Shown piece after piece: positions 1 through 64,000 of a stretch of DNA of 64,000 bases (positions are counted from its first letter, which is position 1; the number at the start of each line of letters is the position of its first letter). The stretch lies in NCBI GenBank assembly GCA_002269645.1, contig NIVC01002879.1, positions 47,386-111,385 of the forward strand, read 5' to 3'. The position numbers were made by a program, and so were the translations under genes. The notes beneath the pieces were generated by a model. That model saw only the letters and a list, made by a program, of their open reading frames with translations. It was not told the DNA's origin and did no database searches. This stretch comes from Macrostomum lignano. Its lineage: Eukaryota.

Positions 1-672
1 CCCAATGCAAAAGCGGATAAAGCGGTGGTCCGAGAGCGAGTCCTCGTCCCACACTCGCCAGCCCGTAACTGCGGAAAGCAGTCCGGGTGAGGCGATGGTG
101 GTGTCGATGACTTCGGCCCACCGCCCATTATTGAACGTTGGTGCATTGCCCACGTTACAGAAGTTGAGGTTAGTGCTGCTGACATAGGCCAGCAGCTCCT
201 CGCCTCTGCTATTGATGTTCTTGCTGCCCCAATGCAGGTGGTGTGCGTTCACATCCCCTGCAATGAGCAGCTCGAACCGATGGGACGCAGCATAGTCAGT
301 AAGGTTGACTAACGCGTCGCAGACAACTGGGGCATCGCCCGGGAAATAGGCAGAAGCTACCAGCACAGGTTTATTGGGAATGAGGTTATTGATTTGAACA
401 ACACAGATGTCCCCAGTCGAGAGATCAGGTCTCATCCATGCCTCAAAAGCTTTTGCAGCAAAGACCAGAGATCTTGGGCGAGGCTGAGAGCCCGCCATGC
501 AAAAACAGTGGTAGCCAGATGGCACATTATTTGGCTTACCTTTAGTCATCCAGGGCTCCTGTACGAAGACCAGGCCCGGAAGCTGTTGCTCTGCCGTGCG
601 CATCAGGTTGACCGACGCCGCCACGCAGTGCTGGGTGTTGATCTGCAGACACCAGGTAGTCGTTGGCATCAT
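1..672 (-). CDS. LINE ORF2, N-terminal APE endonuclease domain (partial, 224 codons, open to the window edge)
   Basis: Manual translation from ATG at 672: MMPTTTWCLQINTQH..VFVQEPW..SAYFPG..AGDVNAHHLHWGS..NSRGEEL..NAPTF..VIDTT..DSLSDHRFIRF. These are canonical EEP/APE motifs. Not in the ORF track because no stop falls inside the window. Confidence 0.93.
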   Translation of the reverse strand, partial: MMPTTTWCLQINTQHCVAASVNLMRTAEQQLPGLVFVQEPWMTKGKPNNVPSGYHCFCMAGSQPRPRSLVFAAKAFEAWMRPDLSTGDICVVQINNLIPNKPVLVASAYFPGDAPVVCDALVNLTDYAASHRFELLIAGDVNAHHLHWGSKNINSRGEELLAYVSSTNLNFCNVGNAPTFNNGRWAEVIDTTIASPGLLSAVTGWRVWDEDSLSDHRFIRFCIG

Positions 673-2384
673 TGCAGATCGGATGTTGCAGCCGCCAGGA
701 GTTCCTCCTCCTCCTCGGCGCTCACCGGCTTCGGGTCGGGGTCGCCGGTGTCCATGGGCTCTTCTTCAGCAAAAGGCCCCCGATTGGCCGGAAGGCAGTA
801 GGCAGCGTTCGCCGCCCTTTGCCCACCATCCATGGGGTCCTCCGCCTCAGATTGGCCCAATGCCCTGGAGCAGCCAGCCGCCTGGGCAGGCGGGTCCGTC
901 TCCAGTCGGCCCTGCCCCGAGGGGTTGGGCCCAGCTGGGACGTCCCCACCCTCCCTGGACGAACTGGTGCGCCTAGGCGTCCCGGCGACCTCTCGCCTCA
1001 GCTGGGAGATTTTGGCGGTACGGACTGCCTCAGCTGCACGCTGGTACAGGCCGCGCCGCTTGGTGCTACGCGCCGGGCGTCGGTCGCCTCCGCCCTCAGC
1101 AGCGCGCTCAGCTTTGCCCGCGCGGCCGTGCTGCCGGGCAGGGCGGTTTGCTTTGGCAGTCTGAGCAGAGGCTTGCGCCTCGGCCCCGGCCGCCTCCGCA
1201 TCCCGCCCGCCCTGCTCACTGCCACGGGGAGGGTCGGCCTCGTAGGAGCGGATGCGCAGCTTCCAAAGGCCGACGTTGATGAAGCTGCCGTGTGGATAAC
1301 GCCTCATCCAGGCGTCCGACAGCCCCAGGATGGCTGTGAAGCCAGTGCCGTCGGTGCGCTTAAGGGTGTCATGCACCACTAGGCCCGCGGCGGGAAGCTC
1401 CCGGTTGACTGCTAGCAGTCCTTTCCGGAGCTCGTCAGCAGAGGTAACAACGCTCCTGGCCGGGACCCAGATTCGATGCCTCTTGGTCCGGGGGCGCTCG
1501 TCCTCTCTGCAGAAGGCTAGGTTGAGGTCCCAGCTCTGCTCGGGCAGCAGCTCAAGGAGCCGCCGACCCGAGTCAGCATCACTGGGCCAAATGAGAAGGC
1601 ACGAGTCCCTCGTCGCATTCGAATGAATGTTCAGAGGCGTGCCCTTCAGAGTTTGCTTCCACAGGAGGCCATCAACGGCACTTCTCACCTGCTTCAGCTG
1701 ATCGGGAGACAGGCGCGCGTCCTTTCCCAGGATGACAACCGCCGGTTGCCTCTTTGCCGCATCAGCGTAGGAGGCCCGGGGGTCAGTGGAGCTTTCTTCA
1801 GGTGGGCTGTCCACCCTCCCGGCTGCATCGGCCTCCCTATCCTGGGCAGGGGCTTCCGTGGGCTCGAGGCCCTCTTCCGCCACCGCCCCAGACTGGGAAG
1901 CTTCCGCTGCCGCGGGCCGTTGGCCCCTGGCACCGGTTTGGCTTCCGCCCTCCTTGGCCCGCCTCGCCTTGTTAAGTCGACGGCGGGCAGCTCCAGAGGT
2001 GGTGCTGCGTTTCTTAGCAGCTGGAGTAGCAGGTGTCTTCTCGGAGGCACCGCTCAGAGTTGGCTCCACGGGTCTCGCCGAGGCGTCCCCGATGGTAGCA
2101 GGTGGTATGGCCGAGGAGTCCACGGCCCCAGCCGAGGCCGGAGGCACTGTGTCATCCACAGCCGGTTTGTTACTTCGGTTAGAAGCCATTGGCTGGAAGT
2201 AAAAAGGTGGGACTTCCTGCAGAACACAGGCAAAGAGCCGCAAGGCCGCAACCCCAAACCAAGCGGCAGGCCCCCAAAAAGCAAAATACCACCCTGCGGG
2301 GGACCCAAAAGCGCAAGGGGAACCGTTAGCGACCAGACTACTCCCTGGCCAAGCGTCCATCAGCACGGAGTTACACTGGGACAT
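669..2384 (-). CDS. LINE ORF1 protein (571 aa), no CCHC knuckle seen
   Basis: Long uninterrupted ORF directly upstream of the APE ORF, with low-complexity ends and a globular core (RHRIWVPARS..GLLAVNREL..). The true start may be a downstream Met. Confidence 0.8.
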   Translation of the reverse strand: MSQCNSVLMDAWPGSSLVANGSPCAFGSPAGWYFAFWGPAAWFGVAALRLFACVLQEVPPFYFQPMASNRSNKPAVDDTVPPASAGAVDSSAIPPATIGDASARPVEPTLSGASEKTPATPAAKKRSTTSGAARRRLNKARRAKEGGSQTGARGQRPAAAEASQSGAVAEEGLEPTEAPAQDREADAAGRVDSPPEESSTDPRASYADAAKRQPAVVILGKDARLSPDQLKQVRSAVDGLLWKQTLKGTPLNIHSNATRDSCLLIWPSDADSGRRLLELLPEQSWDLNLAFCREDERPRTKRHRIWVPARSVVTSADELRKGLLAVNRELPAAGLVVHDTLKRTDGTGFTAILGLSDAWMRRYPHGSFINVGLWKLRIRSYEADPPRGSEQGGRDAEAAGAEAQASAQTAKANRPARQHGRAGKAERAAEGGGDRRPARSTKRRGLYQRAAEAVRTAKISQLRREVAGTPRRTSSSREGGDVPAGPNPSGQGRLETDPPAQAAGCSRALGQSEAEDPMDGGQRAANAAYCLPANRGPFAEEEPMDTGDPDPKPVSAEEEEELLAAATSDLQ

Positions 2385-3631
2385 TAGAGGGTGCGTTTAT
2401 GGTCACACCAGGACCCGGCGCCAACGAATCAGCTCGGCAGGGCCCAAGGGGGCCTGCCTTAACACCCACGGGACGAGTACCCTTCGAAGTGCGCCTTGCA
2501 AGGTGAAAATCAGGAGACAGAGTCTCTTGAGCTATCAGCCCGCCAGGGGAGGCAGGTGTGAGCATCGCTGGCTGGGATAAATGCCATACCAGTCTCATAC
2601 TGCACAGATAGTTCACCACGCCATTACGTGCAGGACCCGGGGTCCTGGGGGCAACAGCCCCGGCAATCCTAGCACTTCTTAGCACTAAGATACTAAAAGT
2701 TGTTATAGGGCTATCTTCAATCCTATAGCTGACACCAAAAGTTATAACAAAGCTGACCTTATTTTGGATACTAATGTCATCAAGTTTTATAATGTTTTTC
2801 TGATTATACTATCTTAACAAATAAACAAATGTCAGCAAAAGTTGTGATATAGATGATTACTTAAATCTCAACTGCTGTCACTTAAATTTGTCATAGAAAT
2901 TTACTTTCCTCCACTTATTTTCTTGATAATACATTGATATGCTTTTAATTCTAATAGTATAATATGTAAAATTGGTAGTATATTTATTGGCCTGAGTAGT
3001 CTTAATGGCACTATATGTAGGCCTATCCCATCATTTGATTTGTGTATTAGTGTATGCCAGGTCTAATGCCAGAAAATTGATGAGACCTTGTTTGTATGTT
3101 GGAACTAAAAAAGTGTTTCATAGATACAATGTTTCCTCTGTGTTATGTATGCTAGGATATATGCTGATGTATGCTAAAAGTGGCAACTACCCTTGTTGTA
3201 TGCTGGGAAATCACAATGTACATGTCACCTTCCAAACTATAGTATCTATCCATGTACCCCTTATTTCAATTTATATATTCATTCCAAAGGAGGATCTCTC
3301 TTAGTCTGAGCATTACTAGTATTAGAGGGTCACAGCTTACATTGTGGTAGATATTCTGCATTGAGGCAAGTGGCAAGTTCTTAGATTCTGAATCTAGATA
3401 TTCTCATTCTAAAATAGCTAATACTTCCAAAATATATTGCTTACAATGTCATGGTGTCTATTGTGTAAGTATAGCTTAACTTTAATTTTTTTAATTGATA
3501 ATTAATATTGATATTATAAATTTTCTTCATTGCTTCTTTAAAGTAATATATTAATAAGATATAAGATACACTTTGATTTCTAACTTTACCTATTAAATTT
3601 TATTATTTTAACTTTTTTCTTATCATTTTAG

Positions 3632-6600
3632 ACATAACAAAGCTTACCCAGATCTAAGTACTCCAGTTGGGCTATTGAATTTATCCAGCTTGGTTGAACT
3701 GGAATTAGTCCCAGCATCTGAGGCTCCAACCAAAAAAGCTGTTACTGATGTCAAATCCTCTACTGGGATTGCAAGCAATGATGCAGTGAGCATAGCTCTC
3801 CAATTTGGTGCCCAACGCCATATTGAGACTCTATCCTGTGACACTAGCCTATGGGATATGATTGAATTGTTTTCTACAAAGTATCCAAGGTAAGTTAACA
3901 AGAATTGAGAAAATATAACTAGCAACTGAAAATCATTATTGGGTTGATAGTCACTTGTCACTCCAAGACTCATTGCCAGCGTCATCTTAAAGCCTTGGTA
4001 ACCTTAGCAATATATCTTGCTCCCCTCTTCCATTCAGTCCCTTGGCATTAAAAATCTACTTATGGGTTTTTGGCAGTCTTAGGATTTTGAGCCTTTACCC
4101 CAACCCTTGGCAACTCGAGAAATTCCCTTTACCCCAACCCTTGGCAACTTGAGAAATTCCCTTTACCCCAGCCGTTAGAAACTTGGGAAATTCCCTTTAC
4201 CTCAATCTTTGGCAACTTGAGAAATTCCCTTTACCCCAGCCGTTAGAAACTTGGGAAATTCCCTTTATTCCAATCCTTAGCAACTTGAGAAATTCCCTTT
4301 ACCCCAACCCTTGGCAACTTGAGAAATTCCCTTTACCTCAATCTTTGGCAACTTGAGAAATTCGCTTTACCCCAGCCCTTGTCACAACCTGGCGAATTGC
4401 CTTCGCACCGTCTTTCACAGCTGGATTCCACCGGAGTCGCCAGCCGACCAGCATCCAGTTCTGGTTTACACGCGTCACGAAGTGCCAGGCGCCGTGGCGC
4501 TGCGCCATACCAGCCTGCGTCAGATCGGCCTGGCGCCCGGCGGCGCCCCGGCACTGCTGCGCCTTCTCTACAGGCCTGTGCCGCCCGAGAAACTGGCAGC
4601 CGCTGCTGAGCTGGCCGAATCCAGGAATCGAGCTCGGGTCCAACCGCCAGAAACTGCGACATCTTCGTCCGCTGCTCAAGCGCCGCCGCCACCGCCAAGT
4701 CGTGCACCCACTGAGCCGGTTACTGAGCCTACTGCTACTAGCACCCAGGCTAGCTATCCTACTACTGAAAGTAGCAGTAGTAGCAGAGGCGCAATCGCCG
4801 CAGAATCCAATGCCGTTAATTTGTTTAGTCCTTTTCGCGAGGTTCCTAAGTGGCCTGAAACTGACGAGTCAACGCGGAATAGACGTCCGGCTGCCAATCA
4901 GGCCAGAGAGGTTTGTTAGCTTATCAAATTTATTAAGACTGTTTTTCAGCTTAGCTCACAGAGTGGACACCATTCTAATCTGCAGATAGATCTGTAGCTG
5001 ATCTGCAGATAGATCTGTAGCTGATCTGCAGATAGATCTGTAGCTGATCTGCAGATAGATCTGTAGCTGATCTGCAGATAGATCTGTAGCTGATCTGCAG
5101 ATAGATCTGTAGCTGATCTGCAGATAGATCTGTAGCTGATCTGCAGATAGATCTGTAGCTGATCTGCAGATAGATCTGTAGCTGATCTGCAGATAGATCT
5201 GTAGCTGATCTGCAGATAGATCTGTAGCTGGTCTGCAGATAGATCTGTAGCTGATCTGCAGATAGATCTGTAGCTGATCTGCAGATAGATCTGTAGCTGA
5301 TCTGTAGCTGATCTGCAGATAGATCTGTAGCTGATCTGCAGATAGATCTGTAGCTGATCTACAGATAGATCTATAGCTGATCTGCAGATAGATCAAACTA
5401 TAGCTTATTTAGATAGATAAGAAAATTAGATTTTTTAAAGTAGACAATAGCTGATGCAGATTAACCGGAAGTAGACAATAGCTGATGCAGATTAACCGGA
5501 AGTAGACAATAGCTGGTGCAGATTAACCGGAAGTAGACAATAGCTGGTGCAGATTAACCGGAAGTAGACAATAGCTGGTGCAGATTAACCCGGAAGTAGA
5601 CAATAGCTGGTGCAGATTAACCCGGAAGTAGACAATAGCTGGTGCGTATACACATTCAGCTAAGTTTGTTTCTCAACCCCCCCCCCCAGCCGAGAACCCT
5701 GGCCGAAGCGCTGAACATGCCCGATTTCGAATCTATGGCGGTGCCGCAAGCGGCCGCCGCAGCCGCATACTCGGCGGAGAATGCCGTCATTGTCTATGGA
5801 CCAAACCGACCATTCAAATTTCCCGAAGAAACGGCCGGCCAAGATCTCTATAGGAACGAATTGGCCGAAGTTCGTCCAGCCGAGTTTGTTGCCTGCGATA
5901 GGCGACTGTGCGGCTATGTGGCCGGGGCGCCTGCCAAGGCTGTGGCTGCAGAGTCGGCAGCAGCCAATCAGGCTTCGAGTGGCGGCGAACAAGCGATGGA
6001 ACTCGGTTGGTGTTGCAGATTGCTTTATGCTATAGTATTTTGACTTTCAGAAGTCTTGGGCGCCCCTTGTACATCAATCTTGGCACCGCCTGACACACCG
6101 ATCTGGCAATCTTGGCACCGTCTGACACACTGATCTTGGCACTGTCTGACACACTGATCTTAGCACTGTCTGACACACTGATCTTGACACTGTCTGACAC
6201 ACCGATCTTAGCACCGTCTGACACACCGATCTTAGCACTGTCTGACACACCGATCTTGGCACCGTCTGACACACTTATCTTGGCACTGTCTGACACACTG
6301 ATCTTGGCACTGTCTGACACACTGATCTTGGCACTGTCTGACACACCGATCTTGGCACTGTCTGACACACTGATCTTGGTACCGTCTGACACACCGACTA
6401 AACTAAATACTAGCACTTATCCCTTTGAATATAAATTATACACGTCAATTTCAGAGGAACCAGACGAAAGTTTTTTCAACGTAACAGAATCTGATTTACG
6501 CAAATTGGCTGCCGACTTGAAACGAAAAGTGTAGGTTTGCACTGATATAGTTAAACATTTTTGTGTTTTTAATTTTGTGCTAAATAATTAACTTGAAATA

Positions 6601-8150
6601 AATGAATTTGCAGTGAGGAAGAAACCAACGGTCAGTTGCTCACCAGACAGCAGCGAGAGCGCCAACGAGAGGATCTGTACTCCTGCTATGAGTACACCGT
6701 TATTCGCCTGTTCTTCCCAGATCGGCGAGTTGTTCAAGCCGCATTTCGACCACGAGAGACTGTCTACACTTTGTATAAATTTGTGCGGGAACAGTTGCTA
6801 AGCGACAGTGCTCAGGCTGCTGGGGTGTTCTACCTGTGTGAGTGCGGGGACTGATACTGTAGCTGGGGTTTGGCAACCCTCCCAGATCCTCAGTTGCTGA
6901 ATCAGCCTCCCAGATCCTCAGTTGCTGAATCAGCCTCCCAGATCCTCAGTTGCTGAATCAGCCTCCCAGATCCTCAGTTGCTGAATCAGCCTCCCAGATC
7001 CTCAGTTGCTGAATCAGCCTCCCAGATCCTCAGTTGCTGAATCAGCCTCCCAGATCCTCAGTTGCTGAATCAGCCTCCCAGATCCTCAGTTGCTGAATCA
7101 GCCTCCCAGATCCTCAGTTGCTGAGCCAGCCTCCCAGATCCTCAGTTGCTTGGCCAACCTCCCAGATCCTCAGTTGCTAGGCCAGCCTCCCAGATCCTCA
7201 GTTGCTGAGCCAGCCTCCCAGATCCTCAGTTGCTTGGCCAGCCTCCCAGATCCTCAGTTGCTGAAACAGCCTCCCAGATCCTCAGTTGCTGAATCAGCCT
7301 CCCAGATCCTCAGTTGCTGAAACAGCCTCCCAGATCCTCAGTTGCTGAATCAGCCTCCCAGATCCTCAGTTGCTGAATCAGCCTCCCAGATCCTCAGTTG
7401 CTGAATCAGCCTCCCAGATCCTCAGTTGCTTGGCCTCAGTTGCTGACCTAAGTAAAAAAATTAATTTTCAGATACAACTCCACCAAAGAAGGAAATTACA
7501 GATATGGCTCAATTTCTGATTCATGTAAGAATTATTTCACCTGTAAGCCTGTTCATATTTCGAAAAAATATTTGCATAAGTCTATAAAAATGTTTACAGG
7601 CCGACTTAGTTCCCATGCCAATTGTGCACGTCGGATTTCGTAACTCGCTACCCGAAGGTAAGGACACTAAAGATTTGTATATAAAATTCTCCTCATTAGT
7701 CGCTAACAAAGCATAATTCACGCTGCATGCACTCAATATTTCAGGCGAGTCGTATCTAAAGCCGGATGTTCTACAACTAATTAGCAGTCGTGCTGATTGC
7801 GATAAAGTCGCTCTTGACTGGTAAAAAAATATTTCAGATTTTTTCAACGTGATTTTTTATGCAAACAGTCTGTTTTCTCTACTGACAGTAGAGTAGTGTA
7901 GAAAATAACATGATCTTTTTGTGTCAAGCGGTGTCAAGCGGTGCTATAGTAGTTACAAACACCAGATGGAACTACCTGAATTGCCGTTTTTTATTTTAGC
8001 ATGAAGTCAGCAGTAGAGCCAATCTATGCTAGACAGCAACAACAACAGCAACAGAATCGTACATCAGCTGCTTCATCTGCAACTGCGGGTTCTTCTGGAC
8101 CCAGCGCTCAACGTGCCGCTAATGTTGTGCCAAAATGGTTCAAGAAATAG
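3632..8150 (+). CDS. ASPSCR1: Tether containing UBX domain for GLUT4 (TUG/UBXD9), partial. Exons 3632-3889, 4376-4910, 5690-6005, 6455-6530, 6614-6837, 7472-7524, 7600-7657, 7745-7820, 8000-8150
   Basis: All introns are GT-AG with consistent phases. Recognisable segments: VSIALQ..TSLWDMI; PVLVYTRHEVPGAVALRHTSLRQIGL; EEPDESFFNVTESDLRK; UBX domain VIRLFFPDRRVVQAAFRPRETV..TTPPK..ADLVP; C-terminal VPKWFKK*. The first coding exon was not found in the window. Confidence 0.92.
4093..4379. repeat. 34-bp minisatellite (~8 copies) overlapping an ASPSCR1 splice acceptor
   Basis: Unit TTTACCCCAACCCTTGGCAACTTGAGAAATTCCC. Confidence 0.9.
4978..5396. repeat. 23-bp minisatellite (~18 copies), intronic
   Basis: Unit ATCTGCAGATAGATCTGTAGCTG. 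Confidence 0.95.
5439..5645. repeat. 31-bp minisatellite (~6 copies), intronic
   Basis: Unit AGTAGACAATAGCTGGTGCAGATTAACCGGA. Confidence 0.93.
6076..6397. repeat. 24-bp minisatellite (~13 copies), intronic
   Basis: Unit ATCTTGGCACTGTCTGACACACTG. Confidence 0.95.
6878..7445. repeat. 28-bp minisatellite (~20 copies), intronic; same family as 57288-57730
   Basis: Unit CCTCCCAGATCCTCAGTTGCTGAATCAG. Confidence 0.95.
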
Positions 8151-8459
8151 CGCGACACTCTGCTGTTAATCGCAAAAAAACTTGAATTTGGAGAAAGGAA
8201 TGATTCGAAATAATCAACTTTTTAATGCTAAAACTTACTTTTGTTACTGTTGTCTCGTAAATGCTTTTGATTTTCAACCGTTCGCGTATAATTTTGATGT
8301 ATTTATTTACCCAGTGAACTGCTAAGCTGCGTTTAAAATACGTAAGTTATTAAGCCTAGTAATAATATTTTTATCAGGGAAATTGTTGATAGCTTAGTAC
8401 GTATAATATCTACCACCACCTTAGGGATCAACTATCACACTTTCAGTATCAAGAATCAC

Positions 8460-9345
8460 TCTGAGTATCAACTCTACACCACCTTGAGAGTATCAACTCT
8501 ACACCACCTTGAGAGTATCAACTCTACACTACCCTGAGAGTATCAACTCTACACCACCCTGAGAGTATCAACTCTACACCACCCTGAGAGTATCAACTCT
8601 ACTCCACCCTGAGAGTATCAACTCTACACCACCTTGAGAGTATCAACTCTACTCCACCCTGAGAGTATCAACTCTACACCACCCTCAGAGTATCAAGTGT
8701 ACACCACCCTGAGAGTATCAAGTCTACACCACCCTGAGAGTATCAAGTCTACACCACCCTGAGAGTATCAACTCTACTCCACCCTGAGAGTATCAACTCT
8801 ACTCCACCCTGACAGTATCAAGTCTACACCACCCTGAGAGTATCAAGTCTACACCACCCTGAGAGTATCAAGTGTACACCACCCTGAGAGTATCAAGTCT
8901 ACACCACCCTGAGAGTATCAAGTGTACACCACCCTGAGAGTATCAAGTCTACACCACCCTGAGAGTATCAAGTCTACACCACCCTGAGAGTATCAAGTCT
9001 ACACCACCCTGAGAGTATCAAGTCTACACCACCCTGAGAGTATCAAGTCTACACCACCCTGAGAGTATCAAGTCTACACCACCCTGAGAGTATCAAGTGT
9101 ACACCACCCTGAGAGTATCAAGTCTACACCACCCTGAGAGTATCAAGTGTACACCACCCTGAGAGTATCAAGTCTACACCACCCTGAGAGTATCAAGTCT
9201 ACACCACCCTGAGAGTATCAAGTCTACACCACCCTGAGAGTATCAAGTCTACACCACCCTGAGAGTATCAAGTCTACACCACCCTGAGAGTATCAAGTCT
9301 ACACCACCCTGAGAGTATCAAGTCTACACCACCCTGAACTCTACA
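8460..9345. repeat. 25-bp minisatellite (~35 copies)
   Basis: Unit CTACACCACCCTGAGAGTATCAAGT. Confidence 0.95.
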
Positions 9346-10084
9346 CCACTCCAGAAGCCAACTCCACATGATTCTAAGTTCTGCACTAAACAGATTCTTA
9401 ACTCTATATATGCACTTCCCTATTTAACTCCTTCCTAAAACTTACTTAACTAACTAAATAACCTTCATTCATAGCAGAGACCAAGTTCATGAGCCAATTA
9501 TTTTACTTAGAACGGTTAAATTTTGTTTTAATCAAATCTTTTTTGCTTATAAATAGCTACATTATATCTGGGTTGTCACTTTAGTCAAACAGTTTAAAAA
9601 AAAATACACAGAAAAAGGTTTCATTCATCCCACTTGATAGTAAGGATAAATATTTTGTAGGCTAAATGAATTTTTTGTTGAATAAATATTTTTCTTTTGT
9701 TTGGAGCTGTTACGTACATGTCTGTTAAGACTGACAGTCCTGCACACGATAGAAGTCAGCGCATAAGTAAGTAATTTGAATATACGAACAGTCTATTACG
9801 TTTTGGTAAAGAAACTGACAGTTACAGAAAAGTTTTTATAACACCATAAGACAAGGAGAATGGGTTTGATAAACAAGTTGACAGAAAATAGGAGTATTAT
9901 AACATGGATGTGAATAATAAGCATTATGATAAAGCTAGGGATCTACTACGAGTGAACACATAAGTTTCGTAAATCACGCCTAGTAGAAACAGTTAGACAA
10001 CAAAAAAGGTTGTGATGGACACAGAGCTTTGTAATTCATGTCCTTATAAAGGGTGCTAAAGTGTCTGGTGCTGCTGGCACCCAG

Positions 10085-10920
10085 GGAGATAAGGCCCCTG
10101 GTGCTGAAGCCTCTGCTGCTAAAGCCTTGGTGCTAAAGCCCCTGGTGTTAAAGTCCATGGTGCTAAAGCCCCTGGTGCTAAAGTCTATGATACTAAAGTC
10201 TATGGTGCTAAAGCCCCGATGCTAAAGTCCCTTGTGCTAAAGTCCATGTTGCTGAAGCCCTTGATGCTAAAGCCCCTGGTGTTAAAGTCCATGGTGCTAA
10301 AGCCCCTGGTGCTAAAGTCTATGATACTAAAGTCTATGGTGCTAAAGCCCCGATGCTAAAGTCCCTTGTGCTAAAGTCCATGTTGCTGAAGCCCTTGATG
10401 CTAAAGCCCCTGGTGTTAAAGTCCATGGTGCTAAAGCCCCTGGTGCTAAAGTCTATGATACTAAAGTCTATGGTGCTAAAGCCCCGATGCTAAAGTCCCT
10501 TGTGCTAAAGTCCATGTTGCTGAAGCCCTTGATGCTAAAGCCCCTGGTGTTAAAGTCCATGGTGCTAAAGTCCATGGTGCTGAAGTCCTTGATGCTAAAG
10601 TCCCTTGTGCTAAAGCCCCTGGTGCTAAAGCCCCTGGTGCTAAAGTCCATGGTGCTGAAGTCCTTGATGCTAAAGCCCCTGGTGTTAAAGTCTATGGTGC
10701 TAAAGCCCCGATGCTAAAGTCCCTTGTGCTAAAGCCCCTGGTGCTAAAGCCCCTGGTGCTAAAGTCCATGGTGCTGAAGTCCTTGATGCTAAAGCCCCTG
10801 GTGTTAAAGTCTATGGTGCTAAAGCCCCGATGCTAAAGTCCCTTGTGCTAAAGCCCCTGATGTTAAAACTCTACTCCACCCTGAGAATATCAAGTCTACT
10901 CCACCTGAAGCCCCTGATGC
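10085..10920. repeat. 15-bp minisatellite with 134-bp higher-order period
   Basis: Monomer CCCCTGGTGCTAAAG; the variant CCTGGTGTTAAAG recurs at 10141, 10275, 10409 and 10543. Confidence 0.92.
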
Positions 10921-11085
10921 TAAATCCCGCTACTGGCGCACCTGGCTCTCTAATTGCTGTGCTGAATGGCTACGCCACAGGCATATATGTTCCACATTTA
11001 TTTTGTTCTTCACATCGTATTACGTTGAAATTTTCTGTCTTGAAGGTTAGACAAATGATCAATCACCAGTTTGTCAGTCCCAGTT

Positions 11086-12996
11086 TTACAGCACTGTGTC
11101 GCAGCTGTTGCTACCACCGCCTCTGTCCTGTGTAGTTGCTTTTCCCTTCCGTTTGTTGTTAGTTTTATTAATTTTTGTAGCTCGAACTGGCGGCTTCGGC
11201 ATTACGACGTACCCCGCGGAGTCGTCCGAGTCGCCAGTATTTTGAACTTTATCCTTGCAGTTCCTGTCGGAATGTTTGTAGCCTTCGACGTCGGCGCGGT
11301 CCTCGTAGGATTGGCGATTGTTTTTCGTCAGAGCGCGACAGCAACAGCAGAAAAGCCTTTGACATTCGAAACGGAAAGCTGTTCTCAGCCGCGGCAGGAA
11401 GGTGGCGTAGATCACCGGATTGACTACGGCGTTGATGTTCACTAAAAACAGCGTCACGTTGTAGAAAAACGACTGGTAGTTGTTCGCGATGATGTTAAAC
11501 GATATCAGAACGTAGTTAGTTTGATTAGTGACGAAGCACAAAACGTAGGCTGCTCCAGCGATCATGAAGGTCTTGATGAGCACTCGAGATGCGGCCAGTT
11601 TCTTTGATTGAGCATCCGACGGCAGGCAGAACCGGCTACGGCGTCTCAGCACTAGGATCATGCGGCCGTAGCAGAAGCACATGATCAGCAGCGGCAGGAA
11701 AAACTTCAAACTGTAGTTGATGACTCCGTAGGACAGAGCGACAGATGCAGAGATAAAGCCTGTGAGTGCGCAGCAGGTCCCGTAGCGACCTCCGCGACCG
11801 ACGTCCATGAAAATCTTCCACTGATGAGCGACGCCCAGGAACCACATCAGGATACAGGCCAGTTTCACCTTCCAGAGCTGACGCCGCACCATGGGCTTCA
11901 CGATGGCCAAGTAGCGTTCAATGGTGATCAGCTGGAGGTTGAACTGCGGACAAACGAGGGCGTTTTACTTTTGGCTTTCGAAGAAATTGCCTCGTGCATG
12001 CGCTGGAATTCTAATTAGAGGGGGCTGCAGCTCTCAGGAGCGCCAACTTTTGGTGTCTTGGTGAGCGCGCCCTGTCTCTTGGTGAGCGCGTTCTGTCTCT
12101 TGGTTGGCGCCCCTGTTTATTGGTGGGCGCCCCCTGTCTCTTGGTGGGCGCCCCCTGTCTCTTGGTGGGCGCCCCCTGTCTCTTGGTGGGCGCCCCCTGT
12201 CTCTTGGTGGGCGCCCCCTGTCTCTTGGTGGGCGCCCCTGTTTATTGGTGGGCGTCCCTGTGTCTTGGTAGGCGCGCCCTGTCTCTTGGTGGGCGCCCCT
12301 GTCTCTTGTCTCTCCTGTCTCAGGGGCGGCCCCCTGTGTATTGGTAGGCGCGCCCTGTCTCTTGGTGGGCGCCCCTGTCTCTTGTCTCTCCTGTCTCAGG
12401 GGCGGCCCCCTGTGTATTGGTGGGCGCCCCTGTCTATTGGTTGGCGGCCCCTGACTCTTGGGGGGGGGGGTGGCGTCAAATCCAAGCCCCATCAAAGAGG
12501 TGGCAAAAGTTGAGTTCCTGTCATTCGTCCAGCTTGGCTGCTTGTATCTGAAGGATTTTTAAGTAGAGTTATAGGGGGGAGGGGGGTTAAACAGTGACAA
12601 CACCGATAAACTTACGGTGCTGGCATTAATCAGCACCCACATAGCGCTCTGGGTGTACCAGATATGACAGACAATGCTGCCAATTAGGTTAGCTGGCACT
12701 CTATTCGGCAAGTAGACAGTTGACCATTTAGCACCAGCTACACAGTTCAGTATTAAATCAATGCTGGACTGGTTGATCACCAAAATCCTGGGATTTTTAC
12801 TCATGTGCATTCGATTCAATCCTAACAGCCAAATCACTGCGGCATTTAACAGGATGCCAGCGATAGACACGATTAGGTAAATCCAGGGTGCCAAGCTGCT
12901 GAACCAGTCGCTTTGATTAAAGGTGTCCGTGTACTCTTTCATGCACTGGATCGGCTGCAGCTCTGAGGAATTTGTCAGCCTGTCTGTGTCTGGCAT
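11086..12996 (-). CDS. Rhodopsin-like (class A) GPCR, orphan peptide-receptor type; exons 12996-12616 and 11943-11086 (~412 aa)
   Basis: Phase-0 GT-AG join gives ..NAST|FNLQLITIERYLAIVKP. TM1 GILLN, TM2 NQSSID, TM5 FFLP..CY and TM7 NPVIY are present. Confidence 0.92.
12040..12470. repeat. 21-bp minisatellite in the GPCR intron
   Basis: Unit GGTGGGCGCCCCCTGTCTCTT with variants. Confidence 0.92.
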
Positions 12997-13213
12997 GGCT
13001 TTGTTTCACTGAGCGATACAGACTGTTCAATCTCTGGGAAGCTGAGCTACCGCCTTCATCTTTGTTGCAGACTTTTTTATGTTTTAGTGCGATCTCGTGC
13101 TCTTCTTGCGGTATCGTCTGTTGGCTTGGGATTCTAAACCAATCAGGATGGAAGGAAAGACAAATACAAATAGTGTGAGCTTGTGATTCTGTCTCGGTGC
13201 ATGTTATGTGTAT

Positions 13214-13650
<437 letters not shown>

Positions 13651-14182
13651 CTTACAAACTGACTGATTGAATTTAAACCCTCAACGCAACAGAGTTAAAG
13701 CGAAATTGGCTCCATTTGTTCATGGCCTTGTTCGATTCAATGCATCAGAAAAGACCTCTCGGTACCTCATTGTTGGTCCTCTTCAGCTTGGTAACAGAAC
13801 TCTCAGAAAGTTCAAAGGACATGCTAGGTGAACTAAGGTAAAGTGTTGAACAATAAAATCCTAAGACCATGCAGCTGCGCGGATACGCAGCTTTTGAAGA
13901 AGCACCGATAGAACAAAAGCTTAAGCTGAACAAGCTCTCCGGGAGTAATTGGTGCTGCTTGTTCAGTGCGAATTTGCTGAACCTATGCACACGTGCATCG
14001 ATTTCTCCTCTGCCGATTGTTGCTTCAGAGTTAGCTGTAAGGAGAAAGGTCCTGTTGGTTGGGCTGCTGTTCTTGAAGACAACGACTATGAAACGCAAAA
14101 GTAGCTAATGAACTTAAATAATATTTACTGCGTGAACTAAAATAATATATTGCATAACAATAACCCATCACACATGTTATAA

Positions 14183-14468
14183 TGGCCAGATGTGCAGCCG
14201 ACAGCTCAGCCGCAGCTATTGCGCGGCGCATCTGAAGGCTGCGTACGGCTGTTCAGTCCAAGGACTGGGGGGGGGGGGGTCGCCACACACCCCAATTACC
14301 CCAGCTAATGCTGCTGGCACCCATTCTACAGCTGGGTGAACTGAAGCAATGCAGAGTGAAGGAGTGAAGTGCCTTGCTCAAGGACACAATTGTTCCGAGT
14401 GGGTCAAGAATCGAACCCTCGACCTTTTAGTCGCGAGTCCGACGCTTTGACCACTAAGCTGCGCACTC
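14183..14468 (-). mobile_element. tRNA-derived CORE-type SINE, copy 1
   Basis: Minus-strand head with B-box GGTTCGATTC; core GTGTCCTTGAGCAAGGCACT..CCCAGCTGTAGAATGGGT; closely matches the copies at 18.7 and 54.9 kb. Confidence 0.8.
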
Positions 14469-15039
14469 GAATTTTTTGGTCGACTACCTTCTCTCTGTCT
14501 TGAGGCCTTACCCTTTTACGTTGCTAGCATCATTTTCAATGAGCTTCTTTTATTTCAGCTTCAACAATGCGACATTGTTTGCCTTTGAAAACCGATCTGT
14601 GGATTGAAGGTTGCTAGCTTAAATGTGGCCAAAGAAATTTTTTCAGAGATTCGATTGCTTGCTGAGAAATGGAACATTTGACGATTTAAATACCGTATCA
14701 GTTATCAATCAAGCCTTATTTCATGGATAGAATGTGATATATCTTCCTCGATATTAAATGGAAAATGGAAAATGATCAAACCCTCTAAATTTAATTAGCC
14801 ACCAATTTAAAATTTGCTTCTCAACGATGCATATAGTTTTTACTAGGGTATATCGACTGCGGGGACCGCAGGTTTTTTATACACTCGTAACCTTAGATGG
14901 GCTACTCAGAGCGAGAACGCCGAGGTTAAGACCATAGACTATAGCTTCAGCTGCTCTCAAGCATTAGCAGCCGCAGCTGGTGTCTGTGGCCCAAACCCCA
15001 GGGGTTTGCGGAACCTCGGAGACAGCCACCAAATAGCTC

Positions 15040-15985
15040 TAGGTAATATGGCTTTTTCCAGCCCATTTGGGCCTATACGCGCATGGAATTTAACCATAAC
15101 TAGCGATCTGGAGTGGAAACGAGTTTTACCTCATGAGGCCACGCAAATTGATAAGATAAGGAGCCAGCACGGAATGTCTATGGCTCTGTCTGACTCTGTC
15201 TATGATAGTCTGGCCTAATGAGGTAAAAGTGAAAAAACTCATTGCCACTCCAGTTTGCTAATTATAGAACTCCTTGATTTAATCCAAGATGCGGTTGCCA
15301 ATGTAATGGAGCTTTTGTCTATGGTAGCAAGGCTGGCACTGCGGCATTTAATTTGGTCCAAACGCTCGTGAGCCATTCAGCCAACTCTTGCCTTCTCGCC
15401 TCTGCGGGCTGTTGCATACAGTTGGAATGTCAGCGTCTCTACCAACAATTTTTAGTCGCTTTTCTAGAGCTCTACTGATAGTCGAAATTTGATAACCAAC
15501 TGGAACTGTTCCTTCAGCTTCTGCTGCATTGTTGGCAATGTCAACAAAGGGTTTCTCAATTGCATCAAGTAGCAGTTGGACCGGAGGCTCTCGCAACTTG
15601 CCTTGGCGATTGCCACCCTTTCGCAGGCGATCTCTGCCGCCAGTGGTTTCAACGCGCTGATGAATGCTGTAAAGCATCTTCTCTTTTACATTCAGCAACT
15701 TTGCAATGTCCTTTGGGTGTTCACCTCTGTTCAGTGCTTCGATCACAAGCCAATGGCATTCGTTCGACTGCCCAGCACATGGTCCACAATTGTGGGGCAG
15801 ATCTTGCTCCACCGCAGCAGCTGCAAATGAAGCTATGGACCAAACTGATGCTTGTTGGACCAACTTACATGCCGCTGTGCCAGCCTTGCTACCATAGACA
15901 AAAGCTCCGTTACATTACGTTTCTTGGACTAAATTCTATGCGCGTAGCCCAAATGGACTGCAAAATGCTATATTATAATAGAATA
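15040..15985 (-). mobile_element. Tc1/IS630-like DNA transposon deletion derivative with long inverted repeats
   Basis: Inverted repeat 15277-15361 vs 15855-15935, continued by ~15043-15092 vs ~15929-15978. It encloses an HTH fragment (LVIEALNRGEHPKDIAKLLNVKEKMLYSIHQRVETTG..GGNRQGKL). Termini not resolved. Confidence 0.65.
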
Positions 15986-16324
15986 TGTGGCTGGGACAAC
16001 CCAGTCATAATCATGGTACAGAATTTACGCGGAATGCCAAATCGAGCGATTAATTTCCATGAAGCCGAATTAAAATTCTTGTGCACTACTCTTGTTGTGA
16101 AGTCTATGGCCAGTAGTATAAATTAGCGAAGAATAATTTAGCAAAGTCTCGCAGGCAGTCAGAGATCCTACTTGGAGGACCAAATGTAAAATTTTATCGT
16201 TTTTTCGTATTTTATCATCTGAACAAACCAAACACTCTGAAGAACTCCAGTTAAGCAGAATTCATTCGCATCATCAACAAACAACAGCTAAGCAGAATTC
16301 ATTCGCATCACAGTTAAACTACAG

Positions 16325-17445
16325 TTAAACAGCATTTAATCGCATCAGCTTCTTCCTCTCTTCAGCTCTCTTTATTCCTGTCGTACGCCCCCGCTTTCTC
16401 AGCTGAGCGAGCGTCCTCTGGCTGTTGCACCAGTGATGCAGGCGAAGTCTGGCAAACAACTTGGCCATTGCCTTAGCACAGCGTTCGCCGTGATCCGAGC
16501 TGTGCGTCTGAATATTTGCAAGAACAATGGGAAAGAACTTTTCCTGAAGCCGTTTGCTCACGTCCTTCAGAACGAACAGCTCTTTGTCCGTTGTCGTGAA
16601 GGTGCGCTCCATCTGACAGACTGCAGATATGACTGCCTTGTTGGGAATGATCAGATTTCCAGTCCCGCCCTGTCCGTTCTTGAGCTGCAGGAAGCGCATC
16701 TCTCCCGAGCCATCGCCTTTTAACGACTGCTGGCACTCCTCGCACTTTTCCTCAGATTTGAATAGCTTGATAGCTTGAAGACTTTCGCTTTCAGTTCTGG
16801 CAACACCGACATCACTCTCGACCCCATGCACGACTGGGTGCGATCCCGAGTCAGTCGTTTCTCGACACTTCGGAGGTGGCCGCTGCCGAGGCTCTGGAAT
16901 TTCCTTGTAAAGTTGAAGGCTTGGGTACGCACGGTCAGACAGCCTGGTGGATGTATCATGTCTGAGTCTTGGACATGAGTACATTTCATCTGTAAAATGG
17001 TGGCTGCACACAACGGCACACTTCCATTTGCCTTCATTTCTTTTTCCAAGAAGATCGGCTCGGAAAATGCGTCTGGCCCAGTCTTCGCATCTGAAAGTTG
17101 AATTTGCACCAGAATTGAAGCTTAGCCATGTTTTTAATTGTGTGAATTGCGATGCCAGTTGTACGAGGGGTATTTTTCAAAAGTTCGTAGACTTGGTTGT
17201 AGACTTAGTTCGTAGTCAAATGGCTCTTGACTGCTCCTTGGAAAACTTGGAGAATGGAAAATTTTCAAGGGCATATGTTTAAGGGGAGATGGCTTTTCTA
17301 CGAACTTTTGAAAGACCCCTCATAAAAAGTTTACTCACCTCTCGCGGCTTGACGGAAATCGATGAAATCGGGTGTCCGGAGGGCACTTGTAGGCATAGTT
17401 TGGGCATCCATAGGCTGCACACTGGAGTCTGGATTTTCCAGCCAT
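16325..17445 (-). CDS. THAP zinc-finger protein fused to a P-element/THAP9-like transposase C-terminal domain; exons 17445-17339 and 17090-16325 (290 aa)
   Basis: Exon 1 reads MAGKSRLQCAAYGCPN..RFHRFP. GTGAGT donor and TTTCAG acceptor (phase 2) give ERCEDWARRIFRADL..VVCSHHF..AYPSL, a complete C2CH THAP domain. The C-terminus CEECQQSL..LIIPN..MER..LFARLRLHH..RKKLMRL resembles the THAP9/P transposase tail. Confidence 0.85.
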
Positions 17446-18666
17446 GCTGCGCAGAAAAGCTCGGACTGAACTTCATTTTCATTTGAAAGCAAAGAATAAA
17501 AGTCGCTCTTAGAATAGTCTATGGCAAAAACTCAAGCCCTAATTATCAAAGCTTCACAACAAGAGTAGGCTGGTGTGATTTCAATTCTTGCACCGATTTT
17601 TTAAACAAAAATGCTCAAATCGGCATTCTGTGTATATTCTGTGAATCATGGTGAAAAATTGATTTTTGTTCCAACCAACCAACCAAATTGACTTCGATTG
17701 AATTTGTTTAATTGTATAAGGTAGCAAAATAAATTCTTCACAACACTATTCAGCGTCAAATTCAAAACAGAGTTGTGTTGCAGGTAGTTTCTGTTTCTCA
17801 ACATACACTTTAATTATTTCTTTGCAAAGCGACCAGAAATTTTTTCCATGAAACCAGCTAGATGTAGCTAGATGTTCTGCAACTGTACTTAGTCACGTTA
17901 TTCTATCATTGAACTTTGAGTCATAACAGCGATTCAATCATTGAACTTCAATTATAAGACTCCCGTGTGTCTATCAGATAGAATACAGAATCATCATACA
18001 GGCTTAAACGTGACTCAGTGGAAGTCGCAAAAGTTTCTGGAAAAAATCCAATTTCGCTGCTCAAATCAAAGTGACTGTTGAAATAATGGCAAGAAAATAA
18101 TTTAGCTCATGAGCACGGTTGCATGCGATGCTTCTGTTTGCGTGACATCCTTTTGCGTATTTTCTGGCAGCTGGGTCTGGCAGCTCAGTCCTCAGGAAGA
18201 CGAGCTCCGATGTTTTTTAACCTTTCATGTAATTTCGCCTTTTTACTCGTAGAGCTCAAAAAAGACAAAGTATCGAAAATCTGATGGGTTGATTTTCCTA
18301 GCGGAACTGAACGCTGTTGAAGTTGAAGTGGTAAAATCATAACATGTTTTTGTTTATACGAGTGCGCAGTTGACTGCGAGTGCAGCTCACCAGTCTTAAA
18401 TAACACATTTAGCAGGGCACCTATCATCACCTATATAGTAGTCGTATGCACATGCACTCGTACTCGTAAGGCGTAACGCCTTCCGCGACATACATCCGCA
18501 ACCATTCCGCTGTCTCCCTGAGCACATACAAGCGCACTAATACTGTGCACAGGAAAAGTAATAAACTCAATATAATTCCGCAAACTTTAAATTTTAATTG
18601 CAGACTTATTACTGCAACTAAACTTTAAACAACGTAAATCAAATGAATTTTCAAAGTTATCATGCC

Positions 18667-18973
18667 AATAATAATAATAATAATAATTGATTACACCTGC
18701 CCTTATGGGCAGATGTGTAACAGCTAGCTCAGCCGCAGCTATTGCGCGGCGCATCTGAAGGCTGCGTACGGCTGTTCAGTCCAAGGACTGGGGGGTCGCC
18801 ACACACCCTCAATTACCCCAGCTAATGCTGGCACCCATTTTACAGCTGAGTGAACTGAAGCAATGCAGAGTTAAGTGTCTTGCTCAAGGACACAAATTGT
18901 TCCAGTGAGACCGGGAATCGAACCCCCGACCTTTCAGTCGCGAGTCCAACGCTCTATTCAATATGCTACAACC
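18667..18973 (-). mobile_element. tRNA-derived CORE-type SINE, copy 2 (full length, (ATT)n tail)
   Basis: A-box-like head, B-box GGTTCGATTCCC, CORE-like GTGTCCTTGAGCAAGACACTTAACTCTGCATTGCTTCAGTTCACTCAGCTGTAAAATGGGT, and an (ATT)n 3' tail. Confidence 0.85.
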
Positions 18974-19693
18974 CCCTCATGTCTCATGCCAAACAAGGAC
19001 TACTATAAATTTCGCATGGAGCGACACAATAAAGAATGCGTAAATTCGGGTCAATCTTTGATCAAGCTTTATTGGTAGCAAAGAATTTTCAAGGGCGGGT
19101 TGGTTTTTTGGAGTCTGGATGCGGTGATCGGCCCACGAATTTGGCTACATTTTTCGAATTGTCTATGGTCAAAACAGGACTTCCAGAGAATGATCAGGCC
19201 ATTAAGCAGAGGTCATTACCGTGAAGTGACATTTCGATCAATGGCATAAATACGAGCGTACGTTAAATTTTTAGCTACGCTCCTATAGGTAGTTCAAATA
19301 GTGTTTTTTAAAATCAGCGTAAGTAATAGAAAAATTAATCATTTCTGCTAAAGTAGTTTTGATTTCGAATACGAATTTATTCAATCTCAGCCTAATAAAT
19401 CACTCAATCTTTGAAAAAAATCGCCAAGTTTTACAAATCAAACGGTTTCTTATGAGTAGCCAGCTCAAGTCTACCGACTTTAGTAGGGATTTAAGACACA
19501 TTGCAAAGATAAAAGAGGCTCGATTCTCTGCTGAAAAAATATTGCTTTATGAGTTCATTCGCAACTGTTGCATTTAAAAGTATGTTGTAAATTCTATACA
19601 GATATGACCATAGTTGCCAGCTGCTTGTCATCCAGACTACTCAATAAGTAGTTAACAGCGATTATTGACAGATTAGCGATCAGTGAAAATTTT

Positions 19694-22622
19694 TCACAAC
19701 CGACTGGTGGCAGAGGCGGTGGCGGCGACGGCTGCGGCTGCAGAAGCGGCCTGCCAGTCTTTGACTGCACTCACGGGATAGGCGGGACTGTTCTCAATCA
19801 CCATCAGCTCGGGATCACGACGACCGCTGGAGCCGGTTCTGTCCAACGTAGAGCTCCCCATCGCTGGGTTGCTAAGCAACAGCTCGCCAAGCAGGATGGC
19901 GTAGGGAATCTCGCACAGCAGGCTGGTTAAATGAACAAACACCGTTGCTACTAGCAACCAGAATGCGAAGCCTCGACCAACTTCGGTGACCTCCTCGGGT
20001 CCCAGCGGGCTGCCAGCTCGGGCGAACTGCGCCAACGCGGCGTTGAGGCCCTCCGGTTCAGCTGCCAGGCGCTTCATACCGATCTCGCCAGAGGCGAGGC
20101 ACAGGATCTGGGTCACCACGGCGGTCAGCTGGAGTCCCGCGTCAGCTGACACTGCGCGAAATGAGACCCGCAGCCGGGTTGACAGCACAACGGCCAGATG
20201 GCAGACCAGACTGCAGAGCGACAGGGCAAGGGACAGGCCCAGGGTCACCGCCGCGGTGTGCCACTCGATTCGGTCTGGTGGAGATTGACAAACAGGGTTT
20301 CTGTAGGTTGCAACCTCTTTTCAGTAAGTTTCTGTTGGTTGCAACCTCTTTTCAGTAAGTTTCTGTAGGTTGCAATCTCTATTCAGTAAGTTTCTGTAGG
20401 TTGCAATCTCTATTCAGTAAGTTTCTGTAGGTTGCAATCGCAATTCAGTAAGTTTCTGTAGGTTGCAATCTCTTTTCAGTAAGTTTCTGTAGGTTGCAAT
20501 CTCTTTTCAGTAAGTTTCTGTAGGTTGCAATCTCTTTTCAGTAAGTTTCTGTAGGTTGCAACCTCTTTTCAGTAAGTTTCTGTAGGTTGCAATCTCTATT
20601 CAGTAAGTTTCTGTAGGTTGCAATCTCTATTCAGTAAGTTTCTGTAGGTTGCAATCGCAATTCAGTAAGTTTCTGTAGGTTGCAATCTCTTTTCAGTAAG
20701 TTTCTGTAGGTTGCAATCGCAATTCAGTAAGTTTCTGTAGGTTGCAATCGCAATTCAGTAAGTTTCTGTAGGTTGCAATCGCAATTCAGTAAGTTTCTGT
20801 AGGTTGCAATCGCAATTCAGTAAGTTTCTGTAGGTTGCAATCTCTATTCAGTAAGTTTCTGTAGGTTGCAATCGCAATTCAGTAAGTTTCTGTAGGTTGC
20901 AATCTTTATTCAGTAAGTTTCTGTAGGTTGCAATCTCTTTTCAGTAAGTTTCTGTAGGTTGCAATCTCTATTCAGTAAGTTTCTGTAGGTTGCAATCTCT
21001 ATTCAGTAAGTTTCTGTAGGTTGCAATCGCAATTCAGTAAGTTTCTGTAGGTTGCAATCTCTATTCAGTAAGTTTCTGTAGGTTGCAATCTCAATTCAGT
21101 AAGTTTCTGTAGGTTGCAATCTCTATTCAGTAAGTTTCTGTAGGTTGCAATCTCTTTTCAGTAAGTTTCTGTAGGTTGCAATCGCAATTCAGTAAGTTTC
21201 TGTAGGTTGCAATCTCTATTCAGTAAGTTTCTGTAGGTTGCAATCTCTATTCAGTAAGTTTCTGTGGGTTGCAATCTCTATTCAGTAAGTTTCTGTAGGT
21301 TGCAATCTCTATTCAGTAAGTTTCTGTAGGTTGCAATCTCTTTTCAGTAAGTTTCTGTAGGTTGCAATCTCTATTCAGTAAGTTTCTGTAGGTTGCAATC
21401 GCAATTCAGTAAGTTTCTGTAGGTTGCAATCTCTATTCAGTAAGTTTCTGTAGGTTGCAATCTCAATTCAGTAAGTTTCTGTAGGTTGCAATCTCTATTC
21501 AGTAAGTTTCTGTAGGTTGCAATCTCTATTCAGTAAGTTTCTGTAGGTTGCAATCTCAATTCAGTAAGTTTCTGTAGGTTGCAATCGCAATTCAGTAAGT
21601 TTCTGTAGGTTGCAATCGCAATTCAGTAAGTTTCACTCAGTCTCTTAACCTCCTACTGCTATGTCGAGAAGTCGCCCAATAAAAGTACGCGATATGATTC
21701 GATCTTTACCAGTTGCCAGCAATGCTCCTAGAGGAGTATTCTTGGAGTTGCTTCTACCGATCAAACGGGAAGAGGCAGGAATTTCCTGCAGGCTGAGAAT
21801 AACTTTTCTATCCCACTTCGAACCTCCACTTCTCAGCAAGTGGAACTTTGTGACTATTAGATTTTTTGCCGGGAATTTCTCGGCGTAACTCGAAGCCCCA
21901 CCAGTTTTCATATGGCCATTGCTGGTGCAATAAAATCAGCTTCATCAACTTGCTCAGCTGTGCTTATACCCTGAAAACTCCCTGCTTTGGAGTCTCTCAC
22001 TCGATCTTTTTTTTCTTTCGTATACTCAATTTCGCGGTTTCCCTTCTAATTTCTTGTCACTCACATTCCTCCGTTTCTCCTTTCACCTCTCCCTCTCAAT
22101 CTCATCCCCCCTCTCCCTCTCACATCCCTCTCACCCCTCTTTCTCCCTTTCCTTCTCAACTCTCACCAAGCTCACCAATCTCTCCCTTTCCCTCTCAACC
22201 TCACCCTCCTTTTCACTCCTCCTCTCCTTCTCCCTCTCAATCTCCCTCTCGATCTCCCCTCCCTCTCAACTTCTCCCTCCCTCCAACCCTGCCTCTCAAT
22301 CTCAATCTCCCTCTCCCTCTCAATCTCCCTCTCAACCTCACCCTTGCGGATCTCCCTATCGGTCTCCAGCCTCACCGTGCACCACAGCGCTGCCAGGAAT
22401 GAGCACCCGTTTGCTTCTCTCGTCGGCGATGTCCAGCACCACCTGAGAGCTGAACACGCCGATCTGCCAATTGGCTCTGCGAATATTGCTGGCTGGATTG
22501 AGGCCGATGGCAACGGTGCAGAACTGCTGCACAATTCCGATGACCATGAGCAGGCAGTGACCAACCAGATTACTGACAGACGCTGAGAAGTACATTGCCC
22601 AGGCTACTTGGTTGAATCGCAT
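19694..22622 (-). CDS. Four-TM (claudin/PMP22-like) membrane protein; exons 22622-22376 and 20274-19694 (~275 aa)
   Basis: Phase-1 GT-AG join (VVH-G|AC-RIEWHTAA..) keeps the frame. Four hydrophobic segments and a W-x-x-G-V-F motif after TM1. Family assignment is inference, and an upstream exon is possible (acceptor at 22697). Confidence 0.65.
20296..21635. repeat. 31-bp minisatellite (~43 copies), intronic
   Basis: Unit ATTCAGTAAGTTTCTGTAGGTTGCAATCTCT. Confidence 0.97.
22070..22345. repeat. CT-rich low-complexity tract
   Basis: Direct inspection. Confidence 0.85.
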
Positions 22623-22809
22623 TGCTGATTTATTGATAATTTTTGCCGCTTTTAATGTCCAATCTGGATTGTTGCGTCTGCTGCTTTCCAACGATTCTGC
22701 AAATTGAAATTGAAGTAGTCTGATGTTATTGCGTAATTCTAACTGAGCGAGACTGTTTCAACTTGATGGGCAACTAGTGAGACTGAGGTGGGAAAGTGAA
22801 AATACGAAG

Positions 22810-24490
22810 GAGACAGTGAGAGGGAGACAGCGAGAGGGAGACAGTGAGAGGGAGACAGTGAGAGGGAGGCAGTGAGAGGGAGACAGCGAGAGAGAGACAG
22901 TAAGAGAGAGACAGTAAGAGGGAGACAGTGAGAGGGAGACAGTGAGAGGGGGACAATGAGAGGGAGACAGTAAGAGGGAGACAGTGAGAGGCAGACAGTG
23001 AGAGGGAGAACAGTGAGAGGGAGACAGCGAGAGGCAGACAGTGAGAGGGAGACAGCGAGAGGCAGACAGTGAGAGGGAGACAGCGAGAGGCAGACAGTGA
23101 GAGGGAGACAGTGAGAGGGAGACAGCGAGAGGGAGACAGTGAGAGGGAGACAGTGAGGGGGGACAGTGAGAGGCAGACAGTGAGAGGGAAACAGTGAAAG
23201 GTAAACAGTGAGAGGGAGACAATGAGAGGGAGACAGTGAGAGGGAGACAGTGAGAGGGAGACAGTGAGAGGGAGACAGCTAGAGGGAGACAGTGAGAGGG
23301 AGAACAGTGAGAGGGAGACAGTGCGAGGCAGACAGTGAGAGGGAGACAGTGAGAGGGAGAACAGTCAGAGGGAGACAGGAAGACAGTGAGAGGGAGACAG
23401 GAAGACAGTGAGAGGGAGACAGTGAGAGGGAGACAGGGAGAGGAAGACAGTGAGAGGGAGACAGTGAGAGGGGGATAATGAGAGGGAGACAGTGAGAGGG
23501 AGACAGTGAGAGGGAGACAGTGAGAGGGAGACAGTGAGAGGGAGACAGTGAGAGGGAGACAGTGAGAGGGAGACAGTGAGAGGGAGACAGTGAGAGGGAG
23601 ACAGTGAGAGGGAGACAGTGAGAGGGAGACAGTGAGAGGGGGATAATGAGAGGGAGACAGTGAGAGGGAGACAGTGAGAGGGAGAAAAGCGAGAGGCAGA
23701 CAGTGAGAGGGAGACAGTGAGAGGGAGACAGCGAGAGGGAGACAGTGAGAGGGAGACAGTGAGAGGGAGACAGTGAGAGGGAGAAAGTGAGAGGGAGACA
23801 GTGAGAGGGAGACAGTGAGAGGGAGACAGTGAGAGGGAGACAGTGAGAGGGAGACAGCGAGAGGGAGACAGCGAGAGGGAGACAGTGAGAGGGAGACAGT
23901 GAGAGGGAGACAGTGAGAGGGAGAAAGTGAGAGGGAGACAGTGAGAGGGAGACAGTGAGAGGGGGATAATGAGAGGGAGACAGTGAGAGGGAGACAGTGA
24001 GAGGGAGAACAGTCAGAGGGAGACAGGAAGACAGTGAGAGGGAGACAGGAAGACAGTGAGAGGGAGACAGTGAGAGGGAGACAGGGAGAGGAAGACAGTG
24101 AGAGGGAGACAGTGAGAGGGGGATAATGAGAGGGAGACAGTGAGAGGGAGACAGTGAGAGGGAGAAAAGCGAGAGGCAGACAGTGAGAGGGAGACAGTGA
24201 GAGGGAGACAGCGAGAGGGAGACAGTGAGAGGGAGACAGTGAGAGGGAGACAGTGAGAGGGAGACAGTGAGAGGGAGAAAGTGAGAGGGAGACAGTGAGA
24301 GGGAGACAGTGAGAGGGAGACAGTGAGAGGGAGACAGTGAGAGGGAGACAGTGAGAGGGAGACAGTGAGAGGGAGAAAGTGAGAGGGAGACAGTGAGAGG
24401 GAGACAGTGAGAGGGAGACAGTGAGAGGGAGACAGTGAGAGGGAGACAGTGAGAGGGAGACAGTGAGAGGGAGACAGTGAGAGGGAGACA
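22810..24490. repeat. 14-bp minisatellite (~120 copies)
   Basis: Unit GAGACAGTGAGAGG; it produces the spurious long ORFs on the minus strand. Confidence 0.97.
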
Positions 24491-25099
24491 AGATATAGTA
24501 GACACAAGGCAAAATCAAACAGAATTATTCACCATAGGCCGGCAAGTCGAGCTAATCTTCAACAGGGTCCTATATATACGAGTTCCTTTGCCAGGTAAAA
24601 CATATTACCCGAAGGTACAGTATAAAAAGAAAAAACCTTGATGAAGTTGGGTGCTTCACGAAAGAAGTCGCTTCGATCCAAGTGCCTGTCGCAACGCGGG
24701 GGGGGGGGGGGCACACACACATAGAGCCTGTCGCAAAAGCAAAAAGAAGCAGGATGTCTGGGGACACACAAAAAACATACAGAGACGGAGAGCCGGGAGA
24801 AAACTTTAACTTCGTAGTCGTTCCCTTAGCGGCCTGTTTATATATAGATCTGTCGACCGCTTTGGCCGCTCTCTGTGCTAGCTTGGGTGGGGGGATTTTT
24901 ATACTTTGCTGGGTCCAGCTGCCACAGCCAGACTGCGGCTTATATCACCAAGGAGAACTGGAAGTTGAACTTGAAATGGCGAATCAGCCCCCCCCCCTAC
25001 CACCACGCCAGCCACTCATTTTTTTCAGACTAGTCTGAATCCAGGGGGTCCAAGGGGGTCATATGACACCCTCCTTTGAGAAAATCTGAGGGTCGGGAT

Positions 25100-25500
25100 G
25101 GTGGGGTCATGAGCCCCCCCCCTCCCCAAGAACCCAAGAAAATTTGAGGAGCGTGGTAGCGGGGTCGTGACCCCCCAGAAAATCTGAGGGACGTGGTAGC
25201 GGGGTCGTGACCCCCCAGAAAATCTGAGGGACGTGGTAGCGGGGTCGTGACCTCCCAGAAAATCTGAGGGACGTGGTAGCGGGGTCGTGACCCCCCCCCC
25301 CAAGAAAATCTGAGGGACGTGGTAGCGGGGTCGTGACCCCCCAGAAAATCTGAGGGACGTGGTAGCGGGGTCGTGACCCCCCCCAGAAAGTCTGAGGGGC
25401 GAGGTGGCGGTGTGATGACCCCCAGAAAATTTGAGGGGCAATTGGTGCCGGTGTAAAGACCCCCCCTCCCCAGAAAATGTGAGGGGTCATAACCCCCTTA
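25100..25500. repeat. ~40-bp G-rich minisatellite
   Basis: Unit GAAAATCTGAGGGACGTGGTAGCGGGGTCGTGACCCCCCA. Confidence 0.88.
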
Positions 25501-25879
25501 GAAATTTGAGAACTGTTTTCAATAAGACAACAATTTTGAGGGTTGGTCATCACTCCAGTTCCTGTTTCTGGGCCTCCTTGATATGGCTGGTCATCCTTCT
25601 CTCACCCCTGCCCCAGAAGATGAGGGACTTGCATAGCAGCCAATGGGCATCATTGCGAGGAGCGGATGCTGCTGTGTCTGTGGCAGGATGGGGGTTTTGG
25701 AGGAGGGGGAATGGAAGAGAACGGGAGGGAATTCCTATGTTTACAGGCGCAGTTCATATCAGTTGCACAAGCACGATAAGTCGAAACCAGTTTTTCTGCT
25801 TGACCCTCTCGCTCTTGATAATTCTCACTGATGGATGCGGCTCGTTCGCACTTTGCCCATCTGACTTCCTTGCTTCTCT

Positions 25880-26606
25880 GACCTGCTGCTCTCACACCGC
25901 TCCCGACTCTCCCTCTCTTCTCTCACTGCTCTCACACCGCTCCCACTCTCCCTCTCTTCTCTCACTGCTCTCACACCGCTCCCGACTCTCCCTCTCTTCT
26001 CTCACTGCTCTCACACCGCTCCCACTCTCCCTCTCTTCTCTCACTGCTCTCACACCGCTCCCGACTCTCCCTCTCTTCTCTCACTGCTCTCACACCGCTC
26101 CCACTCTCCCTCTCTTCTCTCACTGCTCTCACACCGCTCCCACTCTCCCTCTCTTCTCTCACTGCTCTCACACCGCTCCCGACTCTCCCTCTCTTCTCTC
26201 ACTGCTCTCACACCGCTCCCGACTCTCCCTCTCTTCTCTCACTGCTCTCACACCGCTCCCACTCTCCCTCTCTTCTCTCACTGCTCTCACACCGCTCCTG
26301 ACTCTCCCTCTCTTCTCTCACTGCTCTCACACCGCTCCCACTCTCCCTCTCTTCTCTCACTGCTCTCACACCGCTCCCGACTCTCCCTCTCTTCTCTCAC
26401 TGCTCTCACACCGCTCCCGACTCTCCCTCTCTTCTCTCACTGCTCTCACACCGCTCCCACTCTCCCTCTCTTCTCTCACTGCTCTCACACCGCTCCCGAC
26501 TCTCCCTCTCTTCTCTCACTGCTCTCACACCGCTCCCGACTCTCCCTCTCTTCTCTCACTGCTCTCACACCGCTCCCGACTCTCCCTCTCTTCTCTCACT
26601 GCTCTC
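25880..26606. repeat. 39/40-bp minisatellite
   Basis: Unit CTCTCCCTCTCTTCTCTCACTGCTCTCACACCGCTCCC(G)A. Confidence 0.95.
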
Positions 26607-27900
26607 CTGGTCCTTTCTCTCTGTCTCTCTCTCCCTGTCTCTCCCTGTCTCCTCCTGTCTCCCCCTGTCTCTCCCTGTGTCTCCCCCTGTCTCCCCTCTC
26701 TTCCTGTCTCCCCCTGTCTCTCCCTGTCTCCCCCTCTCTTCCTGTCTCCCCCCTCTTCCTGTCTCCCCCCTGTCTCTCCCTGTCTCCCCCTGTCTCCCCC
26801 TCTCTTCCTGTCTCCCCCTCTTCCTGTCTCTCCCTGTTTCTCCCTGTCTCCCCCTGTCTCCCCCTCTCTTCCTGTCTCCCTCCTCTCTTCCTGTCTCCCC
26901 CTCTTCCTGTCTCCCCCTGTCTCTCCCTGTCTCCCCCTCTCTTCCTGTCTCCCCTCTCTTCCTGTCTCCCCCTGTCTCTCCCTGTCTCCCCCTCTCCCTG
27001 TCTCTCCCTGTCTCCCCCTGTCTCCCCTCTCTTCCTGTCTCCCCTGTCTCTCCCTGTCTCCCCCTCTCTTCCTGTCTCCCCCCTCTTCCTGTCTCCCCCC
27101 TGTCTCTCCCTGTCTCCCCCCTCTCCCTGTCTCTCCCTGTCTCCCCCTGTCTCCCCTCTCTTCCTGTCTCCCCCTGTCTCTCCCTGTCTCCCCCTCTCTT
27201 CCTGTCTCCCCCCTCTTCCTGTCTCCCCCTGTCTCTCCCTGTCTCCCCCTCTCTTCCTGTCTCCCCCCTCTTCCTGTCTCTCCCTGTCTCTCCCTGTCTC
27301 CCCCTGTCTCCCCCTCTCTTCCTGTCTCCCTCCTCTCTTCCTGTCTCCCCCCTCTTCCTGTCTCCCCCTGTCTCTCCCTGTCTCCCCCTCTCTTCCTGTC
27401 TCCCCCTCTTCCTGTCTCCCCCCTCTCCCTGTCTCTCCCTGTCTCCCCCTGTCTCCCCCTCTCTTCCTGTCTCCCCCCTCTTCCTGTCTCTCCCTGTCTC
27501 TCCCTGTCTCCCCCTGTCTCCCCCTCTCTTCCTGTCTCCCTCCTCTCTTCCTGTCTCCCCCTCTTCCTGTCTCCCCCTGTCTCTCCCTGTCTCCCCCTCT
27601 CTTCCTGTCTCCCCCTCTCTTCCTGTCTCCCCCTCTCCCTGTCTCCCCCTGTCTCCCCCTCTCTTCCTGTCTCCCCCCTCTTCCTGTCTCTCCCTGTCTC
27701 TCCCTGTCTCCCCCTGTCTCCCCCTCTCTTCCTGTCTCCCTCCTCTCTTCCTGTCTCCCCCCTCTTCCTGTCTCCCCCTGTCTCCCCCCTCTTCCTGTCT
27801 CCCCCTGTCTCTCCCTGTCTCCCCCTGTCTCCCCCTCTTTTCCTGTCTCTCCCTGTCTCTCTCTATCTCTCCCGTGTCTCCCTATCTCTCCCTGCCTATC
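26607..27900. repeat. Pyrimidine-rich degenerate repeat (CTCCCTGTCT-like)
   Basis: Direct inspection. Confidence 0.95.
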
Positions 27901-28532
27901 CCTGTCTATCTCTCAGTCTGCCCCTTAGGCCAACCCCTATAGCACAGACAGTGTACATGCCTGTTGATTAGATAGTCAGGGCCGCTGTACACCGTGTGAG
28001 CATGTGCTTGCTCAGCGCTTGCTGTCTCCTCACTAGCTGTGCACAGCACTCGATAACTTTGAAATCGAAACATCAAACTGTATTGTGAATCCGTGTGAGC
28101 CAAACTACACTGCACTTGGGTTAACCAGTCCGCTGTAAAGCCCCGCTCCACTGACACATTTTGTTCTTGCAAAACCGCACGGAAGGCGGGCAACAGCTGC
28201 ATTGGGTGGTGCTCTTCACATCCGTCCAAACCTATTGCTAATGGTTCTGGCGCCTGGGGCACTTAAAATTCTTTCCCATGTGGCTGGCAGGCTGGCTTCC
28301 CCTAGCCATCCATATAATCCAATGATCCCATCTGCCTAATCTGCACTAACTGCTTCTGTCAGAGCCAACCTACGGCCGAAAAAGCCCCTATAAGCCATAT
28401 AAGCCTTGGCAAAAGTCATAAATATTAACTGAAGGACACTTTAAACAAAAAGAAAAATTAAATTAACACTTGGAATTCCATTCACTCTTTTTTAAATCCT
28501 AAACCAAGCCTTTTATTATTCGTATTAAATAC

Positions 28533-29422
28533 AGTAGCTCTATGGCAGTTTGGATAATGAGGCAGTAGCTCTATGCCAGTTTGGATAATGAGGCAGTAGC
28601 TCTATGGCAGTTTGGATAATGAGGCAGCAGCTCTATGCCAGTTTGGATAATGAGGCAGTAGCTCTATGCCAGTTTGGATAATGAGGCAGCAGCTCTATGG
28701 CAGTTTGGATAATGAGGCAGCAGCTCTATGGCAGTTTGGATAATGAGGCAGCAGCTCTATGCCAGTTTGGATAATGAGGCAGTAGCTCTATGGCAGTTTG
28801 GATAATGAGGCAGTAGCTCTATGGCAGTTTGGATAATGAGGCAGCAGCTCTATGGCAGTTTGGATAATGAGGCAGCAGCTCTATGCCAGTTTGGATAATG
28901 AGGCAGCAGCTCTATGCCAGTTTGGATAATGAGGCAGCAGCTCTATGCCAGTTTGGATAATGAGGCAGTAGCTCTATGCCAGTTTGGATAATGAGGCAGC
29001 AGCTCTATGGCAGTTTGGATAATGAGGCAGTAGCTCTATGGCAGTTTGGATAATGAGGCAGCAGCTCTATGCCAGTTTGGATAATGAGGCAGTAGCTCTA
29101 TGCCAGTTTGGATAATGAGGCAGCAGCTCTATGCCAGTTTGGATAATGAGGCAGCAGCTCTATGCCAGTTTGGATAATGAGGCAGCAGCTCTATGCCAGT
29201 TTGGATAATGAGGCAGTAGCTCTATGGCAGTTTGGATAATGAGGCAGCAGCTCTATGGCAGTTTGGATAATGAGGCAGCAGCTCTATGCCAGTTTGGATA
29301 ATGAGGCAGCAGCTCTATGCCAGTTTGGATAATGAGGCAGCAGCTCTATGGCAGTTTGGATAATGAGGCAGCAGCTCTATGGCAGTTTGGATAATGAGGC
29401 AGCAGCTCTATGGCAGTTTGGA
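28533..29422. repeat. 31-bp minisatellite (~28 copies)
   Basis: Unit AGGCAGYAGCTCTATGSCAGTTTGGATAATG. Confidence 0.97.
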
Positions 29423-29972
29423 ATAACGAAGATTTAGTATCTTCAGCAACTGGGGGAGTTTTGGGGTTTAACAATTCATATTGATTTACATGTATCTGAC
29501 TAAGTACTTTATAAAACTCACTAACTGAAACAATTGTAAGCATGCAGTTTGGTTAACTCAGTTAAGAGAGATTATTTATTAAAAAATTTGCTAGTCTCTA
29601 ATCGAACCGAAAGGGAACAATGTTATCAACTAATTTGCGATTATTAAATGGGAGCTGACATTTTTGTATTTAATATCATCGAAAAATTTGAATATTGCGT
29701 GCTTGAAGCTATACTTATACAGTAGTATCACGGGGATATGTGAAAATGTTAAGCACTTTCAAATTTCGAATTTCAAATGTCTATATTGATTCGCGCTTGA
29801 AAAATAATTTTAAGGTTTTATCTTATAAGCTGCAGAGGTGATGCAATATAATCTATAAATACACTTTTCTGTTACTATAAGTAGTTTACTGATTTCGAAG
29901 GATACTTTTTAATAAAACTATTTCTTGTATGATAGCATCTTTGTAGATATATTTTTTTCACTTCCAAACAAA

Positions 29973-32941
29973 TCATTCGATATACATCGAACAGCCGGAG
30001 GTAAAAAACTCTGGAACCCTCTCGTTCTGCAGAGCACTTCCCAACTTCTCTAATTGTTTCACGTCCTCCCTATCTGACCGCTTCACATGGCCAACTTGAC
30101 TGTCCCAGATGGCTATGAGCCAGATCAGGTCGATCAACTCGAATCCGGTGATGAGGCTGACGCCAAACCACAGGCCGAGAATTCCTCCGATCTGGAATGG
30201 GTAGAGGCCGATTTACATAGTCCCGATTTACATAGTCCCGATTCACATAGTCCCAGATTCACATAGTCCCAGATTCACATAGTCCCAGATTCACATAGTC
30301 CCAGATTCACATAGTCCCAGATTCACATAGTCCCAGATTCACATAGTCCCAGATTCACATAGTCCCAGATTCACATAGTCCCAGATTCACATAGTCCCAG
30401 ATTCACATAGTCCCAGATTCACATAGTCCCAGATTCACTTAGTCCCAGATTCACTTAGTCCCAGATTCACTTAGTCCCAGATTCACTTAGTCCCAGATTC
30501 ACTTAGTCCCAGATTCACTTAGTCCCAGATTCACTTAGTCCCAGATTCACTTAGCCCCGATTCACATAGACGAAATGCACAGCTCCAACTCCCATATTCA
30601 AGATTTAAACAGTCCTGATTCACATAGATAGAGATTCACATAGTCCCGGTTCACATAGACCCAGATTCACACAATCCTGATTCATGGAGCCAGAGTGACA
30701 AATTCCCAGAGTGATAAATTCCTAGAGACTCAAAGTGATGAAGATGCAATTAGTTTAAGTTGGACTGTTAACCGCATTGTAATTAGTCCTACAACTTACC
30801 TCTGACAAGATTTCAAACCATTGGTAGGTAAAGGACTCCGTGTAAGCAATGCTGTAAGGCGACTCCAGCCTAACAACCAGTCTGACAACATTTTCCTTGA
30901 CCTTCTGGGTATTGAGAGCTATTGCGGCTTTTGGCATGCTTTCTTTCAATAATTTAGTCAGGGACTCGCTGTCCCTACTCAACGAATGCACAGCCGAATA
31001 ATCTCGCAGGTAAGTGGTTCGAGCAGTCAGTGAGCTGTTCCAACTCGGTACCGCGTATTCGTCCCGGTGTTGAGCATTCCGCTGGCGCATTTTGATAAAC
31101 GATACAGCAATGGGCATGAGGTCCTCGTCACTGGGCCAGTCTAAGCTTTCTAACTGCACTTCTCTGGACACAGAATGGCAGGGTTTCCACATGGTCACGT
31201 GATTAGGCGCCGAGTTCAATAATTTAGACCACCATCTGTCGTGACAGCGGATCCTGTCTAGAGCCTCCTTGGGCAGCGTCGGTCGAGGGGCGCCGTCTTC
31301 ATCGGGCTGGACGTGATAGCAGAGGCTGGAGGAGCTGGCACCGGTGGGGCTCCGGTGAGAGCGGCAGCCGCACTTCTTGAACAGCTCTGCTTGAGCCCAA
31401 GTGTACAGATCGTCTTCAGGTGAGCGGACAAAGGCTCGACTTTCGCTGGTTCCGTTGACGACCGAACGCACCGTTCTGTAAACAACCTCGTCAGGTGGCT
31501 TGTCGGAGCACCGCTCCCTGCCTTTGTAGTTCAGCTTGTGCTTCTCCAAAGTTGATATTCGAAATGTGGCTGAGGTGCCCGACGCAATGATGTAGGACTG
31601 GTAGCCTGCGGGTTGGAGTGTTATGGATTGCAGTTAGTATTGATTAAAGTACAGTATAATGAAGAGTAGAGTAGAATTAGACAGTATATCGTAGACAGTA
31701 TAGACTTAAAGCGTATAGTCGAGGGTATAGAATACATCATGCAGAGAGTAGAGTAGAGCGTCAGCCTAATGGTCTCAACAAGCAGAGCTACACGTGCCAG
31801 ACGACTCATAGAGGTAGGCAGCTCTGCAGTCCAAGGCCCTGCAAGACTCTGACAGACTCGCTTGAAATCGACCTCGAGATAAGTCAAGGAGCGAAGCTGT
31901 TGACTCCAGCTGGCAGGGCCACGCCATCTTTGACCATAGGTAAAAATGCTTGTTGATAATAGAGAATACAGTATAATGCTCGATGAACTGTAACACCTAT
32001 TCGCCCATACCATTAAACGGATAGGTGTTCCTCGGATGCAGTATCGCACTAATTCCATTGGGCTGTTCATTATTTGCTAGGATCTGGTTAAGCGGGAATT
32101 CCTCCGGATTGGTGGTTAGATACTCGGTCAGCGACAGGCCCTTGTCGTAGTAGGTCTTTGAAGATGCTTTATACGCGGCGTGTTTCTGATAGTGGGATTC
32201 GAAAATGCTGCTGTCAGTGAAGAGATTTATGAGCAGGATGGAGTTAAATTTAGACCCATGATCGGCCATCTTGTTGCTTTCTGACGGACTAAAAGTGAGG
32301 CAGTCAAAGTGATGGTGGTGCTGGATTAGACTAAAATTGCTTGGTTCGCAGGGTAAACGCTTGAATCTGCAGCTAAATATGCTGCTTTGGTAGTGCATAC
32401 TCAGCCAAGAGTCAAGGAAAGTCTTGTCAAGCCTGACTATCTCAAACATCTTGTAGTACAGAGCCTTCATCCTCTCCATGTAGTCCGTTATAGATTCGTT
32501 TCTTCTCTGCAAAGAGGACTCATCGTTGAACCAGCCGTCCAGGCGACGCGTGTAGTGAAGAAGCAAGTCAGTCCAGTTGCGTTCAAAGGACTGGGCCAAG
32601 AAGCTCTCGGAGATGGGCTTCAATCCGCAGATTGTGAGGTCAGGGAATTCAACCACGTTCTCGTTCAGCATCATAGTCGAGGCGACGCCGCTGTTGTGGA
32701 AGTCAATAATTAGCAAGATTAAGTGGGTAGTGCAGCAGGCCAGAGCCATCAGCAGGATCACTGACCACACTATCTTCCGCCACAGACTGCCAGCTGTAAG
32801 TAAATTTGGCAGGCCTTCGACTGTGGTGTGCTGGGCGCAATGGCCCATCGGCCCGGCGAGTTGCTCACATCTTGCGCAGCCGTCAGAGACACTGTTTCTG
32901 GGTGTTGAGGCCAGCGTGTCAATATCTTGCGGCTCGAGCAT
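29973..32941 (-). CDS. DEG/ENaC (amiloride-sensitive channel family) subunit; exons 32941-32011, 31605-30800, 30191-29973 (651 aa)
   Basis: GT-AG joins are in frame. TM1 WRKIVWSVILL, FPDLTIC, CGC, WPS, ENVVRLVV..EILSE|IGGILGLWFGVSLITGFE (GxS selectivity filter). Confidence 0.93.
30205..30670. repeat. 16-bp minisatellite in the ENaC intron
   Basis: Unit GATTCACATAGTCCCA, switching to GATTCACTTAGTCCCA midway. Confidence 0.95.
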
Positions 32942-33539
32942 CGCTGTGGCTGAATAGAGCGCGCCTCGACGGGCACGCTGAATCCACAGGTGTATGCGTT
33001 CCGACTATAATATTCTCAATTCATGGACCAACCTGGCTCAATTCATGTCGAGTGTCTATATAAGCCAGCTTGATCATTCTATTTTAATAAATCAATAAAT
33101 CTCTTTAGTTTATGGTCGCTATCGATAAATATAACCCGAGGATCATATGTAGTCAGGAGCGGCAGGATCAAACTTAGACCATCCTCATCCAGTTGCGTCG
33201 AAAATATATGCGAGTTGCAACCTTAGATAGATCTTATATTTCTATTGTGGCATTTGTGCCACGGACTTTGTGAACTTTTCCTGTTTTCCGTATGCACCCC
33301 ACCCCCCTTGTCTGAATCCCTGTATTGTCTGTCTGGTTCCTCGTCTGTCTCTGTCTGTCTGTCTGTCCGCATGTAACTCACTTATTGTCTGTATCTCTCC
33401 ACTGTCTACGAAGCTCGGGTGTACCCACCCCAATTATACTGCTATAAATGTGCCTCCCACTCTGCTTGGGAAGGGCACATCTTTTCCGATATCTCTCTGA
33501 AATTCTCAGTTCTGCAGAGCGAACTATCAGGTGCTACAA

Positions 33540-36500
33540 GCCAGCCTTTGCCTTTCAAAGTTATCACAATGGCGACGACGAGTTCCGCTCTGGAAGGCAT
33601 CCCAATTCTCTCCGCGAACACAGATATCGACGTGTATCTGGAGAGACTCCAACACTACTTCACCTGCAGAGGTGAAGGATGAGGCTAAGGTGGCTACACG
33701 AGTCACAGCAATTGGCGAGGAAGCCTATTCAGTGCTGCGCAACCTCTGTCTTCCCAAAAAGATGGCAGACAAGTCATTCCATGAGCTAACGGAGATCGTC
33801 ATGCGTAATCACTACGCTTCACAGCCATCTGAGCTGGCAGCCCGCTTTCGCTTCCAGCGTCGTCTGCAGCAGCCGGGCGAGACCTTCGCAGAGTTCATCG
33901 CCGGTCTGAAGGCCTTGTCGGCCCATTGCAACTTTGGCAACACTATGGAGGAGCGGCTCCGAGACCAGCTTGTCTTCGGCCTGCTCAATGACACCTTCCG
34001 AGTGAAACTGCTGGAGGAGGTGAAGCCCACCTTTAAATCTCTGCAGCAGAAAATTCTCTCCTTGGAGTCTGCAGAAAAGTCATCGCACGAGGTGGCGCCT
34101 GCGGAAGCTGCGGCGGCGTCCACAGCCGCCAGCAGTGCAAGCTGCGGGACGCCAAGTGCCACGCCTGTGGCAAGACTGGCCACATCCGTAAGGTTGGCCG
34201 CTCGGCCAAGCTGCAACTCCGCTCAGATGCCAATCTTCGCTGTTCAGCCGTCTGGAAGCAACGCAGGCCCGACGGTGCAGCTGCAGGTTAACGGACAGCA
34301 GTGCCGATTCGTTATTCGTTATTCGTTATCTGGATCTGCGGTCATTCTGATCCCGCAGAGCCTGCAGTAGAAGCTGTTGCCGTCGCTGCATCTGTCTCCG
34401 TCCGCAGCTATCCTGCGCACCTTCAGCGATTTCGCCCCATCGGCCAGGCGTCCGTCACCTTCCAGCTCGACGGTCAGCAGCTGCAGCTCCTTCTGCTTGT
34501 CGTCACGCAGGGCGACACCCCGCTGCTGGGGCGCGACTGGCTGGCCAGACTGCGGCTGAACTGGCCGAGCATCATGGCGCAGGTCCACTCCGTCTCTGCA
34601 GACGACGGCGTCGGGGACCTCATCAAGGAGTTCTCCTCTGTCTTCGAGGACGGCCTGGGAGAATTTCAGCATGGCCAAGTCCGGTTGCAGGTCACCGAAG
34701 GCTGCGGGAACGTGTGGACGCCGAGCTGCAGTGCATGGAGGCCAGCGGAATCATCAAGGCGGTCAAGCACAGCAACTGGGCGGCACCCATTGTGCCAGTG
34801 GTGAAGAAGGACGGCAGCGTTAGGATCTGCGCTGACTACAAACTCACTTACAACGCGGCGAGCAAGACGGAGCACTACCCGCTGCCACGCATCGAGGACC
34901 TCTTCGCCAAGCTCGGCGGTGGCTGCAAGTGGTCCAAGCTGGACCTGTCCGAGCAAGGCCTTCCTCACCATCAACACGCCAAGAGGACTTTTCCAGCTAA
35001 ACCGCATGCCTTTCGGCATCACCAGCGCCAGCGCCATCTTTCAGCGGACGCTGGACACCCTGCTGGGGGCCTCGACGCCGTCCAGGTCTTCGTCGACGAC
35101 ATCCTCGTCACGGGCGGCACCTTGCAGCAGCACAAAAATAACCTGGCCCTAGTCCTGCATCGCCTGCAGGGCGCTGGCCTTCGCCTGAACAAAGACAAGT
35201 GCCAGTTCTTCAAGGACTCCGTCGAGTATCTGGGCCATCGCATCGACGCCAACGGCCTCAGTCCGCTGCCTGATCGAGTCTCCGCCGTCCAGGATGCGCC
35301 GGCTCTAAAAGATGTCAGCCAGCTGCGCTCGTTTCTCGGCATGTTGGCACAGTATTGCAAGTTTCTGCCAAACCTGTCCACCGTGCTGGCACCGCTCCAC
35401 CAGCTCCTGGCCAAGAACACGTGCTGGACCGGGGAGCAGCCGCAGCAGCGGGCGTTTGACGAGGCGAAGCAATTGCTACTTCAGTCACCGGTGCTCGTGC
35501 ACTACAGCCCGGACCTGCCTCTACGCCTGGAGTGTGACGCCTCACCCTACGGCTTGGGTGTCGTGCTGACTCATCGCATCGGCAACAAGGACTGCGCGGT
35601 CGCCTTCGCCAGCCGCAGCCTAACGGCAGCTCAACGCGGCTACTCGCAGCTATAGACAAGAAGGCGCTGACCATCATGTTCGGCTTGCAGCGCTTCCACC
35701 AGTTCCTCTACGGCCGCCGGTTCACCATCGTCACCGACCACTTGCCGCTGCTGGGTCTGCTGGGCGAGCGCAAGGCCATCCCCGCGCACGCAGCCGCGCG
35801 CATGCAGCGCTGGGCCATCCGCCTGGCGAGTTACGACTACTCGCTGGAGTTCCGGCCGACAGAGAAGCACGCCAACTGCGACTCGCTCTCGCGGCTGCCG
35901 CTACCGCAGCTGTTTGAGGAGGAGGCGGCTGTCAACTCGCTCCTGCTCGACAAGGGCGCAGGGTTTGCCATCACAGCGCAAGCAGTCTCGCGGCACACCA
36001 GGACGGACGCAACGCTGGGCCGCGTGCTGCGCTGTCTGCAGGCCGGTGAGTCCATCAGTGCCGACCTCATCGACTTCGCCCGCCGACAGTCCGAGCTATT
36101 GGTCGACCAGAGCTGTGTCCTCTGGGGCGCCAGGTCGTGGTACCGACGGCGCTGCGACAGCGAGTGATGCAGGAGCTGCACCAGGCGCATCCCGGCATCA
36201 GCAGGATGCGTGCTCTTGCCCGCAGCTATGTCTGGTGGCCAGGCATCGACAGCGATCTGGAAGCTGCGGCCAAGGCCTACCGCACCTTCCAGCTTAACCA
36301 GGCTAAGGCACCGGTATAGTCGTGGCCATTCCCGACAGAGCCTTGGGAGCGCCTCCATGTCGACTTCGCCGGGCCCGTCAACGGCTACGTGTATCTGGTG
36401 GTGGTGGACGCTCGCAGCAAGTGGCCGGAGGTGCAACAGATGCGCAGCGCCACGGCGACCTCCCCCATCGCGACAGCCAAGGCATCCCTCGCACGTTGGT

Positions 36501-37087
36501 GTCCGACAACGGGGCTCGATTTGCCTCTGCCGAGTTCGCAAAGTTTACCAAGGCCAACGGCATCATTCGGTACATCTTCTCGGCGCCGTTTCATCCTGCC
36601 ACGAACAGCCAGGCCGAGCGCTTCGTCCAGGTGCTCAAGCGGCACCTGCTCAATAACGTCCACTTCGACGCGCGGCTGCAGCGGCTGCTGCCCTCTTACA
36701 GCAACACCCGGCCCGCACAGCGTCAGCGGTGTCGCTCCCAGACAGCTGCTCATAGGCCGGCGGCTCCGTGGCCGCCTGGATCTCCTGAAGCCTTCGCTGG
36801 CCAGCGATGTGCAGCAGCGACAGGAGCGGCTGCTGCAGGAGCGGCGGCCCGCGCGCGAGTTCCAGCCAGGTGACCGCGTCCTCTTCCGCGACTACAGCGT
36901 CGGCGCAAGGGCCGGCGATTCGCCGAGCTGGGTGGAGGGCGTCATCGAGAGTGCTGGCAACCGAAATAGCACCGTCGACTCGGAGCAGGGGCGGCACGTT
37001 CGGCGCACCGACCAGCTGCTGGCGGCGCCCGCCGCCGACACTAGCGTTCAGCCTGCCGATGCCAGGCCAGCCTTTGCCTTTCAAAGT
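33540..37087 (+). mobile_element. Decayed Ty3/Gypsy (Mag-like) gag-pol with frameshifts and stops; no recognisable LTRs
   Basis: Gag (YLERL..FRFQRRLQQPGE..RLRDQLVFGL), zinc knuckle CHACGKTGH, RT (PIVPVVKKDGSVRICADYK..RMPFG..FVDDIL), RNase H (CDASPYGLG..TDHLPL), and integrase (HPGISRM..WERLHVDFAGP..SDNG..HPATNSQAER), spread over several frames. Confidence 0.95.
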
Positions 37088-38269
37088 ATTTACACCTATG
37101 AAGCTGGATCTTTATGAGTAGTCCAGAATAGAATGCCTCGAGGCAAGAATGCCTACGAATCACATCTTTCTACTGCAGCTGTTTGCATAGATCTTATATT
37201 GTATATATAAGCAACGACACCTCGAGTTAAACATTGAGCTGCTCATATTTTTTCCAGTATCTAACATTGCATAAACTCTTACTTAATGAGTAGATCTGTA
37301 CGCATCTCCGCCTTTTCTCAGTGTGGCTACTGCCTCATTAAAAATGCGATAGAGCCACTGTCCCATAGTAACTCACTTGATGTTGCTAAACTTGGTGAAA
37401 ATTGAGCGAATATTCATTTAATGAAAAAAATTCTAAGAACTCAAAGAACTCAGCATCAGTTAAAACAAAATTTAATAGTCAGCTGACTCAGCTGACGACT
37501 TGCAAACACAAAAGAAAAAAGAAAGCATTAAAAGTGCGCTGCTGTAGTTTTATATTTATCGAATATTAATAAAATTATAATAGATAATTTCATATGCATA
37601 CTGTTGGATGAACTTTTTAGCTTAAAAAACGAACGACAACATAAAAGAATACATTAATAGATGATAATAAGTGGGTAAACAAAAGCGGTGTTAACTATAA
37701 CAACAATATTCTACAAGTAAATGTATAGTATGTAGATTACTACTAAATAAATAAATAGATTTGTACGTTTCAATTAACAAGACTGTGGTACTACTAAATC
37801 GAGCAAATTCTAATGATGTCTGTCTTTCGGAAATTCGGCATAGCATAAATAAAAAGCCAATAGCAGGTGTTAGAAGGGCAAAAATGTCAATGTAAAACAG
37901 ATATCAATCAAAAGTTCACCTAGAGACATGCGGAGATGGGAGAGGAATATAAAATATAAATTCATTCTTATTCACTTAATAAATTTGCTATGAATCTATC
38001 AATCAATTGGAGTCAGCAGTAAGATTTCAACGCATAGCGGCTTAAAAAACGTACATACTTACTACAAACTATATGAGTAGTATATAACTTGACTATTCGA
38101 AGCAATTAGTTGCTATAGAACTGCACAGCGGAGCTTTTTTTATAATAAACAAAATATTATACTACTTACTTATTGGAAACTAGTATACATGGTAGCAACT
38201 GAACCATTAGCGAGCTCGCATTTATTATCTAGGAATAGGAAATAGTATTTGGGAAGAGACCAAGGGAAA

Positions 38270-38525
38270 AAGCAGATGTACATTGGGGAGGCTGGGGGTG
38301 GTGCCGATCGATAATGTGGCAGATGTATATTGGGGAGGCTGGTATGGGAGCCGATCGATAATGGGGTAGTTGTACATTGGGGAGGCTGGGTGGGGTTGGT
38401 GCCGATCGATATTATGGCAGATGTACATTGGGTAGGCTGGGGTGGGAGCCGAGCCTATCGATAATGGGGTAGATGTACATTGGGGAGCCTAGGGTTGGTG
38501 CCGATCGATAATGGGGCAGATTTAC
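38270..38525. repeat. Degenerate ~45-bp tandem repeat
   Basis: Recurring GCCGATCGATAATGGGGYAGATGTACATTGGGGAGGCTGG. Confidence 0.8.
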
Positions 38526-39734
38526 ATCAACAGATATCCCAGTTAATTTCCTGTTAAGCCAAAAGCGACCTAGCACAAGCAATAGTAGCAACATATTAAG
38601 CGGGCCAGCAATTTCGTGCAATACGAGCAATTCGGACAAAGGAAAGCCCATTAATGGGTTAAATTCTAACAGCTAATTGAATTGAAAGTTAGCAAGAAAA
38701 GAAGAATAAAAAGCATTCTTGCGACGATAAAAGCAAAATTGACAATAGATAGAAAGCATGCAAGGATCCGCCCGCCGTAGAACTGAATTTGCAAACAGTA
38801 GTGGGGTTTGGGTAAAAGAATATAAGGATAATAAAACTCTGCTGGACAAGTTAGGAAATTTCAGCAAAAAAAGAAATTGGCTACCATGCCAACCCGGTAA
38901 AGACTTTTAATATAATTTGATCCAAGTAACAGAAAGTGGTTTTCTAAGAAAACACGGAAGGGTGACCGCTTATGAAGTAAAAGGACAAAGCGTACTTTTA
39001 TTGAGTAGAATAGGCGACAATGTACAGACATGCCGGCAATGTGCAAAATTCAGAATTTAAAAGGAAATTTCATTTTCAACCGAATAAACTACTTACATTG
39101 TAAAATGATAAGTAGTATAAATATAAAATTAAAAAAACAAGGATTGCGAATAGTCGAACAAAGAGTAATTCTGAATTCGGGCAGTTTTGCATTTCTCCAG
39201 CGTAGCACACAATAAACTAAATTGCGTATAGCATAAAAAACTTTAAAACAAAAGCAGATTAGCAGACCGAGATTTAGGCGGAACAACACGTGTTCAAAGG
39301 AACACGCATACAAATAGAGGTGGGAGAAGAGAGCAGCAAGAGTTGAACGTTTGAGTTAAATTAAAAAGCAAATAAATAAGCATATTATAAAAACATGGTA
39401 CATATCAATTATATTGGTAATAAAAAACTAAAGCGAAATGTGTGTGTGGAAATTAATTTACAAGACTACTGCAGCTTCTATTTTACACGTTCCAGATGCA
39501 TTCTAAGAACAAATTATTTTTATTGTTGCTGTTAGATTAAATTAGTTAATTTAATTCAATTTAAACAAAGCAGCGCGCGCGCGGAAGTGCTTATGTTACA
39601 AAATAAACAAATAGACAGGCATATGTATAAGCATAAATTATCAAATTGATCTCTCAAAAGACCTGTATGCATATATAAATATCCAGTTGTTGTCATTCTA
39701 TAAAGAAACTGTTTGCACAGTCAGCAAGCACAGT

Positions 39735-45732
<5,998 letters not shown>

Positions 45733-45734
45733 TC

Positions 45735-46351
45735 AGACGACTGAGTATGGTGGCTCATGACTGAGCAGTGTGGCTCAGATGACTGAGCAGTGTGGCTCAG
45801 ATGACTGGGCAGTGTGGCTCAGATAACTGAGCAGTGTGGCTCAGATGACTGAGCAGTGGGGCTCAGATGACTGAGCAGTGGGGCTCAGATGACGGAGCAG
45901 TGTGGCTCAGATGACTGAGCAATGTGGCTCAGACGACTATGGTGGCTCATGACTGAGCAGTGTGGCTCAGATAACTGAGCAGTGGGGCTCAGATGACTGA
46001 GCAGTGTGGCTCAGACGACTGAGTATGGTGGCTCATGACTAAGCAGTGGGGCTCAGACGACTGAGTATGGTGGCTCATGACTGAGCAGTGGGGCTCAGAC
46101 GACTGAGTATGGTGGCTCATGACTGAGCAGTGGGGCTCAGACGACTGAGTATGGTGGCTCAGATGACTGAGTATGGTGGCTCATGACTGAGCAGTGTGGC
46201 TCAGACGACTGAGTATGGTGGCTCATATGACTGAGTATGGTGGCTCATGACTAAGCAGTGAGGCTCAGATGATTGAGTATGGTGGCTCATGACTAAGCAG
46301 TGGGGCTCAGATGACTGAGTATGGTGGCTTATGACTAAGCCACCATACTCA
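45735..46351. repeat. ~22-bp hairpin-forming minisatellite with terminal foldback
   Basis: Units GACTGAGCAGTGTGGCTCAGAT and GACTGAGTATGGTGGCTCA(GA)T. Confidence 0.92.
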
Positions 46352-46573
46352 AAAATCAACCTTATTAATACTTACTTATTGAAACTTTTCACTATGAAAC
46401 TAAACTTAGATCATTACAATATTTATTGGAACTGACAAATCATAAACTCATAAATTACAATTTTATGTAATATATTCTTTAAATGGCAAATATCTATTTT
46501 TTGCCTTAGTGACTAAGCTAACAAATATATACCTTGTTTTTAAAAAGTAAATAAGTTGTGAGATAGATATAGG

Positions 46574-46784
46574 CATACATGCGCAACTGCTGGCCAATCT
46601 GGCCACCGTAAATTGTGGTGGACCAGGGGTAAGTCGCAAAAATTATAAGAGAGTCATAGTTACTCCTGCCGTTTTCCCAAATTGTATTAATGTTGCTCTA
46701 GGGTTTCTTTCACAGGTAAGTTGCATTTTTGGTAAAAAAAGTAAGTTGCATGGCCAGTGTAGATCAGGGGGTTGCGCATGTATG
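46574..46784. mobile_element. MITE A (211 bp): 14-bp TIR CATACATGCGCAAC, 8-bp TSD GATATAGG; carries a 28S rDNA-like cassette
   Basis: TSD at 46566-46573 and 46785-46792; perfect TIRs. CAT termini plus 8-bp TSD suggest the P (or hAT) superfamily (inference). Confidence 0.9.
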
Positions 46785-47837
46785 GATATAGGTTCAACAG
46801 CAAAACTCAGAAATCTAACAGATTTGCATATAAAGATTTATAGAACTAGTTGAATATGTAACTTGTAAGTGGGACAGCCAATTAATTTTTTTTCTAAATG
46901 CCTCTTCTAATTTCTCTAGTGTTATAGACATCTGTATCTATAGTTTTTGATTAATTTATCAGTCATTCCAGCCTAAATCTACCATGTTCATGTCAGTGGC
47001 TTATGTACATTATGGCAAGTTGTTTACACTTGCAAGCTTATGATTCTAAACTTATCAAAGTCAGCTGCCTTTATTCATATAAAATAGCTTATGTATTTTT
47101 CATTGCTATTGAACTGAAAGTAGAAAGCTGTTTTGCTGAGTATAAACTATAGTGGTCAATCTCTAGGGGTATTCTAGTATCTGTAGTTTAAATTACAAGT
47201 AGTTTTAAGACAGGAATATTGAACTAAGAAGATCCTTAATACATATAAATTGAAGCCTTATAGGGTTCTAACTAACCTAAAGCTAAAGCTAGTTGGAGGA
47301 ACTCAGATTATCAAAATTGGGCTTCATAACTATAAGAATATTAAATTAATAATTGAATTGACATTTATTATAAAAAACAATGTTTTGTATTTGAATAACT
47401 ACCTAGCATATTAATATATCAAATGTCAAATGCCCATAGCAAAGAAAAATGCTAGCTTTATTAGAAATATTTGCCTAAAATTTACTTAGCTTTATTTGGT
47501 ATTTTGGTAAAAAATAGTATATTTTGGAAAAAAGGTTGTGGTTAAGAGATAAAGGGAGTGCCAACAAAATACAAAAATCTTAATTAAATGCAATAATATT
47601 ATTCTAAAGAAATAAGGTATCAAAATTTTCTGCAATGGCAAGTTGTCATAAATGCGAAATAGACATAATATTCATTTTGTTATATTGCATATGCAAACTA
47701 CCAAATGTTGCAATGCAAAAAAGAATTTTTATTGTTGCAACAAAAAAGGTCCATTATTATAAGAACCGAGGTTGCACATTTTGTATAGAATTTTTTATGT
47801 ACATTTCCAATTTTTTGACATACTTGGGATAGAAAAC

Positions 47838-48140
47838 TCTAGTGTATACCCCTATTGCAGCGCATGGCTTAAGTACGCCAGACGCCTACACAACCTGCGC
47901 CACGCTGTGAAATGACTTACCTGTGAAAGAAACCCTAAAGCAAAATTAACGCAGTTTTGGGTAAACGGCAGGAGTAACTATGACTGTCTTATCAAGCGTA
48001 AATGCCTCGGCATCTAATTAGTACCGCGCCGCGCCGTACTAATCGCTGCTCGTCGTACGCGCCGCGCCGCGCTGTATTAGATCCGCGCCGGACGCCGTCC
48101 GCCAAAATGCCCATGCGCTGCAATCAGGGTGTATACTAGA
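47838..48140. mobile_element. MITE B (~300 bp): ~30-bp imperfect TIR ending ATTGCAGCGCATGG; carries a 28S rDNA-like cassette
   Basis: Left TCTAGTGTATACCCCTATTGCAGCGCATGG vs reverse complement of right TCTAGTATACACCCTGATTGCAGCGCATGG. TSD unresolved (CTAG at both ends). Confidence 0.8.
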
Positions 48141-48639
48141 CACCTTCTTGACTATGGCATGTCAATCTCTGTTACCAAATTAGTTAGAACCAATTGGGAA
48201 TGGTGTCTAATGGGCCCTAGGGAGGGAGAAAGGCTAAGCCCCCCCCCCCTGTTCCCTGTTAGGCCACAGGTTCCTATATGGCCTCCTACTTTTAGTATTT
48301 TTACTTTGGAGTTTCCAAAGAAATATTTTGAAACATTATTTTCCTTTTTTAGAGTTTTAATTCTAGAAACAAACTAGTTTCTGTACAAGCACAAGCCATT
48401 GAAACCCACAGATTTTGAACCTGTGGAATTCTAATCCCAGGTCCCCAGGAACAATTTCTGTATGTATTCAAAATCTGAAATCATATTCAAACAAAAGACT
48501 TGTTAATAGTTAAGATAGACATAAAAATAAAATGAAAAAAATTGTCCAAAAATAATATTTTAAGTAAGCACTGATCTCATTAGCTGGGATATTGCACAGA
48601 ATATCAGGCAATGTTTTTTGAAAACATATATTAGCAAAC

Positions 48640-49430
48640 TCTGACCTCTTGTCTCTGCTTCTTTCTATGATAGATCCTTAGAAACTTATCTTCTTTTCTG
48701 TTTCTCCCTCTTTCTCTCTCTCTCTCTTCTCTTTTTTCCTAATCCTATTTCTTGTTTTCTCTCTCCTCTTCTTTTGTCTCTTCTTTCACCTTTCTAATTT
48801 TTGTTCTCTACTTTCTTTTTTCTCCACTTTCTCTTCTCTTTTTATTTTCCTTTGCTTTTTACTTTCTTCTCTCCCCACTTTTCACTCTTCATTCTCCTCT
48901 CACAACACTTCTCTCTTCTCTCTTTTCTATTTCTATGCTCTCATTTCTTATTTTTCCTATTATCTCTATACTTTCTCTTTTTTATCTCAATCTTTTTCTA
49001 TCTATTTTTTCCTGTCTCATCTTTTCTCTCTTATCTCTAAGCTGTATTCTCCTCTCAATTTTTCCAACTTTACTCAACTTTCTCTCTTTTCTTCTTTTCT
49101 CTTTCTTTTTACTTTTTCTTGTCCTCTCAATTCTCCCTTTTATTTCTTCTCCTTACTCTACTGCTTTCTCCCATTGTCTATCTTTTCTACTCTCACAATT
49201 TTTCTCTTTCCTCTCATCTCTATAATCTTTCCCCTCTCTTCTCTCTTTTTGCCTGTCTTTCTTCTTTTTTCTATTCTTTCTACTCTAACATCTCTCTTCT
49301 TTATTCTCTCATCTGTTTTCCTTTCATATTTCCAATTTCACTTTTCTTTTCTTTTATTTTTCCTCTTTCCTTTCTTCTATTATTTTTTCTCTCTTTTCTT
49401 TTCTTTACTTTTTCTCTTTTCTTATAATAA
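48640..49430. repeat. CT-rich low-complexity region
   Basis: Direct inspection. Confidence 0.85.
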
Positions 49431-52400
49431 TACAAAAATAAATATATCAAATATTTTGAATCTAAATAACCAAAAGTTTTTTGATAGAGATCTGCTAAAT
49501 AAAATAAATAAGCAATTAAATGTATTCATGTTAAAGTTTATTTAGCTTTCTATTTAAAAACCTTTAAATTACAAAAAAACAACTTAACAAAGAGTTAAAA
49601 ATCATTTTTAAAATATTTTTCAATGAAAATTTAAGTTTAAGATATTGCCCTTTAGTTGTTATTGCTCCCTATTATGGACATTCCTTTGATTGATCTTCTA
49701 GACACTCCTCTAGACATTCCTTTGTCAATTAGGTTTATTTTTACAAGAGACAAGGTATAAAATTTTGGAAATTGTATCTTATGCCTAATTTTAAGCTACA
49801 ATTTAGGTTTCAAAATGTAATTTCTCTTAGGCCTATTAAATAATGCTTAAGCCTTATAAAAGGAAAATCAGTAGTTATGAGACCCTACCTAAACTATACT
49901 CAAAATTTTCAATTTTGATGTGCAATTTCAAAGTGCATACTCTACTATATAAACACAAAATCTTTCTAATAAGAATAAATATCACAAATTTTAAAACTTC
50001 AAAAGACAAAAATACCAAGCAAAATGTAATAAAAACTTACATCTTGAAGAATCTACACAATTTTAGAAATTGCCAGATGTCCCAGATGAATATATTAGAC
50101 CAAGTGATTACAATTCAATTTAACTATAAAAAACTTAGCTAATTTCTTAAGTTTTCAGTACAAACAACATGTACTAACTTAGGATTAATATAAATGATAT
50201 TTTCCTTAAACCAATGCGAAGTTTATTAATTATTGCTGATGCTGATAAAGTTAAGTTAATTACATGCGAGCACGCGTTAAGTTGAAATTGATTTAAACAT
50301 TTGTAAATAATGCGCAACAATATGCGCAATGTAAATATAAACTTGAGAGCTCACTAGCTTGCTTTACTTGACAAGAACTTTTAGAAAGAGCACAAATGTC
50401 AGCTATCGTCATCGATTCAATCTATAGTTTAAGCTTGTTTCGGGTAAATTGAAAATAGGCAAGTTTAGTCAGCTTTTTGAGGTTGCTGATAACAGCTTAA
50501 ACAATATGTGTCTAACAACTTTAAGTTTATGATTGATAGTAGGCTAAAATTTGCTTTATTGTTTACTTTTTTAAGTATAAATTAATCAAATATTAAAAGT
50601 TATTATGAATAAAGAATATTTTCTTGTTGACGTTTGAAACACAAATTTGAACAGTTAAGTTTCTTGTAAATAGCTGTATTGAGTTATATTTTCGCTTAAA
50701 ACTGCGATCGTCCATTAGAAGTAAGTTATTTAATGTGTGTGATGTTTCATCAAGCCAGGAACCTTTTGTACTTTGGCAGTAGATGTTATATGTTATATAT
50801 TTTATTGCTTCATTAGATTGTAATTTTAGCCGGCTTTGTCAGGCCCCTAGCCTGATATAATTTATTGTAATGTAAAGTCAAGAAGTGATAGACTGATAGG
50901 GCCTAGTAAATAAATAGTCTCACATTTAGCTATGAGACGTTTTGGCGAAGTTTCGTTTCCACTAGTAATGTTTTGGCACATTCTGTTTTTGAGATCTTTT
51001 TTAATTTCAATTGTATTCTTCAATTTTGTTTCTATAGTATTTGTTAATTTTGCTGCTTTGTTACTTTGTCTTTATCATTAGGCCTACTTTTTTATTTCTA
51101 GGCCCTAAGAGTGAGCTGTTTCCTTTTTTATTTTAACTCTTTTTGTTTCCTTTTTGCTACTTTTGAAATGGGGGCTATTTTCAAAATAGATAGCTATATG
51201 CCAATACTGCAGCTACTAAGGCCTAAGTTCAAATTTGCATGCTTCAAGCCAAAAAAATAGTGCAGTGTATTTATTTGAATTCTGCATTGTTTCTGCATTT
51301 GAAGACAGATTGACTAAATTATTCTGTCTTTTGTAGGTCCTTAATTTTATGGGAAAGGTTATTAAAAATATTGTAATCAAGAGATCATTCTTTTGTATAG
51401 TCTAGCCTATATTATTTTTTTAATTAATTGGAATATTACAATACTTTGCCTAAACATTTTTTTGTGATTTGCCAAAATATTACTTTGCTAAAATATCATG
51501 TAGCCTCATATTTCTGTTGCAGCGCCCTTTTACTTATTTAAAATATCCCACTGTTGACACCAAGTTGTTGCAGGGGATCCTTCTGCCTATTCAAAATCCC
51601 ACCGTTTTGTCACCAAGTTGTAGCAGGCCTGTTACCTCTATCTTCCCTAATTCTACTAGATATTACCAAGTTGCTATAGGCCTTATAATTTCTTACCTAG
51701 TTGCACTAAACTACACTGGATTTTTACTATTTTCCTAGAATTTAATTCTTACACTTACATGTACTTTTATACTTTATGGGCTATCGTTGCTACGAATTAC
51801 CCCTGGTAGCTTCAGTGCCCGAGTGGCAAGACACTGCTAACTACTGCTAAACTCGTATTCTATAGTCCAAACACGGCATTTACCTCAGATCGAGGGGTTT
51901 CCGGCTTCCTTTATTACTGTCTCTCACGACTTAGAGCTGCATCACGCTTAGCTGCAACAGCCTGGACTATTTACTTTCTTCACTGGGTATTTCCACCCTT
52001 TTTACTGGGTATTCCACCCTTCTTACTGGGTATTCCACCCTTTACACTGGGTATTCCATCCTCTTTACTGGCAATCCCTGCCTATCACTGTACTAGCAAA
52101 ACACTCTTGCTATCCAACACGGTAACTTAGTCTGCAATACTGCTTCAAATGACTAATTCAGAAGAACCAAGAAATCTTAATTTCCTGTTAACTGAGTTAG
52201 GAACCCGAAAGGTCGAGGTCGAGTTCGAGGTTTCGTTTTATTTTGGCCTTGTATTTATACTAGTTAGAGTCTTGTTTCATTGGCTTATGTATCTAACATT
52301 AAAACAAATGAATAGCTAAAACAAATTATTCGCATCATTAAAACAAAATATTATTCAGTAAAACAAATTTACGAATTAAAACAAATCATACAGTACTTGT

Positions 52401-52722
52401 TATTTTGGCGGGAATTTAATTTCGCGGAAACATACTAATTTTCTAGGAATAAACATAGGCCCTTCTACATTTCTTCAGAGAATTTTTGTTTTTAAATGCT
52501 ATTTCCTAAATTATAAATTTCTCATTTTTTGCTAGAAACAAATTCTATAGAATAGAAAACAGCACCAGAAATATAAATTTTGAAATATTCTCATATAACT
52601 ATTTAAATCAATTGTGTTAGGCCTTTTTTTCCTTACTTACCTGAGATACTTTAGGTAAATAGCCTATATCTTTAATCTATATTGAAATAACTAAATTTTT
52701 AAAGCTATTACTTATATTTATT

Positions 52723-53021
52723 CATACATGCGCAACCTCTGAAATTCGGTCGGCCATGCGACTTAGTTTTAACAAAAATGCGACGTAGTTTTTGGCCAAA
52801 AATGCGACTTACATGTAAAAAAAACCCTAAAGCAAAATTAACGCAACTTTGGGTAAACGGCAGAAGTAACTATGACTGTCCTATTAAGCCAAAATGCCTC
52901 GTCAGCTACTTAGTACTACTACTTGATTATTTTTTCGGGTGGGCATTTTTGCGACTTTCTTGGTTGGCCGCCAAATCGGTTGGCTGGATCGGCCGACTCG
53001 GCCGACTGTTGCGCATGTATG
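52723..53021. mobile_element. MITE C (299 bp): TIR CATACATGCGCAAC, 8-bp TSD TATTTATT; carries a 28S rDNA-like cassette
   Basis: TSD at 52715-52722 and 53022-53029; same TIR as MITE A, opposite orientation; subterminal GCGACTT repeats. Confidence 0.9.
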
Positions 53022-53626
53022 TATTTATTACTGATTTCATTTGTTACATTTTGAAGCCACCTTTTTGTCTATTCATATTTATGAAAAATCTGGTTATCTG
53101 TCAGTTTTATTATTTTGTCTATTATAAAAGTTTTTAAGCCTTAAAGATATATTAAATTGGAATTGGTCAATCATTTGGTTTGGCTTTTTCGTTTCCTGCT
53201 TTATTTTTTCTATATTTTTCTAATGTTATTATTTTTCTAGCATTTTTTTCTGGCATTTCTAGATTAGCAATTCAATAACTTGATTCAGTTTAGCAGTAAT
53301 TTTGAAGTAATTTTCTCATTTTAAAGGAGAATAGTTGATTAATTTTAAATTAGATATGAACCAACAGAGGAAAGGCAAGAAATGCATTGAAAGAAAAGAT
53401 AGAAGAGTAGAAAAAAACTAAACAAGGAGAGAGATGAGAGAAAAGAAGAGATAAGAAGAGAGAGGAGGTGATAGACTAGATCAGAAAAGAAAAGAGAGGA
53501 GACACAAAAGAGCATAAAGAAGAGGAGAAAGGAAAAGAGAGAGTAGATAAGAGAAGAGAGAATAAAGAGGATATAAGAGAAAAGAGGAAAGATGATAGAT
53601 TAGAGAAGAGAAATAAGATTGAAGAG

Positions 53627-54269
53627 TAGTGTTCCACCATAAGGAGGGTCCATGTACCGTAGCCATAGCCAAAAGCAAAACTATGGCTTATTCCAATTCT
53701 CCATATTCCGTAGCCGTGGGGACCCCAAAATTACCATATTCCCATAGTTCCCATAGCTGTAGCCCTACTTTTAACAAAAGTCTAAAACATAGAATATTTT
53801 GAATCAATATGATAACCTAGTGCTAAAACAACTGCAAATTAAATTAGAAAATAAAAGAAACACTCAATTGCCTTTGTAAGATTATATTTCATCTTTTTTT
53901 CAGAGCAACAGTACTTAATCGTTACTGAAAGTACTAATGCTAAACTTTTTCACATTAATAAAAATCAGAGTTTGCTAGTGTTTTATTGTACTTTTTAGGT
54001 ATATTTTTTAAGTTTCTAGGTTGATAATACAGTTTACTGAAAGTATCTTTGTTTTACTCTACCTGTTTCTAATTTTTTTTTTTTTTTTTAACATTAATAA
54101 CTACGGCTACGGCAATCTACAGAATGTGACAGCAACTACCATATTTCCATAGTTGTAGCCATAAGAGCAGCTAGCTACCGTAGGTGTATCCATAACTGCC
54201 ATAGGCACCTATTTTACCATATTTGCCGTAGGATCCTGTAGCCGTAGCTATGGCTACGGCGGAACACTA
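53627..54269. mobile_element. hAT-like non-autonomous element
   Basis: TIR TAGTGTTCCRCCRTA at both ends; 8-bp TSD TTGAAGAG/TTTAAGAG (1 mismatch); subterminal GTAGCC repeats; inserted into a GA-rich tract. Confidence 0.8.
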
Positions 54270-54865
54270 TTTAAGAGTAGAATGGAGAAAGATGATAGGA
54301 GAGATAATAGTATAGAGTAGAGAGAGGAAAGAAAAAAGAAGAAGAGAGAGGAAGGATAAGAGATGAGAAAAAAGAAAAAGAGGAAATGGACAAGAAGATT
54401 GAGGAGAGGAAATAAGTTTCAAAGGCCTCAAATCTTAATTTAACATGCATTTACTCCAATTTTTTGTTTGCCTTTTTGCTAACTATTAACAATTTTTTGT
54501 TTGAGCACAATTTCAAATTTAAGAATCTATGCAAAAATAGTTCCTGGAATTGGAATTCAGTGGTTTCAAAATCCTTGGGTTATTGTCAGACCTGGGATTT
54601 GTCCTTTTTGTATTGTGGCTATAAAAAATGTACTATTATAGGAAAATTTCTGATCAAATGGTATAAGTTTCATGAAAATTGGTTGAGCCATTTTTATTAA
54701 GTCAATCACATATAGATAGATACTGGCAAGCCATAGAGGGTAAAATAAAGATGATTGTTTTTTTTTAACTTTATGACTGATGCCAGCTGGCAATTGTTTT
54801 TCAATTTCACATCCTGATTTTAGACTCATGTTTATACTTTTAGCATTTGGGTTGTAGTCTAAAAT

Positions 54866-55170
54866 GGGTTGTAGCCTAGCTTCAAAAGTTTAGGGATTCA
54901 ACTCTTGACCTACTTATAGTAGTTTGTGTCTTTGAGCAAGACACTTAACTCTGCATTGCTTCAGTTCACCCAGCTATAAAATGGGTGCCAGCATTAGCTG
55001 GGATACTCGTAATTAAGGGTTTGTGGTGGCGACCCCCAGGCCTTGGACTGAACAGCCATATGCAGCCTTCAAATTCTGATGTGCAATAGCTCCTGCTGAG
55101 CTGTCTGTTGCACATTTGCAATTGGGGCAGGTGTAATTAAGTATTTTTTATTTTTTATTATTCTATTAGA
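54866..55170 (+). mobile_element. CORE-type SINE, copy 3 (more diverged)
   Basis: GTGTCTTTGAGCAAGACACTTAACTCTGCATTGCTTCAGTTCACCCAGCTATAAAATGGGT; 3' end matches copy 2; T-rich tail. Confidence 0.8.
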
Positions 55171-55327
55171 TTCTGCTCATGACAGAAGGATGTGTACTGT
55201 TTTGTTATCCAATACACCCCCCATTTCAGCAATAAGGGCTTCCCGGCTGTATTGATCACAACTGAAACTAAATTTAAAATCTTCCTCTAAACAGTCAAAT
55301 CAACTTTAATCAAATTTTATCACAAAA

Positions 55328-55684
55328 ATGGCTGAAGGCGGCGGTTTTGATCCATGCGAGTGCCTCTATGGTCACGAGAGCGCCATGCAGCGCCTATTGA
55401 ATCTGCTGCGTCACGCCCAGGCCCAGTGCACAGATACCGATTGCATCACTAATCCTGGCCAGCAACTGTTGCCTGGCGATCCGGCTAGTAATTCACCGTT
55501 CGGCAATCCCAGTCTGTGGCTGGCTCTGCTAGGCTGGATTGTTGTTGCTACGGCGCTTTTTGTAATGCGGCCTAGGAGTCTGCGTTTTGACGCTCAAAAG
55601 CCTGGTCGTGGCGGCGGCGGCAGTGATAGCGGAGGCAGCGGCGGTAGTGGCGGCAGCGATAGGGACCCACCTGTGGCCTCTTAG
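55328..55684 (+). CDS. SMIM14: Small integral membrane protein 14 (118 aa, single coding exon)
   Basis: MAEGGGFDPCEC..HESAMQRLLNLLR..CTDTDC, one TM helix, then RPRSLR; closely resembles SMIM14. Confidence 0.95.
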   Translation: MAEGGGFDPCECLYGHESAMQRLLNLLRHAQAQCTDTDCITNPGQQLLPGDPASNSPFGNPSLWLALLGWIVVATALFVMRPRSLRFDAQKPGRGGGGSDSGGSGGSGGSDRDPPVAS

Positions 55685-55961
55685 ATTAACAACGTTATAG
55701 GATAGCGAAGACGCGTGGACTAAATTGGTCGAAGTTTTAACGTTTTTAACACTAAAAGTTTCAATTTTTGTTTGTCTATGTGCATCGGCGGTGTATGTAT
55801 GTCGACGATTAGTCTGTCATCATTTTTTGGCATTGTTAAGCGGCTGAAGCAATTTGAATTGTACTAACTGGTCTTCCAGTAAAGTCTACTTTTAAATGGT
55901 TTTTGCTGGTCTGTCTGTTATTTGGTTAGCCGCCTCTGTTCCTTTTCTGGATCTGGTTCCC

Positions 55962-56230
55962 GTGCCCCCTACCCCAGATCTCGATTCCTATTGGCCAGCC
56001 AGTCACCCCTCTCCCCTACCCCAGATCTCGATTCCTATTGGCCAGCCAGTCACCCCTCTCCCCTAACCCAGATCTAGATTCCTATTGGCCAGCCAACCAC
56101 GCTGCTCCCCTAGCCCAGATATCGATTCCTATTGGCCAGCCAACCACGCTGCTCCCCTAGCCCAGATCTCGATTCTTATTGGTCAGTTATAGTTACTCCC
56201 TGCCCCAATCTTGATTCTTATTGACCAGCC
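55962..56230. repeat. 47-bp minisatellite (~5 copies)
   Basis: Unit CCCAGATCTCGATTCCTATTGGCCAGCCAGTCACCCCTCTCCCCTAC. Confidence 0.9.
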
Positions 56231-57287
56231 ATATTTAAAAAGCAATATATTTTTAAACTATTCAAATCTGAAAACAAAAATGTTACGAATGTGTCGCTAT
56301 ATTTGCCAACTAATGTTAATAGTTCTTTTGCCTCTAAAAATAATTATAAAACTATAAGTGTTGTCATTTTCTCCTTATTTTTTAGTTTGGCTCTTGCCTC
56401 GTAGTTGCTTTGCGCTTCTTTGGCTGTTTTTGCATTGCTTATTTTTGTTTATAGATAATAACTTATTGAATAGGAAATGGTTTATAGTTTCTGTCAACAA
56501 GAGTTATTGGAATATAATTTAGCTTAGCCATTTTGCAGTGGGTGGATGATATTATTTGCTTTAAAAAAACTGCAGACTGTACTCTAGTGTCTATAATACA
56601 ATGCAACAAATAATTCTATATGCCCCGGGTTATAGCACATTTAGATATTCTCTCTGTATCTGCCTTATTAAAAATCTGTGCGAGAATATTTAATCAAAAC
56701 TGTACAGTTCAATTGCTGTGTGAAATAATTTCAATGTTGTAATTGCTTAATTTTTTGTTGCTTTTTCGCAGTAACAACAACCTTTTTTGTGTTATCATTT
56801 CAATAACTATAACTGCGCTAACAGATGGTTTCTGCTGAGCCTTAATTATTTTTCTACTTATTTGTGATCTCGTCTCTACAGAGCTGACCTCCCTTTTTAG
56901 ATGGCGCGCAACAACATCCATCGAACTCCCCACGACTGTGCCAACCAACCAATCTCTAAGAAGTTTTTTATTCTGAAAAAAATTAATACACTTTTTTCTT
57001 TTGACAAACGAATACCCTTTTAAATAAGCTGATTGTCATTAGCGCTGTGTCATCTGTCTGTCAGTAATTCAAAACGATTTGTCGTTTTTTTCGCTTTTTA
57101 GCTGTCTGTTTGTCTGTCTCCCAGCCTGCCTTTCTTGTTTCAAATTCGTTCGCTAGTTTTCAGTTTGACTTTATTCTGGTCCGAATATTGCCTTGTTTTT
57201 TGTGAATGCCTTGGTGTCTGGGTCCAATTAAATTTGACGGACAATATTGGACTTATCATTGTCAGATTCACAGTCGCTAGGTCACCA

Positions 57288-57730
57288 CCCTCCCAGATCC
57301 TCAGTTGCTAGGCCAGCCTCCCAGATCCTCAGTTGCTGATCCAGCCTCCCATATCCTCAGTTGCTAGGCCAGCCTCCCAGATCCTCAGTTCCTGATCCAG
57401 CCTCCCAGATCCTCAGTTGCTAGGCCAGCCTCCCAGATCCTCAGTTCCTGATCCAGCCTCCCAGTTTCTCAGTTGCTAGGCCAGCCTCCCAGATCCTCAG
57501 TTGCTGGGCCAGCCTCCCAGATCCTCAGTTGCTGGGCCAGCCTCCCAGATCCTCAGTTGCTCGTCCAGCCTCCCAGATCCTCAGTTGCTCGTCCAGCCTC
57601 CCAGATCCTCAGTTGCTCGTCCAGCCTCCCAGATCCTCAGTTGCTCGTCCAGCCTGCCAGATCCTCAGTTGCTGGGCCAGCCTCCCAGATTCTTAGTAGC
57701 CGAGCAAGCCTCTCAAATCCTCAGTTTTTC
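57288..57730. repeat. 28-bp minisatellite, same family as 6878-7445
   Basis: Unit CCTCCCAGATCCTCAGTTGCTNNNCCAG. Confidence 0.93.
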
Positions 57731-58242
57731 ATAACGGCAAGCTTCAGATTTTGTCTCGCCCGTCAGATTTTGTCTCGGTGTCCAAATAAAAATAATTTAA
57801 ATTTGTTTTGCTGCTGTAACCCACGTACTGGCCTGAACCGTTTTCCTCCTCTTCTTGTATTACCGCTTCCCTTGGGCGTTGTGGAATGCTCCGTGTGTAT
57901 TTTTCTGCCCACTTTGTTTTTTAAATAAACCACTCCGTCTGGTTTTTTGTTGCCGTGATGCTTTGGTTTTGGGGGATTTAGCCAATATATATTATTTTTT
58001 CTCCGTTTCAAAGCGCGGAAGACAGTCTGAGTCTAATAAATCCCTTATAATTGTCGATTTTTTGGTTGAATCGCATTCTAAAACTGCAAAATCGAGAACT
58101 CTGTGTTTGTCATTTGTTACTCATAATTGAACCTGTCTTGTTATATAGGAAGAAAAGTATGCGGGCTTTCTAGGAAAGTACGAACATCCCACATCTGTGG
58201 CTTGTGGCCTTGTGCCTCAGCACTGCATCACATTTCAAACAT

Positions 58243-58900
58243 TTTCTCCTCCTTCCAGGAGATGCCCAGCATCCTTCTGTTAGTCTTCTTCTCCTTCCAG
58301 GAAATGCCCAGCATCCTTCTGTTAGTCTTCTTCTCCTTCCAGGAAATGCCCAGTATCTTCTGTTAGTCTTCTCCTTCCAGGAAATGCCCAGTATCTTCTG
58401 TTTGTCTTCTCCTTCCAGGAAATGCCCAGCATCCTTCTGTTAGTCTTCTTCTCCTTCCAGGAAATGCCCAGCATCCTTCTGTTAGTCTTCTTCTCCTTCC
58501 AGGAAATGCCCAGCATCCTTCTGTTAGTCTTCTTCTCCTTCCAGGAAATGCCCAGCATCCTTCTGTTAGTCTTCTTCTCCTTCCAGGAAATGCCCAGCAT
58601 CCTTCTGTTAGTCTTCTTCTCCTTCCAGGAAATGCCTAGAATCCTTCTGTTAGTCTTCTTCTCCTTCCAGGAAATTCCCAGAATCCTTCTGTTAGTCTTC
58701 TTCTCCTTCCAGGAAATTCCCAGAATCCTTCTGTTAGTCTTCTTCTCCTTCCAGGAAGTGCCCTGAATCCTTCTGTTAGTCTTCTTCTCCTTCCAGGAAA
58801 TTCCCAGAATCCTTCTGTTAGTCTTCTTCTCCTTCCAGGAAGTGCCCTGAATCCTTCTGTTAGTCTTCTTCTCCTTCCAGGAAATGCCCAGCATTCTTCT
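58243..58900. repeat. 42-bp minisatellite (~15 copies)
   Basis: Unit TTCTTCTCCTTCCAGGAAATGCCCAGCATCCTTCTGTTAGTC. Confidence 0.95.
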
Positions 58901-58958
58901 GTTATTATTTATGTCAAAAGCTCTCAGTCGCTCTTTATCTTTCTTCTCCATTGTCTAG

Positions 58959-59418
58959 GCCTCTAGGCATTGGTATTCTATTAATAATTAATAAAGCTCT
59001 CGCCAACCCGCAGACGGACAACTCCAGTGAGCTGACTATTTCCCCGGCAACAGTCGATCCGACATCTGATTCGCCTGAAGCAGTCGATGTTGGCGACGAC
59101 TACCAGCATATCTGGCTTACCATATTCCTGTGGACTATGGGATTATCGCTTGTGCTACACCTTGGCGCTTTAGTTGTATCGGCTGTTTACCTGCGTCTGC
59201 ATCGGATTGGCAAAGTTTTCCCTCTGCTATTTATTGTGGGATTTCTTTACAGTTTGCCTAGTCACGCTATCAGCGGCCTGTGCTTAGCATTCGTGTATTA
59301 TTCCGCGAGTCTGTTGGGGCACAGTTTTTTTAGTTTCTATCACGCCATTGCCTGGTCTGTTGTGCTTAATCTGTTGTCAACTGTACTGCCCTTCTCTGGG
59401 CTCACTTCGTTGCTTTGA
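58959..59418 (+). CDS. TMEM170: TMEM170-like membrane protein, main coding exon (start codon presumably in an upstream exon)
   Basis: IWLTIFLWTMGLSLVLHLGAL..LRLHRIGK..AISGLCLAFVY aligns by eye with TMEM170 (WYGVFLW..FHVPAG..LRHHKYG..AAIAGVY). There is no in-frame ATG upstream; acceptor TTGTCTAG ends at 58958. Confidence 0.75.
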
Positions 59419-61142
59419 AGCTTAATTGGCTAATAATAACTATTAAACTACTAGTGTGCCAATTTAAGCATCATTCATTAAGAATAGCTCAGCGCCTAGC
59501 ATCCTACATCTAGAGATGTCCGACATCCTTCATTTAGTGTACTCCATAGATCTTATATGAGCGTATTCTCTTTGATTCTCTTTGTGTATATATATGATCT
59601 TTGGGAGTACTCCAATTTTGCGGGCAAACAATCAATATTCGTGGCTTGTTAACGCCACCGACCTGTGTCCTAGACAAATTTATCGTTATAAAAAAGCTAT
59701 GAAAAGTCTAAAATATGCAATCAGCTAGATGCTTTGTAACTCATTTCGGTTCTCTGTGTTAAAAATTGTGCTAAATAGGTTTTATCGGTTTTCTCCTTAG
59801 TATGACAGTTATACTGGTGCTAAATGAGTACGTTTTTGGAGGATATTTGATATGAATTCCATTGTCATCTTTATTCTCTTTCGCGTTCAATATTTTTTAT
59901 TTGTTTGTGTCAAAACTATAGTAATATATGCAAATTAATTGTCTAAAACTACTACTGCTATGAGTAATTTAAATTTAATGTTGGATTTTTTGTCAAAAAT
60001 ATGCGAAATTAGAGCTCCTGAGTTTTTATCTTTTTTACAATGTGATATCGTTATGCACTAAAGCTCGTATTTGGTATGCAGTGTGCATGTATAGTACATG
60101 TAAGTTAGAGCATGCTCTGAACAATAAATTTTCTCTGGAGATATAGATGAAGTGCGCTTGAGAGCAAATGCATATTGCCAAATGTTTTGTCGGGCTGTTC
60201 GGAGAGGACTCTACATTACCCTCCTATTCCCCACCCTTCCGCTACTGGTTCTGCATACATGTTCATGTATTTTAGCCGACTTTCTGGGAAAGAAACTTAG
60301 GCAGACCAATCAGTAGATTCTATTTGTCGGTAGATTATACTGTGTTAAGTGTTAAGTAATGTATTAAGTACATTTGCATTCGATTTGAATTTCCCGTTAC
60401 CATACCTAGGAAAATTTGACGATACGTGTACTAAATTGGCAAGTCGAAGTCGCGTACATGCAAAAATTTAACGACAAACTGAATTCGAACAATTTTTGTT
60501 GTAAACATGTTTTAATCTGACTAAGCACGTAAAACATCTTTTATTAAATTTATATTCATGGACATTAAAGGTATGCATTCATAATAGAGCTTCTTGACGG
60601 GCAAATTTTCGCCGATAAATTCCACCGGCGCCTTTTTTAAGTTTTTTCTTAAGATAGTGTAGTAAGTTGAAGTCTTTGTTTTTGTAAAAGATTTTTACTT
60701 GCAAATATTAGGTATATAACATATTTAGAAAACGAGATAATACTTTTTTAAATTATTTTGTTATAAAGATATGTATATATATTTAAATAAGGATAAAATT
60801 TAAATGTTTGTCGAAGTTGATTTTCATTTTTCTATTGCACTATGACCGGATTTTCGGTTCTCGGTTCAGTTCCGAAATTTAAATTAATTCACTCCGGATT
60901 GCCTCTAAATAGTTAGTGTATAAACAAAGTAAAAACATTTCTGCTCCAATTTCACTTAAACATCAAATAAAAAAGCATTGCCATTGCAATAAATATTTAA
61001 ATTATATTTTTTTATGATAGTTTTACATTTTATTGTACTTTTTTCGTCAGTCATTTTAGCGCGCATATGAAACTTATCCACACGAAATTCAAAAGCACAT
61101 TGCTTTCGAAGTGCTTTGAATGAGAATACACTAAGGCAAAGG

Positions 61143-61330
61143 CAGTGGCGCAACCAGGTGGGGGCGGGGGGCGGTCGCCCCCCTCTTATAGGCGCGGAGA
61201 CCCAAAAAATCAAAGAATCAAAGGGGGACCAAGCGAATTTTCGCCAAAACAGAGCCACCCCGTCCGCCCCACCTCCCGGGACTTTACCCTCCAGAATCCG
61301 CCCCTCATAAAATTTCTGGTTGCACTACTG
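61143..61330. mobile_element. hAT-like MITE (188 bp)
   Basis: TIR CAGTGGCGCAACCAG vs CAGTAGTGCAACCAG; GC-rich interior; no TSD found. Confidence 0.65.
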
Positions 61331-61799
61331 AACGAAAGTTTCCTTACACACCCTCTCTTCAATATAAATTTATAATTATATTATATTTTAATATAAAATT
61401 ATAATATTAATTACATATTATAATTATAATTATAATTATAATTTTACTTACATGTATATATAATTATATAATTAAAAAAGATATTTAATTTATCTGCACT
61501 TTCTTTGAAAATTTAACCTCATAAAAATAAAATATAAGCATTAAAAGTCATGCTTAAATGTCTTTTGCTGAGCAAAACTGTCACTCTATAATGATGGTAT
61601 TAAATATTTACGCGTAGATGAACTTTGTTTTAGTTTTTAGTTACTCTTAAGACTATAAAAAAATTACCTGGGACTACATGAAGTATAACTTGTTTCAACT
61701 AATTGTTTTACTTAAATGAATAAAAAATATATACACAGTAAAAGTTAATAGCTCATAACAGCAACAACTTAACAACAAATTATGCAGCTAGCAATCAAA

Positions 61800-62765
61800 G
61801 TCACAGAGCAGGGTGCTTCAGATGGCGCGCCGCAGAGCCTGAGAGCGGAGGAAGTCCGCCCCGTTGGCAGTGTCGGGCGCCCTGGCGTCGCGTACGTAGG
61901 AGGCAGTCCACGTATCGACGGGTTTGGGCCTGACCCCGCCTGAGCGGGCCCTGCAGAGTGAGCAACAGGGCTAGGACGTCCTGAACAGGTTGGGGGCAGT
62001 AGCCCTCGGCCCGGATCACGTACGTGGCCCGCCAGTTGAAGTCGCCGCCGGCGCAGGATGGTGGACGGGCGCTGCAGCTTGGCCCGATCGTACAGGGCCT
62101 CAGTCCCGACGCTCTCATCAGCTCGAAAGGTCGCACGGAGCAGCCCTGAATGCGCCGAGTCCAGCTGCCGCTCTAAGCGTAGCCGTCAGTGTCCACGTCT
62201 CGGCGTTGTAGAGCACACCGCCTGCCACAGCCGACGAGCCCTCTGGCGGTCGGGCAGCGCTTCGGACTGGACGTCGGCTCGGATCGAACGGAAGGCCGCC
62301 CAGGCAAGTCCTCGGCGCCGCCGGATCGAGGTCCGTCCACGTGAGGCACCAGACCGCCGAGTAGGTGATCCCGCTGGTAGCGTGCGCGCGAGCGTGGTCA
62401 TCTGCCCGTCTGCGAGGCGACATGTCAGGTCCGCTAGCGCTGGGATGTCGGCCGGCACAGTCAGCACCTAGGTCTTTAGCGTGTTGACAACCAGTCCGAC
62501 GCTCAATGCCACCTTGACCAACCTGTCGATCTGGCGGGATGCCACCTTGAACGGACGAGGACAGGAGGGCGAGTTCGTTGGCGTAGCCAAGCAAATAATA
62601 ATAAGGCGCTTTTCGCCGTGGCGGCGACCGATGCGTCTGCGCAGCGCAGGAAGCCGTCGTTAGCCGAGGAGACTGCGGTCCGAAGCACCCAGTGGCAGCA
62701 GCACGAAGAGAAACGGCGCCAAAGTGTCGCCATGCAGAACTCCTGATGAAGTGTCGAACTGATGA
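61800..62765 (-). mobile_element. RTE-clade LINE, 5'-truncated decayed RT fragment
   Basis: GVLHGDTLAPFLFVL, LGYANELALL (degenerate YADD) and VLYNAETWTLT motifs across shifted frames. Confidence 0.8.
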
Positions 62766-63359
62766 TGATTTACATGTATGTAATCGCCCTACTAGTGAAC
62801 CGTCTTCTCATGGGGGAAGGATCAGATCGTATGACTATGGATGGCTGCCAGCCGTCTATGACTAGACTATGACCGACAGATCGCCCTTCAGGTTGTCCCG
62901 CCCATGCATATTGATAACTTTTTGGTAGTGCTATATTAGAGACGCGGTAAGGACCCAAATGTGCCCATCGATAGCTAAGGTGCAAATATTGATCATTGGG
63001 TTATTGCATGACCCACTGGCTGCCACCACTCTGTGACCTGGCGAACCTGGATCTACGGTATGACCAGACCTGGCGAGGCCGGAGCCCCCGCCTGGGATGG
63101 GTATCAAAGGGTTGGAGCTAGCGGTGAGCAGCATGCAGCCGAATAGCTGATAGGAATCTGCTTGGGCACAAATCGAGAACTCCGGGATCATACAGACGGA
63201 TTTTTATCAGGGGATCTTTTAAGGCTGTGATGACATACGGTTCAGATTGCAAAAAGTACATGTAGTGTATAGAGAACACGTAGAACAGCTATACGTGTAC
63301 ATCTAGTTTGGATTGATCAATGGGTTCGGGCCTGGCTCCTCATATGAAAGGTTTTTTCT

Positions 63360-63600
63360 CCACGGAGCACCAGACCGCTGATGTGATGAACCACTGCTGG
63401 CAGCGTGCGTCTGCGTCGTGGCATGTCAGGTCCGCTGATACGTCAGCAGACACAGTCAGCATCTCGGTCTTCAATATGCTGTCAACGCTTGAACCCACCT
63501 CTTTCTGTGCTTTCAACAGACGAGAAAAAGAGGCTGAGGTCGCCAGCGTTGCCAAACAAGCTCAGGTGTTTTTTGCCGCTGTGGCGAACGATGCGTCTCC
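63360..63600 (-). mobile_element. Second, diverged RTE RT fragment
   Basis: KTEMLTVSADVSADLTC..ITSAVWCS parallels LTVPADIPALADLTC..ITYSAVWCL in the 62.2-62.5 kb copy. Confidence 0.6.
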
Positions 63601-63629
63601 ACAACAGATAAAAAAGCAGGAAGAAATCT

Positions 63630-64000
63630 CTCCATTTCAGCATTCGAGGTGTGCCACGAAGCTCACAGATGTTCAATTGAAAAGATATTTTTTGTGTAAG
63701 GTCTACTCAGATGTTATATTGCAAAAATGCTTTTAGTTTAATTTTAAAAAGATTTTCCTTGCTGTAGTATGCATTTGATTTTTTTGTACAGTCACCATCT
63801 ACGTCGTAAATTCTAAAGAAAATTCACTCCATTTCAGCATTCGAGGTGTGCCACGAAGCTCACAGATGTTCAATTGAAAAGATATTTTTGGTGTAAAGTC
63901 TACTCAGATGTTATATTGCAAAAATACTTTTAGTTTAATTTTAAAAAGATTTTCCTTGCCGTAGTATGCATTTGATTTTTTTGTACAGTCACCATCTACG
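63630..64000. repeat. 197-bp tandem duplication or satellite, running off the window end
   Basis: 63630-63803 is repeated near-identically at 63827-64000. Confidence 0.9.

Follow-up and report, generated by a model that had tools for sequence, protein, structure and literature searches.

Probable capture of a 28S rDNA fragment, scarred at the R2/I-PpoI hotspot, by two families of small inverted-repeat transposons

Short fragments of host genes are carried between the terminal inverted repeats (TIRs) of non-autonomous Pack-MULE, hAT and CACTA elements, in which they are amplified and shuffled among families; such transduplicated cargo usually consists of protein-coding exons. A closer parallel to the elements described here is the piggyBac transposon Pokey of Daphnia with its MITE derivatives (mPok), which is tied to the same 28S site; on our reading of the published text, its flank preferences around TTAA fit CTC-TTAA-GGTAGCCAAATGCCT. 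Pokey itself carries rDNA-derived internal sequence, namely IGS 'A' repeats and a 48-bp piece of ITS2. SINE28, the 5S-derived SINEs and the Cassandra TRIMs are likewise non-autonomous mobile elements with rRNA-gene sequence; they are retroelements, of which the 5S-derived ones take their Pol III promoter from the rDNA piece. Some fish R2 lineages contain a 28S-like stretch in their 3' UTR, a diverged copy of the 110–130 bp of 28S sequence that immediately precedes the R2 site (Kojima et al. 2016, PMC5035012). Among the cases assembled in a 2024 review of the interplay between rDNA and transposable elements, which are 5S promoters and spacer repeats, a core rRNA fragment at an insertion hotspot is absent; cut-and-paste MITEs with a piece of 28S coding sequence are new against that background.

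Three such elements, termed A, B and C, were analysed in a window of 64 kb (the whole stretch of DNA examined). MITE A (46574–46784, 211 bp; minus strand, the 28S-sense orientation of its cassette) and MITE C (52723–53021, 299 bp, plus strand) have identical, exact 14-nt TIRs (CATACATGCGCAAC/GTTGCGCATGTATG). Both are bounded by perfect 8-bp target-site duplications (TSDs): GATATAGG at 46566–46573 and 46785–46792 for A, and TATTTATT at 52715–52722 and 53022–53029 for C. Perfect duplications of this length, as in hAT or P elements, indicate that A and C were moved by cut-and-paste. Element B (47838–48140, 303 bp, plus strand) is CpG-rich and ends in an imperfect 30-nt TIR (TCTAGTGTATACCCCTATTGCAGCGCATGG) that is 87% complementary and unrelated to the TIR of A and C; inspection of its flanks gave no 8-bp TSD and possibly a TA. 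The first-pass annotation had assigned all three to a single TIR family, whereas the distinct ends define two families (two copies of A/C and one of B in the 64-kb window) that share one module. The insertion sites are three unrelated, AT-rich, non-rDNA sequences.

With their terminal inverted repeats, their small size and their lack of coding capacity (the open frames across them, compared with 5.8 billion proteins, gave no homologue), and in A and C also their TSDs, the three elements are non-autonomous class II transposons (MITEs). The 8-bp TSDs of A and C have the length typical of the hAT superfamily, with the reservation that their termini start with CATAC and not with the usual hAT-type CAG/TAG (YARNG). 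P-element termini start with CATG, which is closer, and TSDs of about 8 bp are also possible for P, Merlin, Novosib and Zisupton elements. The 64-kb window yielded no transposase with A/C ends, and neither an autonomous partner nor an R2 element nor a His-Me nuclease. Identity with Pokey or mPok was rejected, the TSDs being 8 bp and not TTAA. An rRNA-derived SINE of the SINE28 kind, recognizable by a 3' A-rich or LINE-derived tail and by having no TIRs, was also rejected: the ends are TIRs with fixed 8-bp TSDs, and there is no tail. Pokey differs further in its piggyBac ITRs, in carrying spacer rather than 28S coding sequence and in inserting into rDNA with TTAA duplications; A and C have 8-bp TSDs, and the cargo of A, B and C is a damaged version of the target region. 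Unlike in SINE28, the 5S SINEs and Cassandra, the carrier here is a cut-and-paste element with TIRs and TSDs, and the rDNA piece has no known promoter role.

The passenger of these elements comprises 80–115 bases from a large-subunit ribosomal RNA gene. In B the cassette spans 47914–48029 on the plus strand, with a strong part at 47943–48029, and includes a 71-mer (47959–48029) that is identical to 28S at 58 of 71 positions in ungapped alignment. In C it occupies 52835–52914 on the plus strand (80 nt by blastn), with 51/64 identities (52/71 over the full length). These strings and counts were as first annotated, and the 28S consensus given there agrees with the Rfam LSU_rRNA_eukarya consensus. 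A was correctly said to keep the upstream half only: what is left is a 33-mer (GGGAAAACGGCAGGAGTAACTATGACTCTCTTA, 46646–46678, minus strand), which corresponds to about −36 to −4 of the R2 target. Comparison by blastn with a real 28S sequence (metagenome contig L021) gave E=5e-18 over 87 nt for B, E=1e-15 over 80 nt for C and E=1e-9 over 33 nt for A, of which 31 are identical. The cassette of B (47914–48029) also matched Rfam LSU_rRNA_eukarya at model positions 2200–2314 with 22.6 bits (E=7.5e-4, 161 nt searched); this match was unreported in a 6.8-kb search and in the search of the whole window. A functional 28S rRNA gene was rejected on the basis of this score, which compares with a gathering score of 50, and of its coverage (116 of 3401 model positions). 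The copied region lies in domain IV and takes in helices 68–71, from about −80 to about +35 relative to the R2 insertion site.

Chance resemblance has next to no probability, and the same holds for ordinary debris of rDNA, such as an orphon or a pseudogene fragment, without relation to the transposons. The short match length would suit either idea and nothing else does. The E-values against real 28S range from 1e-9 to 5e-18, and the 22-mer AACGGCAGGAGTAACTATGACT occurs three times in the window at up to three mismatches, where none is expected. The first-pass annotation had made location inside TIR/TSD-bounded elements a test of its proposal: each of the three cassettes lies between the TIRs of an element, and A and C, at unrelated sites, are flanked by perfect TSDs, so that loose rDNA debris does not describe them. 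The window holds no other rDNA-like sequence and no rRNA match at the Rfam gathering threshold. As judged from these sequence comparisons, the 28S origin of the cassettes is beyond chance.

The module of B is 88% identical to that of C over 111 nt; the elements show exchange of this module between two TIR families. C contains three direct subterminal repeats, (A)ATGCGACTTA, at 52756–52824 on the plus strand, spaced 22–24 bp apart, and a fourth ATGCGACTTA-type repeat at 52950–52962; copies in A lie at 46628–46638, 46715–46725 and 46740–46750. These repeats of A and C are presumed to be transposase-binding motifs. One repeat of this A/C type, AAATGACTTAC, is found inside the module of B at about 47911–47921. 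Relative to C, A is a deletion derivative without the downstream half of the cassette, and the deletion spans the hairpin GCCAAAATGCC...GGCATTTTTGC; by this alignment A is a C-like element minus a hairpin-bounded segment. A G-to-A change at −25 is a derived state common to A, B and C, and C28G is common to B and C. The 28S-like 33-mer is 88–94% identical among the copies and the adjacent 48 nt 80–83%, in a comparison of three copies that all lie within one 64-kb window. This better conservation may be a sign of constraint or of conversion by rDNA. The fish R2 elements are retrotransposons in rDNA, and their 28S-like stretch is conserved less well than the true flank. In the present elements, which are DNA transposons located outside rDNA, resemblance to 28S is highest in the upstream 33-mer.

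Within the cassette the 28S core AGGTAGCC is replaced by TCAAGCGT in B (47992–47999, plus strand) and by TTAAGCCA in C (52884–52891, plus strand). The lesion straddles the R2 nick (AAGG|TAGC) and the I-PpoI/Pokey TTAA, and thus falls on the most heavily parasitized site of eukaryotic rDNA (R2, Pokey, I-PpoI). None of the eight core positions of B and one of those of C agree with 28S. A block of mismatches at the cut site had been annotated, and the clustering stands: for B, 200 000 permutations gave no clustering in an 8-nt window as strong as that observed (P<5e-6), and for C P=1e-3 was obtained under random placement. As a contiguous substitution the block does not stand, since gapped alignment leaves 3–5 substitutions together with a deletion and an insertion of 1 nt each; most of the block reflects a shift in register by one base between these two indels around AAGG|TAGC, amounting to AGGT → TYA plus an extra A in the AAA run. 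The further proposal that the core had been replaced differently in each copy, as if hypervariable, was not borne out: the cores of B and C are identical at 5 of 8 positions and the start of the lesion, TTAT.AA, is common to A, B and C, which argues for one lesion inherited by descent. On this comparison the core lesion is a single ancestral event from which all three copies inherit. What held of the initial description is that DNA transposons carry a copy of the 28S helix 69–71/R2/I-PpoI region with its cleavage core destroyed. The evidence points to a module that was probably captured once from rDNA, with a scar at the hotspot, and later shuffled into a second MITE family; among the options first listed, a relic is the closest to it. 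Because the lesion lies at the hotspot, genome-wide copies of the cassette could record the fate of an ectopic R2 target.

The target was examined by the rules for R2Bm, namely RUM, A(−31)WWWGCNNNA(−22), and RASIN, T(−6)TNANN|T(+1), which were derived experimentally (Wilkinson et al. 2023, PMC10499050). Of this target the cassette covers positions −36 to +35. RUM is present at the correct spacing in A, B and C by these rules, which are those of Bombyx R2 and not of the host's; over −34 to −22, B has GTAAACGGCAGGA, C has GTAAACGGCAGAA and A has GAAAACGGCAGGA, and changes in this region occur only at −33, −25 and −23, which are unconstrained positions. RASIN is broken in all copies (B, TTATCA|A; C, CTATTA|A; A, TTATAA|T), by A−3T in A, B and C, by T+1A in B and C, and by T−6C in C. 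In R2Bm, T+1A and A−3T abolish or severely reduce cleavage (PMC10499050). Failing at essential positions (T+1, A−3 and, in C, T−6), the cassette is no usable R2 target by the R2Bm rules. The 15-bp I-PpoI homing site, CTCTCTTAAGGTAGC as printed in the I-PpoI papers, is also lost (B, CTGTCTTATCAAGCG; C, CTGTCCTATTAAGCC).

An intact RUM next to a dead RASIN makes it physically plausible, by the R2Bm rules, that the cassette acts as a decoy or landing pad: it would be kept for binding an rDNA-targeting protein without being cut and would titrate that protein or recruit it to the MITEs. These rules predict a target that would be bindable yet uncuttable, whereas a purely neutral model makes no such prediction. 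The 33-mer is the best-conserved internal segment, and an independent, unrelated metagenomic satellite has the same pattern of kept flanks and replaced core, which also counts against capture of a neutral fragment. Set against this, no R2 or nuclease gene was seen in the window, the rules come from the Bombyx element, the difference in conservation is based on three related copies, and a neutral 28S fragment with one lesion would look identical. A, moreover, was still mobile after losing the downstream half, as its perfect TSD indicates. A functional role of this kind, with R2 (through its N-terminal ZnF/Myb domains) or a homing nuclease as the bound protein, is very unlikely in our estimation. 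The more specific version, a cleavage-dead R2 landing site kept for binding an rDNA-specific retrotransposon protein or nuclease of the host, dispersed in many genomic copies and in another organism present as a satellite, and working as a sponge or recruitment platform, is considered decidedly improbable. A binding or decoy role, if true, would be a new kind of mobile-element interaction, a transposon-versus-transposon decoy; as the evidence stands, the capture is interesting but ordinary.

A mimic of helices 69 to 71 at the RNA level, with the cassette transcribed as a structured RNA, would be compatible with the retained H69 loop and most of H71, and with one H71 pair that has changed from U-A to G-C in B. 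The helix-69 mimicry suggested by the first-pass annotation is contradicted by G12A and C28G, each of which breaks an H69 stem pair in B and C without compensation. A further H71 pair is broken, A has no H71, and the 22.6 bits are far under the gathering score, and we give this idea hardly any credence.

A different origin would be birth inside rDNA, in which the TIR was derived from, or matched by, a cryptic 28S end (GACGCGCATGAATG) and a transposon upstream in the 28S gene mobilized the sequence lying between the cryptic end and its own. The TIR GTTGCGCATGTATG is indeed identical at 11 of 14 positions to colinear 28S sequence that directly continues the cassette homology, a score that a shuffled TIR reaches in that 61-nt stretch with P=0.002, and the right end of C matches AGTGACGCGCATGAATG by eye at 13 of 17 positions. 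This likeness was, however, noticed post hoc, and the 37-nt ends gave only P=0.04–0.06 by Smith–Waterman alignment and E=3–5 by blastn. In C the cassette and the TIR lie about 90 nt apart, and the interval is not 28S sequence and contains a subterminal repeat; the left arm has no 28S similarity. Birth inside rDNA is unlikely.

The passenger is most likely captured rDNA debris. The interior module would have been copied once from a host 28S rRNA gene, and B, as the second TIR family, has acquired the same module together with one A/C subterminal repeat. The lesion may be a scar of the rDNA insertion hotspot. It was possibly present already in the donor rDNA copy; alternatively, an R2-type nick in the ectopic copy, or a TTAA-type insertion and excision there, may have caused it, and a chance complex mutation could also have produced it. 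Under random placement, the prior for a lesion landing exactly on the cleavage site is about 0.1–0.15, which counts against simple capture. Persistence of the module would need no function, as it could ride on the TIRs. Either a template switch in repair synthesis or the mobilization of rDNA adjoining an inserted element may have brought about the capture. Aberrant repair would fit a 13-nt fold-back palindrome (ATTAGTACCGCGC/GCGCCGTACTAAT, 48017–48043, no strand assigned) at the right end of the 28S homology of B, and further degenerate copies of the palindrome piece lie at 48062–48090.

Within the window, three small elements bounded by terminal inverted repeats (TIRs) carry an internal cassette resembling 28S rDNA: A (46574–46784), B (47838–48140) and C (52723–53021). 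A and C share the 14-nt TIR CATACATGCGCAAC, which has four exact matches in the window (0.44 expected at ≤2 mismatches); they are flanked by perfect 8-bp target-site duplications (GATATAGG for A and TATTTATT for C) and contain direct subterminal repeats, (A)ATGCGACTTA, spaced 22–24 bp apart. On the basis of these shared exact TIRs, duplications and repeats they were classified as true cut-and-paste MITEs whose 8-bp duplications resemble those of hAT or P elements. The CpG-rich element B has a different, imperfect 30-nt TIR (TCTAGTGTATACCCC...) and no 8-bp duplication was found at its flanks, so that the single family proposed in the first-pass annotation was divided into an A/C family and B. 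A near-match to the A/C TIR at 18489 was dismissed as chance, as no subterminal motifs follow there. The open frame across C had no homologue in a search of 5.8 billion proteins, and a literature search by TIR or cassette strings found no paper.

In BLAST comparisons of the elements against the window, A, B and C had only an internal block in common, of 111 nt between B and C (88% identity) and of 85–96 nt between A and the other two (84–88% identity). The 28S consensus with which the cassettes had been compared agrees with that of Rfam, and their likeness to 28S proved real and far beyond chance: the Rfam eukaryotic LSU model aligned 47914–48029 with model positions 2200–2314 (22.6 bits, E = 7.5e-4 in a 161-nt search), without gaps B is identical to 28S at 58 of 71 positions and C at 51 of 64, and blastn against a real 28S gene on a metagenome contig matched 87 nt of B (E = 5e-18), 80 nt of C (E = 1e-15) and 33 nt of A (E = 1e-9), the cassette of A being reduced to GGGAAAACGGCAGGAGTAACTATGACTCTCTTA. 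In a 6.8-kb search and in a whole-window search no LSU match was reported, the 47914–48029 match being too weak. The 45 nt upstream of GGGTAAACGG match 28S weakly; this part of 28S varies widely among eukaryotes and the 45 nt may differ little from the 28S of the host, so the uneven divergence from the consensus is no evidence for selection. The 28S-like 33-mer is 88–94% identical among the copies, compared with 80–83% for the adjoining 48 nt, which is only a weak hint of conservation because the comparison comprises three related sequences.

The mismatches to 28S are strongly clustered at the rDNA cleavage site, as had been noted: none of 200,000 permutations was as extreme as the arrangement in B (P < 5e-6), and for C P = 1e-3. 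Realignment changes the reading of the 8-nt block described at first. With Infernal as with a gapped global alignment, one nucleotide is deleted at AAGG/T and one is inserted within or next to the AAA run, so much of the block is a register shift by one base; reduced to its minimum, the lesion replaces AGGT by TYA and adds one A. The altered cores of B (TCAAGCGT) and C (TTAAGCCA) are identical to the 28S counterpart AGGTAGCC at 0/8 and 1/8 positions, respectively, but to one another at 5/8, and A, which is a C-like element minus the segment between the hairpin arms GCCAAAATGCC...GGCATTTTTGC, likewise begins T-AA after CTCTTA. These shared states contradict a hypervariable or independently replaced core, and judged from them the lesion evidently has a single origin predating the divergence of A, B and C. 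It spans the R2 insertion point, TTAAGG|T (Wilkinson et al., PMC10499050), the I-PpoI site CTCTCTTAAGGTAGC and the Pokey TTAA; the Pokey flank preferences fit CTC-TTAA-GGTAGCCAAATGCCT, an assignment that is our own interpretation of the text of the Pokey paper.

Local inversion or reverse complementation of AGGTAGCC was ruled out by eye as the source of the core. The lesion could be a patch for which a different 28S stretch, GACTGTCTAATTAAAAC, was the template: the lesion region GACTGTCYTATTAAGCCAAA (47981–48000 in B, 52873–52892 in C) is identical at 16 of 21 positions to 28S GACTGTCTAATTAAAACAAA, ∼130 nt upstream, and at only 12 of 21 to its own homologous site (blastn E = 0.18), but A lacks the C-to-G change that such templating requires. 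Alternatively, the lesion would be the footprint of a TTAA duplication left by a Pokey-like insertion; this takes four events against five for substitution plus indels, and the two models are therefore not distinguishable.

An RNA-level mimic of 28S helix 69 (H69), one of the functions first suggested for the cassette, is disfavoured, since in the Rfam alignment G12A and C28G each break an H69 stem pair in B and C without compensation, one pair of helix 71 (H71) is likewise broken (NC marks) and A has no H71 at all. For binding and cleavage by the R2 protein, the Bombyx R2 requirements are an upstream motif (RUM), A(−31)WWWGCNNNA(−22), and a cleavage motif (RASIN), T(−6)TNANN|T(+1), numbered relative to the insertion site; cleavage is lost with T+1A and severely reduced by changes at −6, −5 or −3 (PMC10499050). 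By these rules RUM is intact in A, B and C, which differ from 28S only at the unconstrained positions −33, −25 and −23, whereas RASIN is broken in all three (A−3T throughout, T+1A in B and C, T−6C in C), bearing out the proposal that transposons here carry a cleavage-dead copy of the rDNA hotspot. The cassette could accordingly be a predicted site for R2 binding without cutting, and a decoy is physically plausible given the intact RUM and broken RASIN. Exactly this picture is also expected of a 28S fragment that evolves neutrally and has a single lesion there, and functional readings of the cassette are unsupported.

A 2024 review of the interplay between rDNA and transposable elements gives as rDNA-derived sequences the 5S-promoter SINEs, the Cassandra and Ajax TRIMs, SINE28 and the Pokey/mPok IGS repeats; none of its cases is a cut-and-paste MITE with 28S coding sequence. 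Pokey is the nearest relative in spirit, being a DNA transposon with MITEs that is tied to the same 28S site and carries rDNA spacer pieces. It differs in making TTAA duplications and in having piggyBac ends, and for these reasons A, B and C were not assigned to it. Some fish R2 lineages have 110–130 bp of 28S-like sequence in the 3′ UTR (PMC5035012), which shows that this region of 28S is acquired by mobile elements.

The cassette is probably a passenger captured from rDNA that bears one inherited scar and was shuffled between two MITE families. A piece of rDNA would have been captured by a MITE, and the lesion, which arose once before A, B and C diverged, was inherited by all. The B module contains one subterminal repeat of the A/C type (AAATGACTTAC), which shows that the module passed as a block between TIR families. 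A 13-nt fold-back palindrome ends the 28S homology of B and further degenerate copies of the piece lie nearby, a pattern typical of aberrant repair synthesis. A birth of the A/C family within rDNA through use of a cryptic end appears unlikely: the A/C TIR GTTGCGCATGTATG (46574–46587 and 53008–53021) is identical at 11 of 14 positions to 28S GACGCGCATGAATG, the stretch that directly continues the cassette homology (P = 0.002 by TIR shuffling), but Smith–Waterman comparison of the 37-nt ends gave P = 0.04–0.06 and blastn E = 3–5, and we rate it low because the match was noticed post hoc and, in C, unrelated sequence of ∼90 nt lies between cassette and TIR. The ends of B have no significant similarity to 28S (P = 0.25–0.48).

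Motif scans for the cassette and MITE motifs in viral contigs, JGI metagenomes and GTDB genomes returned no further copy of the elements; of the 101 metagenome loci, almost all are true 28S of protists or fungi with the natural A variant. Solely through the scan with a motif of this region, a 130-bp tandem satellite from an unrelated source surfaced on two metagenome contigs (L063, 1–1319 of Ga0209788_1116772; L076, 1–1216 of Ga0209788_1130407). It derives from the same 28S stretch, covering roughly positions −75 to +55 relative to the R2 site, and keeps both flanks (AACGGCGGGAGTAACTATGACT ... CAATGCCTCGTCATC) with the core replaced by TACTTCTATAGTGC (4/14 identical); it is a second, independent case of a repeat derived from 28S in which the R2/I-PpoI core is destroyed. 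Three loci (L001, reverse complement 600–640; L007; L047) have a 31-nt 28S piece, GTAAACGGCAGGAGTAACTATGACTCTCTTA (−34 to −4), in a non-rDNA context followed by G+C-rich sequence; its upstream boundary and CTCTTA end are those of the well matching part of the MITE cassette, and in L047 no ORF was found in the 1.5 kb after this leader. Further metagenome loci (L006, L013, L019, L025, L031, L045, L066, L069/L098 and L077) are 28S genes or pseudogenes with an interruption at or beside TTAAGG|, as is typical of R2-type or intron insertions; an 11-nt duplication, TGACTCTCTTA, marks the junction in L069 and L098, and in L077 two partial upstream copies stand in tandem.

The elements lie in an AT-rich region (46–54 kb, 32–35% G+C), with a ∼750-bp pyrimidine-rich (CT) low-complexity tract between B and C (48680–49430, + strand). 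The large exon of an Ena/VASP gene (44392–45726, − strand; WH1 domain with Q- and P-rich regions) is ∼850 bp from A, so that A and B lie within the 5′ flank or the first intron of that gene. Over the WH1 domain its nearest relatives reach only 45–79% identity, so that sampling of the host lineage is poor; molluscs show the highest WH1 identity. The contigs that carry the nearest relatives (ERR1719xxx, Ga0193xxx) are presumably Tara Oceans metatranscriptomes, and the host is probably a marine invertebrate not yet sampled. The window, which belongs to an animal genome, also codes for a rhodopsin-type GPCR, ASC/DEG-ENaC channel fragments and a Ty3-type RT/RNase H. A degenerate Ty3/gypsy element (33531–37117, + strand) has its gag, RT and RNase H each in a different frame. 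The ASC-channel ORF had no match in a protein search, and exact-protein look-ups of three window ORFs returned nothing on record. Minisatellite arrays are exceptionally dense (4092–12465, 20297–30671, 38272–46340 and 55966–58904; periods 14–47 bp, ≤119 copies), for example at 22809–24490 (14 bp), 20297–21634 and 28532–29422 (31 bp) and 8463–9337 (25 bp), with a 28-bp family at two loci (6878–7430 and 57285–57726); these arrays account for many of the long mechanical ORFs, which are artefacts. An inverted pair of 200-nt repeats (41963–42162 and 42747–42946; 97% identical, 585 bp apart) may be a foldback element or long-TIR transposon. Another dispersed repeat family has three copies at 75–83% identity, one inverted (14154–14446, 18667–18953 and 54884–55162), and the − strand carries a Tc1/mariner-like HTH ORF fragment (15348–15863) and a tRNA-Arg(CCT) gene (40437–40509).
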